NCBI GenBank assembly: GCA_965205685.1
Contig: OZ242174.1
Span: 214,562 to 278,561 of the forward strand
Origin: Gammaproteobacteria bacterium
GTDB taxonomy: Bacteria; Pseudomonadota; Gammaproteobacteria; UBA4575
Length of the DNA stretch: 64,000 bases
Reading direction: 5' to 3'
Below are positions 1 through 64,000 of this stretch, one piece after another (position 1 is the first letter of the stretch; the number at the start of each line of letters is the position of its first letter). Under the pieces are notes generated by a model. The model was not told the origin of the DNA and did no database searches. It worked only from the letters and a program-made list of their open reading frames with translations. The position numbers were made by a program, and so were the translations under genes.

Positions 1-155
1 CGTTCCTGACCATGCTGCGCGACAGCCAGCACTACATCCGGGCGGCTGAACGCGGGCTCGGAATTTTCGAGATGGCGCCTGCGGCCACCGCGGTAGACCG
101 CGAACAGTGGCAGCCCATCATCAAATGGGTGAAGAGCAAGCGCAGCCAGCCGTAG
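1..155 (+). CDS. ParA/MinD-family ATPase, C-terminal part (gene starts before the window)
   Basis: Frame from nt 3 reads FLTMLRDSQHYIRAAERGLGIFEM...QWQPIIKW...* (TAG 153-155), typical of a ParA-family C-terminus. Confidence 0.6.
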   Translation, partial: FLTMLRDSQHYIRAAERGLGIFEMAPAATAVDREQWQPIIKWVKSKRSQP

Positions 156-169
156 CCCCTGTCCAACGC

Positions 170-625
170 GTGCAAAGCGGCACCTTGCATCGACGGCCAA
201 AGGCCGACCGTGTGGTGGTCGAAAAGGCGAAGCGCACGCTGTACCTGTACCGTGGCCAGGAATGCCTGAAGAGTTACTCGGTGGCTCTCGGCCAGCGTCC
301 CTGCGGGGCCAAGCGCCGCGCCGGCGACCTGCGCACACCGGAAGGCCGCTACACGCTGGACTGGCGCAATCCCGACAGCAAGTATTTCCGTTCCATCCAC
401 ATCTCCTACCCGAACGCACGCGACCTGCAGGAAGCCCGGCGCACCGGCCAGGATCCGGGTGGCGAAATCATGATTCACGGAGCGCCTGGAGATCCGGCTG
501 AACAGTCTCGCCTGCTTGGCAAAGGCGCCGACTGGACGGCAGGCTGCATTGCCCTTTGCGACGAGGACATGCAGGAGATCTGGGATGCGGTGGAGGATGG
601 AACGCCAATCGAGATCCTGCCCTGA
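170..625 (+). CDS. L,D-transpeptidase (YkuD/ErfK family)
   Basis: TPEGRY, IHISYPN and IMIHG...WTAGCIAL catalytic His/Cys motif; start uncertain (GTG 170; ORF opens at 107). Confidence 0.85.
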   Translation: MQSGTLHRRPKADRVVVEKAKRTLYLYRGQECLKSYSVALGQRPCGAKRRAGDLRTPEGRYTLDWRNPDSKYFRSIHISYPNARDLQEARRTGQDPGGEIMIHGAPGDPAEQSRLLGKGADWTAGCIALCDEDMQEIWDAVEDGTPIEILP

Positions 626-647
626 CCGGCAGGAGCGTAGAACCAGC

Positions 648-1988
648 CTAGGTCTGCACGTGCACCGACGCCGGGGCGCCAAGCGGGCGGTCCCTGCGGC
701 TCAGCAGGTAGATGGCAAGCAGCACGGCCGGGATGCCGAGCAGGCCGGCATACAGGAAGAAGTGGATATAGCCAAAATCGTCCACGACTTTTCCGGAAAA
801 GCCGCCGATGAATTTTGCCGGCAGCAGCATCAGGGAACTGAACAGCGCATACTGGGTGGCCGTGTAGGCGCGGTTGGTGAGACTGGACAAGTACGCGATG
901 AAGGTCGAGCCCGCAATGCCGCCGCTCAGGTTATCTGCCGTGATGACCACAGCCAGCAGCAGGATCTCGGGTCCCTGGGTGGCCAGCCATGCAAACACCA
1001 GGTTGGTGACGACCACCAGCACCGCGGCCACGATCAGCATGCGCAATATTCCATAACGCATCACGAGCACCCCGCCCAGCAGGGCGCCGACGATCGTGAC
1101 AATGACCCCGAAGGTCTTCGACACCCAGCCGATCTGCTCGTCCGAGAAGCCCATGTCGACATACAGCGGACCGGTCATGACGCCCATGGTGATGTCGCTG
1201 ATGCGAAACAGCCCGATGAACAGCAAGATGACCAGCGCCATGAGCCCGCTGCGGCGAAAGAACTCCACGAAGGGCTGGACCACGGCGTCGGCGAACCAGC
1301 GACCCAGGCGAAGCAGACCGCTCGCCTTCGCATCCCCGGACGGCACACGCGGCGCATGCTCGGGCTCTGCCACGATCAGCGTGGTGATCATGCCCACCAG
1401 CATGAAGCAGCCCATGACGAAATAGGCAGTGTTCCAGGAATAGTTTCCCGCAATGATCAGGGCACCGCCCCCGGCCAGGATCATGCCCAGCCGGTAGCCC
1501 ATCTGGTAGGTCGCTGCCATGGCCCCTTGCAGATCATCGGCCACCGCTTCGATACGCCAGGCATCGATACTGATGTCCTGCGTGGCTGACGAGAAGGCGA
1601 CCAGCAGGGCGGCCAGCACCAGCACGCTCAACTGCGCCCCGGGAGTGTTGCCGGCCATCAGCCACAGTCCGACAAGCACCCCGAGCTGGGCAAGCAGCAT
1701 CCAGCCGCGGCGCTGTCCCAGCCAGTCGGTCAGAAGCGGCAGGCGCAGGCGATCGACCAGGGGGGCCCAGGCGAACTTGAATCCGTACAGGATCGCAACC
1801 CAGGAGATGTAGCCGATGGTGGTGCGGTCAATTCCTTCGCGGCGCAGCCACACGGACAAGGTGCCAAACACCAGCAGCAGGGGCAGTCCTGCGGAGAATC
1901 CCAAAAACAGCATGGCCAGGACCCGGGGCCGGGTATAGACGGCAAAGGCTTGGCTCCACTGCCGGGAAGTTTCGCGTACTGAACTCAA
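648..1988 (-). CDS. ampG: AmpG muropeptide MFS permease
   Basis: LGFSAGLP, FAWAPLVD, ATQDISIDAWRIE, TATQYALFSSL; TTG start overlaps the xth stop. Confidence 0.92.
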   Translation of the reverse strand: MSSVRETSRQWSQAFAVYTRPRVLAMLFLGFSAGLPLLLVFGTLSVWLRREGIDRTTIGYISWVAILYGFKFAWAPLVDRLRLPLLTDWLGQRRGWMLLAQLGVLVGLWLMAGNTPGAQLSVLVLAALLVAFSSATQDISIDAWRIEAVADDLQGAMAATYQMGYRLGMILAGGGALIIAGNYSWNTAYFVMGCFMLVGMITTLIVAEPEHAPRVPSGDAKASGLLRLGRWFADAVVQPFVEFFRRSGLMALVILLFIGLFRISDITMGVMTGPLYVDMGFSDEQIGWVSKTFGVIVTIVGALLGGVLVMRYGILRMLIVAAVLVVVTNLVFAWLATQGPEILLLAVVITADNLSGGIAGSTFIAYLSSLTNRAYTATQYALFSSLMLLPAKFIGGFSGKVVDDFGYIHFFLYAGLLGIPAVLLAIYLLSRRDRPLGAPASVHVQT

Positions 1989-2761
1989 ATCGATAGATCG
2001 TAGTCCATAGTGAGCGGGGCATGATCGGAGAACCTTTCTTTGGTGTAGATCTCCGCGTGCCGGATCTTGCCTTTCAGCTCGGGGCCTGCCACATGGTAAT
2101 CGATGCGCCAACCGACATTCTTGGCCCAGGCCTGCCCGCGGTTCGACCACCAGGTGTACTGGTCTTCCAGCTGGTTGACCTCGCGAAACGCGTCCAGGTA
2201 GCCCACATCATAGAACAGCGTATCCAGCCATGCACGTTCTTCCGGCAGGAACCCGGAGTTTTTCTGGTTGCCGCGCCAGTTTTTCAGGTCGATATTCTTG
2301 TGGGCAATGTTCCAGTCGCCACAGATAATGTAGGCACGGCGCCGGCGCTTGAGCTTTTTCAGATGCTGCATGAAGCTGTCCATGAAGCGGAACTTGGCCT
2401 GCTGGCGCTCCTCACTCGAAGATCCAGAAGGTGCGTACAGGGACACGACCGACAGGGTTTCGAACTGGTATTCCAGGTACCGCCCCTCGTCGTCGAATTC
2501 GCGGTCCCCGTAGCTTCGAATGATACGTTGCGGCTTCTGCCGGCTGTAGAGGGCCACCCCGCTGTAGCCTTTTTTCAGCGCATCCACGTACTCGCAGTGG
2601 TAGCCGGTGGGAAAAAACGTGGCATCGTTTTCGAGTTGATGGATCTGCGCCTTGGTTTCCTGTACGCAGACAAGGTCTGCATCCCGAGACGGGAGCCAGT
2701 CAAAAAATCCCTTGCGGGCCGCCGCCCGGATGCCGTTCGCATTGAGGGTGATGATGCGCAT
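1985..2761 (-). CDS. xth: exodeoxyribonuclease III
   Basis: MRIITLNANGIR, CVQETKAQ, GDWNIAH, GWRIDY, FSDHAP. Confidence 0.95.
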   Translation of the reverse strand: MRIITLNANGIRAAARKGFFDWLPSRDADLVCVQETKAQIHQLENDATFFPTGYHCEYVDALKKGYSGVALYSRQKPQRIIRSYGDREFDDEGRYLEYQFETLSVVSLYAPSGSSSEERQQAKFRFMDSFMQHLKKLKRRRRAYIICGDWNIAHKNIDLKNWRGNQKNSGFLPEERAWLDTLFYDVGYLDAFREVNQLEDQYTWWSNRGQAWAKNVGWRIDYHVAGPELKGKIRHAEIYTKERFSDHAPLTMDYDLSI

Positions 2762-2878
2762 GGTGTGCAAGAATAATCGCTGCACGGAGTGAATGCACGA
2801 ATTCGTCGGGGGGTTGACGCGCGGTACCGTGAAAACCACCAATTCGGCCACAAAGCCAGTGATATACTGGCCGCCGTC

Positions 2879-3457
2879 ATGCGCTCTGGCTTCGTCAATT
2901 CCTGGACCAACAGAAATCCTTGGCGCGAACGCATGGACCGCAATGACGTGCTGATCTTCGACACCGAGACGACCGGCCTCGATGGCGCCGCTGAAATCGT
3001 GGAGCTGTCCATCATCGACACCGCCGGCAACGTGCTGTATGACGCACTGGTGATGCCTAAGGGCAATATCCCGGGAGCCGCATCCAGAGTCCACGGCATT
3101 GACCGCGGCATGTTGCAGAAGGCAGGGGCCCGGCCCTGGCCCGAGCATCACGACGAAGTCATGCGCATATTGCAAGGGGCCAGGACGCTGCTGGCCTACA
3201 ACATCAAATACGATGCTCGCCTGCTCTGGCAGACTGTCGATCAGTACGCGCTGCCTTTGGCCCAACTGCCAGAACAGGATTGCGTGATGCTGGCCTATGC
3301 CAAGCACCGGCGTGTGCCTGGCTCAAGGGGAGACTACCGGTGGCACAAGCTGCAGGATGCCCTGGACCATGAGGGTCTGCATGTGCAGGGACAGGCGCAC
3401 CGTGCCCTGGCCGACTGCCAGGCCACCCTCGGAATCGCCCGGGTTTTGGCCAGATAG
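2879..3457 (+). CDS. DEDDh 3'-5' exonuclease (DnaQ-like)
   Basis: IFDTETTG, VHGI, AYNIKYD, AHRALADC motifs; start could be 2789, 2879 or 2933. Confidence 0.85.
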   Translation: MRSGFVNSWTNRNPWRERMDRNDVLIFDTETTGLDGAAEIVELSIIDTAGNVLYDALVMPKGNIPGAASRVHGIDRGMLQKAGARPWPEHHDEVMRILQGARTLLAYNIKYDARLLWQTVDQYALPLAQLPEQDCVMLAYAKHRRVPGSRGDYRWHKLQDALDHEGLHVQGQAHRALADCQATLGIARVLAR

Positions 3458-3593
3458 GGCCAAATCGCCTATTTTAATTAGAGCCCGATTCCCGAGAGGG
3501 GATGGGACCAAGCCTGACCACCTGGCAGAGCGCGCTTTGTCGCCCGGTGCGGTATCCTTGGCGCTGAACAGGCCCTGGGCCGGAGGAAAATCG

Positions 3594-4256
3594 GTGACCC
3601 GTCAGAATTCCATCAACAGTCAGGCGTTCATCCAGTTCGCGCTTGAACGCCAGGTCATCCAGTTTGGCGAGTTCACGCTCAAGTCCAAACGGGTGGCACC
3701 CTATTTCTTCAACACCAGCCTGTTTCATGACGGCCAGTCGCTGGGGCAGCTGAGCCGCTTTTATGCCGAGGCCATCGTGCAGGCCGGGTGTGAGGCCGAC
3801 ATGCTGTTCGGGCCCGCCTACAAGGGTATCCCGCTGGTTGCAGCAGTCGCCATGACTTTGGCCAGAGAGCACGGCATCAACCTGCCCTATGCCTTCAACC
3901 GCAAGGAGGCCAAGCAGTACGGCGACCAGGGCAGCGTCGTCGGTGCGCCCCTGCAGGGGCGGGTGCTGATTGTGGATGATGTGCTCACGGCCGGGACTGC
4001 GGTGGACGAGGCAGTGTCGATCATCCGGGGTCACGGAGCCCAGCCGCAGGGCGTGGTGATTGCATTTGACCGCGGAGAATGGGGCGCCACGCAGGGCCGG
4101 CTGGCCACCGACGATGTCAGGCAGCGCCACGGCATCGAGGTGTTCTCGGTGGCGACGATCGAGGATCTCATCGAGCATGCGGGCACCGGTGCCTGCGGGC
4201 CGGAGCAGATTGAACGCATCCGGACGTACCTGCAGACGTTTGGCAAGCTGGCGTGA
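3594..4256 (+). CDS. pyrE: orotate phosphoribosyltransferase
   Basis: FGEFTLKS, PYFFN, FGPAYKGIP, FNRKEAK, IVDDVLTAGT; GGAGG precedes GTG 3594. Confidence 0.95.
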   Translation: MTRQNSINSQAFIQFALERQVIQFGEFTLKSKRVAPYFFNTSLFHDGQSLGQLSRFYAEAIVQAGCEADMLFGPAYKGIPLVAAVAMTLAREHGINLPYAFNRKEAKQYGDQGSVVGAPLQGRVLIVDDVLTAGTAVDEAVSIIRGHGAQPQGVVIAFDRGEWGATQGRLATDDVRQRHGIEVFSVATIEDLIEHAGTGACGPEQIERIRTYLQTFGKLA

Positions 4257-4282
4257 GGTGTGGGCGCGCACGCGCCCCGGGT

Positions 4283-5191
<909 letters not shown>

Positions 5192-5215
5192 CTATTCTAT
5201 CCGGGATCGCACCGT

Positions 5216-6586
5216 CTAAAAAGGTAATTCTAGTCCGGCGTCCACGCTCAGCAACTGGGCACGGAAGGCCGCCTGGACATCCTGCAGGGCCGCCTCGTCG
5301 CGGGCTTCAAAGCGCAGCACCAGGGCAGGCGTGGTATTCGAGGCACGCACCAGGCCCCAGCCCGTGGCATATTCGGCACGCACCCCGTCGATGGTCAAAA
5401 CCTGCGCCCCGGGCAGGTGTACCTGCTGGCCGAACGCCTCCATGAAGGTGTGCTGGTCGCCGTCCTGGCCGAGGCGAACGACGATTTCCGGTGTGCAGAT
5501 ATCATCGGGCAGGGTGTCGAACAACTCGCTCGCGGCAAGCCGCTGCTTGGACAGGATCTCCAGCAGCCGCGCCGCACTGTACAGGGCATCATCAAACCCG
5601 TACCAGCGGTCCTTGAAAAAGACGTGCCCGCTCATCTCGCCGCCGAGCACGGCGTCGGTTTCCGCCATCTTGTCCTTGATCAGCGAGTGCCCGGTTTTCC
5701 ACATGACGGCCTCGCCGCCGGCCTGCTCGATGACCGAACGCAGGTTTTTCGAACACTTCACGTCGAACACCACCCGGCCTCCCGGGTGCTGCGACAGCAC
5801 GTCCCGGGAATAGAGCATCATCTGGCGGTCCGGCCACAGCACCCGGCCCCGCTCATCGACCACCCCCAGGCGGTCGCCGTCGCCGTCGAATGCGAGCCCC
5901 AGGTCGAGTTGCCCTTGCCTGACGCAGTCGATGAGGTCGCGCAGGTTTTCCGGGACGCTGGGATCGGGATGGTGGTTGGGGAAATCGCCGTCGACCTCGC
6001 AGTACAGGCTCTCGACCTCGCAGCCCAGCCGGGAAAAAAGCGCCACGGCCGCCGGTCCGGCCACCCCGTTGCCGCAGTCGATGGCGATGCGAAGCGGGCG
6101 CGAAAGGCGGATACCTGCGCACACCTCGTCAAGGTAGCGCTCCAGCACCGCGTCCTTGCGCCGTTGCCCTTCGGGCGCGCGCGCCGGGCCTTCCTGGATG
6201 TGCCGGCAGATGGCCTGCAGGGCCTCGCCAAACAGGGTCTTGCCGTCCATCATGATCTTGAGGCCATTGTATTCGGGCGGGTTGTGGCTGCCGGTCACCA
6301 TCACGCCGGCGCCGGTCTCAAGAACATGCGTGGCGTAGTACAGCACGGGGGTCGGCACCTCGCCGATGTCGACCACGGAGCGACCGCTGTCCGCCAGTCC
6401 GGCACCCAGCGCCTCGGACAGCGCCCGGCTGGACCGGCGCCCGTCCCGCGCGATGACCACCGGCGGGGTGTGCGGGTACAGGGCACCGAGTGCGCATCCG
6501 ATTCTCTGTACGCAGTCCGGGGTCAGGTCCGTGTCCACGAGGCCACGGATGTCGTAGGCGCGAAAGATGAGCGGGTTGACGGGCAT
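5216..6586 (-). CDS. algC: phosphomannomutase/phosphoglucomutase
   Basis: IFRAYDIRG, TGSHNP, FDGDGDR, GEMSGH, RASNT; dut-algC-argB synteny. Confidence 0.93.
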   Translation of the reverse strand: MPVNPLIFRAYDIRGLVDTDLTPDCVQRIGCALGALYPHTPPVVIARDGRRSSRALSEALGAGLADSGRSVVDIGEVPTPVLYYATHVLETGAGVMVTGSHNPPEYNGLKIMMDGKTLFGEALQAICRHIQEGPARAPEGQRRKDAVLERYLDEVCAGIRLSRPLRIAIDCGNGVAGPAAVALFSRLGCEVESLYCEVDGDFPNHHPDPSVPENLRDLIDCVRQGQLDLGLAFDGDGDRLGVVDERGRVLWPDRQMMLYSRDVLSQHPGGRVVFDVKCSKNLRSVIEQAGGEAVMWKTGHSLIKDKMAETDAVLGGEMSGHVFFKDRWYGFDDALYSAARLLEILSKQRLAASELFDTLPDDICTPEIVVRLGQDGDQHTFMEAFGQQVHLPGAQVLTIDGVRAEYATGWGLVRASNTTPALVLRFEARDEAALQDVQAAFRAQLLSVDAGLELPF

Positions 6587-6605
6587 GGTGCGCGTCGCCT
6601 GGGGC

Positions 6606-7079
6606 TCAGGCGATCCCGGAATGACCGAAGCCGCCGCTGCCGCGGTCCGAGGCGCCGAAGCGTTCCACGATTTCGAACTCGGTCTGCACCACCGGCACGA
6701 TGACCAGTTGTGCGATGCGGTCACCGACATTGACTTCGAACGGATCGCTGCCGCGGTTCCACAGGGATACCATCAGGGGGCCCTGGTAATCGGAGTCGAT
6801 CAGGCCCACGAGGTTGCCCAGCACGATGCCGTGCTTGTGGCCCAGGCCAGAGCGCGGCAGGATGGTGGCGGCCAGCCCCGGGTCACGAATATGGATGGAG
6901 ATCCCGGTCGGGATCAGCACCGACTCCCCGGGGGCAACGCAGATCGGCTCCTGCAGGCAGGCCCGCAGGTCCATGCCCGCAGAGCCGGGCGTGGCATAGC
7001 TCGGCAGGGGGATCTCCCGGCCGATGCGCTCATCGAGAATTCTGATTTCGGTCTTTGATTTTTTTGAGGACTGTGACAT
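6606..7079 (-). CDS. dut: dUTP diphosphatase
   Basis: [34 protein letters not shown]. Confidence 0.97.
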
Positions 7080-8289
7080 TGCCCGGCTTGTGTGTGCTGG
7101 CATAACGTTCTGCGATCAGGCGGATCAGCCCGCGCGCAATCTTGGGCTTTCGGTCTTGCTCGAGCGAGTGGTGCCCACCCGGCCAGTACACCTCAAGCGC
7201 ATTCTCCTCGCTGTCAAACCCGCACTGCGGGTCGGCCACGTTGTTGCAGGCGATCATGTCCAGCTGCTTGCGCTCGAGTTTCTGCAGCGCATGTTTCTCG
7301 GGTTCCCGGGTTTCCGCCGCAAAGCCGACCACGAACGGGCGTCGTGGCAGGCAGGCCACCTCCGACACGATGTCCGGGTTGCGCGTCAGCGCAAGCGACA
7401 GGTCGGCATGCAATTTCTTGATCTTGTCCGGCTGCTTGGCCACGGGCCGGTAATCGGACACCGCCGCACAACTGATGAATATCTGCTGATGCTCCACATG
7501 CCGGTGCACGGCCTCCAGCATTTCCTCGGCCGTGTTCACTTGCACACAGTGGATGCCCTCACCTGCGTTCAGGGCAACCGGACCGGATACCAGCTCGACG
7601 CTGGCCCCGGCATCGCGCGCGGCCTCGGCCAGCGCATAGCCCATGCGCCCCGAGCTGCGGTTGCTGATGTAGCGCACCGGGTCGATCGGCTCACGCGTGG
7701 GCCCGGCCGTGATCAGCACATTGAGCCCGTCGAGCTCATTGCTGTGGAACAGGTGGTCGAGCGACAGCAACAGCTGGCGGGCCTCGAACATGCGCCCTTC
7801 GCCGACGTCTCCGCAGGCCTGCTTGCCCGTGCCCGGACCAAACAGCAGGGTGCCGCGTTTTTTCAGGGCCTCGCAATTGCGGCGGGTGGCCGGATGGGAC
7901 CACATGGCCTGGTTCATGGCCGGTGCCAGCGCAATCGGTGCCCGGGTGACCAGGCACAGCGTGCTCAGCAGGTCGTCGGCCCCGCCGTGGGTCAGCTTGG
8001 CAATCGTGTTGGCGCTGGCCGGGGCAATCAGGACGGCGTCGGCCCAGCGGGCCAGGGTGATGTGATCCATGCCATGCTCGGCCTGTGGCGCATCGAATTC
8101 ATCGCTGGCCACCGGGTGGCCCGACAGTGCCTGGAAGGTGAGCGGGGTGACGAAGGCCTTGGCCTTTTCGGTCATGACCACCCGCACCTGCGCGCCCGCC
8201 TGCACCAGCTCACGCACGAGCTCGGCGCTTTTGTAGGCCGCAATCCCCCCGGTCACGCCGAGCAGAATGTTCTTGTTGGCTAGGGACAT
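7030..8289 (-). CDS. coaBC: phosphopantothenoylcysteine decarboxylase/ligase
   Basis: [44 protein letters not shown]. Confidence 0.97.
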
Positions 8290-8380
8290 GGCCCGAGTCT
8301 ACCAGAACAGGCGGCAGAATTGATGGTGGATGCGGGCCTGCAAACCCCCGGGGCTGTGCCCCGGGCGGCCCCTTTCGCCG

Positions 8381-8806
8381 TCACACCAGGGGCGCCCGCT
8401 CCCCCAGCAGGTAGCGCAGGGCATCCACGTAGTCAAAGCCCAGCGAGACCACGATGGTGGCCATCAGCGCCGCCATGGTCCAGCGCACCAGCCCGGGTGT
8501 CATGAAGTGTCTGCGCCGCCGATAGAGGTAAATTGCAAGCGGGGTCCAGACCACGATGTGCGGCAGGCCGATCATGCGAACATAGCCCACCTGCGCATGC
8601 CAGAGCGGCATCAGGGTGACCACGGCGATGGAAGTCGCAGCCACGACCGCGACGTCGAGCCACCGGGCACGGCACAGGAGCAGCACGATCGGGGCTGCGA
8701 TGACGAGGCCAAACATCCAGCCCGACCAGACGACGATCGCGGGCGATAGCATCAGCACATCTCGTATCAAATCCATGCGGCACTCCTGGCGCTTCTCGCT
8801 CGCCAT
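8381..8806 (-). CDS. hypothetical membrane protein (about 4 TM segments)
   Basis: Hydrophobic ORF with GLPHIVVWTPL motif and coding-like codon use; start may be the later ATG (MDLIRD). Confidence 0.7.
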   Translation of the reverse strand: MASEKRQECRMDLIRDVLMLSPAIVVWSGWMFGLVIAAPIVLLLCRARWLDVAVVAATSIAVVTLMPLWHAQVGYVRMIGLPHIVVWTPLAIYLYRRRRHFMTPGLVRWTMAALMATIVVSLGFDYVDALRYLLGERAPLV

Positions 8807-8957
8807 GGTATTTTGTGCGGGTTCGATAGTATCATTCTAGGGGTTCCGATGGCCCTCCAGATTGGGATGGCCGGATTGCGGGAAGTATTCGGCGCAGGGG
8901 AAAGGGTGTGCCCCGAATGCCTCGGGTACCGTTGCTGCGCCCTAGGGACAATAAAAA

Positions 8958-10127
8958 ATGAGCGAGATTACCGTTCCATTCGCCTACGACAAGGGCTACC
9001 AGGAAGCCCGCGAACAGGATGCGCAGGCCGCCGACAACTATGTGCGCCACACCCTGATCGGCGACCCCCTGCTGGATCCTGTGCTGGCCGAAATCGCCGA
9101 CCTGCCGACGCCGGACCTGCACCGCTTTGTCGGTGCCGGCATCGAACGCGAGGAGGACGAATTGCGCAAGGCCCCCCAGGCGCTGCGCGAATTTTTCGAG
9201 CAGGTCAACACCCCCCCTCCCTGGTGCGACTACAAGGACTTTGAGCCGGCCGCGCGAGTCTTCTACACGGAAGTGAACAACATGCTGGTGGCCTTCGTGT
9301 GCGGGGTGCTGATCGAAGGGTTCACCACGCTGATCGCCAAATCATTCAATATCACCGGGCGGGTGACGCGCGGGCCGGGTGATCGGCGCTTGCGGCAGAA
9401 CAACCGCCACCTGATGGAGATCTTTTTCCCCGGCGGGCTGGAACGTGACGGGGAAGGCTGGAAGACCACCATGCGCGTACGCTTTGTCCACGGCCAGGTG
9501 AGACGGCTGATGGGGCCCTGCCAGGACTGGCACAAGGAGTCCTGGGGCGTGCCGGTGAGTGCGGCCCACCTGGGCCTGGCGAGCGTCGTGTTTTCGTTGC
9601 GGTTGCTGCAGCACTCCATCCTGATCGGCGCCCAGTACACGAGTGAACAGGAAGAGAGCGTGATGCGCCTGTGGCGCTACACGGGCTACCTGATGGGGGT
9701 GCCGGAATCCATCCTCTTCACCAACCGGGAAGAGGCGGCGCACCTGCTGGACATCGGCCTGATGTGCGAACCCCCGCCGACACTGGATTCCGTGATCATG
9801 GCGAACTCGCTGATCAATGCCATCCCGGTGGTGGCGAACATCGAATCCCCGCGGGAGGCCAGGGCGGTCAAGAGCCTAGCCTATGGCATCGGGCGCTCGC
9901 TGCTCGGGCACGAGATGGCGGACCAGCTGAGGTTTCCGAAAAAGGGCAAGGTGACCTCGCTGTACAAGTGGAAATTCCTGCAGGCCATCGACCGCATGCG
10001 CCGGGACAAGAAATCGATCAAGGCGGAAAATTTTGCCCAGGTCCTCGATATCTCGCAATACGATGACGTGGGCATCAGCTACAAGTTGCCGGACCACGTG
10101 TACTCATCCAAATCCGGGGACTGGTAA
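8958..10127 (+). CDS. oxygenase MpaB / DUF2236 family protein
   Basis: GDPLLD, RVRFVHGQVR, WGVPVS, LWRYTGYLMGV motifs of the MpaB/rubber-oxygenase-like family. Confidence 0.8.
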   Translation: MSEITVPFAYDKGYQEAREQDAQAADNYVRHTLIGDPLLDPVLAEIADLPTPDLHRFVGAGIEREEDELRKAPQALREFFEQVNTPPPWCDYKDFEPAARVFYTEVNNMLVAFVCGVLIEGFTTLIAKSFNITGRVTRGPGDRRLRQNNRHLMEIFFPGGLERDGEGWKTTMRVRFVHGQVRRLMGPCQDWHKESWGVPVSAAHLGLASVVFSLRLLQHSILIGAQYTSEQEESVMRLWRYTGYLMGVPESILFTNREEAAHLLDIGLMCEPPPTLDSVIMANSLINAIPVVANIESPREARAVKSLAYGIGRSLLGHEMADQLRFPKKGKVTSLYKWKFLQAIDRMRRDKKSIKAENFAQVLDISQYDDVGISYKLPDHVYSSKSGDW

Positions 10128-10132
10128 GCCCG

Positions 10133-12418
10133 GTGGGCCTGCTTGACCGCTACACGTCCACCCTGCTGGACTATCGCTGGTGGGTCGTTGGCCTGACCAC
10201 CCTGGTCATGCTGGCGATGACGGCCGGCGCGCAGTTTCTCACGGTCTCCAACGACTACCGCATCCTGTTCAGCGAAGACAACCCCCAACTCATGGCCTTC
10301 GATGCGCTGGAGGCCACCTACACGGAATCGTACAACCTGCTGATCGCGGTGGCCGTGCAGGAGGGTTCGGTGTTCGAGCCCGCAACGCTGGATGCGGTCG
10401 AGTCGCTGACCGAGGCGGTCTGGCAACTGCCGTATTCGAGCCGGGTCACGTCGTTGACCAACTACAGCCACAGCGAGGCGGACGGCGACGACCTGATCGT
10501 GGCGCCGCTGGTGGAAGATGCCCTGTCGATGGATGATGCCGCCCTTGAGCGCGTCGAGGCCATCGCGCTGGGCGATGCCGATATCGCCGGGCGCCTGGTG
10601 TCCCGGGACGGGCGCGTGGCCTCGGTGGTCGTCGACTTCGTGCTGGCGGACAACCCGGACCAGCAGGTGATCGAAATTACGGCCACCCTGCAGGGGATCC
10701 TCGATGAGGCACGCACGGCCCATCCCGGTCTTGGCTATCACACGACCGGCTTCGTGGTGCAGAACCAGGCATTTTCCGAGGCCACCCAGGACGATCTTGA
10801 GACCCTGCTGCCGATCGTGTTCGTGGTCATTGTGGGCCTGTCGGCGATCCTGCTGCGCTCGATTGCGGGCACGGTGGCCATCGTTGCGATCGTCATGTTC
10901 GCCGTCAACAGCACCATGGGGACCGCCGGCTGGAGCGGGGTGCTGATCAGCCCGACCAACTCGGGCATCCCGGTGATCGTGATGGTGATTGCGATCGCGG
11001 ACTCCATCCACATCATCAGCAACGTGTTGCAGGGCCTGCAGCGCGGCCTCGACAAGCATGCGGCTATCCTGGAATCGATGCGCATCAATGCCTACCCGGT
11101 GTTTCTGACCTCGCTGACCACTGCCATCGGTTTTCTGACGCTGAATACTTCCGATTCACCCCCGTTCCATGTGCTCGGCAACTGGGTAGCCTTTGGCGTG
11201 CTGTGCGCCTTTGTCTACTCCATGACGTTCCTGCCGGCCCTGCTTTCCGTGCTGCCGTTGCGCAGTGCGGGCGCGCAGCCTCGCAGCAGCGCGCTCATGG
11301 AGGGCTTTGCCGAGTTCGTGGTCACCCGCTACAAGCAGCTGTTCTGGGTCGTGGCAGTGGCGGCGGCGGTCCTGATCACGGGTGTGCCCCGGATCGAGCT
11401 GGGCGACAACCTGGTGGAGTTCTTCGACGAGCGCTACGAGTTCCGGCGCGATGCCGACTTCATCACCAAGAACCTGACCGGGCTGGACAAGCTGGAATAC
11501 TCGCTGCAATCGGGGCGGGAAGGCGGTATCACCGATCCCGCCTACCTGCAAAAGGTCGAGGCCTTTGCCGAGTGGTACCGGACACAGCCGGGGGTCACCC
11601 ATGTGCAGGCCTTCTCGGACATCATGAAGCGCCTGAACAAGAACATGCACGGCGATGACCCGGCCTTCGAGCGCCTGCCCGAGGATGCGGCGCTGGCTGC
11701 CCAGTACCTGCTGCTGTACGAACTCTCGATCCCGTTCGGCAGCGACCTCAACGACCGCATCGATGTCGCCAAGTCCGCGACCCGCATGTCCGTGACCATC
11801 GAGAACGCATCCTCCCGGGACCTGCGCGACCTGGATGCGCGCGCACAGGCCTGGCTTGAGGCAGAATCGCCGGGGCTGGCCGGCGAGGCTTCGGGGATCA
11901 GCATGATCTTCGCCCACATGTCGGACCGCAATGTCAGCAGCATGATGGTCGGCATCATCGGTGCCATGATCCTGATCTCCGTACTCCTGATCGCGGTGTT
12001 CAGGAGTGTCCGCATCGGCCTGATCAGCCTGTTGCCTAACTTTGTCCCGGCACTCATGAGCTTCGGCCTGTGGGGCCACCTGGTGGGGCAGATTGGCCTG
12101 GTCTCCACGGTCGTCATCGCCATCTCCTTCGGAATCGTGGTCGACGACACCATTCATTTTCTCAGCAAGTACCTGAAGGCGAGGCGCGAGGGCGAGGCGG
12201 CCCCCGACTCGGTGCGCTACGCCTTTCGCACGACCGGCCAGGCGCTGTGGGTGACCACTGCCGTTCTCGTGGCAGGCTTCCTGGTGTTCACGGCCTCGGG
12301 ATTCCAGCTCAGCTGGGTGCTCGGGCTGATGGTTGCCATCACGGTCAGCTTCGCACTGGCGGCAGACTTCCTGCTGTTGCCGGCCCTGCTGATCTTCGCG
12401 GACCGCAAGACGGTCTGA
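10133..12418 (+). CDS. MMPL/RND-family transporter
   Basis: Two repeats with ADSIH, TSLTTAIGF and GIVVDDTIHF; about 12 TM segments. Confidence 0.9.
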   Translation: MGLLDRYTSTLLDYRWWVVGLTTLVMLAMTAGAQFLTVSNDYRILFSEDNPQLMAFDALEATYTESYNLLIAVAVQEGSVFEPATLDAVESLTEAVWQLPYSSRVTSLTNYSHSEADGDDLIVAPLVEDALSMDDAALERVEAIALGDADIAGRLVSRDGRVASVVVDFVLADNPDQQVIEITATLQGILDEARTAHPGLGYHTTGFVVQNQAFSEATQDDLETLLPIVFVVIVGLSAILLRSIAGTVAIVAIVMFAVNSTMGTAGWSGVLISPTNSGIPVIVMVIAIADSIHIISNVLQGLQRGLDKHAAILESMRINAYPVFLTSLTTAIGFLTLNTSDSPPFHVLGNWVAFGVLCAFVYSMTFLPALLSVLPLRSAGAQPRSSALMEGFAEFVVTRYKQLFWVVAVAAAVLITGVPRIELGDNLVEFFDERYEFRRDADFITKNLTGLDKLEYSLQSGREGGITDPAYLQKVEAFAEWYRTQPGVTHVQAFSDIMKRLNKNMHGDDPAFERLPEDAALAAQYLLLYELSIPFGSDLNDRIDVAKSATRMSVTIENASSRDLRDLDARAQAWLEAESPGLAGEASGISMIFAHMSDRNVSSMMVGIIGAMILISVLLIAVFRSVRIGLISLLPNFVPALMSFGLWGHLVGQIGLVSTVVIAISFGIVVDDTIHFLSKYLKARREGEAAPDSVRYAFRTTGQALWVTTAVLVAGFLVFTASGFQLSWVLGLMVAITVSFALAADFLLLPALLIFADRKTV

Positions 12419-12523
12419 TCCTGCACCCGGCTCCGCCGGATCCCGAACAATACCCAAGAACCCGCCCCCGTCGGCCCGTTTGGGCCCGGGGCGGCGTACT
12501 TCGGTGTGAGCTGCATGCAAAGT

Positions 12524-12542
12524 ATATATATTAAATATATAT
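12524..12542. promoter_or_regulatory. AT-rich inverted repeat, putative VapBC operator
   Basis: ATATATATT-A-AATATATAT perfect inverted repeat about 50 bp upstream of vapB. Confidence 0.55.
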
Positions 12543-12591
12543 CTATGCTAGGCTGTGATCCATCTGTTCATCAATCCACGGGTTTGCAGCC

Positions 12592-12849
12592 ATGAAACAG
12601 GATACTGCGAAAGTTTTCATGTCCGGTCCCTCGCAGGCCGTGCGTCTGCCGAAAAAATTTCGCTTCCCCGAGAGCTGCGGTGAAGTGCACGTGCGCCGGG
12701 TGGGCCGCCACCTGATCCTGACCCCCCGCTTTTCGGACTGGGAGGCTTACTGGGCCGACTCGAGCCGCCCCTACGGGAGCCTGGGGCCGGATGTGCTGGA
12801 CTTCCATGGCCGGGTGCCCCCGGCAGACTCCCCGGAGGAATCCGGCTGA
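12592..12849 (+). CDS. vapB: VapB/AbrB-type antitoxin
   Basis: TAKVFMSGPSQAVRLPKKFRF. Confidence 0.9.
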   Translation: MKQDTAKVFMSGPSQAVRLPKKFRFPESCGEVHVRRVGRHLILTPRFSDWEAYWADSSRPYGSLGPDVLDFHGRVPPADSPEESG

Positions 12850-13259
12850 TGCCCTGCCTGCTGGATGTCACACACTGCGTGCACCTGCTGATGCGCTCCC
12901 CGCAGGTGGTGCCGCGCACACCGATCCAGGAGTGCCGGGTCTCGGCCGTCACCGCAGGCGAGCTGTATGCCGGTGTGCATCACACGGTAGATTCCAGACG
13001 CGCCCGAAATCATGCGGCAGTGTTGGACTTTCTGGGCGCCGTGGCGGTGCTGGCGCTCGATGAACAGGTCGCCAGAGTCTATGCGGGTCTTTGCGCCGGC
13101 ACCGAAGGGGCAGTGCGCGGCATCGGTGCCCATGAGCTGTGGGTGATCGCCCATGCCCTGGCCCTGGATGTACCGTTGATCACTTCTACTCCGCACCGTT
13201 TTGCCAGCATCCCGGGCCTGTCCACGGACAACTGGATGCAAGCGGACGCTGCACGCTGA
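12849..13259 (+). CDS. vapC: VapC PIN-domain toxin (degenerate active site)
   Basis: LLD, SAVTAGEL, IG..E..IAHALAL, PGL..DNW; TGATG coupling to vapB. Confidence 0.8.
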   Translation: MPCLLDVTHCVHLLMRSPQVVPRTPIQECRVSAVTAGELYAGVHHTVDSRRARNHAAVLDFLGAVAVLALDEQVARVYAGLCAGTEGAVRGIGAHELWVIAHALALDVPLITSTPHRFASIPGLSTDNWMQADAAR

Positions 13260-13290
13260 ACGCCCTTCGCACGGGGTGCGCGATGTTTGA

Positions 13291-14454
13291 TCAGGAGGGG
13301 TCTTCTCCGCTGCGGCTACAGCTTCGGGTCAGGACATCGATGAGCCGGTCGATGTGCGAGCGCGTGTGCGTGGCACAAAGCGTCACGCGCAGGCGGGCCT
13401 GGTGCTTGGGCACGGTGGGCTCGCGGATGGCCTGTACCAGGAGGCCTTCTTCAAGCAGAGCATGACTGGCTTCAAGGGCGGTCTTTGAGGCGCCCAGTAC
13501 TATCGGCTGTATGGGAGTCCTGGAGGCGGTGACGGGCAGGTCGGCCTCGCGTGCACACTGGCGGAAATAGGCCACCTGTTCCAGCAGCTTGGCCCGGCGC
13601 CCGGGCTCTTCGCGGATCAGTGCCAGGGCGGTGCGCGCCGCCTCGGCCACCGAGGGCGGCAACGCGGTGGTATAGATGTAGCTTCTCGCCCGCTGCACGC
13701 ACCATTCGATGATGTCTGCGCGCGCGGCGACGAATGCACCGAATACACCGAAAGCCTTGCCGAGGGTACCGACCAGGATGGTCTCATCGCGTCGGCAGCC
13801 TTCCGTACAGCCCTTTCCTTCCTCGCCCAGCACGCCGATGCCATGCGCATCGTCGACCACCAGGGGCACGCTGAAGCTGTCGGCCAGCTTTTGCAGCGCC
13901 TCGACGGGGGCGACGGTGCCGTCCATGCTGAACACCCCGTCGGTGGCGATCAGCCCGTCCTTGCCGACATTCTTGCGCAGGTGTCGATGCAGCGCATCGA
14001 CGGCCAGGTGGTCATAGCGCTTCAGGTGCGCGCGTGCCAGTACCGCGGCATCGATCAGCGAGGCATGGCTGAGCCGGTCCTGGTAGACGGTGGTGTCGCG
14101 CCCGGCCAAGGCACCGACCAGCCCCAGGTTGGCCATGTAGCCGGTCGAGAACAGCAGGGTCCGTTCGCAGCCCAGAAAGTCTGCCAGCTCCTCTTCCAGG
14201 GCATGGTGGCAGGCATGGTGGCCGGTGATGAGGTGCGAGGCGCCGCTGCCGACGCCAAAGGTCTTGGCGGCCTCGACGTAGCGTTCGATGATGCGCGGCT
14301 CACATGCCAGCCCGAGGTAATCGTTGCTGCAAAATGAAAGCACCTTGCGCCCGTTGATCACCGGCTCGATCTGCTGGGCGGAGCTCAGCAGGTTGCGGCT
14401 GCGCCACTGGTGGTCTTCCTGCAGTTCGTCCAGCGCTGCAGCCAGGTTCTTCAT
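13291..14454 (-). CDS. bioF: 8-amino-7-oxononanoate synthase
   Basis: FCSNDYLGL, HASLID, DGVFSMDG, DDAHG, GTLGKAFG. Confidence 0.95.
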   Translation of the reverse strand: MKNLAAALDELQEDHQWRSRNLLSSAQQIEPVINGRKVLSFCSNDYLGLACEPRIIERYVEAAKTFGVGSGASHLITGHHACHHALEEELADFLGCERTLLFSTGYMANLGLVGALAGRDTTVYQDRLSHASLIDAAVLARAHLKRYDHLAVDALHRHLRKNVGKDGLIATDGVFSMDGTVAPVEALQKLADSFSVPLVVDDAHGIGVLGEEGKGCTEGCRRDETILVGTLGKAFGVFGAFVAARADIIEWCVQRARSYIYTTALPPSVAEAARTALALIREEPGRRAKLLEQVAYFRQCAREADLPVTASRTPIQPIVLGASKTALEASHALLEEGLLVQAIREPTVPKHQARLRVTLCATHTRSHIDRLIDVLTRSCSRSGEDPS

Positions 14455-14467
14455 GCCCGGATGCAGC

Positions 14468-15466
14468 TCAGGCCGTATCTGCCGCCTGTGACACGGGCAG
14501 GCGGTCCGCCTCGATGCCGAGGCGTGCAAACAGCACCTGGTCCTTGTGTGGGGCGGGATTCTTGGCGGTCAGCAGGGTGTCCCCATAGAAGACGGAATTG
14601 GCCCCGGCGAAAAAGCACAGCGCTTGGGTCTGCTCGTTCATGGCCTCTCGCCCGGCGGACAGGCGTACGTAGGCGCGTGGCATCAGGATGCGTGCCACCG
14701 CGATGGTGCGAACGAATTCGAAGGGGTCGAGCGCATCGGTGCCGTGCAGGGGGGTGCCCTTGATCTGCACCAGCATGTTGATGGGCACGGATTCGGGGTG
14801 CTCGGGCATGCAGGCCAGTTGCAGCAGCAGGCCGGTGCGGTCCTCGCGGGACTCCCCCATGCCGATGATGCCGCCGCAACAGACGTGAATACCGGCCTCG
14901 CGCACGTGGTCCAGGGTATCGAGGCGGTCCTGGTAGGTGCGGGTCGTGATGATGCTGCCGTAGAACTCGGGCGAGGTGTCGAGGTTGTGGTTGTAGTAGT
15001 CCAGCCCGGCTGCTTTCAGGCGCTCGGCCTGGGGTCTGGTGAGCATGCCGAGCGTCATGCAGGTCTCAAGCCCCGCATCGCGCACCGCACCGATCATCCC
15101 GATCACCTGGTCCAGGTGCTTGTCGGTGGGATTGCGCCAGGCGGCGCCCATGCAAAATCGCGAGGCACCGCTCGCCTTGGCGGCGGCAGCGCTCTGTTCG
15201 ACCTCCTCCAGGGACAGCAGGCGTTCGGGCTCGATGTCGGTGTCGTAATGGCCGCTTTGCGGACAGTAGGCGCAGTCCTCGGGACAGGCGCCGGTCTTGA
15301 TGGACAGCAGGGTGCTGATCTGCACCTTGTTGGGGTCGTGCCAGGTGCGAAACGTGCCGTGCGCCCGGTACAGCAGGTCGTTGAAGGGCAGCGCATACAG
15401 GGCCAGCACTTCCTCGCGCTGCCAGTCGTGGCGGATCGTTTGCGGGTCTGCGGGGAGTTCGGGCAT
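14468..15466 (-). CDS. bioB: biotin synthase
   Basis: [11 protein letters not shown] radical SAM motif, [14 protein letters not shown]. Confidence 0.97.
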
Positions 15467-15567
15467 CCGTCGGGATCTCCTGGTTTCGGGCGGACTCACG
15501 GAATTATAGCGAACCCCGTGTGCCTTGCCCGTTTTTTTCCGGCACTCGTGCACGGCACCCGGGCCAT

Positions 15568-16461
15568 TCAGGGCAGGGACAGGCCGTAATGCGATGCGAT
15601 GCCGAGGAAGACCACCAGGCCGAAATACTGGTTGTTCAGAAAGGCGCGCAGGCAGCGCTCGGGCGCTCGCCCGCGAAGCAGCCACTGCTGGTAGACGAAC
15701 AATGCGCCACCGAGGCCAAGGGAAACGTAGTAGGCCGGACCCAGCCCGCCCAGCACACCCGTACCGCCCAGCATCAGGATCACCAGCGCCTGCATCAGGC
15801 CGACGGCGAGGCGGTCTGCGCGACCGAACAGGATCGCCGTGGACTTGATGTCGAGCTTGAGGTCGTCCTCGCGGTCCGCCATCGCGTACATGGTGTCGTA
15901 GGCCACGGTCCACACGATCGCAGCCGCGAACAGGAGCCAGGCAAGCGGCCCCGGCCAGGCGCCGGTCGTGGCCGTGAACGCCATCGGTACGGACCAGGCA
16001 AAGGCCACTCCCAGATGTACCTGTGGCAGCGAGTGCAGCCTTTTCATGAACGGATAGCTTGCTGCCAGCACCCCGGCCGCGAGGGCCAGTGCGATCGTCA
16101 GGCCGTTCAGCACCAGCACGGCAAGCGCAAGGGCGAGTGCCGACAGGACCGCGGCGATCCACACCGCCTCGCGCGGTGCCAGGGCACCGCTTGCGAGCGG
16201 GCGATCGCGGGTCCTCGCGACGTGGGGGTCGATCTCGCGATCGGCAAAGTCATTGATGGCACAGCCGGCCGAGCGCATCAGCACCACGCCCAGCACGAAC
16301 ACGGTCAGGATGGCAAGATCGGGCATGCCCCGGGCCGCTACCACCAGTGCCCACAGGGCAGGCCACAGCAGCAGGTAGATGCCGATCGGTTTGTCCAGGC
16401 GAATAAGCCGGGCATACAGGAGCACACGGTTGGGCAGTGTGGAGGACAGGTTGCCAGCCAT
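15568..16461 (-). CDS. ubiA: 4-hydroxybenzoate polyprenyltransferase
   Basis: [31 protein letters not shown]. Confidence 0.95.
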
Positions 16462-17297
16462 CAGGGCGGCGTGCCCGGGCGCAGGTAGTTTCGGGCCATC
16501 GCGGTATCCGGTCGCTTGCCGCGCCACAGGTAGAAGGACTCCGCGGCCTGCTCGAGCAGCATACCGAAGCCGTCCGTGACCTGGGACGCGCCCTGTGCCT
16601 TGGACCAGCGCATGAACGGGGTGGTGGTGTCGCTGTAGAGGAGGTCGTAGCAGCGGGTCTGCGGCCCGATCAGGGTGTCCGGCAGGCCAAGGTCCTGGCC
16701 CTGCAGGGCCGCCGAGGTGGCATGCACGATCAGGTCGTAGGGCCCGGGTTCGATGGCCTCGAGACTACATCCGCGGATTTGGCCGTGCATTCGAAAGTGT
16801 TCGGCAAGTGCCTCGGCGCGCTCAGGCGTGCGATTGGCGACTAGCAAAAGGGCGGGCTTTTCCTGTAGCAGGGGTCCGAGGATGCCGCGCGTCGCCCCGC
16901 CTGCCCCGAGAATCAGAATGCGCGTATCCTGTATGGACAGGCGCAGGGATTTCTTCAGATCCCGCAACAGACCGATGCCGTCGGTGTTGGCACCTAGGCA
17001 GGTGCCGTCGTCTTGTGCGATGAGCGTGTTGACGGCCCCGGCATGTGTTGCCAGGTCAGAGTGCTGCTCGGCCCATTCGAAGGCCTCGCCTTTGAACGGC
17101 ACGGTGACGTTTAGACCGCGTCCGCCTGCTTCGAAAAACCCAGATACTGTGGCAGCAAAATCGCCGGGTTCGGCCAGCAGCCGGCCGTAGAGGATGTCTT
17201 CATCGGTCTGTTCTGCAAACAGCAGGTGGATTTCAGGGGAACGGCTATGGGCAACAGGATTGCCAATCACAGCATAACGATCTGGTTCGGAGTTCAC
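16461..17297 (-). CDS. aroE: shikimate dehydrogenase
   Basis: GNPVAHSRSP, NVTVPFK, GAVNT, NTDG, GAGGA, GMLLEQA. Confidence 0.95.
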   Translation of the reverse strand: MNSEPDRYAVIGNPVAHSRSPEIHLLFAEQTDEDILYGRLLAEPGDFAATVSGFFEAGGRGLNVTVPFKGEAFEWAEQHSDLATHAGAVNTLIAQDDGTCLGANTDGIGLLRDLKKSLRLSIQDTRILILGAGGATRGILGPLLQEKPALLLVANRTPERAEALAEHFRMHGQIRGCSLEAIEPGPYDLIVHATSAALQGQDLGLPDTLIGPQTRCYDLLYSDTTTPFMRWSKAQGASQVTDGFGMLLEQAAESFYLWRGKRPDTAMARNYLRPGTPP

Positions 17298-17606
17298 TCG
17301 TGCTGGAGGCTTGGGTAAGGTGTGCAGTTTTTCTTGTATAGCAGGAAATACGCTGATGACACAATGCCTCGGAGTCAAGAATTTTATGCACTAACACTCG
17401 CAAATATGATGCTATTAATGTTGTATTAGAAGTTCCTGATTGTTGGAAAACTGCTACGTTCTTTAAGAAAATTCACAATTTTTCATAGAATCTCAGACAT
17501 ATTTTTTGTCGAATAGCACACAAATTGCAATAAATTTAAAGTTTTTGTTGCATGATTGATTATTTTGAAACTAATATGTACACTCTCTGCTAGAGGTGTA
17601 TTTGTC

Positions 17607-18435
17607 ATGAGCAGCGTTCATCTGCTTCATTCGCAATCTGATAAGCCAATCGGACACTTTGTTCGTATTGGCCATACAGGACATAGGGTGCTTGAAAGTT
17701 TGTATACGGCACGCCGAGTAAGTATCAGCCACGCGGTGTTTGATGCCAATCACATAAATAAACAGAAGGATCTACTTCATACGTTATTCGATGGGGGCAC
17801 GGAAATCATACTCGATACCAAATGTGCAGAATTGGCTTTTGATGCTGGACTAAATTCCAGCATCAAGAACCTACCGTGGGCAGACCCATTTCGCAAACAC
17901 TGGGTAGGTGACTGGGTGGGTAGTCAAGGTTTGCGCAAAGTTGAACAGATCGCAGAGTTCGCAATTAGAGCTGGTGTTAATGCTATTTTATCGCCAAGCC
18001 ACCAAAATTGAGGGAGTCGATTCTGATTGGCTTAATGCAGACATTCAAATGATCAGTCAACTGCGTGACTTGTTAGATGAGTACGGTGCAAAACATATCA
18101 GGATAGATTGTCACTTGACACTATCTGTCAGTACTCTACGCAACCTAAATGAAGTTTTGCAAATTTTACAAAAGATTGCGGACAAACCAGTCGGAAATAT
18201 TTGGCTTCGCATTTCAAATCTTGGAATGAATGCATCTGTAACTGCTATCAAAAGACTTATTGATCTTGCTTGGAGTTTACAGAATTATCACACACCCTTA
18301 ATTGCAGATAACGTTGGTGGTTTAACTGGGATCAGCTTAGCTGCATTTGGCGCAGTTGGTGGGATTAGTCATGGAATAGCTGAAAAAGAAAATCCGGACA
18401 ATGAAAAAGGCGGGGTAACGTTATGGGGAATGTAA
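17607..18435 (+). pseudogene. uncharacterised alpha/beta (TIM-barrel-like) protein, frameshifted and probably 3'-truncated
   Basis: ORFs 17556-18011 and 17908-18435 join at ...LSPSH|KIEG (CACCAAAATTGAG, about 18000-18012); GAGG before ATG 17607. Confidence 0.6.
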
Positions 18436-18761
18436 TAACAAAGACGATAGATGAGTTAAAGGATCGTGGTAACTTGAGAGGGGTTGATGTAGCAAACGTA
18501 GCAAAAGTCTCGAAAGCTACTGTTTCTAGATGGTCAACTGGAAAAGCCGCACCTCACCCAAAAGCACAATTAGTACTATCAGACTTACTATATGTTGTTG
18601 GTCGCTTAAGTGAGTTTTATGATCCTGATGAGTCAAGAGCCTGGCTGTACTCCCGTAACGATTTGCTTGATGGCGAGATTGCTATGGAGCTTATCCATGA
18701 AAGCAGGACTGATGAAGTTCTACAAGCAATCGAACGATTGGATTCGCTGACCTATTTATAA
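18423..18761 (+). CDS. Xre/MbcA/ParS-type antitoxin (HTH + DUF2384-like)
   Basis: VANVAKVSKATVSRW helix-turn-helix and RAWLYSRNDLLDGE C-terminal motif. Confidence 0.85.
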   Translation: MGNVITKTIDELKDRGNLRGVDVANVAKVSKATVSRWSTGKAAPHPKAQLVLSDLLYVVGRLSEFYDPDESRAWLYSRNDLLDGEIAMELIHESRTDEVLQAIERLDSLTYL

Positions 18762-18785
18762 CTGTAACAATGTATAGGTTAGTGA

Positions 18786-19343
18786 GTGATATCAAGAAGA
18801 AAAGTCATTGATCCGGCGTTACTTGATGCATTAGATAATTTAGATAGTACGTTTTTTTGTGGTGATGTTTGGCGGGTAACATGGCCAGAACGAGATCCGT
18901 TGGTAGGGAGTTCTGGCGGAGGACGATGGTCTCCTGATGGGGGATTTGAGGCCGTTTACGCAAGTTTGGAGCCTGACGGTGCTTGTGCAGAAGCCTACTA
19001 TCATTTGTCACGTGCCCCAGTGTTTCCTTCCTCAAAAATGTTGCTTAATAAAATACATGCTGACTTAAAAAACGTATTGCAATTAGACATCAAGCAACTG
19101 CGACAGGTGGGAATTCCAGAACCGTTAGCCAATCGAATCGATTATGGGATTAGTCAGCAGGTAGGCGCAGCAGCCCACTTGTTGGACTTTGAAGCATTGA
19201 TTGTTCCTAGTGCCAGATGGGATTGTTTGAATCTTGTTTTATTTTTGGACAGACTTGATATAGACGCACAGTTGGAAATCTTGAGGTCCACCCCAATTGA
19301 CTGGCCGACATGGCATAAAGCCGCAAAAGAGAGGCAACCCTAG
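18786..19343 (+). CDS. RES-domain toxin (NAD+ phosphorylase family)
   Basis: GGRW, AVYAS, AEAYY, SQQVG, LIVPSAR, NLVLF. Confidence 0.88.
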   Translation: MISRRKVIDPALLDALDNLDSTFFCGDVWRVTWPERDPLVGSSGGGRWSPDGGFEAVYASLEPDGACAEAYYHLSRAPVFPSSKMLLNKIHADLKNVLQLDIKQLRQVGIPEPLANRIDYGISQQVGAAAHLLDFEALIVPSARWDCLNLVLFLDRLDIDAQLEILRSTPIDWPTWHKAAKERQP

Positions 19344-19593
19344 TCAACTGCTATTTTCCTTTAGTTCTACCCAGGTAAGAATCTGAACTTTGCATGACTA
19401 CGAATCGCCTGTTTTGGCGCAACGACTCTCACAGCACTGCTGGACTGTGTCACTGACTTAGTCCGATTTGTAGGCCAGTTAACCGTTGCAGTAATGTAGA
19501 TAACACCACCCTAAATGCCTACAATACAAGGAAGTAGGCGCGTGTTGGGCGCGCCAACAAACCGGTTGTTTACAAATAGGTGAGTGTACGGCT

Positions 19594-19989
19594 ATGGCTA
19601 AAATGATTCATTCAATGATCCGCGTTCTGGATGTTGAGCGCTCCAAAACCTTTTACGAGAAGGCGTTCAACATCAAGGAAAAACGCTATCTGGATTTTGA
19701 CGATTTCGCCCTGGTGTACCTGGGCAACGACGAGAACGATTTCGAGATCGAGCTGACCCTGAACAAGGGTCAAACGGAGCCCTATTCCCACGGCAACGGC
19801 TACGGGCACATCGCGCTTTGCGTCGATGACATCGATGCAGAGCATGAACGCATCAAGGCGCTCGGCTATGAACCCCAGGACATCGTCTCCTTCGCCCCCG
19901 GCGGGGAAGTGGTCGCAAAGTTCTTCTTTATGAAGGACCCGGACGGCTACGAGATCGAGGTGTTGCAAAGAGCTGGGGCCTACCAGTAG
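19594..19989 (+). CDS. lactoylglutathione lyase / VOC family protein
   Basis: HSMIRV, EIELT, GYGHIA, DPDGYEIE. Confidence 0.88.
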   Translation: MAKMIHSMIRVLDVERSKTFYEKAFNIKEKRYLDFDDFALVYLGNDENDFEIELTLNKGQTEPYSHGNGYGHIALCVDDIDAEHERIKALGYEPQDIVSFAPGGEVVAKFFFMKDPDGYEIEVLQRAGAYQ

Positions 19990-20217
19990 GTCGCTAAACC
20001 CACACATCCGAGGGCCGGATCTGCCCTCTGTCTGTGACCGGTATCGTGCCCATTCCCTGCAAGACACCCCCAATCCGGATACGGCGCCTATCTATTTGCA
20101 AGCTCTTCACAATCGAGTGCTAAAATCACTGTTCTGAAAGCGCGCCGCCTGGCTTGGCTTGCCGGTGGTCGTCTTACAACAATCAAAATACATCGACGCT
20201 GAAGCGAGGAGACGCGA

Positions 20218-21264
20218 ATGGACAACGAATATTATTCCCAGGAAAACCACGGCCCGTACTCCATGTACGAACTGGGCGATTTCGAACTGGAATGCGGCAA
20301 AACCCTGCCTAACTGCCAGCTGGCCTATGCATGTTTCGGTGAGCTGAACGAAGACAAGACCAACGCGGTCGTTTTCACGGTCATGTTTTCCGGGACCAAC
20401 AAGGCCATGGAGTCGTACATCGGCAAGGGCCTGGCACTGGATCCTGAAAAATACTTCATCATCGTGCCCAATCAGATCGGCAGCGGCCTGTCGACCTCAC
20501 CGCACAATGCCCCGTTGCCGGACAACGGCGCGGACTTCCCGGACATCTCTATCGGTGATGACGTGCGTGCGCAGCATCAGTTGCTGACCGAGGAATTCGG
20601 CGTGAAGAGTATTGAGCTGGTGACCGGCTGGTCCATGGGTGCGCAGCAGACCTACGAGTGGTGCGTGCGCTATCCGGATTTGGTCAAGCGGGCCGCCCCG
20701 ATCGGCGGCACGGCAAAGTGCACCCCGCACGACTCCCTGTACGTGGACGTGTTCTGCGATGCGCTGAAATCGGACCCGGCCTGGGAGGGCGGTCGCTATA
20801 CGGATGCGCACGGCGTTGAGCTGGGCCTCAAGCGCATGGCTCACGTGTTCGCCCTGATGGGGAACTGCACGGAGTTCTACCGCCAGCAAAAATGGGAGGC
20901 GCTCGGCATCGACTCGCTGGACAACTATCTGACGGGCTTCTGGGAAGCCTGGTTCAAGCCCATGGACCCCAACAACCTGCTGTGCATGGCCTCGAAGTGG
21001 AAACACGGAGACGTCGGCGCCTTCACCGGGAAGAGCCTGGAAGCCACCTTGGGGGCCATTCAGGCCAAGGTGTTCGTCATTGCCTTCACCCATGACATGT
21101 TCATTCCTCTGGGCGACTGTCAGGCCGAGCAGCAGATGATTCCCAACAGCGAGCTCAAGGAGGTGCCCACCCTGGCCGGGCATTTCGGCATGCTGGGCCT
21201 GCTGGAAGGCGATTTCGACCAGATCAACGGCTATTTGGGCGAGTTGCTGCAAACGGCACACTGA
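20218..21264 (+). CDS. homoserine O-acetyltransferase-like alpha/beta hydrolase
   Basis: GELNEDKTNA, LDPEKYFII, GWSMGAQQ nucleophile elbow, late Asp and GH. Confidence 0.82.
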   Translation: MDNEYYSQENHGPYSMYELGDFELECGKTLPNCQLAYACFGELNEDKTNAVVFTVMFSGTNKAMESYIGKGLALDPEKYFIIVPNQIGSGLSTSPHNAPLPDNGADFPDISIGDDVRAQHQLLTEEFGVKSIELVTGWSMGAQQTYEWCVRYPDLVKRAAPIGGTAKCTPHDSLYVDVFCDALKSDPAWEGGRYTDAHGVELGLKRMAHVFALMGNCTEFYRQQKWEALGIDSLDNYLTGFWEAWFKPMDPNNLLCMASKWKHGDVGAFTGKSLEATLGAIQAKVFVIAFTHDMFIPLGDCQAEQQMIPNSELKEVPTLAGHFGMLGLLEGDFDQINGYLGELLQTAH

Positions 21265-21353
21265 GCACAGACACCTCCGGACCTTTTCCTGGCGACCTCA
21301 TGTGGGTCGTCAGGCGGGTCGTGCCGGACCTTAACCGCTGCTGTTGCGATGCC

Positions 21354-22106
21354 TCAATCTGATCGTACAGGCACCATCTTGCGATAAGGCAAGCGCATAG
21401 CAATCGCTGAGATGGCAAAACACAAAACGAGGAAGGGTCCTGCGGGCAAATCCATGATTGCCGATATCAGGACAGCCGCAACCACGGCAGCGGCACCGCT
21501 CATGTAGGCACGCAACAGAATGTAGCCCTGTCCCTTTCGTGCCGCCAGGGCCGGCAGAATAAGGCTTGCAAATACCACGTAGACACCGACCAACTGCACC
21601 GAGGCAGTAATCACCAGGGCAAACAGCAGGAAAAAACCGGTGCCGCTTTGAAGGCGCGGGGTTGTGAACCAGGCAATCATGAAAAGAACGTAGATCGGCA
21701 GGAAGGCGGCAATGTCTGCCCATGAGATGAACAGGATCTGGCCGGAGAGCACTTCGTTCAGCATCTTGCCTCCATGGGGGTCGTTGGCGAGGACAAGCAG
21801 GCCCAGTGAAGCGGTGACGATAAAGCTGCTGCCGATGACCCCTTCCTGCTCGTCCGGCGAGACGCGCTCGATCCAGCGGAAGAACAGTGCGATGGCGATC
21901 CCGGCACCGAACGACACGCCCTGGTGCACCATCCAGAACGGGTCTTCCAGCCACAGATTGAGCAGGATGAGGGCAAGTCCGACCACTTGTGCCGTGGCCA
22001 GATCAATAAACACGATGCCGCGCTTGAGAACCTCGATCCCGAGCGGGGCATGGGCGGCCAGGACGATCAAGCCGGCCACCAGACCCGGGGCAAGGATGTC
22101 AAGCAA
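21354..22106 (-). CDS. metal (Zn/Mn) ABC transporter permease
   Basis: LGIEVLKRGIVFIDLA, GQILF, VFASLILPA. Confidence 0.88.
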   Translation of the reverse strand: MLDILAPGLVAGLIVLAAHAPLGIEVLKRGIVFIDLATAQVVGLALILLNLWLEDPFWMVHQGVSFGAGIAIALFFRWIERVSPDEQEGVIGSSFIVTASLGLLVLANDPHGGKMLNEVLSGQILFISWADIAAFLPIYVLFMIAWFTTPRLQSGTGFFLLFALVITASVQLVGVYVVFASLILPALAARKGQGYILLRAYMSGAAAVVAAVLISAIMDLPAGPFLVLCFAISAIAMRLPYRKMVPVRSD

Positions 22107-22107
22107 G

Positions 22108-23043
22108 CTAAGGTCGATTACCAGCCTCCTGCAGCAATGTCAGTGTGACATCGAACAGGGAGAAGAGATCTTGCACCTCGGGATGGCCACCCACGGTGTA
22201 GGGAAGTTCCACCATTGGAACTGCGGTTTTCCTGAAAAGCCAGTCCGCGGCATCTGCGGGCTCAAAAGGTGCGAGCAGGATCGCCTTGGCATCGCTGTCC
22301 CGTGCCACCTCGAGTACCTGCGCGAGTTGTGATGCCGTCGGTGGAATTCCTGGAGTCCGTTCAAGCGAGGCAACCCGTTCCAGTCCGGCCCACTGCAGCA
22401 GGTAGGTCCAAGACTTGTGATAAACGATCACCTTCATGCCACGCAGATGTTCTACGCGTTCCTGCCATCTCGCCATTGCATCCGCCCAGCGGGCCTGGAA
22501 GGAAGAGAGGCGCTCCCGGTACGCATCGGAACGGGAGGGATCGATGCGTACCAGACGGAGTGCCAGCACTTCAGCGAGAGTAGCGATGTTTCGGGGGTCG
22601 AGGTGAACATGTGGATTTCCGCTCGGGTGAATATCGCCAAGGCTGCGGTCGATGATTTCGGGTCGCTCCAGCACCGTGACGTGATCGGCCGCCATGATGT
22701 GGCCCGGCTGGCCCGGCTGGACAATCTGCCGGGCACCCCTTTGCATCAGTACCGGCAGCCAGCCGACTTCAAGCTCTGCACCGGAACAGAACACGATGTC
22801 CGCTCTGCGCACTTTCGCAATCAGGCTTGGACGGGCACGGATGTAGTGTGCATCCTGCCGCCCATGGGTTGCCGAATGAACGATCACGTCATCCCCGCCG
22901 ATTTCCTCGGCGAGCGCCGCCCACTCGGGTTCACAGGCCAGTATGCGGATCGGGTCCTGAGTTGCGGCCAGAGTGACGAGTGTGCTGCAAAGCGCCACAC
23001 ACAGGAGCGCTGCTTGCAAGCCCTTCACGGTTAAGCCTCCCAT
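22108..23043 (-). CDS. zinc ABC transporter substrate-binding protein (ZnuA-like)
   Basis: QDAHY, GAELEVGW, GDIHPSGNPHVHLDP, YHKSW. Confidence 0.9.
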   Translation of the reverse strand: MGGLTVKGLQAALLCVALCSTLVTLAATQDPIRILACEPEWAALAEEIGGDDVIVHSATHGRQDAHYIRARPSLIAKVRRADIVFCSGAELEVGWLPVLMQRGARQIVQPGQPGHIMAADHVTVLERPEIIDRSLGDIHPSGNPHVHLDPRNIATLAEVLALRLVRIDPSRSDAYRERLSSFQARWADAMARWQERVEHLRGMKVIVYHKSWTYLLQWAGLERVASLERTPGIPPTASQLAQVLEVARDSDAKAILLAPFEPADAADWLFRKTAVPMVELPYTVGGHPEVQDLFSLFDVTLTLLQEAGNRP

Positions 23044-23046
23044 AGT

Positions 23047-24606
23047 CTAGAAGCTGTGCGCGGCATGAGCACCAAGACTCATGATGTATTGCAGGATGAA
23101 CTGGTCGTCGTCTTCTCCGTTGAAGGACTCCCGGTTGTACTGGAATCGTATGCGCCCGAACTCGCTGTTGGTCCAGTCGATCATGGCGCTCAGCGAATAG
23201 GGGTCGTGGGACAACTCCGCATCATTGGGCGTGGAGAGGCGTGAGTAACGGGTACCAACTCTCCAGTTGGGATGGAACTTGTACACCGCCTGGGCATACC
23301 AGCCACGGCTGTCTGCGCTGAGCGACTCGGTGACGTCGTCAAGGTGCACTTCACACGTCGAGTGGTCGTTCGGATCCGTACACTCCTCATGCTCTTCCTG
23401 CAACGTGTAATCGCCCGATTCGTCGCGCCAGAAATACTCGCTCTGGAGGATCAGTTCACGCTCTTTCGCATTGCCGGTGGGTGCCCAGGTATAGCGAAAA
23501 TCAATCGCGTAAAGGCTTGAATCGCCCGTGAACATTCCATCGGACAGGAATTCGGCCAACTCCATGTGTTCCTCGTGTTCCTCGTGTTCCTCATGCCCGT
23601 GTTCATCTTCTTCGTGCTCGTCGTGCCCGTGTTCATCTTCTTCGTGCTCGTCGTGCCCGTGCTCCTCGTGTTCCTCATGTTCCTCATGCCCGTGTTCCCC
23701 ATGAGCATGGGCATGTCCGCCACTGCGGTTGTAAGCTTTTCCGTCAAGCACGTAGCCGCCGATCCTCCAGGCCGAATTGGCACCGATGTCGCCACCGAAC
23801 CGCACATAGGCGGACCCGGCATTGCGACCGTCCCTAGAGCCCCCGAAAGGCATGTCATCACCGCGAAAGATTCCGGCACCGACTTCTCCGTAGAGGTCTC
23901 CGGGCAAAACGAGGGCGACCTCCAGACCGTCGTCATTGAAATGACCGTCCAGGAATGCGCGGTAGGGCAGTGGGCGGTCGGTGAAATCGTCTGCGTGCTG
24001 GTGCTGCTCGTTCAGGTAACCGAATGTCCACAGTGCACGCCCTGCCTTGACACGCATACCGTCCGGCAAACCGGCCCCGGGGAGGGTCTGGATATACGCT
24101 TCTTCGAGTTCGAGCTCGGTCGGCTCGCCGGCATGAACGCCAAGGCCGAGTGTGAGGTTTCCAAAAAACTTGTCGTCTACATTGCCTGAAAGCGTGATTT
24201 CGCTGTGACCCAGCGTGAGGCCCTCATCCGGACGCTCGCCATGGTGGCCGAGCTGGAAACCGGGGATGCCCGTCTGCTCCTCGGAATATTCCGACAGCAT
24301 GCCGTTGAATACGACGCCGATCGCCGGATTGAAGCTGTTGTCAGCAACCTGCCGGGACGGGCGTGCGATCGGGGTGTGTGCGTGTACCGTGTCCGCCACC
24401 CGGGATTCGCCCTTGAGCGCTTCCACCTGGGCTTCAAGCTCTGCGATGCGTTTTTCGTAATCATGCTTGAGAATCTGGATTTGTTTAGCCAGTTCCTCTG
24501 TGGTGGGTGCCGGTTGTGAATGGGCCACAGAGGCGGCCACCAGAATCGCCAACCCGATCACACATGCACGCACAACACCGAAAATTTCATTGCTCACCAA
24601 TTTCAC
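23047..24606 (-). CDS. zinc-regulated outer-membrane beta-barrel receptor/porin with His/Glu-rich loop
   Basis: Signal peptide, FNPAIG, LEEAY, FGYLNEQHQH, C-terminal GAHAAHSF. Confidence 0.8.
   Translation of the reverse strand: MKLVSNEIFGVVRACVIGLAILVAASVAHSQPAPTTEELAKQIQILKHDYEKRIAELEAQVEALKGESRVADTVHAHTPIARPSRQVADNSFNPAIGVVFNGMLSEYSEEQTGIPGFQLGHHGERPDEGLTLGHSEITLSGNVDDKFFGNLTLGLGVHAGEPTELELEEAYIQTLPGAGLPDGMRVKAGRALWTFGYLNEQHQHADDFTDRPLPYRAFLDGHFNDDGLEVALVLPGDLYGEVGAGIFRGDDMPFGGSRDGRNAGSAYVRFGGDIGANSAWRIGGYVLDGKAYNRSGGHAHAHGEHGHEEHEEHEEHGHDEHEEDEHGHDEHEEDEHGHEEHEEHEEHMELAEFLSDGMFTGDSSLYAIDFRYTWAPTGNAKERELILQSEYFWRDESGDYTLQEEHEECTDPNDHSTCEVHLDDVTESLSADSRGWYAQAVYKFHPNWRVGTRYSRLSTPNDAELSHDPYSLSAMIDWTNSEFGRIRFQYNRESFNGEDDDQFILQYIMSLGAHAAHSF
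23566..23712 (-). repeat. His/Glu-coding tandem repeats (30-bp unit plus 9-bp units)
   Basis: Encodes HAHAHGEHGHEEHEEHEEHGHDEHEEDEHGHDEHEEDEHGHEEHEEHEEH; unit GTGCCCGTGTTCATCTTCTTCGTGCTCGTC repeats in tandem. Confidence 0.9.
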
Positions 24607-24645
24607 TGCTACCTCCCATAGGTACGAAACACGGCTATGTTCTTT

Positions 24646-24683
24646 TGAACGTTACACTATAACATATTGGAAGAGTATAACAT
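24646..24683. promoter_or_regulatory. Zur box plus adjacent half-site
   Basis: TGAACGTTACACTATAACATATT resembles GAAATGTTATANTATAACATTTC; second TATAACAT at 24676-24683; about 40 bp upstream of the Zn uptake operon. Confidence 0.75.
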
Positions 24684-24775
24684 CACAGGTCATGCAGATT
24701 GCAGGTGTGGCCCGCTCGGCGTTCAGGTTGCTCAGCATCGGGATCGTGGGCATCGGCCAAACAGGAGACTGCGTG

Positions 24776-26819
<2,044 letters not shown>

Positions 26820-26949
26820 GTCGGGAATCCTCCCTTGATCGGGTTTGCCATTTCGGTGTCAGCGGGGCGGCTATGATAGTATCTGGCCCAGGAAATATGA
26901 ACCATGAAACGGCATCGAACCCGAGCCGCCAAGCCCGCACCCTGCCCCA

Positions 26950-27696
26950 ATGACTGAACGGTCCGCTTCCGATCGTCTGATTGTCGCCCTGGATTTCGAC
27001 ACCGCCGATCAGGCCGATGCCCTGGTGGACAGCCTCGGGGATACGGTGGGCTTTTACAAGGTCGGCTGGCAGCTTTTCATCGGTGCTGGCTGGCCCTTTG
27101 TCCGCAGCCTACTGGCCCGGGGCAAGAGGGTGTTTCTCGATCTCAAGATCGGCGATATCGACAACACGGTACGCGCCGCGCTGAACAATATACCGGATGA
27201 GTTTACAGGCCGGCTTGAGCTGCTGACCCTGCAGGGCAACGAGGCCACGGTGCGCGCCGCGAAAGCCGGACGCCACGGTGAAAAGCCTGCCCTGCTGATG
27301 GTCACCTTGCTGTCGAGCATGGATGGCACGGACCTGATTGACGGCGAGGTGGATGGTCAGCCCCCCCTGGACACCTCGGACCTGGTGCGCCTTCGCGCGT
27401 TGCGGGCACTGGAGGCCGGTTGTGAGGGACTGATCGCTTCCGGTCAGTCGGTGCGGGAGTTGCGCGAGGCCTTTGCGGACCGGACCTTTTTGATCGTGAC
27501 CCCGGGCATTCGCCTGCAAGGCGAGGCCTTGGACGAGCACAAGCGCTCGCTCACTCCCTATCAGGCGATCCTGGACGGCTCGGACTATCTGGTGGTCGGG
27601 CGCCCGATCGCCGGCGCTGCGCATCCACAGGAGTCCGCCACCACAATCGTGTCCGAGATCGAGCGTGCCCTGCAGGAGCGCACAGCCGGCCCCTGA
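26950..27696 (+). CDS. pyrF: orotidine-5'-phosphate decarboxylase
   Basis: LIVALD, YKVG, FLDLKIGDIDNT, VTPGIR, VVGRPI. Confidence 0.93.
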   Translation: MTERSASDRLIVALDFDTADQADALVDSLGDTVGFYKVGWQLFIGAGWPFVRSLLARGKRVFLDLKIGDIDNTVRAALNNIPDEFTGRLELLTLQGNEATVRAAKAGRHGEKPALLMVTLLSSMDGTDLIDGEVDGQPPLDTSDLVRLRALRALEAGCEGLIASGQSVRELREAFADRTFLIVTPGIRLQGEALDEHKRSLTPYQAILDGSDYLVVGRPIAGAAHPQESATTIVSEIERALQERTAGP

Positions 27697-27857
27697 ACTC
27701 CCTGCGATGTGATTCCAATGCCACGGGTGGACCCGCAGGCCGCCCGCACGGACGCTCAAGGAAACCCCCACATATAATAGGGGGGAATTGCTGGCGGGAA
27801 TGCAATACCATTAGGGAAACCCGATGCGTTCTGGGCCGAGCGGGAAAGGGAAGTACC

Positions 27858-29333
27858 ATGGATCAAGAGGATAAAGAGGCGGATACGCGCAAAGTTTCCG
27901 GCGAAGGTGCCGCAGCTGGCAGCGATCTGCAGATGATGCCCGAACAGATGCTGGACCTTGCGCAAAAAGCGGCCCGACTTGTGGTCGAGCGCATGGAAAC
28001 CCTGCCGCAGGAGGGTGCCTGGGAAGGCGAATTCAAGGAGGAACTCGCGGACCAGTTCATGGGAGATCCTCCCGAAGCGGGTCGCCCGCCCGAGGAAGTC
28101 CTCGAGCAGGCGGCACGCAAGATCCTGCCGATTGCCACCCGCCTGGATCACCCGCGTTGCTTCGCCTTTATTCCCACCTCGCCGACCTGGCCCGGCGTGC
28201 TGGCAGATTTCATGGCTGCGGCCTACACCATCAATACGGCCACCTGGCTGACTTCAAGCGGGCCGAGCCAGGTGGAGCTGGCCGTCATCGACTGGTTCAG
28301 GCGCTGGCTGGGGTATCCGGAAGGTGCGGGTGGGCTGCTCACCAGCGGCGGCTCGGCCGCCAGCGTCAATGCTCTGGTGGCTGCACGCGAACATGCGGGC
28401 AACCCGGAACGCGCAGCCGTGTACATGAGTGACCAGAGCCACAGCGCGCACGTTCGTGCCGCCCGGATCATTGGAATCCGGCCCGAGGGCATCCGCATGA
28501 TCGCAAGCGATGCGTGCTATCGCCTGGACATGGAGGCGCTGGTGCGTGTGGTGGCGCAGGATCGTGAACAGGGCATCAACCCGATTGCCATATGCGCAAA
28601 TGCAGGAGCCGCCAGCACCGGCGCCATCGATCCGCTGGAGGCGATGGCAGAGTTCTGCGAGAAGGAAGGGATCTGGCTGCACGTGGATGCCGCATACGGG
28701 GGGTTTGCCGTCGTCACCAGGGAAGGCAAGCAGCGCCTGCGCGGGATCGAGCGCGCCGATTCCGTCGGTCTGGATGCGCACAAGTGGTTCTTTCAGCCCT
28801 ACGAGGCCGGCAGTCTCCTGGTCAAGGACATCCGTACGCTGGAACGCGCCTTCGGGGTACATCACGACGTCCTGCAGGATACGATTTGGGGTGCGAACCA
28901 CCCCAACTTTTCGGACCGCGGCCTGCAGTTGAGCCGTTCATTCCGGGCCCTGAAAATCTGGATGTCCGTGCAGACCTTCGGCATGGTCGCGTTTCGCAGC
29001 GCCGTCTCCAAAGGAATGGAGCTTGCGAGCCGGGCCGAGCAGTTCGTGCGCGAAAGCCCGGACCTTGAACTGCTGAATCCCGTGTCCCTGTCGATCGTGT
29101 GCTTCCGAGTCAATCCAGCGGACGCTGAACTGGATGAGGACGCGCTGGAAAAAATCAACCGCACCGTGCTCGCCGAGGTGTTCTGGGATGACCGGGCGCT
29201 GATGTCCTCGACGACACTCGGCAAGACGTTTTCCCTGAGGCTGTGCATCCTCAACCACACGACAAGCTGGGAGGACGTACAGGAAACCCTGGAGACTATC
29301 GTCCGGTTCGGGAAAGAAGCCCAGGGTAAATAG
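27858..29333 (+). CDS. group II PLP-dependent decarboxylase (aromatic-L-amino-acid decarboxylase-like)
   Basis: DHPRCFAF, TSGGS, GAIDPL, WLHVDAAYGG, DAHKW, SRSFRALK. Confidence 0.9.
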   Translation: MDQEDKEADTRKVSGEGAAAGSDLQMMPEQMLDLAQKAARLVVERMETLPQEGAWEGEFKEELADQFMGDPPEAGRPPEEVLEQAARKILPIATRLDHPRCFAFIPTSPTWPGVLADFMAAAYTINTATWLTSSGPSQVELAVIDWFRRWLGYPEGAGGLLTSGGSAASVNALVAAREHAGNPERAAVYMSDQSHSAHVRAARIIGIRPEGIRMIASDACYRLDMEALVRVVAQDREQGINPIAICANAGAASTGAIDPLEAMAEFCEKEGIWLHVDAAYGGFAVVTREGKQRLRGIERADSVGLDAHKWFFQPYEAGSLLVKDIRTLERAFGVHHDVLQDTIWGANHPNFSDRGLQLSRSFRALKIWMSVQTFGMVAFRSAVSKGMELASRAEQFVRESPDLELLNPVSLSIVCFRVNPADAELDEDALEKINRTVLAEVFWDDRALMSSTTLGKTFSLRLCILNHTTSWEDVQETLETIVRFGKEAQGK

Positions 29334-29560
29334 GAGAAGTTGTGCTCGCCTGCGCCCTTCGACCCGGGCGTGAAGGCAGGATTTTGCTACGGTACAATTC
29401 CCCACCATCCCGTGCCTAGAAGTACACATTTCAGCACACTTAGCTTCCCAAATTTCGCTGTTTGCAGTCATGGCCGGACTAGATCCAGCAGTCCGCTGCT
29501 AACTACCAGATTATCCTTTATTAAATTGCAATTAATGCAGAAATATGTGATCATTATGAA

Positions 29561-30775
29561 ATGATTCATAGATTTCGTATCAATAATTTCCAATCCATCC
29601 GAGAGGATGTAGAACTCGACCTGCGTATTCCAGGTACTACTCCAGAGATGCCTTGCTTCAGGGGCAGCCGTTCACGGCCCGACATTCGTCTCCCAAGTGT
29701 TGTCGCCCTAGTTGGCCCCAATGGGTCCGGCAAGACGGCCTTGCTACGTGCCATTATGGCAACAGTAAACTTTGCAGCATTTTCATACCGATCCTACAAC
29801 TCAGGAAGCACCTCTGAATTTATTCCCTTTCTTTCGCCGGAGACGAGGGCAGCACCAACCCGTGTTGAAGTAGAATTTGATGCAGCGTGGCTGGATTCTG
29901 AATCAGGGAAGACCAGTTCACTACTTCGTTACACCCTGATACTTGTACGTGAGGGTGAGTTCGATCTCGTACCCACCAGTGTCGACTACGAAGCACTGCA
30001 TGCTTTCCCGAAGGGACGTCCCAGGCGTATCTTAGAGCGGCGCCGAGACAAGCCAATCTATATTTCTAAGGAATTAGGAGTAAGGCCACACGATGACCGC
30101 CTCTCTTCCATTCCGCCGGCCTCTTCTGTCATTTCGGCCCTTGCTGAAATGAATGTGGAATCCTTTCCAGAGATTGCGGGAGACATCGCCCGGGTGCAAA
30201 CAAACATTGTCGGCCCCGACCCCTGGCGACTCGATACGGAAACTGTAACTCGCCTCTACCAGAAAGATCAGGAACTTGTGGACAAGGTCACCAACAGGCT
30301 ACAACGCTTTGACCTCGGTATTGGAAGTATGCGGCTCCACGAGTTTCCAGTTGGACAATGGAAACTACTATTTGACCATGCAGGCTTAGATCTGCCAGTT
30401 ATTTTGGACAGAGAATCCGCAGGAACGCGTCACCTGGTTCACATCTTTCCGCAGCTTCAACTTGTCCTTGATAACGGTCATCCAGCAATCATGGATGCTC
30501 TGGACTCTGATTTTCATTCGGACCTTTCTGCTGAAATTCTGGGCTGGTTTCGACACGAACAATCCAACCCGAATGGCGCACAACTGATCTGCTCGCTTCA
30601 CAATCTGTCCGTGCTGGACGATCTTGAAAAGGAAGAGGTCTTCGTCGTTGAGAAAGACCAGCATGGTGTTACACACGTTCATGGGGCACGAGAAGTCGCA
30701 GGCCTGCGACGGGATGGCAATCTCCAAAAGCAGTACCGCAGCGGCGCAATTGGCGGATTGCCCCGATTTGGTTAA
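29561..30775 (+). CDS. AAA-family (RloA/AbiLi-like) ATPase
   Basis: NFQSI, Walker A GPNGSGKT, ESAGT signature, AQLICSLH, YRSGAIGGLP; Walker B is atypical (IMDALD). Confidence 0.85.
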   Translation: MIHRFRINNFQSIREDVELDLRIPGTTPEMPCFRGSRSRPDIRLPSVVALVGPNGSGKTALLRAIMATVNFAAFSYRSYNSGSTSEFIPFLSPETRAAPTRVEVEFDAAWLDSESGKTSSLLRYTLILVREGEFDLVPTSVDYEALHAFPKGRPRRILERRRDKPIYISKELGVRPHDDRLSSIPPASSVISALAEMNVESFPEIAGDIARVQTNIVGPDPWRLDTETVTRLYQKDQELVDKVTNRLQRFDLGIGSMRLHEFPVGQWKLLFDHAGLDLPVILDRESAGTRHLVHIFPQLQLVLDNGHPAIMDALDSDFHSDLSAEILGWFRHEQSNPNGAQLICSLHNLSVLDDLEKEEVFVVEKDQHGVTHVHGAREVAGLRRDGNLQKQYRSGAIGGLPRFG

Positions 30776-31332
30776 TGAGCATCCTTGCGGCGATCCATCC
30801 CCCAACGTAAGCGGTTTTTCATTGGTGCCGAAGGCGAAAGCGAACGGTCTCTGGCAAAGTGGCTTTCGCAGTTATGTGATGAGGCAGGGCGCCATGTTCA
30901 CTTGGATACAAGGGTCGGTAGTGGTGGAGATAGCCTGGCGGTGGTAATCCACTCGGTGAACCAATACAAGAGGCGCTCCAGGGATCACGGAAAGTATTCA
31001 GCGGGGCTAGTTCTCTTGGACTCAGATCGAATAGAAACTGACAGATCGAACGGACGTGATCCACTTACAGGTTTGGAGGGGGAGGACTTGTGTCTAGTTC
31101 GGCTAGTCCCGAATCTCGAAGGATTTTGTTGCGACTCCATCGTGGTTATGAGAACAGATTTGTGTCAGCGCAAGCTGCCAGAAGATCTCTTTTTAGGCTA
31201 TGGCCAGAATATGATAAGCCGCCCACAGCGGATGCGTTAAGCCGTCGTTTCAACCTAGAGGATCTGCAGCGAGTCGCCCAGCATGATGAGGAAATACGGC
31301 AAGCCATGGAGGTTCTAGGATTGGAATATTGA
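30775..31332 (+). pseudogene. RloB/AbiLii-like TOPRIM protein, frameshifted
   Basis: FIGAEGESE, GGD, LLDSD, PNLEG|LLRLH, WPEYDK; frameshift at GGATTTTGTTG (about 31121-31131) joins ORFs 30785-31240 and 31090-31332. Confidence 0.75.
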
Positions 31333-31385
31333 GTGGCAGTTCACCTAGAATTTGAATTTACTGTCGTGCCTGACCCGACTCGGGG

Positions 31386-32291
31386 TTATAAGGCCAGCCA
31401 GTCGCGGGCAGGTAAGAATTCCTTGTACAGGGCTTCCTCGGGGCTGCTGGGCTCCGGGTGCCAGTCGTAGTCGAAGTGCACCTGCGGGGGCAGGGACATG
31501 AGAATGGATTCCGTGCGGCCCCCGGACTGCAATCCGAACAGGGTGCCCCGGTCGTATACCAAGTTGAACTCGACGTAGCGCCCGCGCCGGTACAGCTGGA
31601 AGCGGCGTTCGCGATCCCCGAAGGGATGGTCTCGGCGGCACTCGACGATGGGCAGGTAGGCCTCGAGGAAATGCTCTCCCACGCTCTTCAGCAGACGGAA
31701 ATCCTGCTCGAACTCCCCGCTGTTGTAATCATCGAAGAACAGCCCGCCGATGCCGCGGGCCTCGTTGCGGTGGCGGATGAAGAAGTATTCATCGCAGTTT
31801 TTCTTGAACACCGGGTAGAGGCTGGCATCGATCGCATCACAGGCCTTGCGCGCGGTGCGGTGCCAGTCCACGGCATCCTCGTGAAAGCCGTAGTACGGAG
31901 TCAGGTCAAAGCCGCCGCCAAACCACCAGACCGGGTCCTGCCCGTCCCGGCTGGCCATGAAAAACCGCACGTTGCAGTGTACGGTCGGCACATACGGGTT
32001 GAGCGGGTGGATGACGGTCGACAGCCCGGTGGCCTGGAAGCGGGTTCCGGCAAGCTCCGGGCGCAGCTGGCTGGCCGATGGCGGCAGTTGCTCGCCGAAC
32101 ACGTGCGAGAAGCCGACCCCGGCCTGCTCGAACACCTGCCCGCCGCGCAGCATACAGGTGATGCCGCCGCCGCCCTCGGCGCGCTGCCAGGCATCTTCGA
32201 TGAAACGCGCCTCCCCGTCCGCATCCTCCAGGGCCTTGCAGGTTTGTGCCTGCAGGCCTTGCAGGTACTCGATGACGGGCCGGATGTTCAC
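31386..32291 (-). CDS. hemF: oxygen-dependent coproporphyrinogen III oxidase
   Basis: [41 protein letters not shown]. Confidence 0.97.
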
Positions 32292-32304
32292 GGGATGCGC
32301 GGAC

Positions 32305-32862
32305 TCAGCTTCCGTGGCGGTACACTTTCATGCCCATCAGCTCACGTACCTCGCTCGGCACCCCGGTGCCCGCAGGTCCCGTAAGCACGTAGTCCAGGTG
32401 TGGCCCGAACCAGTCGCGTAGTCCCCGGGTGTCGGTAAGCACGGGATAGGAGGAGACGTTGGCACTGGTGGAGACGATGGCCCCCGCTGCCCGGCAAAGC
32501 GCACCCGCGGTGGCATGCCTTGGGATACGAAGGGCGATGCTGTCGTGGTGGCCTGTGATCCAGGTCGGCACCGATTCCTCGGCTGCCACTACCCAGGTCG
32601 TCGGCACATCGCTCTGGGCGCTGTTGATCTCAAGGCGCTGTACCGCATTCAACGGGCCGGTGTAGTCCTCCATGGCGTCCAGGTCCTCGACCAGCAGGAT
32701 CAGGCCCTTGTCGGCGCTTCGCTGTTTCAGCCACAGGACCCTGTCGACGGCCTCCCGGCAGTGTGGGTCGCAGCCCAGGCCCAGCACGGTGTCGGTGGCA
32801 TAGGCGATGACCCCGCCACACTCGATGATGCGCGCGGCCTGTTCGATCGCGTTGCTCAGCAC
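32305..32862 (-). CDS. tsaC: threonylcarbamoyl-AMP synthase (TsaC/YrdC)
   Basis: [33 protein letters not shown]. Confidence 0.9.
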
Positions 32863-32886
32863 CGTGACTCCCCCGTGGGCATGGAC

Positions 32887-35235
32887 TCAGCGGGCCTTGG
32901 CCCGCTTGGCGGGCGCCTTGCGCCGTGCACCCTTGGCCGACTTGCGGGCGCGGGCCTTTTTTGCCGGCGCTGCGGCAATCAGGTCCTGGCACTCCTGCAG
33001 GGTCAGGTCGGCCGGTTCGCGGCCTTTCGGGATCTTGACGTTCTTGTTGCCGTCGGTGATGTACGGCCCGTAACGCCCGTTCAGCACGCGGATGCCCTGC
33101 TCCTCGAAGTCCTGGATGACCCTGTTGGCATCGCGCTGGCGTTGTTCCTCGACGACCTCGAGGGCGCGCTCCAGGGAAATGGTGTGCGGGTCATCCTGCG
33201 GGATGGAGACGAATTTCTTGCCGTATTTCACGTACGGCCCGTAGCGCCCGATGCCGGCGGTGAGTTCCTCGCCCTTGGGAGTTTCCCCGAGGCTGCGCGG
33301 CAGCTTGAACAGCTCCAGGGCCTCATCGAGGGTGACCTCGTTCATTTTCTGCCCGGGCAGCAGTCCGGCGAAGCTGGGCTTGTCCTCATCCTCGCGGGTG
33401 CCGATCTGCACGTACGGCCCGTAGCGTCCCATGCGCACGCTGACCGGCTTGCCGGAGGCCGGGTCGGTGCCGAGTTCGCGGGCCTGCACGGCCTCCTCGC
33501 GGCTGACACTTTGTTCCTTGTCCTGGATCAGGGTGCTGAACGGGTCCCAGAAGGCGTGCAGTACCGGCACCCAGTCCTTCTCGCCGCGCGAGATCTCGTC
33601 GAGGTCGTTCTCAAGGTGCGCGGTGAAGTCGTAGTCGACGTACTGCGAGAAGTGCTTGGTCAGGAAGGCGTTCACCAGCCGGCCCATGTCGGTGGGCATG
33701 AACCTGCGCTTCTCAAGCTCGGCATACTCGCGGCTTTGCAACGTCGAGATGATGCTCGCATAGGTGGACGGGCGCCCGATGCCGAACTCCTCCAGGGTCT
33801 TGACCAGGCTCGCCTCGGTGAAGCGCGGCGGCGGTTCCGTGAAGTGCTGCTCGGTGCGGATTTTCTCAAGCGCGACGTCCTCGCCCTCGACCAGCGGCGG
33901 CAGCCTGCGCTCGTCGGCATCCTTCTTGGTGTCGTCGAGACCTTCCTGGTAGACCTGGATGAAGCCCGGGTTCTTGATCGAGGAGCCGGTGGCACGAAAG
34001 CTGTTGCCGGTGCCGCACTCGAGGTCCGCGGACACCAGGTTCAGCGTGGCATGCATCATCTGGCAGGCGACCGCCCGCTTCCAGATCAGGGCGTACAGCT
34101 TGTACTGGTCGGGGTTCAGGAACTTGCGGACCTGCTCGGGCGTTCGCATGCACGAGGTCGGTCGAATCGCCTCGTGGGCCTCCTGGGCGTTCTTCGAGCG
34201 GGTCTTGTAGAGCCGCGGCTTGGGCGGCAGGTCGTTGGGGCCGTACTGCCCGGAGATGTACTGGCGCAGCTCGGCAATGGCTTCACCGGCGAGCGCCAGC
34301 GAGTCGGTGCGCATGTAGGTGATCAGGCCGACCGGGCCGTCGCCGAGGTTGATGCCCTCGTAGAGCTGCTGGGCCGTGCGCATGGTTTTTGAAGCCGAGA
34401 AGCGCAGCTTGCGCACCGCTTCCTGCTGCAGGGTCGAGGTGGTGAACGGCGGCGACGGATACCGGTTGCGTGCCTTTTTCTCGACCTTGCGCACCACAAG
34501 GCGCCCCTCGGCCAGGCCCTCGAGCTCCTCGCGGGCTGCCGTGGCCTTGGCCTCGCGGTCAATGTCGAACTGCTTGAGCTTGTCGTCGCGGTAGACCTGC
34601 AGTCGTGCGATGAAGGCCTGCTCGTCCTTCTTGCAGTCGGCCTCCAGGGTCCAGTACTCGCGCGCGGTGAATTTCTCGATCTCGTCCTCGCGCTCGCAGA
34701 TCAGGCGAAGCGCGGGGCTTTGCACGCGCCCGGCCGACAGGCCCTGCTTGATCTTCTTCCACAGCAGCGGCGACAGGTTGAAGCCGACCAGGTAGTCCAT
34801 GGCGCGCCTGGCCTGCTGGGCGTTGACTAAAGAGTCGGAGAGGCTCCTGGGATTCTCGATCGCATCGTTGACCGCCTGGCGGGTGATCTCGTAGAACACC
34901 ACCCGGACTACCTGCTTGCCGTTCAGTGCGCCGCGTTCCTTGAGCAGCTCGTACAGGTGCCAGGAGATGGCCTCGCCTTCGCGGTCCGGGTCCGTCGCCA
35001 GGTACAGGGTGTCGGATTTCTTCAGTGCGCGGGTGATGGCCTTAACGTGCTTCTCGTTCTTGTCGATGACCGCGTACTTCATCTCGAAGCCGTGCTCGGG
35101 ATCGACCGCGCCGTCTTTGGGGATCAGGTCGCGCACGTGCCCGTAGGAGGCGAGCACGCCGAAATCCTTGCCCAGGTATTTCTCGATGGTGCGGGCCTTG
35201 GCCGGGGACTCGACGATGACCAGGTTTTTACTCAT
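32887..35235 (-). CDS. topA: DNA topoisomerase I
   Basis: LVIVESPAKA, ATDPDREGE, SAGRVQS, ITYMRTDS, GRYGPY C-terminal repeats. Confidence 0.98.
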   Translation of the reverse strand: MSKNLVIVESPAKARTIEKYLGKDFGVLASYGHVRDLIPKDGAVDPEHGFEMKYAVIDKNEKHVKAITRALKKSDTLYLATDPDREGEAISWHLYELLKERGALNGKQVVRVVFYEITRQAVNDAIENPRSLSDSLVNAQQARRAMDYLVGFNLSPLLWKKIKQGLSAGRVQSPALRLICEREDEIEKFTAREYWTLEADCKKDEQAFIARLQVYRDDKLKQFDIDREAKATAAREELEGLAEGRLVVRKVEKKARNRYPSPPFTTSTLQQEAVRKLRFSASKTMRTAQQLYEGINLGDGPVGLITYMRTDSLALAGEAIAELRQYISGQYGPNDLPPKPRLYKTRSKNAQEAHEAIRPTSCMRTPEQVRKFLNPDQYKLYALIWKRAVACQMMHATLNLVSADLECGTGNSFRATGSSIKNPGFIQVYQEGLDDTKKDADERRLPPLVEGEDVALEKIRTEQHFTEPPPRFTEASLVKTLEEFGIGRPSTYASIISTLQSREYAELEKRRFMPTDMGRLVNAFLTKHFSQYVDYDFTAHLENDLDEISRGEKDWVPVLHAFWDPFSTLIQDKEQSVSREEAVQARELGTDPASGKPVSVRMGRYGPYVQIGTREDEDKPSFAGLLPGQKMNEVTLDEALELFKLPRSLGETPKGEELTAGIGRYGPYVKYGKKFVSIPQDDPHTISLERALEVVEEQRQRDANRVIQDFEEQGIRVLNGRYGPYITDGNKNVKIPKGREPADLTLQECQDLIAAAPAKKARARKSAKGARRKAPAKRAKAR

Positions 35236-35517
35236 CCGCAGACGGGTTCCTCGTTTTGGGCATCGGGGTCCGGGGGTTCTGTGGTCCCCGCCCGATGACA
35301 ACAGCTTCGGCGGCAAACTAATACGCTGTTCTGATGCTATTGTAAATATGTTTCAGAACTTTTGTGGCATGCTCGCTGTCTTACCTTGTGCCCCGGGGCC
35401 GCACCCGATCCCGCCTGCAGCTGGCCGAACGGGAGTCCATTTTCCTGCGGGTGAAACGATATACTGTGAATGATCTTTGGTACCTGCCGGAGGATTTCGA
35501 GAATGCCTGACCTGCCC

Positions 35518-36267
35518 ATGATTTCAAGACTGGCGGCACTGACGGTGCTGCTGGCCTGTACATCCACTACCTGGGCCGACGGGCTCTATGCCGGGCTGCG
35601 CGTGAGCCATGCGCTCGTCGACATCAAGCACGACAAGGACGTGCACTACAACGCAGGCGTCCTCGATGCGCACCCTGGCGGCAGCCACACGAGCACCAGC
35701 GACACCCAGGACGATCCGATCAACTCGCTGAGCGCGGTCCTCGGCTACCGCACATCGCTCGGCGGCAACACCTGGCTGGCTGCAGAGATGGCGGGCTCGG
35801 TGTACTCGGGGAGTGTGCGCGGCTATCTCGAGGGCTCGTATCGGGGGGACGCGACTCCGGTACCCTCGGAGCATGTGTTCCCCGGGGCATGGCGGGCCGA
35901 GAAGGACCACAGCTTCGGCATCAATGCGCGGCTTGGCCACGATCTCAACGGCCACCGCTCCGTGTACCTGCTGGCCGGGCTGCAGTGGCTGCAGACCACC
36001 ATGCGCACGAGCTTTGACAACCTTGCGACCGAGGGCCTCATCATCCGCGGCACGAGCCGCAACACGCGCAGCACCACACCGTGGGTGTTTGGCGCAGGCC
36101 TGGAGCTCGGCAGCGGCCCGCACCGCTTCGATGTCCGCGCCCAGTATTCGAGCTGGGACATCGGCTACTCCACCGGGGACGGCAACGCCGAGGATAGCGC
36201 CTACGTGCCCTCGGGCTTCGATGCCGAGGAGATCGGCCTGACCGTGGGGTATTTGCGGGTGTTCTGA
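35518..36267 (+). CDS. outer-membrane beta-barrel protein (8-strand, Omp/porin-like)
   Basis: Signal peptide, GLYAG, alternating amphipathic strands, C-terminal ...GYLRVF. Confidence 0.75.
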   Translation: MISRLAALTVLLACTSTTWADGLYAGLRVSHALVDIKHDKDVHYNAGVLDAHPGGSHTSTSDTQDDPINSLSAVLGYRTSLGGNTWLAAEMAGSVYSGSVRGYLEGSYRGDATPVPSEHVFPGAWRAEKDHSFGINARLGHDLNGHRSVYLLAGLQWLQTTMRTSFDNLATEGLIIRGTSRNTRSTTPWVFGAGLELGSGPHRFDVRAQYSSWDIGYSTGDGNAEDSAYVPSGFDAEEIGLTVGYLRVF

Positions 36268-36399
36268 TGCCGGCGGTGCGCGTGCGTGCGCCGTGCTGAA
36301 TTGCCCCGAAGAACAAAAAGAATGTACGCTATGGCTTCATACTGATGCTTGCGGGCCTGAAAACCGGCCCGTGTCCCACAAGAGCAAAGGGGTTTAGCC

Positions 36400-37323
36400 A
36401 TGAATCAATCCTATTTCCAAACGGCGGCAGTGGCCGCCTTGATCGTCCTGTGTCTGGCCGTCCCGGCACAGGCAGGCCTGTACATCAGCGGCGATTTCGG
36501 CATGAACTTCGGCTCGTCGATGACCACCGATGGCCATGACACCGACCGTGCCAGCATCTGCGACGAGTACATCAATCCGGACTACGCCTCGGTCACCACC
36601 CGGGACTGCAACGCACCCAACCGCGGCGCGACCAGCCTCTGGAAAAACCGTTTCGGCTCCGACGAGGGACCCCTGTTTGCCCTGGCCATCGGCTTCGACA
36701 TGCCGGATTCGATGTTCCGCACCGAGGTCGAGTACTTTTACCGCGACACCGGCTACGATGAGACGTCCAACGTCACCAGTACCGGCGGCGACGTGTTTGC
36801 CAAGCTCGGCGGCGAGCTCGAGACCGCGGAAGAAACCATCGACAGCGTCACCTCGCACAACCTGTTTGCCAACCTGTACGTGGATTTCGACCGCCCCGGG
36901 CGCCTGACCCCGTACATCGGCATCGGCATCGGCCTGGGCTTCACGGAGATGGACTACGGCGGGATCTTCCAGCGCAACCTCGATCCGGCGGCCATCACCA
37001 CCGGCGACGACCAGCCGAACGCGGCCGTGATCAAGGCCAACCTGGCCGGCTCGACCACGACCGAGCACGAGGAACTGGACGACACCCTGTTCGGCTACCA
37101 GCTGATCGCAGGGGTCGACTACATGCTCACCGATCACCTGGCGGCCGGCATCAAGGTACGGTACGTGGAGTATGACTCCTTCAAGGATGGCGATGAGTGG
37201 GACATCCTGCGCAGCCACACCTCGAACGTTCGAAGGGACGGCAGCGAGCCGGTGGTCTACGACATCAAGGTCGACGACATGGAGATGTTCACCGCAAGCC
37301 TGACCCTGAAGTACAAGTTCTGA
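36400..37323 (+). CDS. outer-membrane beta-barrel protein (Opacity/Msp2-P44-like), paralogue 1
   Basis: Signal peptide AQA, RTEVEY, NLYVDF, TPYIGIGIG, YQLIAG, terminal LKYKF. Confidence 0.8.
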   Translation: MNQSYFQTAAVAALIVLCLAVPAQAGLYISGDFGMNFGSSMTTDGHDTDRASICDEYINPDYASVTTRDCNAPNRGATSLWKNRFGSDEGPLFALAIGFDMPDSMFRTEVEYFYRDTGYDETSNVTSTGGDVFAKLGGELETAEETIDSVTSHNLFANLYVDFDRPGRLTPYIGIGIGLGFTEMDYGGIFQRNLDPAAITTGDDQPNAAVIKANLAGSTTTEHEELDDTLFGYQLIAGVDYMLTDHLAAGIKVRYVEYDSFKDGDEWDILRSHTSNVRRDGSEPVVYDIKVDDMEMFTASLTLKYKF

Positions 37324-37336
37324 CAAGGAGGATTTC

Positions 37337-38278
37337 ATGCGAGGCAATATTCTGGTCACCGCCTGTGTGCTCGCCCTGGTGGCGGCACAGGCACCCGTAC
37401 ACGCCGCAGGCCTGTACCTCAGCGGCGATTTCGGCATGAACTTCGGAGCCTCGCTCGATTCCAACGGGGCCACCAACGACCGGGCCAGCATCTGCGACGA
37501 ATACATCAACCCGAGCTATGCCTCGGTGGCCGATGACGGCCAGGGCAAGAGCTGCACGGACCCCGCACGCGGGCGCGGTGACGGCTGGGACAACGGTTTT
37601 AGCTCCGACGAGGGGCCGCTGTTCGCCCTGGCGCTGGGCTACCGGCTGGCCGACTCACCCCTGCGAGCAGAGCTTGAGTATTTCTATCGCGATACCGGCT
37701 ACGACGAGACCTCCCCGATCCCCTCGGCAGTGGGCGTCAACCTGGACAAGATTGCCCAGGAGATCGTCACCGCGACCGACCGCATCGACAGCATGACCTC
37801 GCACAACCTGTTTGCCAACCTGTACATGGACTTTGCCGGCACCGGGCACCTTACCCCGTATCTCGGGGTGGGCGTGGGTCTGGGCTTCACCGACGTGGAC
37901 TACGGCAGCGTGTGGTCGCGCAACCCCGATCCTGCTGCGATTCGCACCGGCGCCGGGCTGCCCAACGTCGATGAAATTCGCCAGAACCTGGCCGCCACCA
38001 CCAGCGTGGTCGATGACGAGCTCAGCGACACCCTGTTCGCCTACCAGTTGATGGCCGGGCTGGACTACAGCCTCACCGAGCACCTGGTGGCCGGACTCAA
38101 GGCCCGCTGGGTCCATTACGAGGACTTCAGGGAAACCGGCGTCGTCTGGGACCCGCTTCGAAGCCACCCGCCGTATCTTCGCAAAAGCGGGGCGGACCGC
38201 GAGAAGGTCGAAGGGGCAATCAAGCTCAAAGACGTCGAGCTTTGGGCCATCAGCCTCAACCTCAAGTACCTGTTCTGA
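37337..38278 (+). CDS. outer-membrane beta-barrel protein (Opacity/Msp2-P44-like), paralogue 2
   Basis: Same motifs as the upstream gene; AAGGAGG RBS; terminal LKYLF. Confidence 0.8.
   Translation: MRGNILVTACVLALVAAQAPVHAAGLYLSGDFGMNFGASLDSNGATNDRASICDEYINPSYASVADDGQGKSCTDPARGRGDGWDNGFSSDEGPLFALALGYRLADSPLRAELEYFYRDTGYDETSPIPSAVGVNLDKIAQEIVTATDRIDSMTSHNLFANLYMDFAGTGHLTPYLGVGVGLGFTDVDYGSVWSRNPDPAAIRTGAGLPNVDEIRQNLAATTSVVDDELSDTLFAYQLMAGLDYSLTEHLVAGLKARWVHYEDFRETGVVWDPLRSHPPYLRKSGADREKVEGAIKLKDVELWAISLNLKYLF
38153..38278 (+). repeat. direct repeat, copy 1 (3' end of OMP gene)
   Basis: 126 bp aligning without gaps to 42879-43004. Confidence 0.92.
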
Positions 38279-38757
38279 GACAGCTTCTCAAAATTTTTCA
38301 CCGCGAGCGATATATTTGCTGTACACCCAACGTACGGAAAGTCTTTCTGCAACAGTCAGTTTCTTGCAGGACTTGTCAGCCCAGTATGATTGAAGTTTCT
38401 GCTAGGTTCTTCGTGGTTTAGGCATAGGCTGAACCCTCAGCCACCTTGGCGGGCCTCGAACAATAAGTAGCCCTTTACGGTATATGCACCTGTAAATTGC
38501 TTAACTTCTAAAATTTTGTCTTGTCGCACTACTGTGTACCCTCATGCAAACACATGAACAACAATGCTGGAAATTTTTTGCATTTAGCTTCTGGTGAAAT
38601 TCACGGGATCAGGCACACGGCTGGAGGGCATGAGAATTCAAGGCCATCAGTATAAGGACATACTGTGATTTTGGATTTCCCTTACTGACAAACTCATTCG
38701 ACACGTGATGTTAAGTTATTTGTAGATAAACGCATGGTCTTAATCAAAGGAGGAAAT

Positions 38758-39315
38758 ATGACTAAAAAAATTGCCTGTCTGGGTTGGGGATCACTGGTAT
38801 GGGATCCTAGAAGCTTGCCTACAACGGGTTGCTGGCATGAGGATGGCCCTGGTGTAAAAGTCGAGTTCTTGCGCCAATCTAATGATGATCGAATTACTCT
38901 AGTGCTTGACGAAGATGCTGATTTCGTTCCTTCGCTTTGGAGCATGATGACGTGTAGTACTGTCAAAGGTGCAGTAGAGGCGTTACACGAACGTGAAGGG
39001 CGTCCAGGGACAAGAAAAATTGGAATTTGGGAACGGCAAAGGGAGAGCTTTAAAGACTCAAACTACATCTGCAAATTCATGGAATTTGTTGATCACAATA
39101 AACTGGATGCCGTGGTCTGGACAAAGCTTGGCCCGAAATTTAATAACGTAGATGGCTATCGTCCTACTGAGAAAGAAGTGATCGACCACTTTATAAAACT
39201 TGAGGGGTGTAAGCGGTTTAATGCAGAAGAGTATATTCGCAAAGCCCATCCTCAGATCAATACAAAATATCGTCGTAAGATCAAGGAAGCAATGGGCTGG
39301 AAACCTTGTGGTTGA
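38758..39315 (+). CDS. hypothetical protein with GGCT-like N-terminus
   Basis: AAGGAGG RBS; KIACLGWGSLVWDP, EFLRQS..RITLV, EYIRKA. Confidence 0.7.
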   Translation: MTKKIACLGWGSLVWDPRSLPTTGCWHEDGPGVKVEFLRQSNDDRITLVLDEDADFVPSLWSMMTCSTVKGAVEALHEREGRPGTRKIGIWERQRESFKDSNYICKFMEFVDHNKLDAVVWTKLGPKFNNVDGYRPTEKEVIDHFIKLEGCKRFNAEEYIRKAHPQINTKYRRKIKEAMGWKPCG

Positions 39316-39594
39316 GATTCCTGCCGCTGGAAAACAGTAATCGAGTTAGGTTGACTCTTGATTATCTTGAGGTTAGAAACTGCCAGTTGGGTGTACCCCA
39401 CGTGTTTCTATTTTGAGATTTGCCAGTGCTCTTCTTCAGAGCAGTAGAAAGTTCACGTAAAAATGTGGCGATAGGGCACATTCTATAACCATTTCTGGCC
39501 ATCCCCTCTAAAGCCTGTGATGCAGATTGTGGCGTTGTGGGGATATTACCACACTGCTGCTTTTCAAATAGTTTTAAATCAGCTTGAACTATTG

Positions 39595-39609
39595 TTACCA
39601 TTAAGGTAA
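39595..39609. promoter_or_regulatory. inverted repeat, putative HigA-type operator
   Basis: TTACC-ATTAA-GGTAA about 40 bp upstream of the higB-like gene. Confidence 0.45.
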
Positions 39610-39646
39610 TATTATATTAGTTATTAACATAACTTAAAAAGTAATA

Positions 39647-39994
39647 GTGGAGATTTTGATTGCCAATAAGCGACTAAATTCAATCTTCAGCAGCGAAAGA
39701 TCACTTAACAGAAAGTTTGGGCAGGAAATGACGACGAAGATAATGCTAAGGCTTAGTGCATTGAATGCTGCCGATAACTTAGGGGATTTTTGGCCACCAT
39801 ACTCAGGACCAGAGCGTTGTCATGAGCTAAAGGGTGGTCTTAAAGGCCATTTTTCGATGGATCTTAGGCAACCATACAGGTTGTTGATAACTCCCTTGGA
39901 AGATGTTTCGAAGAAAGAATTTCCTGATGAAATTGATCGTTGGAGACAAATTAAAAAGGTGGTGATACGTGGAGTCGAAAACACTCATGGTTAA
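39647..39994 (+). CDS. HigB/RelE-like toxin (killer-suppression family)
   Basis: RLSALNAA, PERCHELKG, FSMDLRQPYRL, VENTHG. Confidence 0.85.
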   Translation: MEILIANKRLNSIFSSERSLNRKFGQEMTTKIMLRLSALNAADNLGDFWPPYSGPERCHELKGGLKGHFSMDLRQPYRLLITPLEDVSKKEFPDEIDRWRQIKKVVIRGVENTHG

Positions 39995-41108
39995 TTCTGA
40001 TTACAAATCTCTGAATCCTGTTGCAGCAGTTCACCCAGGTGAGGTTTTGTCGGAATACCTGGATTCAAACTGCTGGAATCAGAGGGACCTTGCTCGCAGA
40101 ACAGGTATTACACCTAAAACGGTTAGTGAGATTTGCAATGGGAAAGCTCCTATATCTCCTTCGACTTCGCTTGCCTTGGAGAAGGTCTTTCGTCGGCCAG
40201 CCCATTTTTGGCTAAACCTGCAGCGTCAGTACGATGAATTGTTAGCCAGAAATAAATACCAAGAAAACCGGGATAATTGGGTTCAATGGAGCTTGAAGTT
40301 TCCCATTCGGGATTTGAAAAAACTGAATCTATTGCCGGGTAGTGGCAGCAAATCAGATGATCTGGATGCACTTCTTTTATTCTTGGGAGTTTCTTCGCCA
40401 AAGAGCTGGGAAAAAGTCTGGGAAGCATCTCGGATTGCATTCAGGCAGACAAGGCAAGTGAGGGCTAGCACTGAGGCAATTTCTTCCTGGGTACGGGCCA
40501 CCGAGTGCTACTCGGAAGCGATCAGCACATCTGAGTATGATGCACAAGGTGTGTTAAATGCGATTGAGCCTTTGAGGAAGTGCACTACACGAAAGGCAGA
40601 AAAATCCATCCCTGATGCACAGTCTATCTGTGCGTCTGTAGGAATTGCGTTTGTGCTGGTTCCTGGGTTCTCCAATACTGGTATCAGTGGCTGTGCACGA
40701 TGGTTGTCTCCCACTAAGGCACTGATCGCCTTGTCCAATAGATATAAATCTGACGATCGGCTTTGGTTTACGTTTTTCCATGAACTGGCTCACATACTGA
40801 TGCATCGTAAAACGCATGCGTTTGTTCTGGATAATGCAGTCAAAGATTTGTCAGATAAAGTGGTCGATCCTACTATCCAAAAGCAGGAAGACGAAGCAAA
40901 CCGTTTTGCAGCAGATACTCTGATCCCACCTGATGATTTAGTCGGCTTTATCAGCAAGGCAAAATTTACAAATGAAAGTATTAAGGGGTTCTCCAAGCAT
41001 ATTGGTGTTGGGCCAGGCATAGTTGTTGGCAGACTTCAGCATGAAGAATTATTACAACCTCACCAGGGTAACAGGCTGAAACAAAAAATAGAGTTGCATG
41101 TCGCCTAA
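39987..41108 (+). CDS. HigA-family HTH antitoxin fused to ImmA/IrrE metallopeptidase
   Basis: HPGEVL, QRDLARRTG HTH, FWLNLQ; WFTFFHELAH (HExxH) and EDEANRFA. Confidence 0.9.
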   Translation: MVNSDYKSLNPVAAVHPGEVLSEYLDSNCWNQRDLARRTGITPKTVSEICNGKAPISPSTSLALEKVFRRPAHFWLNLQRQYDELLARNKYQENRDNWVQWSLKFPIRDLKKLNLLPGSGSKSDDLDALLLFLGVSSPKSWEKVWEASRIAFRQTRQVRASTEAISSWVRATECYSEAISTSEYDAQGVLNAIEPLRKCTTRKAEKSIPDAQSICASVGIAFVLVPGFSNTGISGCARWLSPTKALIALSNRYKSDDRLWFTFFHELAHILMHRKTHAFVLDNAVKDLSDKVVDPTIQKQEDEANRFAADTLIPPDDLVGFISKAKFTNESIKGFSKHIGVGPGIVVGRLQHEELLQPHQGNRLKQKIELHVA

Positions 41109-41139
41109 GAAATAATACGATTTTGACGAGTTTATTACG

Positions 41140-41733
41140 ATGATAGGAAAAATATTTATAACATCCTCCGGATATGACCCCGTCCATGGGAAGCACATAA
41201 ATGACCCACATCTGAAGGGCAGTCCAAGCTTGGGCGCGTGTCGTCCTGACCTTAGAAAGGCGGTAAATCCAGGCGACTGGATATTCACAATTTCCGGAAA
41301 GTTGAAGGCTTCACCGAAAATAAATCAGTTTGTAATGGGAGGATTTGAAGTCGCAGAAAAGATTGATGCCCAGGAAGCATATTCCAGATTTCCAGAACAG
41401 CGTTTACGGTCCGAAGATGGGCTGATGTGCGGCAACATAATTGTTGACAGGTTTGGAAGACAACACCGATTAGACCATCACCCTAGTGGAGAGAAGTTTA
41501 AGCAACGATGCAAAAACTTTGTTGTAGGAAAAAACTTGATTATGCCTCAGACACCGGGAGAGATCTTTAAGGCACGGGAGCAAACTATGGATGTTTTGCA
41601 ATACATCCTGGGGAAACTTGGCCCTACCCCATTTAGTCTGTTAGGGAGGTCTGCAAAGAATCTAAGTGAAAACCAGGTTGCGATGCTGCTCGAGTGGCTT
41701 TTTTCTCTAAAGGATGAAGTAAAAATTGCCTGA
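41140..41733 (+). CDS. nucleotide-modification-associated domain 2 (Nmad2)-like protein
   Basis: DPH...PSLGACRPDLRKAVNPGDWIF, GNII, DHH resemble the Nmad2 pattern TLA.CKP.IR....GDWI / GDNIY; recalled by eye. Confidence 0.6.
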   Translation: MIGKIFITSSGYDPVHGKHINDPHLKGSPSLGACRPDLRKAVNPGDWIFTISGKLKASPKINQFVMGGFEVAEKIDAQEAYSRFPEQRLRSEDGLMCGNIIVDRFGRQHRLDHHPSGEKFKQRCKNFVVGKNLIMPQTPGEIFKAREQTMDVLQYILGKLGPTPFSLLGRSAKNLSENQVAMLLEWLFSLKDEVKIA

Positions 41734-41769
41734 CAAAGGCAGAAATATTTCCCAAATCTTGTAAAAAAA

Positions 41770-42852
41770 ATGAAGTGCAACATAGTGCCTGTTGGCAAAC
41801 GCAGAGATGGCGGAACAAGATTTTGGTGCCTCAATCATAAAGCGGATGCAACTGCAAAATATGGGCGTCAAAGCAAAAAATGTCGGTATGCCGACGTACC
41901 TCCGGTAACCGACGAAGAGCATCTAAGCCTTGATTTAAGCAGATATCCAGGCGGGGTGGCGATTTGGGGAGCAGCACCACCGATCTACGACACATCCAAC
42001 TTGCCTCTGGCTAGAGGCATCCATATTCATGCAAGGCAAGTTGAGGGCGGTGACAAATTAATTGATGACACTTATCGATCAGTCTGCATAACAGAAAATG
42101 GTAAGGACTATGAAATTACGGAGCTTGATGCTATCTACTTCATGGTATCAACAATTTTTGAAATTGAAACCAAATACTTGGAATGCCCATTTTGCGAATT
42201 TCCCCATCTTGATAAAGATTGGTTTTGTGTACATCCGCACAGGCGCCACTTATGTGCTGGCTGCGGTAAAATTTTTAGTGACTCGGAACTTAGTGTTGGC
42301 AATCCGATGACAAGGCTGTACAAGGATGTTTTGCGCTTACCCCGGGAAGCACCGGTGCCGTCATCTAAATTACTAGACATAACACAAACGGATTTTCCAG
42401 GCGGTATTCAAGTCTGGGGCTCGAACCCTGCTATTTTATGGACGAGCGGGAGACATGAAGAATCTGGCATTCATGTCCACGTACATTCAGAAAATGACCC
42501 TACGTCACTAAAGCACGACGAGACTTTTGGTAAAGTTATAATTGATGGACTGGAGTTAGATCCTCTTATGGTTAGGACACTGATGGCACAGAATTGTCTG
42601 CCACATCTTAAAAGGCGGATCGTAAGCCTGCAGTGCAGCAATTGTGAGGCATGGTACTTTGATAAAGGTCATGCTGCTTTTACTCCAGCCACCGATCGAA
42701 ATTGTTTGAACTGTGGCTACCCCGTTAAATCAAAAACAAGATTAAAAAAGGTAATCTCTAATCCGCTGAAACAAGTCTTAAATACTCTTGCCTCGGGTTC
42801 GCCATCCACAAGAAAAAAACATTCACTGGACTTGATCCCAGAATCTATTTGA
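41770..42852 (+). CDS. uncharacterised internally duplicated Zn-binding protein
   Basis: 360 aa; two repeats each with PGG..(I/V)WG, GIHxH, CxxC...CxxCG and NP; N-terminal Cys/His cluster. Confidence 0.85.
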   Translation: MKCNIVPVGKRRDGGTRFWCLNHKADATAKYGRQSKKCRYADVPPVTDEEHLSLDLSRYPGGVAIWGAAPPIYDTSNLPLARGIHIHARQVEGGDKLIDDTYRSVCITENGKDYEITELDAIYFMVSTIFEIETKYLECPFCEFPHLDKDWFCVHPHRRHLCAGCGKIFSDSELSVGNPMTRLYKDVLRLPREAPVPSSKLLDITQTDFPGGIQVWGSNPAILWTSGRHEESGIHVHVHSENDPTSLKHDETFGKVIIDGLELDPLMVRTLMAQNCLPHLKRRIVSLQCSNCEAWYFDKGHAAFTPATDRNCLNCGYPVKSKTRLKKVISNPLKQVLNTLASGSPSTRKKHSLDLIPESI

Positions 42853-42878
42853 TCTGATACCAAAGCCTTGTGTGTGTC

Positions 42879-43004
42879 CCGCTTCAAAGTTATCCAACCT
42901 ATATCCGCAAAAGCGGGGCAGATCGCGAGAAGGTCGAAGGGGCGATTAAGCTCAAAGACGTCGAGCTTTGGGCCATCAGCCTGAACCTCAAGTATCTGTT
43001 CTAG
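42879..43004 (+). repeat. direct repeat, copy 2 (orphan OMP 3' fragment)
   Basis: Encodes PLQSYPTYIRKSGADREKVEGAIKLKDVELWAISLNLKYLF*; followed by hairpin CCCGTTCAGGCGGG. Confidence 0.92.
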
Positions 43005-43047
43005 GCACCCGTTCAGGCGGGCTGTGATTGTCCGGCTGTCCCGTTAC

Positions 43048-43071
43048 TCTATATAATAAAAATTATATAGA
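43048..43071. promoter_or_regulatory. inverted repeat, putative AbrB-Doc operator
   Basis: TCTATATAAT-AAAA-ATTATATAGA perfect 10-bp inverted repeat just upstream of the RBS. Confidence 0.65.
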
Positions 43072-43084
43072 AGGGGGAAATAGC

Positions 43085-43312
43085 ATGCTTTCATTCAAGG
43101 TGACCACCGTAGGCGCATCCTCCGGCATCATTCTCACCAAAGAGGCCATGGCCCGCCTGAGGGTCAAGAAAGGGGACACGCTCTATCTGACGGAGACTCC
43201 GGACGGAGGCTACCGGCTGACCCCCTATTCTCCGGAGTTTGCCCGCCAAATGGCACTCGCCGAGGAGATCATGCACGATGATCGCGAGGTGCTGCGAGCC
43301 CTTGCTAAATGA
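43085..43312 (+). CDS. AbrB/MazE-type antitoxin
   Basis: KVTTVGASSGIILTKE, GDTLYL, LTPY, LRALAK. Confidence 0.88.
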   Translation: MLSFKVTTVGASSGIILTKEAMARLRVKKGDTLYLTETPDGGYRLTPYSPEFARQMALAEEIMHDDREVLRALAK

Positions 43313-43713
43313 CGAGCGGGCCTCCGGGTTCCTGGCACTGGGTATCGTTACACATCGTTCTGGTGATTCATGAGCGCCAAATCACAGAGCATGGTGGGGC
43401 AGACGGCATCCGTGATCAGGGAGCCATCGAATCCACCTTGGCACGAAAGGTACACCGTGCAGCCTACGGTGCTCCCGACGCGTCCGAACTGGCGGCAGCC
43501 TATCTCTTTGGTCTCGCCCGTAACCATGGATTCATAGACGGTAACAAGTGTACTGCCTGGGTGGTTTCGCGCCTGTTTCTTGCGGACCATGGATACTCTC
43601 TCGAATTTGACCCCATGGACGCAGTTCAGTTGGTGGAAAACGTGGCAGGCGGGCAAGTGAGCGAGTCCGAGCTCGCCGAGTGGTTCAGGGAACGGCTATC
43701 CGATCAGGCATAG
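43309..43713 (+). CDS. doc: Doc (death-on-curing) Fic-family toxin
   Basis: HGGADGIRD, NHGFIDGNKCTA (Fic motif with R replaced by C). Confidence 0.85.
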   Translation: MTSGPPGSWHWVSLHIVLVIHERQITEHGGADGIRDQGAIESTLARKVHRAAYGAPDASELAAAYLFGLARNHGFIDGNKCTAWVVSRLFLADHGYSLEFDPMDAVQLVENVAGGQVSESELAEWFRERLSDQA

Positions 43714-43901
43714 GCCGCCTACAGGAATCAAATCAAGGCCTCGTGAGAATCATTGCAGGTCGAATCCCCCCCCATTTAATAGGCTACTCCCTTGTCGAAC
43801 ATTGTAGTAGGGTTGCCGTCTTCTGCTTATCTACAGCCAGTGTGAACTGCTGAACGTTCTAGCGGGCCGACGTCACATGGGCCAAGCAACAGGGAGAGAC
43901 T

Positions 43902-44702
43902 GTGAGGGACCACATTGCCGTCACGCTGATGGCTATCCTGCTCACCGCCTGTGGCAGCGGAGGAGGTGGCAGCAGTCAGGACGGCGCCTTGCCCGAGATG
44001 GTAGGGGATGAGGTGGTATCTGGGGTGCAACTGACTACGCCCACGAGCACCCAGATCACAAACACCCCGGCCCAACAGTCGACGACCTCGACGCAACCGA
44101 TCTCGCCCACGAGCTACGGCAGGTGGGCGAACTTCAACCAGGGGCATTACCGGGTCGAGGAGACCATGTGGGATGAAAACAGTTCGACCTGGGTGGTTCA
44201 TGGCACACCCAGCGGCTCTGTCGACAATCTTCCGCAGGGCGCGGATGGCGAAAAGTTCGAATACACGGGACCCGTCTGGGGCCGCATTTACGAAGGCTCG
44301 CTCGATCACAACGGGGCCTGGGAACCCAACGATGGCGACCAGGTGTACGGGAGCATGCGGGCCCTTTACCAGACGCGCAATCGCCATGTCTCCAATGATG
44401 ACTACCTGACCATCAATTTCTTGAATATGTACAAGGTGTTGCCCGGTGGCGGGATCGTCGGCACGCGGTACATGGCTTTTGCAGGCGATGTCGGCACGGA
44501 CCATAATGCTCCGGACTATGATCCCGCCCTCGATGTCGCAACCTTCAGGCTGCCGGTAAGCCAGTACGAGGTCAGTCCGGGGAGAGAACAGGGTGAGGCG
44601 GTGGGCAGCTTCTACGGTCCCAACGGAGAGGCGATCGCGGGCACCTTCTGGTATCGCCGCGGCGGCAACCGGATTGATGGAGCGTTCGGCGGGAAAAGAT
44701 AG
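43902..44702 (+). CDS. surface lipoprotein with TbpB-like C-terminal barrel
   Basis: Lipobox LTAC + GSGGGG linker; GSFYGPNGEAIAGTF...GAFGGKR. Confidence 0.75.
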   Translation: MRDHIAVTLMAILLTACGSGGGGSSQDGALPEMVGDEVVSGVQLTTPTSTQITNTPAQQSTTSTQPISPTSYGRWANFNQGHYRVEETMWDENSSTWVVHGTPSGSVDNLPQGADGEKFEYTGPVWGRIYEGSLDHNGAWEPNDGDQVYGSMRALYQTRNRHVSNDDYLTINFLNMYKVLPGGGIVGTRYMAFAGDVGTDHNAPDYDPALDVATFRLPVSQYEVSPGREQGEAVGSFYGPNGEAIAGTFWYRRGGNRIDGAFGGKR

Positions 44703-44951
44703 GCACTGCAGGTTGCCTTGCGACTGCGTATCCGGCATGCACATCCGCCGTTCAACCATTTCAGGTTCTCCGATCCTGCAGGCAGGCACTTCCTGGTACG
44801 GAGCATAAGTTCCGACAAGACCGCCCCTTCGGTGCGTGTTGCCCCTGGAAATTATTTGCTAGACTGAATCCCGCCGAGGTCCTGGCCGAACCACGTGCAG
44901 GGCTGCGGCAGACACCATGCGCACGGACTCGTACAAGACGGCTTGAATCCC

Positions 44952-45488
44952 ATGGCAATACTGGACATCCTGCATTTTCCCGACCCGAGGCTGCGCCGAA
45001 AGGCCCGGCCCGTGGAGGTCGTGGACGATGCCCTGAGAAAGACCGTGGAAGACATGTTCGAGACCATGTATGACGCCCCGGGGATCGGGCTTGCCGCCAC
45101 CCAGGTCAATATTCTGCAGCAAGTGGCCGTCATCGACGTCTCGGAAGACAAGAATGAGCCCCGCTGCCTGATCAACCCGAACATCATCGAGCGCGAAGGT
45201 GAAGAGGAGATGCGCGAGGGCTGCCTGTCGGTGCCCGAGATATTTGCGCATGTGAAGCGTGCGCAGAAAGTCACGGTTGAGGCACTGGATCTTGAGGGCA
45301 AGCCCATGACCCTGGAAGCGGAGGGCCTGCTGGCCGTGTGCATCCAGCACGAGATCGATCACCTGCAGGGCAGGCTTTTCATCGACTACCTGTCTCCGCT
45401 CAAGCGCGACCGCCTGAAAAAGAAGCTGCTCAAGGTCCAGAAGACTGCACAAACCGAACCAAGCGGAGCCCGCGCACCTTCCCTGTGA
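44952..45488 (+). CDS. def: peptide deformylase
   Basis: [20 protein letters not shown]. Confidence 0.97.
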
Positions 45489-45526
45489 TCGCCCGATCAA
45501 TCCGCATCGCGTGAGCACAGTGACCC

Positions 45527-46484
45527 GTGTCCACCTCCCTTGACATCGTATTTGCGGGCACCCCGCAGTTTGCCGCCACTCTCCTGCAGGCCCTGCTTTC
45601 GCAGAAGTACCGCATCGCAGCGGTCTACACCCAGCCGGATCGCCAAGCGGGGCGCGGGCGCAAGCTGCGTGCAAGCCCGGTCAAGCAGCTTGCAACCGAC
45701 GCAGGCCTTGCAGTGCGCCAGCCCGAGGGTTTCGATGAACGCGAATGTGCGTATCTTTCAGCATTGTCGGCAGATGTGATGCTGGTGTGTGCGTACGGCC
45801 TGCTGCTGCCACGGGAGGCCCTGGATCTGCCGAGACTCGGCTGCATCAACATTCACACCTCGCTGTTGCCGCGCTGGCGTGGTGCCGCACCGATCCAGCG
45901 GGCTCTGCTGGCAGGGGATGAGGAGACCGGCATTTCTTTCATGCAAATGGTCGAAGCCCTGGATGCAGGACCCGTCCTGCACCAGGCACGATGCGAGATC
46001 AAGCCAGGGGACTCGACCGCCCTGCTGCGTGAGCGATTAGTGCAGCTGGCCAGTGGCGAGATGACAGCGGTGCTGAGTGGTCTGGCTGAAGGTCGTATTG
46101 AGGCCAGGGAACAGGATTCAAGCGAGGTCTCCTATGCCCCCAAGGTTGCCAAGGACGAGGCACTGATTGACTGGCATAAACCTGTCTGTACAGATCGTGC
46201 GCAAGGTTTGGGCTTTCAATGACTGGCCTGTGGCTTACACCTTCATGGGAGAGGAGCGGTTGAGAATCTGGGAAGCGCATAGCCTGGACCGCCAGACAGA
46301 TGCGGTGCCCGGGACGGTGCTTGAGGCCAGAGAGGGGATTGAGGTGCGGATACCCGCCACGGGTGATGACATATTGGCGCTGGATTCTGTGCAGTTGCCG
46401 GGCAAAAAGCGGATACCCGTGCATGAGTTTATCAATGCCCATGACCTGCGGGGATTTTGCTTCAATTCAAAGGAGAAGGCATAA
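45527..46484 (+). pseudogene. fmt: methionyl-tRNA formyltransferase, frameshifted
   Basis: FAGTP, TQPDR, NIHTSLLPRWRGAAP, LDAG; one-base insertion near 46185 moves the C-domain into ORF 46167-46484. Confidence 0.85.
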
Positions 46485-46860
46485 AAGCTTCTCAGGGATC
46501 GTGGAAAACGCGAATATTTACCTATAGTCCTTATAAGCAATTTGTATGGCAGACCACCAGACCGGACGCTTATGCAAGGCTGCCTTTAATATGAAGGGAA
46601 TTTGCGCCTATATTGAAGCCTAGATTCAATATACGGGGTTGCAGTCTCCGGGAGTACAAGATATGGCCATTGTGGGAAGACGATCTGCATGTCTACAGGT
46701 GTTTTCTGGGCCACTATGTGTGCCTGCAGGAAGGGTGGGCTTGAGGTGCTCGGAACACAAATTGCGGCCTGTATAAAACCCTTGCCGACCATTATGACTT
46801 GCCCTATGCTGCCCGCCTGCATACCGACTGTCCACAAGTTGGGATAGACGAGGCATTGCT

Positions 46861-48228
46861 ATGAAGATAATCATACTGGGAGCCGGTCAGGTCGGCTCCT
46901 CCCTGGCCATCAGCCTGGCCAACGAAGGCCACGACATTACCCTGGTGGATGCGGATCCGCTGATCCTGCAGGACATCCAGGGCCGCGCCGATCTTCGTAC
47001 CGTGGTCGGCAAGGCCTCGCACCCGACCCTGCTGGAGGAAGCCGGGGCCCGGGATGCCGACATGATCATCGCCCTCACGCGAAGCGATGAGACCAACATG
47101 GTGGCCTGCCAGGTCGCCTACACGCTGTTTCACACGCCCACCAAGATCGCGCGTATCCGCGCCCTCGAATACTTCTCCCACGACAACCTGTTCGTGCAGG
47201 AGGCCCTGCCGGTGGATGTGCTGATCAGTCCCGAATACCTGATCTCGCAGTACATCCAGCGCCTCATCGAACACCCCGACTCGCTGCAGGTGCTGGACTT
47301 TGCCGACGGGCGCATCAAGCTGCTCGCGCTTCGTGCCAGCAAGCGCATGATCGGGCGAAGGCTCGGCAATATCTGGGAGCTGATGCCGGAGACCGAGGCC
47401 AAGGTGGTGGCCGTATACCGCAACAACCGCTCCATCCCCATCAATGACCTGACCATCATCCTGGAGAACGACGAGGTGTTCTTCCTGGCCTCCTCGGACA
47501 ATGCCATGGCCATGACCGGCCAGTGGCGCGGTGATGACCATCCCTACAAGCGCATCCTGCTCGCAGGTGGCGGCAACATCGGCTACCACCTTGCGAAGTC
47601 CATGGAGGATGACTACCAGATCAAGATCATCGACCGAAACACCAAGCGCACCAAGTTCCTGTCCGAATCGCTCAACAAGACCATCGTTTTGCAAGGCGAT
47701 GCGGCCGACCAGGACATGCTTCGCGAGGAGAACATCGAGGACATCGATGTCTTCTGTGCGCTCACCAATGACGACGAGGCCAACATCCTGTCCTCCATGC
47801 TGGCCAAGCGCCTAGGAGCCAACAAGGTCATGTCGCTGATCAACCGACCGAGCTACGTGGAGCTGGTGGAAAGCGGTATCGTCGACATCGCGATCTCGCC
47901 GCGCCAGGTCACGCTCGGCACCCTGCTCGCACACATCCGGAAAGGCGATGTGGTGGCGGTGCACTCGCTCAGGCGCGGTGCAGCCGAGGCTCTGGAGGCA
48001 GTCGCCCACGGGGACCGCAAGACCTCCAAGGTGGTCGGTCGCAGCATCGGGGAGATCAAGCTGCCCAAGGGTGCGACCATCGGCGCCATTGCCCGGGGCG
48101 ACCTGGTGGTCATCGCGGAGCCGGACATCATCATCGAGCCGGAGGACCACGTCATCCTGTTCCTGGCCGACAAGGGCGGGGTGCGCGAGATCGAGCGCCT
48201 CTTCCAGGTCAGCGCCACGTTCATCTAG
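46861..48228 (+). CDS. trkA: Trk K+ uptake NAD-binding subunit
   Basis: ILGAGQVG, DETN, GGGNIG, RRGAAEALE. Confidence 0.97.
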   Translation: MKIIILGAGQVGSSLAISLANEGHDITLVDADPLILQDIQGRADLRTVVGKASHPTLLEEAGARDADMIIALTRSDETNMVACQVAYTLFHTPTKIARIRALEYFSHDNLFVQEALPVDVLISPEYLISQYIQRLIEHPDSLQVLDFADGRIKLLALRASKRMIGRRLGNIWELMPETEAKVVAVYRNNRSIPINDLTIILENDEVFFLASSDNAMAMTGQWRGDDHPYKRILLAGGGNIGYHLAKSMEDDYQIKIIDRNTKRTKFLSESLNKTIVLQGDAADQDMLREENIEDIDVFCALTNDDEANILSSMLAKRLGANKVMSLINRPSYVELVESGIVDIAISPRQVTLGTLLAHIRKGDVVAVHSLRRGAAEALEAVAHGDRKTSKVVGRSIGEIKLPKGATIGAIARGDLVVIAEPDIIIEPEDHVILFLADKGGVREIERLFQVSATFI

Positions 48229-48267
48229 GCGCGGGTCAAACAGCCTGTAATCCGGAGTTTCCCCGAC

Positions 48268-49719
48268 ATGCAAAGAGAGGTCATCCAGCGCATCCTCGGC
48301 CTGCTGCTGGCCGCCTTCAGCCTCACCATGCTGGCGCCGGTGATGTTCAGCTTCCTGTACGAGAACGAGGTGATGTGGCCCTACATTGTCTCGACGCTGA
48401 TCACGTTCGCCGCGGCCGTCGCCCTGTGGTACCCGGTGCGCGATGTTCACGATCAACTCCGCCTTCGCGAGGGGTTCTTGATCGTGGTGCTGTTCTGGAC
48501 GGTGCTCGGCATCTTCGGGGCCCTGCCGTTCCTGCTCTCGCCATCGCTCAGCCTCGGGCTGACAGATGCGGTGTTTGAATCCATCTCCGGGCTGACCACC
48601 ACCGGTGCGACCGTCATCACCGGTCTCGATGCCCTGCCCAAATCCATCCTGTTCTACCGCCAGAGCCTGCAGTGGCTGGGCGGCATGGGCATCATCGTGC
48701 TGGCGGTGGCCATCCTGCCCTTGCTCGGTGTCGGCGGTATGCAACTCTACCGTGCCGAGACCCCGGGACCGGTGAAGGACAACCGCCTCACGCCACGCAT
48801 CAAGGAGACCGCCAAGGCGCTGTGGTACATCTACCTGCTGCTGACTGCAGCCTGTGCCTTCGCCTACTGGCTCGCCGGCATGAGTGGCTTCGATGCCATC
48901 TCGCACAGCTTCTCGACGGTGGCCATCGGCGGCTTCTCCACCCACGATGCGAGCATCGGCTACTTTGACAGTGGTGCGATCGAGGCGATCGCGATCCTGT
49001 TCATGCTCCTTGCGGGCGCCAACTTCGGGCTGCACTTCATCACTTGGAAGTCGGCAAGCCTTCGCCACTACCTGCAGGATGCGGAGTTCAAGACCTATCT
49101 TTTTGTGTTGCTCGCCGTGACCGGGATTGCGGTCGTGACGCTTCAGGTCAGCGCGGTTTACCCGGGCCTGGGGGAAACCTTCGGCCAGGCCATCTTCCAT
49201 GCGGTATCGATCGGCACGACCACGGGCTTTACCACATCAGAGTTTCACCAGTGGCCAGGCTCGCTGCCGTTGCTGCTGCTTTTCGTGAGCTTCATCGGCG
49301 GCTGTGCGGGATCCACCGGCGGCGGCATGAAGGTGATCCGCGTGCTGCTGCTGGTGAAGCAGGGATTGCGCGAGCTTTTGAGACTGGTGCACCCGAGTGC
49401 CCAGATTGCCGTCAAGATTGGCGAGAAACCCGTGGACTCGCGCGTGGTGGAAGCGGTATGGGGATTTTTCTCGGCCTACATCGCAGTGTTCGTAGTCATG
49501 TTGCTGTTGCTGATGGCCGCGGGCCTCGATGAGGTCACCTCCTTCTCTGCGGTGGCGGCCACGCTCAACAACCTGGGTCCGGGTCTCGGTGAGGTCGGTG
49601 TCAACTACACCAGTGTCAACGGTTTCAGCAAGTGGGTGCTGTGTCTCGGTATGCTGTTGGGGCGCCTTGAGATCTTCACCCTGCTGGTGGTGCTGACTCC
49701 TGCTTTCTGGCGCAGGTAG
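48268..49719 (+). CDS. trkH: Trk K+ uptake membrane subunit
   Basis: FESISGLTTTG, WLGGMG, GGCAGSTGGGMK, MLLGRLE. Confidence 0.97.
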   Translation: MQREVIQRILGLLLAAFSLTMLAPVMFSFLYENEVMWPYIVSTLITFAAAVALWYPVRDVHDQLRLREGFLIVVLFWTVLGIFGALPFLLSPSLSLGLTDAVFESISGLTTTGATVITGLDALPKSILFYRQSLQWLGGMGIIVLAVAILPLLGVGGMQLYRAETPGPVKDNRLTPRIKETAKALWYIYLLLTAACAFAYWLAGMSGFDAISHSFSTVAIGGFSTHDASIGYFDSGAIEAIAILFMLLAGANFGLHFITWKSASLRHYLQDAEFKTYLFVLLAVTGIAVVTLQVSAVYPGLGETFGQAIFHAVSIGTTTGFTTSEFHQWPGSLPLLLLFVSFIGGCAGSTGGGMKVIRVLLLVKQGLRELLRLVHPSAQIAVKIGEKPVDSRVVEAVWGFFSAYIAVFVVMLLLLMAAGLDEVTSFSAVAATLNNLGPGLGEVGVNYTSVNGFSKWVLCLGMLLGRLEIFTLLVVLTPAFWRR

Positions 49720-49731
49720 GACACACGAATA

Positions 49732-50325
49732 GTGGATCAGGCTGCACAGGACAAGTGGGATCGAAAGCATGCTGAAGCCTCTTCCGAGGCCCTGCGCCCT
49801 GCTGGAGTATTGACCGAATACGCCCACCTGTTGCCAAAATCGGGGGTGGCCTTGGACCTGGCCTGCGGCCGTAGGAGCAATGCCTTGTTTCTGGCGCAAA
49901 GGGGCCTGGAAGTGCATGCCTGGGATATCTCAGGGACCGCGATCAATGATCTGCAGCGTCGGGCCGAAGCCGAGCATCTAGAGATCCAAACCTCCATACG
50001 GGATGTGAGCAAGAGCCCACCTTCTTCAAATGTGTTCGATGTGATCTGTGTAAGCTTCTATCTGGAGCGAACCATCACGAGTCATATCATGGAAGCGCTC
50101 AAACCCCAGGGTCTCTTGTTCTACCAGACGTTCACTCATGAGAGGGTAACTGAGCAGGGACCGAATAATCCGTCCTACCGGCTCGCACCCAATGAATTAC
50201 TGGAGCTCTTTGCACCCTTGCACGTGCTGGCCTACCGCGAGGAGGGCCGTACTGGGAATCTGCAGCAAGGGCTTCGTGATACCGCTTGGCTTGTGGGCCA
50301 AAGGCGCGAATCCGGGTCGGCATGA
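49732..50325 (+). CDS. class I SAM-dependent methyltransferase (TehB-like)
   Basis: ALDLACG, WDIS, LKPQGLLFYQTF; motif I reads CGRRSN. Confidence 0.8.
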   Translation: MDQAAQDKWDRKHAEASSEALRPAGVLTEYAHLLPKSGVALDLACGRRSNALFLAQRGLEVHAWDISGTAINDLQRRAEAEHLEIQTSIRDVSKSPPSSNVFDVICVSFYLERTITSHIMEALKPQGLLFYQTFTHERVTEQGPNNPSYRLAPNELLELFAPLHVLAYREEGRTGNLQQGLRDTAWLVGQRRESGSA

Positions 50326-50498
50326 CCCGCGTTGCTGGGCCTTCGATTGCTCGGGAACCACAGGCAGCGGTACAGGTCTTGAAAAACTGAGTGCTGCTGG
50401 CCTGTCTGGCCCTGCGAAAAAGCCCGGCCACTTGCGGCCCAGGTCAGTCAATAGAGGTTGACGTGCCTTAGCCTTGGGAGGCAAACAGGTGCCGGGGC

Positions 50499-51866
50499 TC
50501 AGAACTGGCGCACGAAACGGATCTCGCCGCTGGTGCTGTCGTAACCGTACACCTGCGAGTTGGTATTCTTTTCCTCGTGGGTTATTGCAAACTGAGGACT
50601 GAATCCGAACAGCGTGAAGGCACGGTTGTACACTGAGGCGCGATAAATCTTGGTACGGTCCTTGCGCGGTTCTCCGCTGGTGAAGGGAAACCAGTTGCCC
50701 TCGTAGCGGGTTCTCCTGAACTCGGTGCTGCCTCCCACGGTAAAGCCGCGTGGCAGGATTACCGACGCGCCGATACGGCCCCAGCGGGTATCATGGCGCC
50801 AGATTTCGGATTCCGTATGATCGTCGGCATAGCCTACGGCGGCTTCAAGGCGTACGGTGGGCATGAGTACCCAGGCACCCTTGACCGAGAGAGTGAGTGT
50901 CGAGCCATCCAGGTAGTCGAGCTTCCTGTACTCTCGGTCATGCCAGGAGGCCTGTCCGTTCAGCCAGATGCGCCGGGTCAGTCTGTGCTTGATCTCCGAG
51001 CGCACCCCGAAGTCAAAATAATAGGGCGAGGTAACGCGCCACTGCTGGCGTGAATCGATGAGCAGGCTGACGCTGGTGTTTGTGCCAAGAAACCACTGTG
51101 GACCGACATGTGCTCCCAGGAATGACAGGTCAAACTCCTTGCCAGGGTATTCTTCGCGCGCGAGGTCGCTGCCGAAGCGAAGGCGCAGGCGCTCGCCCAG
51201 GGGATACCAGTACCCTCCACCAGCCCATACGGAAATACCCACCCCAGATTTTTCCTCTTCAACCGTATCGCGGCGAAAGGGCAGGCCAAAAATGTTGATG
51301 ATTTCCGTCTCCGAGTTTCGGCCAATGTTGGTGCTGGGTTTCAGGGTGCTGCCGACGTACACCGACCAGCGCTTTCGGGCCCGGATCTCGTTGAGGAATC
51401 GCTGGACATTGCCCACTACGGGAGCGGGCGGATTTCCAGCAAGCACATACTCAAAATGCTGTCGTGCCAGGGAATCCTCTTCCTTGTAGAAAAATGCCCG
51501 GGCGAGCTCGAGTCGCACTCTCACAAGGCCAGGATGGTTGATCAAGATGGCATGCAGGGCGGCAATGGCTTCATCCAGCAGGGCTTCTCGCTCCTCCTTT
51601 GAGGCTTGCGCCAGGCGGGAACTCTCGATTGCAGCCAGGGCCAGCAGGAAGTGAATGTTGGTATGCCCGGGATGTTCCTTGGCCAAGGGGCGCAAGGTGG
51701 TCAGGGCTTCCTCGAATTGCCCGTTGTTGAGCAGTGCACGCGCCTCGCTTTCATCCGGAGTAGATGATGGCTGCGGATCTTCGTTACTGGCAAATACTGC
51801 GCCTGTAGCCAACAGGAACAGCAGGGTTACGAATGCAAGGGCCTTGTTTATCTGTATTTTTTTCAT
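50499..51866 (-). CDS. surface lipoprotein assembly modifier (Slam, DUF560; type XI secretion)
   Basis: Signal peptide, TPR-like N-terminus with RVRLELARAFF and ARQHFEYVL, C-terminal beta-barrel ending RQF. Confidence 0.8.
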   Translation of the reverse strand: MKKIQINKALAFVTLLFLLATGAVFASNEDPQPSSTPDESEARALLNNGQFEEALTTLRPLAKEHPGHTNIHFLLALAAIESSRLAQASKEEREALLDEAIAALHAILINHPGLVRVRLELARAFFYKEEDSLARQHFEYVLAGNPPAPVVGNVQRFLNEIRARKRWSVYVGSTLKPSTNIGRNSETEIINIFGLPFRRDTVEEEKSGVGISVWAGGGYWYPLGERLRLRFGSDLAREEYPGKEFDLSFLGAHVGPQWFLGTNTSVSLLIDSRQQWRVTSPYYFDFGVRSEIKHRLTRRIWLNGQASWHDREYRKLDYLDGSTLTLSVKGAWVLMPTVRLEAAVGYADDHTESEIWRHDTRWGRIGASVILPRGFTVGGSTEFRRTRYEGNWFPFTSGEPRKDRTKIYRASVYNRAFTLFGFSPQFAITHEEKNTNSQVYGYDSTSGEIRFVRQF

Positions 51867-52325
51867 GGGTTATGGGGCTAGTGTAATGAAGTTAGAGTGA
51901 CCAAGATTCACATCAGATCGTGTCCAGGCGCACTTCAACAAGCTGCCCTGTCTGCATGCTTAATGGTGTTCGTAGCATGCAATCGGATTCCTTCGACATT
52001 CAAGGAGCGAACTGTACAGCATTGGTCTTCTGTAAGCCACGCACCCGTGGGGAATCCGTTTGCAGGATGATACAGATAAAACGGGGTTTGGACAGAACTT
52101 ATTATGGGTGGAGTTCAGGTTTTCAGGTGATGAGAATGTCCAGGTATATAAATACCAGGCGCTTAGGGGCGGTGGAAAGCTACCTACCGTGTAGCCTGAT
52201 CAGAGGGTCCGGATCACCGCCCATTAGGAAATGCAAGAAGCCATTCAAATTTACTTTTGGGCATCCCCGTTTGTCTGCCTGATTTTGCAGGCCTTTCAGT
52301 TTCGGGCCCCAATTTTGTGATGGGC

Positions 52326-52356
52326 AAAAAAAGAGGGTGGCAGATCTGCCACCCTC
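52326..52356 (-). terminator. rho-independent terminator of the lipoprotein gene
   Basis: GAGGGTGGCAGATCTGCCACCCTC palindrome followed on the minus strand by U7. Confidence 0.85.
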
Positions 52357-52403
52357 GTCTGGAAGCTCGAGTAAGAAATCAGTCTATCTTCAAACGACTA
52401 TTC

Positions 52404-54152
52404 CTAGTCCTTTCTGGCTCCAAAACCTCCAGCAACAAGACCGTTGCCGAAGTTGGCGTTAAACTCGCCGACTACGGTGTGCGGTGCTGTGGGCGTAGTG
52501 CCACCCTGACCATCAGGCATCGTATTCGGCCCATAGAACGTGGCGCTCCACGCTGCAGGGTCACCGCCGCCAGTAGCTCCATCTGTACTAGTAACAGTGG
52601 CAGCGCCGGTATCGATACTGCCCTGCAGGTTGACCGACCAAGTGTTCGCCTCTCCGTTGGAGAGTTCGAAGTCGTTGATGGTGCCTGTGAGCGTGTTCAG
52701 CAGGTTTGGTGCGATGGTACCTGTGCTATCCGTATCAGATACGGGCACTTGTCCAAAAACCGCATTCAACACTACATCTGCCGTGAAGTGGCCCGACGTG
52801 GCCGTATCAACTGAGCCGTCCATCTCATCGTAGGTTTCCCTCACGTATACGCCAACAGCACCGCCCTCATAGGTTGCCCTGCCCGTGACAGAAGCAACAC
52901 TACTTGTGGCAGCTACCGAAGAACCAGCGAAGGTCTGGACCTCGTCGTAAGTAATCGCACCATCACTGTCAGTGGTCCTCTGGAGCCAGAAGCCGTAGTG
53001 CAGGTAGTCGTAGTCCGGCTGGTCGGTGGTTGCACCCTCAGCAGGGATAAAGATCCAATCATTATTATTGGATACTGCGCTAACCACACCCATGGTGTTG
53101 ACCGTGGCCGTACAAGCGGCGGCTGCATTACACCTGTAGACGCCTGGTGTATCGTTAAAAGTTCCCATGATTTCGGCGGCATCCCGCGACTCGTCTACAT
53201 CCGTCGTACTGGTGTCGTCTTCCACCATATGCTGGAAGCTAAGTATAGTGGTTCCTACCGTTCCAGCGGGCGCAGCAAATTCACTGGCTTTAACCATGCC
53301 GATGTTGTCGGAATCAATGCCTAGTGCTTCAAAATCAGCAGCATCGTCATCGGTACTGACGTCAAACGCCTGGGGCGTATCTCCAGCTAAGTTGGACTCC
53401 CACATCGCGAACGGCACGGGCTTGGGAGCCTCAATGTCTGTGCTGACTATCGCGACTTCTACCATCTGGTTACCGTCTGCATCCGCATCATGTGTGCGGG
53501 TATGCATAGTGCGTCCGTCACCAAAATCCATGGCCTCCATGAATGTTTCGTTGTCATCTGCAGTGGCACCCTCAACAACGATCGAAGTGTCGCCGTACTC
53601 GATCTCCACGTTGTATTCGCCAGCAACCTGGCCGTCCGTAGGTGCGCCAGTACCACCGAGTCCTTCGTCATCCGTAGCTGCTACAGCAGCCTCAGCCTCG
53701 ATGGCCTCCCTTTTCGTACCTGCCGCTTTAGTTGCAGCCGCTATAGCAGCCATCCTTTCTTCCTCTCGTCTATCTATAGAGGCTTGGGATTCCGCAGCTG
53801 TTGCAGCGCCACCAGTGGATGTAGCCGTTCCATCAGCAGCTACCACTACTGAGCAAGCTTCTCCGCCAGCTGGACATGTGAATGTGATGTCGCCAATATC
53901 TGCGGTCATACCAGCAGCAATATCAGCCATTCCTGCCGTGGCATCAACACCAGATGGCAGTGTCACATCATGAGTTGTTGGGGGCGTTACCTCGTCCATA
54001 CAGTTAGGCGGAGTACCTGTTTGCCCAGCCGGGCACATCTCCGGCGTCTCCGGCGTCGAACTGCCGCCACCGCCACCGCCGCAGCCATACATCACCATGG
54101 ATACTGCGATAAACAAGCATGCAGCCAATAATTTATGAGAAAGTGTAGACAT
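52404..54152 (-). CDS. large acidic surface lipoprotein with TbpB-like C-terminal barrel
   Basis: Lipobox MYGC + G6; ATYEGGAVG, FTADV, ATFYGP, GEFNANF..G.VAGGFGA; upstream of the Slam gene. Confidence 0.8.
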   Translation of the reverse strand: MSTLSHKLLAACLFIAVSMVMYGCGGGGGGSSTPETPEMCPAGQTGTPPNCMDEVTPPTTHDVTLPSGVDATAGMADIAAGMTADIGDITFTCPAGGEACSVVVAADGTATSTGGAATAAESQASIDRREEERMAAIAAATKAAGTKREAIEAEAAVAATDDEGLGGTGAPTDGQVAGEYNVEIEYGDTSIVVEGATADDNETFMEAMDFGDGRTMHTRTHDADADGNQMVEVAIVSTDIEAPKPVPFAMWESNLAGDTPQAFDVSTDDDAADFEALGIDSDNIGMVKASEFAAPAGTVGTTILSFQHMVEDDTSTTDVDESRDAAEIMGTFNDTPGVYRCNAAAACTATVNTMGVVSAVSNNNDWIFIPAEGATTDQPDYDYLHYGFWLQRTTDSDGAITYDEVQTFAGSSVAATSSVASVTGRATYEGGAVGVYVRETYDEMDGSVDTATSGHFTADVVLNAVFGQVPVSDTDSTGTIAPNLLNTLTGTINDFELSNGEANTWSVNLQGSIDTGAATVTSTDGATGGGDPAAWSATFYGPNTMPDGQGGTTPTAPHTVVGEFNANFGNGLVAGGFGARKD

Positions 54153-54854
54153 CTTTCGAAGCTCCCTTACTTGAATTAATAGGCCTATTGTTTAACCTAA
54201 CGATTGTAAAAGCACACACCCCAACGCCCGAACTTCCCCGAACGGTAAGAGTGCCTGTATGATTTTATGCCAAATCTACATCGTCTCCAGACATACTGCA
54301 ACCACTTTTTTAGAGAAGTAATCCCGTAATAAATGGCTTATTTAGCGTATTGCAGGCAGTTTGTAAGGAATCGAATGTTATTTGACTGGGCCTCTTTACC
54401 CACGCGCATTATACCTTTCTGTTTCCTATTTTCACACCCTCAAGGGCAAGGCATAAATGATAGGAAGTCGAACTGAGTTCTGTGCTAGAGATGTTTCATT
54501 ACACATTCTTAAAGCTGATTCAAAAAATGACGGTCGTGAGAGGACTCAATCTGCAGGAGATCTGTGTAAAGAATGCTGCGAATCCAGTGTCAACTGAATG
54601 AAAGGTTGTATTCAGACTTTGATGCGCTTGCAAAAGTCACAGCCTGCACACCGAGCAGGACTGTGGTGTCATACCATTCGTGGCTTGTTACTAGCCAATC
54701 GTTGAGCCTAAGGTTCTTTCTACGAGGTACCAATGAACTGAGAGTGTGGCTATGGGTATAATCCCATGGCTCTCACATAGCATCTACCGTGTGTGCAGTC
54801 TCGATCACCTGTCTGCCCACGGTTTACATTTCACCGCCGCTTGCTGGACCTGTT

Positions 54855-55805
54855 ATGGAACTGTTGTCACTTTACCCAGAGATCGAACCGTACCGGGAGT
54901 TCCAGGTCAAGGTATCTGGCTTACACACATTGAGTGTCGAGGAGAGCGGCAATCCCAAAGGGGCACCCGTGGTATTCCTGCATGGCGGCCCGGGTGCCGC
55001 CTGCGAGCCCTTTCACCGAAGGTTTTTCTCCCCCGATCGCTGTCGCATCATCCTGTTTGACCAGCGCGGCTGCGGGCGCTCGACTCCGCATGCGGAACTG
55101 CAGGAGAACACCACGCAAGACTTGGTGGGGGATATCGAGCGCATCCGCGAACACCTCGGTATTCAGTCCTGGCTCGTCTTCGGCGGCTCTTGGGGCTCCA
55201 CCTTGGGCCTTGCCTATGCACAGACCCACCCAGAGCGTGTCACGGGACTCGTTTTGCGAGGAATCTTCCTGTGCCGCAAACAGGACATCCAGTGGTTCTA
55301 CCAGAACGGGGCCGGGCGCATCCATCCCGAGTTGTGGCAGGAATACGTCAAGGTCATCCCGGAAGACGAACGAGGCGACATGGTGAGTGCCTACTACCGG
55401 CGCCTCACCTCCGAGGACCCTGCCGTACGGGGCGAGGCTGCACGCGCCTGGTCGCTGTGGGAGGGCAGCACCTCGAACCTCAAGCCCAGGGATTCGGTGA
55501 TCGAGCATTTCTCGGATGAGGCTACGGCCCTGAGCCTGGCCCGGATCGAATGCCACTACTTCATGCACGACTCCTTCCTGCGTGAAAACCAGCTGCTTGA
55601 GGATGCCCATAAACTCAGGGACATCCCCGGGGTCATCGTGCACGGGCGCTATGACGTGGTGTGCCCGATCGAGCAGGCCTTTGCCCTGCACCAGGCTTGG
55701 CCCGAGGCCGAGTATGTCATTTGTCCGACCTCGGGACATTCAGCGGCCGAACCCGAGATCGTCGATGCGCTGGTGCGTGCCGTACAAAAGCTCACGCGAA
55801 CCTGA
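54855..55805 (+). CDS. pip: proline iminopeptidase
   Basis: LHGGPG, DQRGCG, FGGSWGS, HGRYD, SGHS. Confidence 0.95.
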   Translation: MELLSLYPEIEPYREFQVKVSGLHTLSVEESGNPKGAPVVFLHGGPGAACEPFHRRFFSPDRCRIILFDQRGCGRSTPHAELQENTTQDLVGDIERIREHLGIQSWLVFGGSWGSTLGLAYAQTHPERVTGLVLRGIFLCRKQDIQWFYQNGAGRIHPELWQEYVKVIPEDERGDMVSAYYRRLTSEDPAVRGEAARAWSLWEGSTSNLKPRDSVIEHFSDEATALSLARIECHYFMHDSFLRENQLLEDAHKLRDIPGVIVHGRYDVVCPIEQAFALHQAWPEAEYVICPTSGHSAAEPEIVDALVRAVQKLTRT

Positions 55806-55854
55806 ACGACATGGCCGTTGAATTCATGCGCACCGCACCTCGTTTGATTCTTAA

Positions 55855-56292
55855 ATGATCGCACTGCTGCAACGGGTACAAAGCGCAAGTGTTGTCGTCG
55901 AGGAGAACACCGTGGCAAACATTGGGCCGGGACTGCTGGTCTATGCGGCCCTGCAGCACGACGATGATGAACAGACCCTTTCTCGCATGGCGGACAAAGT
56001 GCTCGCCTACCGCCTGTTCGACGACGGTACTGGGCGCATGAATCAAAGCGTCCTGGATGTACAGGGCGAGGTGCTGCTCGTGCCCCAGTTCACGCTCGCC
56101 GCCGACACCCGCAAGGGCCTGCGCGCCAGTTTCTCGAAAGCTGCGGAGCCTTCGCTCGCCGCCGGGCTGTTTGATCGTTTTTCAGACAATCTCCGAAAAA
56201 ACTGTGCTAAAGTGCAAACCGGTATATTCGGTGCCTGCATGCAGGTGCACTCGGTCAACGACGGGCCGGTGACGTTCTGGCTCGAAGTATAA
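55855..56292 (+). CDS. dtd: D-aminoacyl-tRNA deacylase
   Basis: LLQRV, VPQFTL, NDGPVT. Confidence 0.95.
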
Positions 56293-56345
56293 TTACTGGC
56301 AATACAACACCACTTTTCTCTGAACCCTTTCCTGGACCTTCAGCC

Positions 56346-56939
56346 GTGAGCACGCGATCCGCCAGTGTTGAACGCAATACCCGCGAGACACAAATCAAGA
56401 TCTGCCTGGATCTCGACGGGCGCGGCCAATCCAAATTGGAGACCGGCCTACCGTTTTTCGAGCACATGCTCGACCAGGTGGCCCGCCACGGCATGCTCGA
56501 CCTCGACATCGATGCAAAGGGCGACCTCGAGATCGATGCGCACCACACCGTCGAGGACGTCGGTATCGTGCTCGGCCAGGCCTTTGCCAAGGCGATCGGC
56601 GACAAGCAGGGCATCAAGCGCTACGGGCACGCCTACGTGCCGCTCGATGAGGCGCTCTCAAGAGTCGTGGTGGATTTCTCTGGGCGACCGGGCCTTGAGT
56701 TCCGGGTGAGTTTCCCGCGTGCACGGGTCGGGGACTTCGATGTCGACCTCACGCACGAGTTCTTCCAGGGGTTCGTCAACCATGCCGGGGTCACCCTGCA
56801 CGTCGACAACATCTCGGGGGACAACTCCCACCACATCGCCGAGACCGTGTTCAAGGCCTTCGGGCGTGCGCTTCGCATGGCCTCGAGTCTGGATGATCGT
56901 CTGGAGGGGGAGATCCCGTCCACCAAGGGCAGCCTGTGA
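56346..56939 (+). CDS. hisB: imidazoleglycerol-phosphate dehydratase
   Basis: [28 protein letters not shown]. Confidence 0.97.
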
Positions 56940-56974
56940 GTATGCGGGCTTTCGCATGAGCCCCGATAACGAAG

Positions 56975-57634
56975 ATGCAGCAGATCGCGATTATTGATTA
57001 CGGTATCGGAAATCTCTATTCTGTGATCAAGGCGCTAGAGCACGTGGCCGGCCCGACCGACCGCGTATTTACGACCTCAAACCCCGAGGCGATAGATGCC
57101 TGCGACCGGGCGGTTTTTCCCGGCCAGGGGGCGGCTCAGGACTGTATGCAGGCGTTGAAAGTGCATGGGCTGGAGGAGGTCGTGCTTTCTGTGGCGCGCA
57201 ACAAGCCGTTTCTCGGCATCTGCATGGGCATGCAGGTGCTGATGCGAAACAGCGAGGAAAACCAGGGCACCGGATGCCTGGCATTGTATGAAGGCAGCGT
57301 GAAGTATTTCGGTGATCATGTTTCCGTGGGTGCGGGCGCGGGCCGTTACAAGGTTCCGCACATGGGCTGGAACGCCGTTCGCCAGGACCAGCCCCACCCG
57401 CTCTGGGAAGGCATCGCACCCAACAGTTATTTCTATTTCGTGCACAGCTATTTCGTCGCCTGCGAGGATCCTGCATTGGTGGCCGGCACCACCGACTACG
57501 GTCTGCCGTTTACCTCCGCGATCGCCAAGGACAATGTTTTTGCCATGCAGTGCCATCCGGAGAAAAGTGCCAGCGCAGGCCTTCGCCTGCTATCGAACTT
57601 CATGTTCTGGGACGGGGAGTCTGGCTGCCACTGA
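56975..57634 (+). CDS. hisH: imidazole glycerol phosphate synthase, glutaminase subunit
   Basis: IDYGIGN, GICMGMQ, PHMGWN, YFVHSY, HPEKS. Confidence 0.97.
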   Translation: MQQIAIIDYGIGNLYSVIKALEHVAGPTDRVFTTSNPEAIDACDRAVFPGQGAAQDCMQALKVHGLEEVVLSVARNKPFLGICMGMQVLMRNSEENQGTGCLALYEGSVKYFGDHVSVGAGAGRYKVPHMGWNAVRQDQPHPLWEGIAPNSYFYFVHSYFVACEDPALVAGTTDYGLPFTSAIAKDNVFAMQCHPEKSASAGLRLLSNFMFWDGESGCH

Positions 57635-57646
57635 GAGATTTTCGCG

Positions 57647-58384
57647 ATGATGGTCATCCCTGCAATCGATCTCAAGGACGGCAAGTGCGTGCGCCTTCGC
57701 CAGGGCGCCATGGATGATGTCACCGTGTTCTCCGAGGACCCGGTGGCGATAGCGGACCGCTGGGTCGAGGAAGGTGCAAGACGACTGCACATTGTCGACC
57801 TCGACGGCGCATCTGCCGGTGCGCCCCGCAATGCCTCCATCATCCAGGCGATTGCTGAGAAACATCCCGACATCCCGATCCAGGCGGGCGGCGGCATCCG
57901 TGACGAGGACACCGTACAGGCATATCTGGACATCGGCGTGCAGTACGTCATCATCGGCACGCGCGCGGTCAGTGCCCCGCACTTCGTCAACGACCTGTGC
58001 TTGGAGTTCCCCGGACACATCATCGTCGGGCTGGACGCAAGAGACGGCAAGGTCGCGATCGACGGCTGGTCGAAGCTCTCGAACCACGACGCCATCGACA
58101 TGGCGCAGCATTTCGAGGCTGACGGTGTGGCCGCCATCGTCTTCACCGACATCAGCCGCGACGGCATGATGCAGGGCATGAACGTCGAGTCCACGGTGGA
58201 GCTTGCCAGCAACATCCACATCCCGGTGATCGCCTCCGGCGGGGTGACCGACGAGGCGGACATCAAGCGCCTATGCGAGTCCGACGAAGAAGGCATTGTT
58301 GGAGTGATCGTCGGGCGCGCTTTGTATGAAGGTACCATTGAGCTCGCCCATGCGCAGGCCTTGGCCGATGAGGCCGGTAGCTGA
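57647..58384 (+). CDS. hisA: ProFAR isomerase
   Basis: [31 protein letters not shown]. Confidence 0.97.
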
Positions 58385-58951
58385 GTCCGTAAAGACACAA
58401 TGATAGTGAACAGCGGCAAAGACCCTGCAATGTGCAGTTGAGTCTTGCTATGTCTAAGATTCGCGCCGACAGATTTTGTAGATGAACCGGCTGAGACATG
58501 AAATGGATGTGCAAATGTCCATCTTCACGTTAAATCCCGTCCCCGACCCGCGACGAAGTACGACCCCTAGCACGGCGGTAGAGTAAAGTGATTGAGCTGA
58601 CACCGAGGTGACGTTGCTCAGAAGGGGGGAGTAGACCTGCCAATTGCACTACATCGTGCCGTAACTTGCATACGCTGTGGCATCCCGCGTCATCGGCTCG
58701 TGCTATGCATGCATAGTCCTTCTCGGTGTGTGCGACAACGCAAATGGCATCAATCCGGCATGCGCGTCACCTTTACCTGTTGTGAGGAAGACGTACATGT
58801 GCCGAATGTCCCGAACTGCTCTGCATCCAAGTGACAGTAGAGTATTCTCACAAAAGATTTTTGTAACATTAGCGTAGGGTAATCCCTAGTGCTAGCAGAT
58901 CGCCTGAATTCAGTGTTGGGAAACGAGTATCTTTACTAGGAGACAAAAACA

Positions 58952-59356
58952 ATGGTCATAAAGTACATAGAAGGGTTAAGTCACGCTAAATGGTCAGTCA
59001 GAGTCGTATCAGCATTAGTGCTGCTCTCGGTTGTTTTCAGCGCGGGCTATTACGTGCGCGGGCAAGGCTGGGGACTGTTGGGAGAAGACGATTTAAATTG
59101 GGTACCGAGACTGGATATCCCAGCAGACTGGTTGCTGGCATTCTCGGGTTTCTCATCTGAGGGTGAACGCTACTTTTTCATCTGCGATGTTGGCATGAAG
59201 TCTCTTGCAGATTTGTCTGTCTCACGAGTAGCGACGATAGGACCTGAAAAAGGCTCTAAAATCAGACTGAATCCAATGTCGCCAGAAGAACAGAGAGCGG
59301 TGCAAGCACGATTGGAGCGAAGCTGTATGATCATAAACAAGTATCGAGAAAACTAA
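58952..59356 (+). CDS. hypothetical protein with N-terminal TM segment
   Basis: AGGAG RBS, 134 aa, AT-richer; no recognisable family. Confidence 0.6.
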   Translation: MVIKYIEGLSHAKWSVRVVSALVLLSVVFSAGYYVRGQGWGLLGEDDLNWVPRLDIPADWLLAFSGFSSEGERYFFICDVGMKSLADLSVSRVATIGPEKGSKIRLNPMSPEEQRAVQARLERSCMIINKYREN

Positions 59357-59928
59357 CTCGGCATATCAGTCCCTCCAATTCTCCAAGGCCCGATTTTCCT
59401 GAATTCTGGATTGCCTGCGCAGATTCTCCCATAGTGTGTTCCGTGCACATGGGCAGGTAGCGGCCCGGTTGGGAAAGCGTATCGCGCGGTTGTCATCGAT
59501 CATCTCCGTGGACGGAATCAGAATGGATGCCGAGCTCCGTCAGGAGGGAGTTGCCGGTCGGAACGTCGAGGACGAATTCCAGATGGAACATGGCGGCGCC
59601 CAAATCGCGGCAGTCGCTATTCTGCATGAGATGGTTCTTGTGATCCGGAACACATAGAATTTTAAGCACTTTGAACTCCAGTTGTTTACCCCCTGGTCTG
59701 TGGGCTAAACCAACATTAATCTGGACCCTGTCCCTGCAGGACTCGATGACCACGAAAACCTGAAGGTAAGCCCAGCGATAGAAGCCGGTGTAACATGCCA
59801 CACAGGCACATTGGAAGAAATTGCCATGCCGGTGAAAGATAAGCCACTTGAGAAACGTGGCCCTTGTGAGAAACGAAGTTCAAACTAGGCGGTGTCCCTG
59901 TCGTGTCCCTACAGCGCAGTAAGCTCCC

Positions 59929-59940
59929 TGTTGCGCAACA
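59929..59940. promoter_or_regulatory. palindrome, putative HigA operator
   Basis: TGTTGCGCAACA perfect palindrome about 30 bp upstream of higB. Confidence 0.5.
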
Positions 59941-59971
59941 CGGAATACTTGTCTATCATGGAGCGTGAGCC

Positions 59972-60253
59972 ATGATTAAGAGTTTTAAGCACAAGGGGCT
60001 GGAAAAATTCTTTACGAAAGGCAACACGGCTGGAATCCAGCCAGATCATGCAACGAAAATCAGTGATCGGCTGGCTTTCCTCAATGCAGCCACCGTGATC
60101 GAGGATATCAACAAACCGGGTTATCGGCTGCACCGACTCAAAGGGGACCTGAAGGGGTTCTGGGCGATAGATGTATCCGGGAACTGGCGGATCGTTTTCA
60201 AATTTGAAGATGGCGATGCTTACGTAGTGAACTATGAGGATTATCACTGGTGA
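59972..60253 (+). CDS. higB: HigB toxin (RelE/ParE family)
   Basis: MIKSFKHKGL, LHRLKG, VSGNWRIVF, YEDYH. Confidence 0.93.
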   Translation: MIKSFKHKGLEKFFTKGNTAGIQPDHATKISDRLAFLNAATVIEDINKPGYRLHRLKGDLKGFWAIDVSGNWRIVFKFEDGDAYVVNYEDYHW

Positions 60254-60555
60254 CGTTTCAGCAACATGACCCACCACACCCGGGTGCTTTGATCCGGCGC
60301 ACGTACATTGAGCCGTTCGCAGAAATTACCGCGAATAAAGTCGCCGACCAACTCGGTGTTGCACACAGCACCTTCAGCCGCTTGTTGAACGGTGTTGCAG
60401 GAGTCTCGCCTGAAATGGCTGTGCGGCTGTCCAGGGTTTTGGGTGGCTCCGCAGAAAGCTGGCTTACCTTGCAGGAGAGCTACGATCTGTGGAAAGCGCG
60501 CCAATCGGTAGATACAAAGGCATTGACGCCGATTGATTTCAGCGAAGTCGCTTGA
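60250..60555 (+). CDS. higA: HigA antitoxin
   Basis: PPHPG, LSRVLG, SPEMAVRL, SAESWLTLQ..YDLW. Confidence 0.93.
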   Translation: MTFQQHDPPHPGALIRRTYIEPFAEITANKVADQLGVAHSTFSRLLNGVAGVSPEMAVRLSRVLGGSAESWLTLQESYDLWKARQSVDTKALTPIDFSEVA

Positions 60556-60796
60556 GCCCTTGTTCTTGCTCCCGAGAGCCTGTCTGCACGAGTGCCTTCT
60601 AGGGTGTCCGTTCGTTGCTGAGAATGTGAAGCATGCGAGGCTGGCTTGGCGCCGGCCGGCAGGACACGATATTTTCCGGTTGGCTGTGCTGTTTCAGGCT
60701 TTTTGCCTGTAGCATCAACCTGGCTTTCGAAGAAATTGCAGTTTAGCCGCAGGCTCGAAGTATATAATTCCCCTGGATTTCACACCTCGCCCAATC

Positions 60797-61570
60797 ATGT
60801 CACTCGCCAAACGCATCATCCCCTGCCTGGACGTTGATGCCGGTCGCGTGGTCAAGGGCGTGCAGTTCGTCGACATCCGCGATGCCGGGGACCCGGTCGA
60901 GGTGGCCCGGCGCTATGACGCCGAGGGGGCAGACGAGATCACCTTCCTCGACATCACCGCAAGCTCGGATGAGCGCGACACCATGGTGCACGTGGTCGAG
61001 CAGGTGGCCGCCCAGGTATTCATCCCGCTGACCGTGGGCGGAGGCATCCGCAAGCTAGAGGACATCCGCACCCTGCTCAATGCCGGGGCCGACAAGGTCG
61101 CCATCAATACCGCGGCGGTGTTCAACCCCGAGTTCGTGCAAAAAGCCAGTGACAAGACCGGTTCGCAGTGCATCGTGGTCGCCATCGATGCCAAGCGCGT
61201 GAGCGGCGAGGGGGAGGTGCTACGCTGGGAACTCTTCACCCACGGCGGGCGAAAGCCGACCGGCATCGAGGCGATCGGCTGGGCTAGGAAGATGGAAGCG
61301 CTCGGGGCCGGCGAGATCCTGCTGACCAGCATGGACCGCGATGGCACCAAGGCCGGGTTTGATCTTGAACTCACGCGCGCGGTCAGCGAGGCCGTCGGGA
61401 TTCCCGTGATCGCCTCCGGCGGGGTTGGCACCCTGGAGCATCTTGCCGAGGGCGTCACCGAGGGCTGTGCCGATGCGGTGCTGGCTGCGAGCATCTTTCA
61501 TTTCGCGGAATACACCATCGGCGAGGCCAAGGCCTACATGGCCTCGAAAGGCATCGTGGTGCGTCCCTGA
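60797..61570 (+). CDS. hisF: imidazole glycerol phosphate synthase, cyclase subunit
   Basis: [35 protein letters not shown]. Confidence 0.97.
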
Positions 61571-61626
61571 TACAGGACCCGGCCGAAGGCCGCAGTGTCC
61601 TGGCGATGATTTCTCCGTGAGGCAGG

Positions 61627-62895
61627 CTAATTTCCCTTGCCGTGGCCGGATCGAAAGCCCGGGTACACGAACGCACCGGAGATCCGTTCGCAGTCCCGTT
61701 CCGTGATGCCCTCGGCCCTGGCGATGCTGTACCAGCGCTCACGCACCACCCGTTCCATGGCCTGGATCGTGGCATCGGCATGATCACGGTCCAGCAGGAA
61801 TCGTGAATGTTGCGACAACAGGTTGTCGGCGCTTGCATGGCGCCCCCTGTCGCCGCAGCTGAGGGCGAGGTCGCGCCGTTCGGTGCCAATGGGCATCGAC
61901 GGGATCAGGTCATAGGCGGGCGACAGGCTCCAGCCGGCATCGAAGGCAATGACGGCGTGATTGCGGGGATGATCGTCCGTATTCGAGATCAGCGCGTTGA
62001 AGCACATCCGCCTGAAGAGTTCCTGGGCATCCTGTTGCGGGCGTTGCGAGATTCGCCGCAGCTCTTCTGCCAGCAGCACGTAGGACCACTTGTCCCGGTC
62101 CGCGTGAGAATCCTCTGCGCGCAGCAGGGTCAGGGCGCTCAACAGCCGCGCACGGCGATAGCCCGCCGCAACCCTTGCGCGATCAAAGCGCTTGACCATC
62201 AGCACGTCGCGCCCGCCCACCGTCACGATGCGGCTCATCGGCGTTTGCAGGCCGCATTCACGCGCAAGCACGAGCATGGAGTGTTCAACGCGGGCGTGAT
62301 TCCAGCGGTCGTCCGGGTGGTTGAATTTCGCGATCCAGAGGCTGTCGTCATCCTCTATGACGGCCTTGGGGCGCGCACCGCCCATGGACATGCCGGCGAG
62401 CAGTAATGCCTGGGCCCGTTCTGCATCCGTATGGACCGGCAGTTCCTCATCGGCGATGACGGCATCCGCCAGGTGCTGCAACTCGGCAAGATGCAGGGTG
62501 CGGGAGAACCTTCGAAGCGGTGCCGGAGGCTCCCGGTTCAGTCCGAAGCTCAGGGCGCCTGCGCGATCCTCCGGTGAATACAGCAGGTAATCAAGTTCAC
62601 CGAGCGCCGCCTGTCTGGAATGTCTTTCGATGACCCGCCGGCCCCAGTAATCCGGCCCCGCATCACGAAGTGCCCCGAAAATGCCCTGGAGCCTCCCCGT
62701 CTCGAAGGTCTCGGTTGTGAGTTTGAGTTCGATCGGGTCGATGGCCACGGCATTCTCGCGTGCGAGGTAACTTTTCCCGTAGACGAACCTGCCGATCGGG
62801 TTCCCTCGCCGGTCGGCACCGAGCACGAACCTGCCCGCCGTCACGAAGTCCGTCTCGCCGGGCAGCACAATGTACACGTAGCACTCGTCGTTCAT
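61627..62895 (-). CDS. hipA: HipA-family Ser/Thr kinase toxin
   Basis: PDYWGR, DRAGAL, SMGGARPK, NTDDHPRNH, LSPAYD. Confidence 0.92.
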   Translation of the reverse strand: MNDECYVYIVLPGETDFVTAGRFVLGADRRGNPIGRFVYGKSYLARENAVAIDPIELKLTTETFETGRLQGIFGALRDAGPDYWGRRVIERHSRQAALGELDYLLYSPEDRAGALSFGLNREPPAPLRRFSRTLHLAELQHLADAVIADEELPVHTDAERAQALLLAGMSMGGARPKAVIEDDDSLWIAKFNHPDDRWNHARVEHSMLVLARECGLQTPMSRIVTVGGRDVLMVKRFDRARVAAGYRRARLLSALTLLRAEDSHADRDKWSYVLLAEELRRISQRPQQDAQELFRRMCFNALISNTDDHPRNHAVIAFDAGWSLSPAYDLIPSMPIGTERRDLALSCGDRGRHASADNLLSQHSRFLLDRDHADATIQAMERVVRERWYSIARAEGITERDCERISGAFVYPGFRSGHGKGN

Positions 62896-62904
62896 TCCAC
62901 GGTC

Positions 62905-63246
62905 CTAGAAATCGCTGTCCAGGCGCTCCGGCTGGCGGGCCCGGGCACGCTCGCGGTGCACGCTTAGTGCAAGCCCCTCCGTATCGAGTGCCGGGTCGGC
63001 AATCTCGCCCAACGGTTCCAGCAGGTCATACGCCCAAAGCAGCGCCAGATAGACGGCAATGCCGGTCGAGGGCTTGCCTTGCTCGGCGCAGGACACCGGC
63101 CGAGGGCCGGTGCCGATCCTGTCGGCAACGTCCTGGATCGTCAGGTTTCTGCGCAGCCTTGCGGTACGCAGGTTGGCGCCTAGCTGTTTCAGCGCCCGCT
63201 CCACAGGGTAGGGGGGCGCGGTGGTCAATGCGTTTCGCGCAGTCAT
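62905..63246 (-). CDS. HipB-like XRE HTH antitoxin
   Basis: LGANLRTARLRRNLT..VADRIG, EQGKPS; directly upstream of hipA. Confidence 0.85.
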   Translation of the reverse strand: MTARNALTTAPPYPVERALKQLGANLRTARLRRNLTIQDVADRIGTGPRPVSCAEQGKPSTGIAVYLALLWAYDLLEPLGEIADPALDTEGLALSVHRERARARQPERLDSDF

Positions 63247-63276
63247 ATGCTCTAAAATATATATTATAGTTTATAG

Positions 63277-63294
63277 TATGCTCTTAATAGCATA
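63277..63294. promoter_or_regulatory. inverted repeat, putative HipB operator
   Basis: TATGCT-CTTAAT-AGCATA in the AT-rich hipB leader. Confidence 0.45.
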
Positions 63295-63686
63295 TTTATT
63301 TTGGATAACCAAGTGAATCTCGTCGACTTCGAGGTGCCTCAAAAGGATCAAAAGCCTTCGGGCACACATGAGGGCACCATCCCCGAAGTCGCCCCGCGGT
63401 GGAGCCTGTGCGAGGCGTATGGACTTCACAATGGATGGAACCGGAATCGGGGCTGCTGAATCCCGGCCCTGCGGAATTTCTTCACCCACGGTGCCCTTGT
63501 CCTTGGGGCTCTTTCGGTATGATTGCTGCGATTCGGGGTGAATGCCGACCGCCGGACATCCCGGGATGGGGGTTGCTCAGGGACGGCGAGCGGATTTCAA
63601 ACTGAGACGGTTCCACAAAGGCGCTATAATAGAGGCGCAGGCCGGGCCTGTGGTACTGTAGGGGGCCGCAGCCTGGCGAACACAAG

Positions 63687-64000
63687 ATGAGCACCGACGA
63701 CACCCTGCACCGACTTGCCGAGACCCTTGAGGCTCGCAAGCAGGCCTCACCCGAGGACTCCTACGTGGCAGCACTGTATGCGGGCGGACTCGAGGCGATG
63801 CTTGACAAGGTCCGCGAGGAAGCCCAGGAGACCGTGGAAGCGGCCGGCGGGGATCCCGAGCACCTGGTCCACGAAGTGGCCGACCTGTGGTTTCACTGCA
63901 TGGTGCTGCTGGCCTACCGGGACTTGGGTCCTGGCGCGGTGCTGGACGAGCTCGAGCGCAGGTTCGGGACCTCGGGACTTGTGGAGAAGGCACAACGCGA
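63687..64000 (+). CDS. hisE: phosphoribosyl-ATP pyrophosphatase (runs off the window end)
   Basis: Own translation: MSTDDTLHRLAETLEARK..PEDSYVAALY..KVREEA..EVADLWFHCMVLL..ELERRFG. Confidence 0.93.
   Translation, partial: MSTDDTLHRLAETLEARKQASPEDSYVAALYAGGLEAMLDKVREEAQETVEAAGGDPEHLVHEVADLWFHCMVLLAYRDLGPGAVLDELERRFGTSGLVEKAQR

Follow-up and report, generated by a model that had tools for sequence, protein, structure and literature searches.

A mobile four-gene operon with a PD-lambda-2-related HigB/HigA-M78 head as a candidate abortive-infection module

The window analyzed here is a 64-kb stretch of gammaproteobacterial DNA (64,000 nucleotides) that contains a 4.6-kb insert carrying four co-directional low-GC genes on the forward strand (39647-42852), which we refer to as g1 to g4. 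The GC fraction is 0.41-0.46 across 39-43 kb, compared with 0.62-0.64 in the flanks. A direct repeat of 138 nt (86% identity) flanks the insert, with copies at 38139-38276 and 42865-43002. The left copy is the native 3' end of an outer-membrane-protein gene (37337-38278) and aligns over its full length with the empty site of a relative, G003. In the right copy the left third is diverged, and the right part and the downstream flank are native, which places the right boundary of the island at 42865-43002. In relatives, the empty site has just one copy of the 138-nt repeat, bearing out the repeat-bounded island that an earlier note on this DNA had described. A search with the interior of the insert gave no match in 20 other genomes, 12 of them from the same genus, and the empty site was present. 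The insert is best read as a recent gain.

The island also carries a cargo gene outside the conserved cassette, g0 (38734-39315, forward strand), which encodes a protein of 193 aa. This protein had no Pfam, NCBIfam or PADLOC match and no homologue among 60 related loci; a lead to GGACT/ChaC was weak (0.82). A search of positions 38000-43800 against Rfam returned no RNA family at E ≤ 0.1, and no tRNA was present within the 64-kb window.

The four open reading frames proved to be arranged as first described, AT-rich and co-directional, with an overlap of 8 nt between g1 and g2 and gaps of 31 nt between g2 and g3 and 36 nt between g3 and g4. The 8-nt overlap results from starting g2 at the ATG that matches the N-termini of its homologues, the longest open reading frame beginning at 39969. 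Upstream of g1, the palindrome GTTACC-N5-GGTAAT (39594-39610) lies 53 to 37 nt before the start codon; it differs by one mismatch from the consensus GTTACC-N5-GGTAAC and is the sole match in the window. Of the loci in which the four genes are collinear, 36 of 36 have the same consensus (≤2 mismatches) at a fixed distance, ∼55 nt before g1; it was missing upstream of variants that lack the HTH. Across loci L001-L060 (714,275 bases) there were 70 matches to the palindrome, 57 of them within the 600 nt before the stop codon of g1. This inverted repeat had been called operator-like. Its hairpin score alone was weak, with 30% of shuffles reaching the best score, and we accepted it on the strength of its conservation across loci. 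The palindrome overlaps a weak sigma-70-like -10 element, and a promoter (TTGAAC-17-TAATAT, 8/12) could be read by eye; a consensus promoter scan gave no site ahead of g1.

The first gene, g1 (39647-39994, forward strand), has a GTG start and encodes a HigB-like protein of the RelE superfamily with 115 aa. Its match to the Pfam family HigB-like_toxin (E = 7.9e-4, 20.3 bits) did not reach the cut-off of 27. When a profile of the g1 family was compared with PDB sequences, the best six matches were all HigB or GraT proteins (E = 0.012-0.045). The invariant residues H59, R78 and H114, along with the near-invariant D112, correspond to His54, Arg73, His92 and Asp90 of HigB, so that four of the five active-site residues are retained; the equivalent of Tyr91 is a threonine (invariant T113). 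We infer that g1 is a HigB-like RNase whose active site is largely intact. No PADLOC model matched g1 at E ≤ 1.

The product of g2 (39987-41108, forward strand) joins a HigA-type HTH (approximately residues 20-89) through a conserved middle domain to an ImmA/IrrE-type M78 peptidase, in agreement with the HTH-ImmA protease proposed earlier. It matched HTH_3 (5.4e-9) and Peptidase_M78 (PF06114; 4e-11, 43.2 bits; cut-off, 22) in Pfam, and its HExxH motif is intact, with H265, E266 and H269 invariant across 21 sequences. The N-terminus matched the HigA family TIGR02607 with 61.6 bits (4.7e-17; cut-off, 47.7) and HigA in the PDB (3.6e-10). Among PADLOC models, PD-Lambda-2_B (PDLC03982) matched residues 13-360 of g2 over profile positions 50-377 of 402 (9e-31, 105.5 bits). 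The genuine PD-lambda-2 B protein at locus L094 scores 613 bits with this model, against ∼105 for g2. By these alignments, g2 is homologous to PD-lambda-2 B along nearly its full length, although distantly.

The PADLOC models for capP (1.4e-14) and RmrA also matched g2, as did CapP in the PDB (0.05). CapP and IrrE are reported to be peptidases that are stimulated by ssDNA and cleave HTH repressors. The cassette could accordingly be a regulatory unit induced by DNA damage or stress, of the ImmA/ImmR, IrrE/DdrO or CapP/CapH kind, in which ssDNA would prompt the peptidase domain of g2 to cut its own HTH or that of a partner and so switch on g3 and g4 as enzymes of nucleic-acid modification or repair. 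The conserved operator fits such a scheme, as do the name of the Nmad2 (nucleotide-modification-associated) domain, to which g3 is related, and the many histidines, aspartates and cysteines that are invariant in g4 and suggest metal sites. However, a CapP-type cysteine switch was rejected for g2, as there is no cysteine between HExxH and the downstream conserved acidic residues, and the HigB-like g1, whose active site is conserved, would be left unexplained. The scheme also overlaps with our main reading, since CapP/CapH usually regulates immune operons. We consider a damage-inducible cassette improbable. Like ImmA/ImmR, IrrE/DdrO, CapP/CapH and RmrA of Rosmerta, the cassette pairs an M78 HExxH peptidase with an Xre-type HTH, but unlike them it has both in one chain. 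This architecture is that of PD-lambda-2 B and differs from the peptidase-HTH-GAF layout reported for CapP and IrrE.

The third gene, g3 (41140-41733, forward strand), encodes a 197-aa PUA-like protein of the EVE/YTH/ASCH type. Fold searches identified a PUA-like beta-barrel resembling that of modified-base readers, including McrB-N, VcaM4I and THYN1. The suggestion that g3 is Nmad2-like found support, but the protein in the window scored 17.6 bits against Nmad2 (PF18753), under the Pfam cut-off of 26.1. Five of 20 family members matched at E ≤ 0.01 (best, 2e-5), and a homologue from Azospirillum that is 45% identical reached 32.7 bits. The match spans only profile positions 19-83 of 200. We therefore describe g3 as a divergent Nmad2 relative, the match of the window protein itself being borderline. 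Set beside PUA-like readers of modified bases (the EVE, YTH and ASCH domains, McrB-N, VcaM4I, PD-T4-3, THYN1 and Pfam Nmad2), g3 differs in standing alone, with no fusion to a nuclease or NTPase. A literature search on Nmad2 returned nothing relevant. The NMAD domain is reported in validated and predicted systems with partners of the thymidylate-synthase/kinase type (DefensePredictor, PMC13092281). The main text of that report mentions no HigB, ImmA or M78, and one of its predicted systems may still correspond to the cassette.

The last gene, g4 (41770-42852, forward strand), encodes a protein of 360 aa with an N-terminal Cys/His knuckle followed by two tandem repeats of ∼150 aa, consistent with the duplicated Zn/HxH protein of the earlier note. 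In each repeat a beta unit (GG..WG..GIHVHA) is combined with a zinc ribbon (CxxC...CxxC), and the first repeat has the invariant motif HLDKDWF..H.H..H. The structure model was confident and had no detectable fold relative. Readings of the HxH/Cys motifs as HIT, 2H-phosphoesterase or HNH found no support in the fold searches. Neither g3 nor g4 matched a PADLOC model at E ≤ 1. In mobile collections g4 had one plasmid/chromid match; searches of 50,697 phage records and of IMG/VR gave none, a result that is neutral for a role in defense.

We then considered how widely the arrangement recurs. All four genes were present in 37 of the 60 loci that have a g4 relative, and in 36 of these they were collinear in the order g1-g2-g3-g4. 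The loci span Myxococcota, Alphaproteobacteria, Acidobacteriota and other groups. The earlier note had asked for such linkage to be checked, and g3 and g4 do occur together and alongside the toxin/antitoxin-like pair. Repetition of the same order across phyla takes the adjacency far beyond chance. A fortuitous juxtaposition of unrelated genes, or mis-called reading frames in AT-rich foreign DNA, is extremely improbable: four proteins keep one order in 36 collinear loci of several phyla, with homologue matches of E = 1e-27 to 1e-145, and the structure models are confident. The trio g2-g3-g4 is kept in eight further loci, and a single 581-aa protein fuses g2 and g3. A Planctomycetota variant has a sigma-70-like protein, as a putative regulatory head, in place of HigB and the HTH, and on an Azospirillum replicon the order is g4-g3-M78 peptidase. 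The flanks, on the other hand, vary: 133 flanking ORFs from 36 loci yielded 95 different Pfam families, each in at most three ORFs. Most were housekeeping genes; of the 133, three had ResIII and two matched SNF2/DrmD-like PADLOC models. With so few restriction-modification or helicase genes among mostly housekeeping neighbors, there is no clear defense-island signal. From these sequence comparisons we regard the cassette as a real, self-contained and mobile operon-like unit.

Pairs of g1 and g2 are also common without g3 and g4. In 29 loci with g2 homologues from other Pseudomonadota, g1 was present in 18 and g3 or g4 in none, so the pair is evidently able to work alone. This bears on a further explanation, in which g1 and g2 form a HigBA-type toxin-antitoxin module that stabilizes the island by addiction, and g3 and g4 are passenger or regulatory cargo under the same autoregulated promoter. 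A HigB-like g1, a HigA N-terminus in g2, the classic toxin-first order and the many lone pairs all agree with this, as do a defense-island context that is not strong and a small host genome (1.85 Mb) with several toxin-antitoxin pairs in the window. But the conservation of g3 and g4 equals that of g1 and g2, with 50-60% identity between phyla, and their linkage to the M78 peptidase outlasts both replacement of g1 and the HTH (locus L032) and rearrangement of the gene order (locus L067), which is not expected of passengers. Toxin-antitoxin function and defense can, moreover, coexist. We judge pure addiction to be unlikely.

The closest relation is to PD-lambda-2 (Vassallo et al. 2022, PMC9519451), an experimentally validated abortive-infection system whose genes are laid out A-B-C. 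As reported there, B is the toxic component and is neutralized by the HigB-like A, while C is a P4 'beta'-like protein required for defense. Like PD-lambda-2 as described, the cassette starts with a HigB-like gene followed by a fusion of an Xre/HigA HTH to a peptidase, has extra genes downstream and is carried on mobile DNA. Unlike PD-lambda-2, it lacks C and has g3 and g4 in its place; models for C gave 9.7e-156 at the genuine locus L094. The PD-Lambda-2_A model matched none of the proteins examined, and the literature searched contained no description of the PD-lambda-2 mechanism. The cassette also shares with HigBA of Proteus vulgaris, as reported (PMC5027501), the toxin-first order, a g1 that aligns with HigB/GraT, the HigA HTH in g2 and a palindromic promoter. 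It differs from HigBA in the threonine of g1 at the Tyr91 position (Thr113), in the fusion of the HigA domain to a middle domain of ∼280 residues and the M78 peptidase, and in two more conserved genes downstream.

The earlier note had not recognized the arrangement as a named system. Searches on PD-lambda-2 (from 2023 on) and on M78, HigB and anti-phage literature found no description of the four genes together, and g3 and g4 have no PADLOC model; on the other hand, g2 matches PD-lambda-2 B, and an association of RelE with Xre-COG2856 was already noted in 2009, without partners of the g3/g4 type (Makarova et al., PMC2701414). The assignment of g1 as the toxin needs similar care. Its HigB-like nature agrees with the Pfam and PDB profile matches, but the roles may be reversed, by analogy with PD-lambda-2, where B is reported to be toxic and the HigB-like A neutralizes it.

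Taken together, we slightly favor the view that the cassette is an autonomous, horizontally mobile operon from an undescribed, PD-lambda-2-related HigB/HigA-M78 branch, which would act as an autoregulated abortive-infection module. The HigA-type HTH of g2 would bind GTTACC-N5-GGTAAC over the promoter and repress the operon, in line with an operator that is conserved and present only where the HTH is present. By comparison with HigBA and PD-lambda-2, g1 and g2, the latter with its HExxH intact, may hold each other inactive in the manner of a toxin and antitoxin. The PUA-like g3, akin to proteins that recognize modified RNA or DNA bases, and g4, with its duplicated zinc-ribbon/His-rich architecture, would serve as an infection sensor, a second effector or both. 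They would be coupled to the peptidase, whose activation would free the toxic activity and arrest growth of the infected cell.

A more specific version is possible, although we hold it only tentatively. In it, g3 and g4 form the sensor/effector core of a new, widespread anti-phage system: g3 would read modified phage nucleic acid or nucleotide, g4 would be the first of a new fold, a duplicated zinc-ribbon/His-cluster, and might be a new metal-dependent enzyme, and together they would gate an M78 protease and through it the release of a HigB-type RNase, with the head (HigB and HTH, or sigma-70-like) exchangeable around an invariant M78-PUA-g4 trio.

As the cassette shows, PD-lambda-2 is not the only setting of its HigB/HigA-M78 head: conserved partners of at least one further kind are widespread, which makes the head look like a reusable switch. 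The cassette supplies a palindrome conserved across phyla as a ready-made regulatory element, as well as two uncharacterized protein families under strong constraint and one model without a detectable fold relative. Should it confer protection, it would be a further defense family, one frequent in soil Acidobacteriota, Alphaproteobacteria and Myxococcota, and offer a tractable case of a PUA-like reader wired to a protease-controlled toxin.

Further small low-GC islets resembling toxin-antitoxin or defense loci were also seen in the 64-kb window, and a phd/doc pair adjoins in the same window.

Four forward-strand genes at 39647–42852 had been read in the earlier note as a candidate undescribed defence operon, and our analysis of the locus confirmed and strengthened the observation of a four-gene operon. 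The first gene, g1 (39647–39994; 115 aa, GTG start), encodes a HigB-like protein. It is followed by g2, encoding a HigA-type HTH joined to an M78 peptidase, g3 (41140–41733; 197 aa), encoding a PUA-like, Nmad2-like protein, and g4 (41770–42852; 360 aa), encoding a duplicated Zn-ribbon/His-rich protein. The longest ORF of g2 spans 39969–41108, but alignment of homologue N-termini agrees with an alternative ATG at 39987, from which the overlap with g1 is 8 nt. The gaps between g2 and g3 and between g3 and g4 are 31 and 36 nt, respectively.

The cassette lies in an island of ∼4.6 kb with a GC content of 0.41–0.46 across 39–43 kb, compared with 0.62–0.64 on both flanks. A 138-nt direct repeat (38139–38276 and 42865–43002, 86% identity) brackets the low-GC stretch. 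The left copy forms the 3′ end of an outer-membrane-protein (OMP) gene at 37337–38278, the third of three tandem forward-strand ORFs (35470–36267, 36400–37323 and 37337–38278) that look like paralogous OMP genes; paralogues of these were also matched at other sites of the genome and in related genomes. We searched 37300–44000 against 20 related genomes, 12 of them from the same genus. Each of the 12 same-genus genomes gave a match to the OMP gene, and several gave one to the right-hand side, which carries a phd/doc pair; the island interior (query positions 1087–5570) had zero matches from other genomes. Both flanks abut in G003, G007 and G002 with an overlap of ∼136 nt, and the repeat is therefore single-copy at the empty site. 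The island is a recent insertion. Alignment of both repeat copies with G003 showed that the left copy is native over its full length, while the right copy is diverged in its left third and native in its right part and downstream flank, a pattern that would be left by an element bringing its own copy of the OMP-gene 3′ end. No integrase was found within the 4.6 kb. The phd/doc pair (43028–43713, forward strand; TIGR02609 doc_partner and TIGR01550 DOC_P1, both above cut-offs) directly follows the right repeat and is native, adjoining the OMP gene in the same three relatives.

Upstream of the cassette, the island also carries g0 (38734–39315, forward strand; 193 aa), which has no family match and no homologue in any of the 60 related loci described below. 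The ESM Atlas assigned it to unnamed Pseudomonadota clusters (0.96) and offered only a weak lead to GGACT/ChaC (0.82). A 79-aa antisense ORF (39362–39601, reverse strand) without a family match lies between g0 and the operator, and may be spurious.

We then analyzed the individual proteins. The match of g1 to Pfam HigB-like_toxin is below the cut-off (E = 7.9e-4), and the six best matches of a 21-sequence g1 profile among PDB sequences were all HigB/GraT (E = 0.012–0.045). In this alignment the invariant H59 and R78 fall on His54 and Arg73 of HigB, and the invariant C-terminal E-D-T-H-G corresponds, by its C-terminal position, to Asp90-Tyr91-His92. By these correspondences, g1 retains four of the five HigB active-site residues (PMC5027501), with Tyr91 replaced by Thr. 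In the g2 product, a HigA HTH (TIGR02607, 61.6 bits, above cut-off; PDB HigA, 3.6e-10) is followed by a conserved central region and then by an M78 peptidase (43.2 bits), whose H265-E266-x-x-H269 is invariant. The domain calls of the earlier note stood, that of Nmad2 for g3 being borderline. No family match was found for g4 in Pfam, NCBIfam or PADLOC, and its confident AF2 model (pLDDT 88.6, pTM 0.87) showed no fold relative by Foldseek or VIA. The two halves of g4 are homologous (hhalign 99.5%, E = 4e-23); invariant residues include ∼10 Cys in CxxC pairs and both GIHVHA motifs, together with an HLDKDWF..H.H..H cluster present in the first repeat only. The g4 family is modest in size, with 496 representatives at E ≤ 1e-3 and 186 at E ≤ 1e-30 among 1.84 billion, and none of the best 150 matches listed exceeds 476 aa.

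Both g3 and g4 have hundreds of relatives at 50–70% identity in soil and other bacteria, bearing automatic labels only and no functional name. When one genome per species (185,579 species) was scanned with a g4 alignment, 60 loci with a g4 relative were detected, a lower bound since the scan was pattern-based. The ORFs of these loci were searched with the g1–g4 proteins of the window. All four genes were present in 37 of the 60 loci, in strong support of the linkage of g3 and g4 with the toxin–antitoxin-like pair; 36 of these are collinear, and L048 has g4 at a contig end plus an inverted g1-g2-g3 set. Eight loci, from Planctomycetota, a cyanobacterium and Eremiobacterota, held g2, g3 and g4 without detectable g1 (L025 is cut at a contig end). 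Only g3 and g4 were found in four loci (upstream sequence <700 nt in three) and g4 alone in 11 (<500 nt in eight). The g4-only loci include the Firmicutes L047 and L054, which have room upstream, and L049, in which g4 is split in two pieces. Hosts of the 60 loci include Sorangium, Polyangium, Bradyrhizobium, Labrys, many Acidobacteriota, Gemmatimonadaceae, a Bordetella MAG and a Pseudomonadales MAG. For 36 loci we examined the closest pair of ORFs on either flank (133 ORFs); these were mostly housekeeping genes, with a few restriction or helicase genes and no clear defence-island signal. They represented 95 different Pfam families, none in more than three ORFs. The four genes therefore move together, and the settings they enter are unrelated.

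Taken by themselves, the inverted repeats 5′ of g1 in the window are imperfect and do not stand out from AT-rich DNA in general, being equalled in 30% of shuffles. Across the family, however, the palindrome GTTACC-N5-GGTAAC (≤2 mismatches allowed) occurs ∼55 nt before the g1 start (∼400 nt before its stop) in 36 of 36 collinear loci, often with a second copy 35–36 nt downstream. L001–L060 (714,275 bases) contained 70 matches, 57 of them, by our own count, within the 600-nt upstream stretches, and the 64-kb window contained exactly one (39594–39610, GTTACCATTAAGGTAAT). The palindrome is absent upstream of g2 in the HTH-less loci, and in related two-gene g1-g2 modules the site is different or absent (TTTACC-N5-GGTAAA in some). 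That the palindrome and the HTH covary is good evidence for autoregulation of the operon by g2, presumably through binding of the palindrome.

Rearranged loci provided further insight into the unit. In the planctomycete L032 (Zavarzinella; 4594–6245) g2 is without its HTH and is preceded by a sigma-70 region-2 protein, and homologues of this protein precede an equally HTH-less g2 in the planctomycete L036 and the Eremiobacterota L024. The sigma-70 protein stands in place of g1 and the palindrome is absent, which suggests that the regulatory head can be exchanged while M78, g3 and g4 form the core. On the 700-kb plasmid p3 of Azospirillum argentinense (NZ_CP032324.1, 7968–11297), the order is g4, g3 (45% identical to that of the window and passing the Pfam Nmad2 cut-off), a different HTH-less ImmA/IrrE M78 peptidase and a 168-aa ORF without a family match. 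The Blastocatellia/Pyrinomonadaceae locus L020 has an additional 318-aa gene with an HQLAH motif between g3 and g4 (6012–6968), which may encode an M78-like peptidase in which Gln takes the place of Glu; L021 and L025, of the same group, have a similar g3–g4 gap. An insertion interrupts g3 in L045 and holds a 377-aa reverse-strand ORF, taken from its sequence for an IS transposase. A single metagenomic protein, P0390 (581 aa), joins g2 (HTH_3 and Peptidase_M78) to a g3-like domain (50% identity across 97% of g3), and may represent either a genuine fusion or an artefact of gene calling. In Sellimonas catena (L054, 5789–8315), a g4 homologue (36% identical) without g1–g3 adjoins a nucleotidyltransferase/NTase-substrate-binding (MNT/HEPN-type) pair. 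Of the two GIHVHA motifs in this homologue, the first has degenerated and lost its HxH, and the second is intact. Linkage is kept through these rearrangements, and thus the M78 peptidase, g3 and g4 form the constant core, around which the regulatory head varies.

No named system fits this arrangement, and the earlier note recognised none, but the head of the operon is of the PD-lambda-2, or HigB-Xre-M78, kind. PD-lambda-2 is described as comprising a HigB-like A, a B in which a HigA-like HTH is fused to a peptidase and which is toxic alone and rescued by A, and a P4-related C that is required for defence (PMC9519451). The g2 protein matched PADLOC PD-Lambda-2_B at 9e-31 over nearly its entire length, and the capP and RmrA models more weakly. 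Measured against a genuine PD-lambda-2 locus among Pseudomonadota (L094; B 6.9e-185, C 9.7e-156), g2 is a remote relative of B, and unlike PD-lambda-2 the cassette lacks C. Because B is the toxic component of PD-lambda-2, the toxin and antitoxin roles of g1 and g2 may be the reverse of those first assigned. A search of a sample of 400 Pseudomonadota genomes for g2 homologues matched 39 of 401 (including G000), and 29 other loci were fetched. In 18 of the 29, g1 adjoins g2; g3 and g4 were absent within 1.5 kb downstream in all 29, the downstream genes being varied or absent. Toxins of the RelE and PIN types had already been noted next to Xre-COG2856 fusions, with three-component systems predicted (Makarova et al., 2009; PMC2701414), and CapP/CapH and IrrE/DdrO illustrate how ssDNA can switch on such peptidases (PMC13228613); unlike CapP, g2 lacks the cysteine of the CapP cysteine switch. 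No description of a g3–g4 partnership was found in the literature searched, which included the text of the DefensePredictor paper, where NMAD-containing systems are mentioned. Taken together, we read the cassette as a PD-lambda-2-related, autoregulated module, probably acting by abortive infection, in which two new proteins join the head of the operon; one of the two has no recognisable fold in its predicted model. This supports the interpretation of the earlier note in part, and sensing of modified phage DNA or nucleotides may, as proposed there, be coupled to toxin release.

Other low-GC islets were seen in the window. A second, at 17–20 kb (GC 0.42–0.49), contains a RES-Xre toxin–antitoxin pair (18423–19343, forward strand), in which the gene for an Xre/ParS-type antitoxin (below Pfam cut-offs) precedes that for a RES-domain toxin (6e-18); two unassigned ORFs (17556–18435) lie immediately before the pair. 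A third, of GC 0.52 (29561–31240, forward strand), encodes a 404-aa AAA_21 (AbiEii-like) ATPase, together with a 151-aa ORF that matches Imm32 weakly, and may be another defence-like module.
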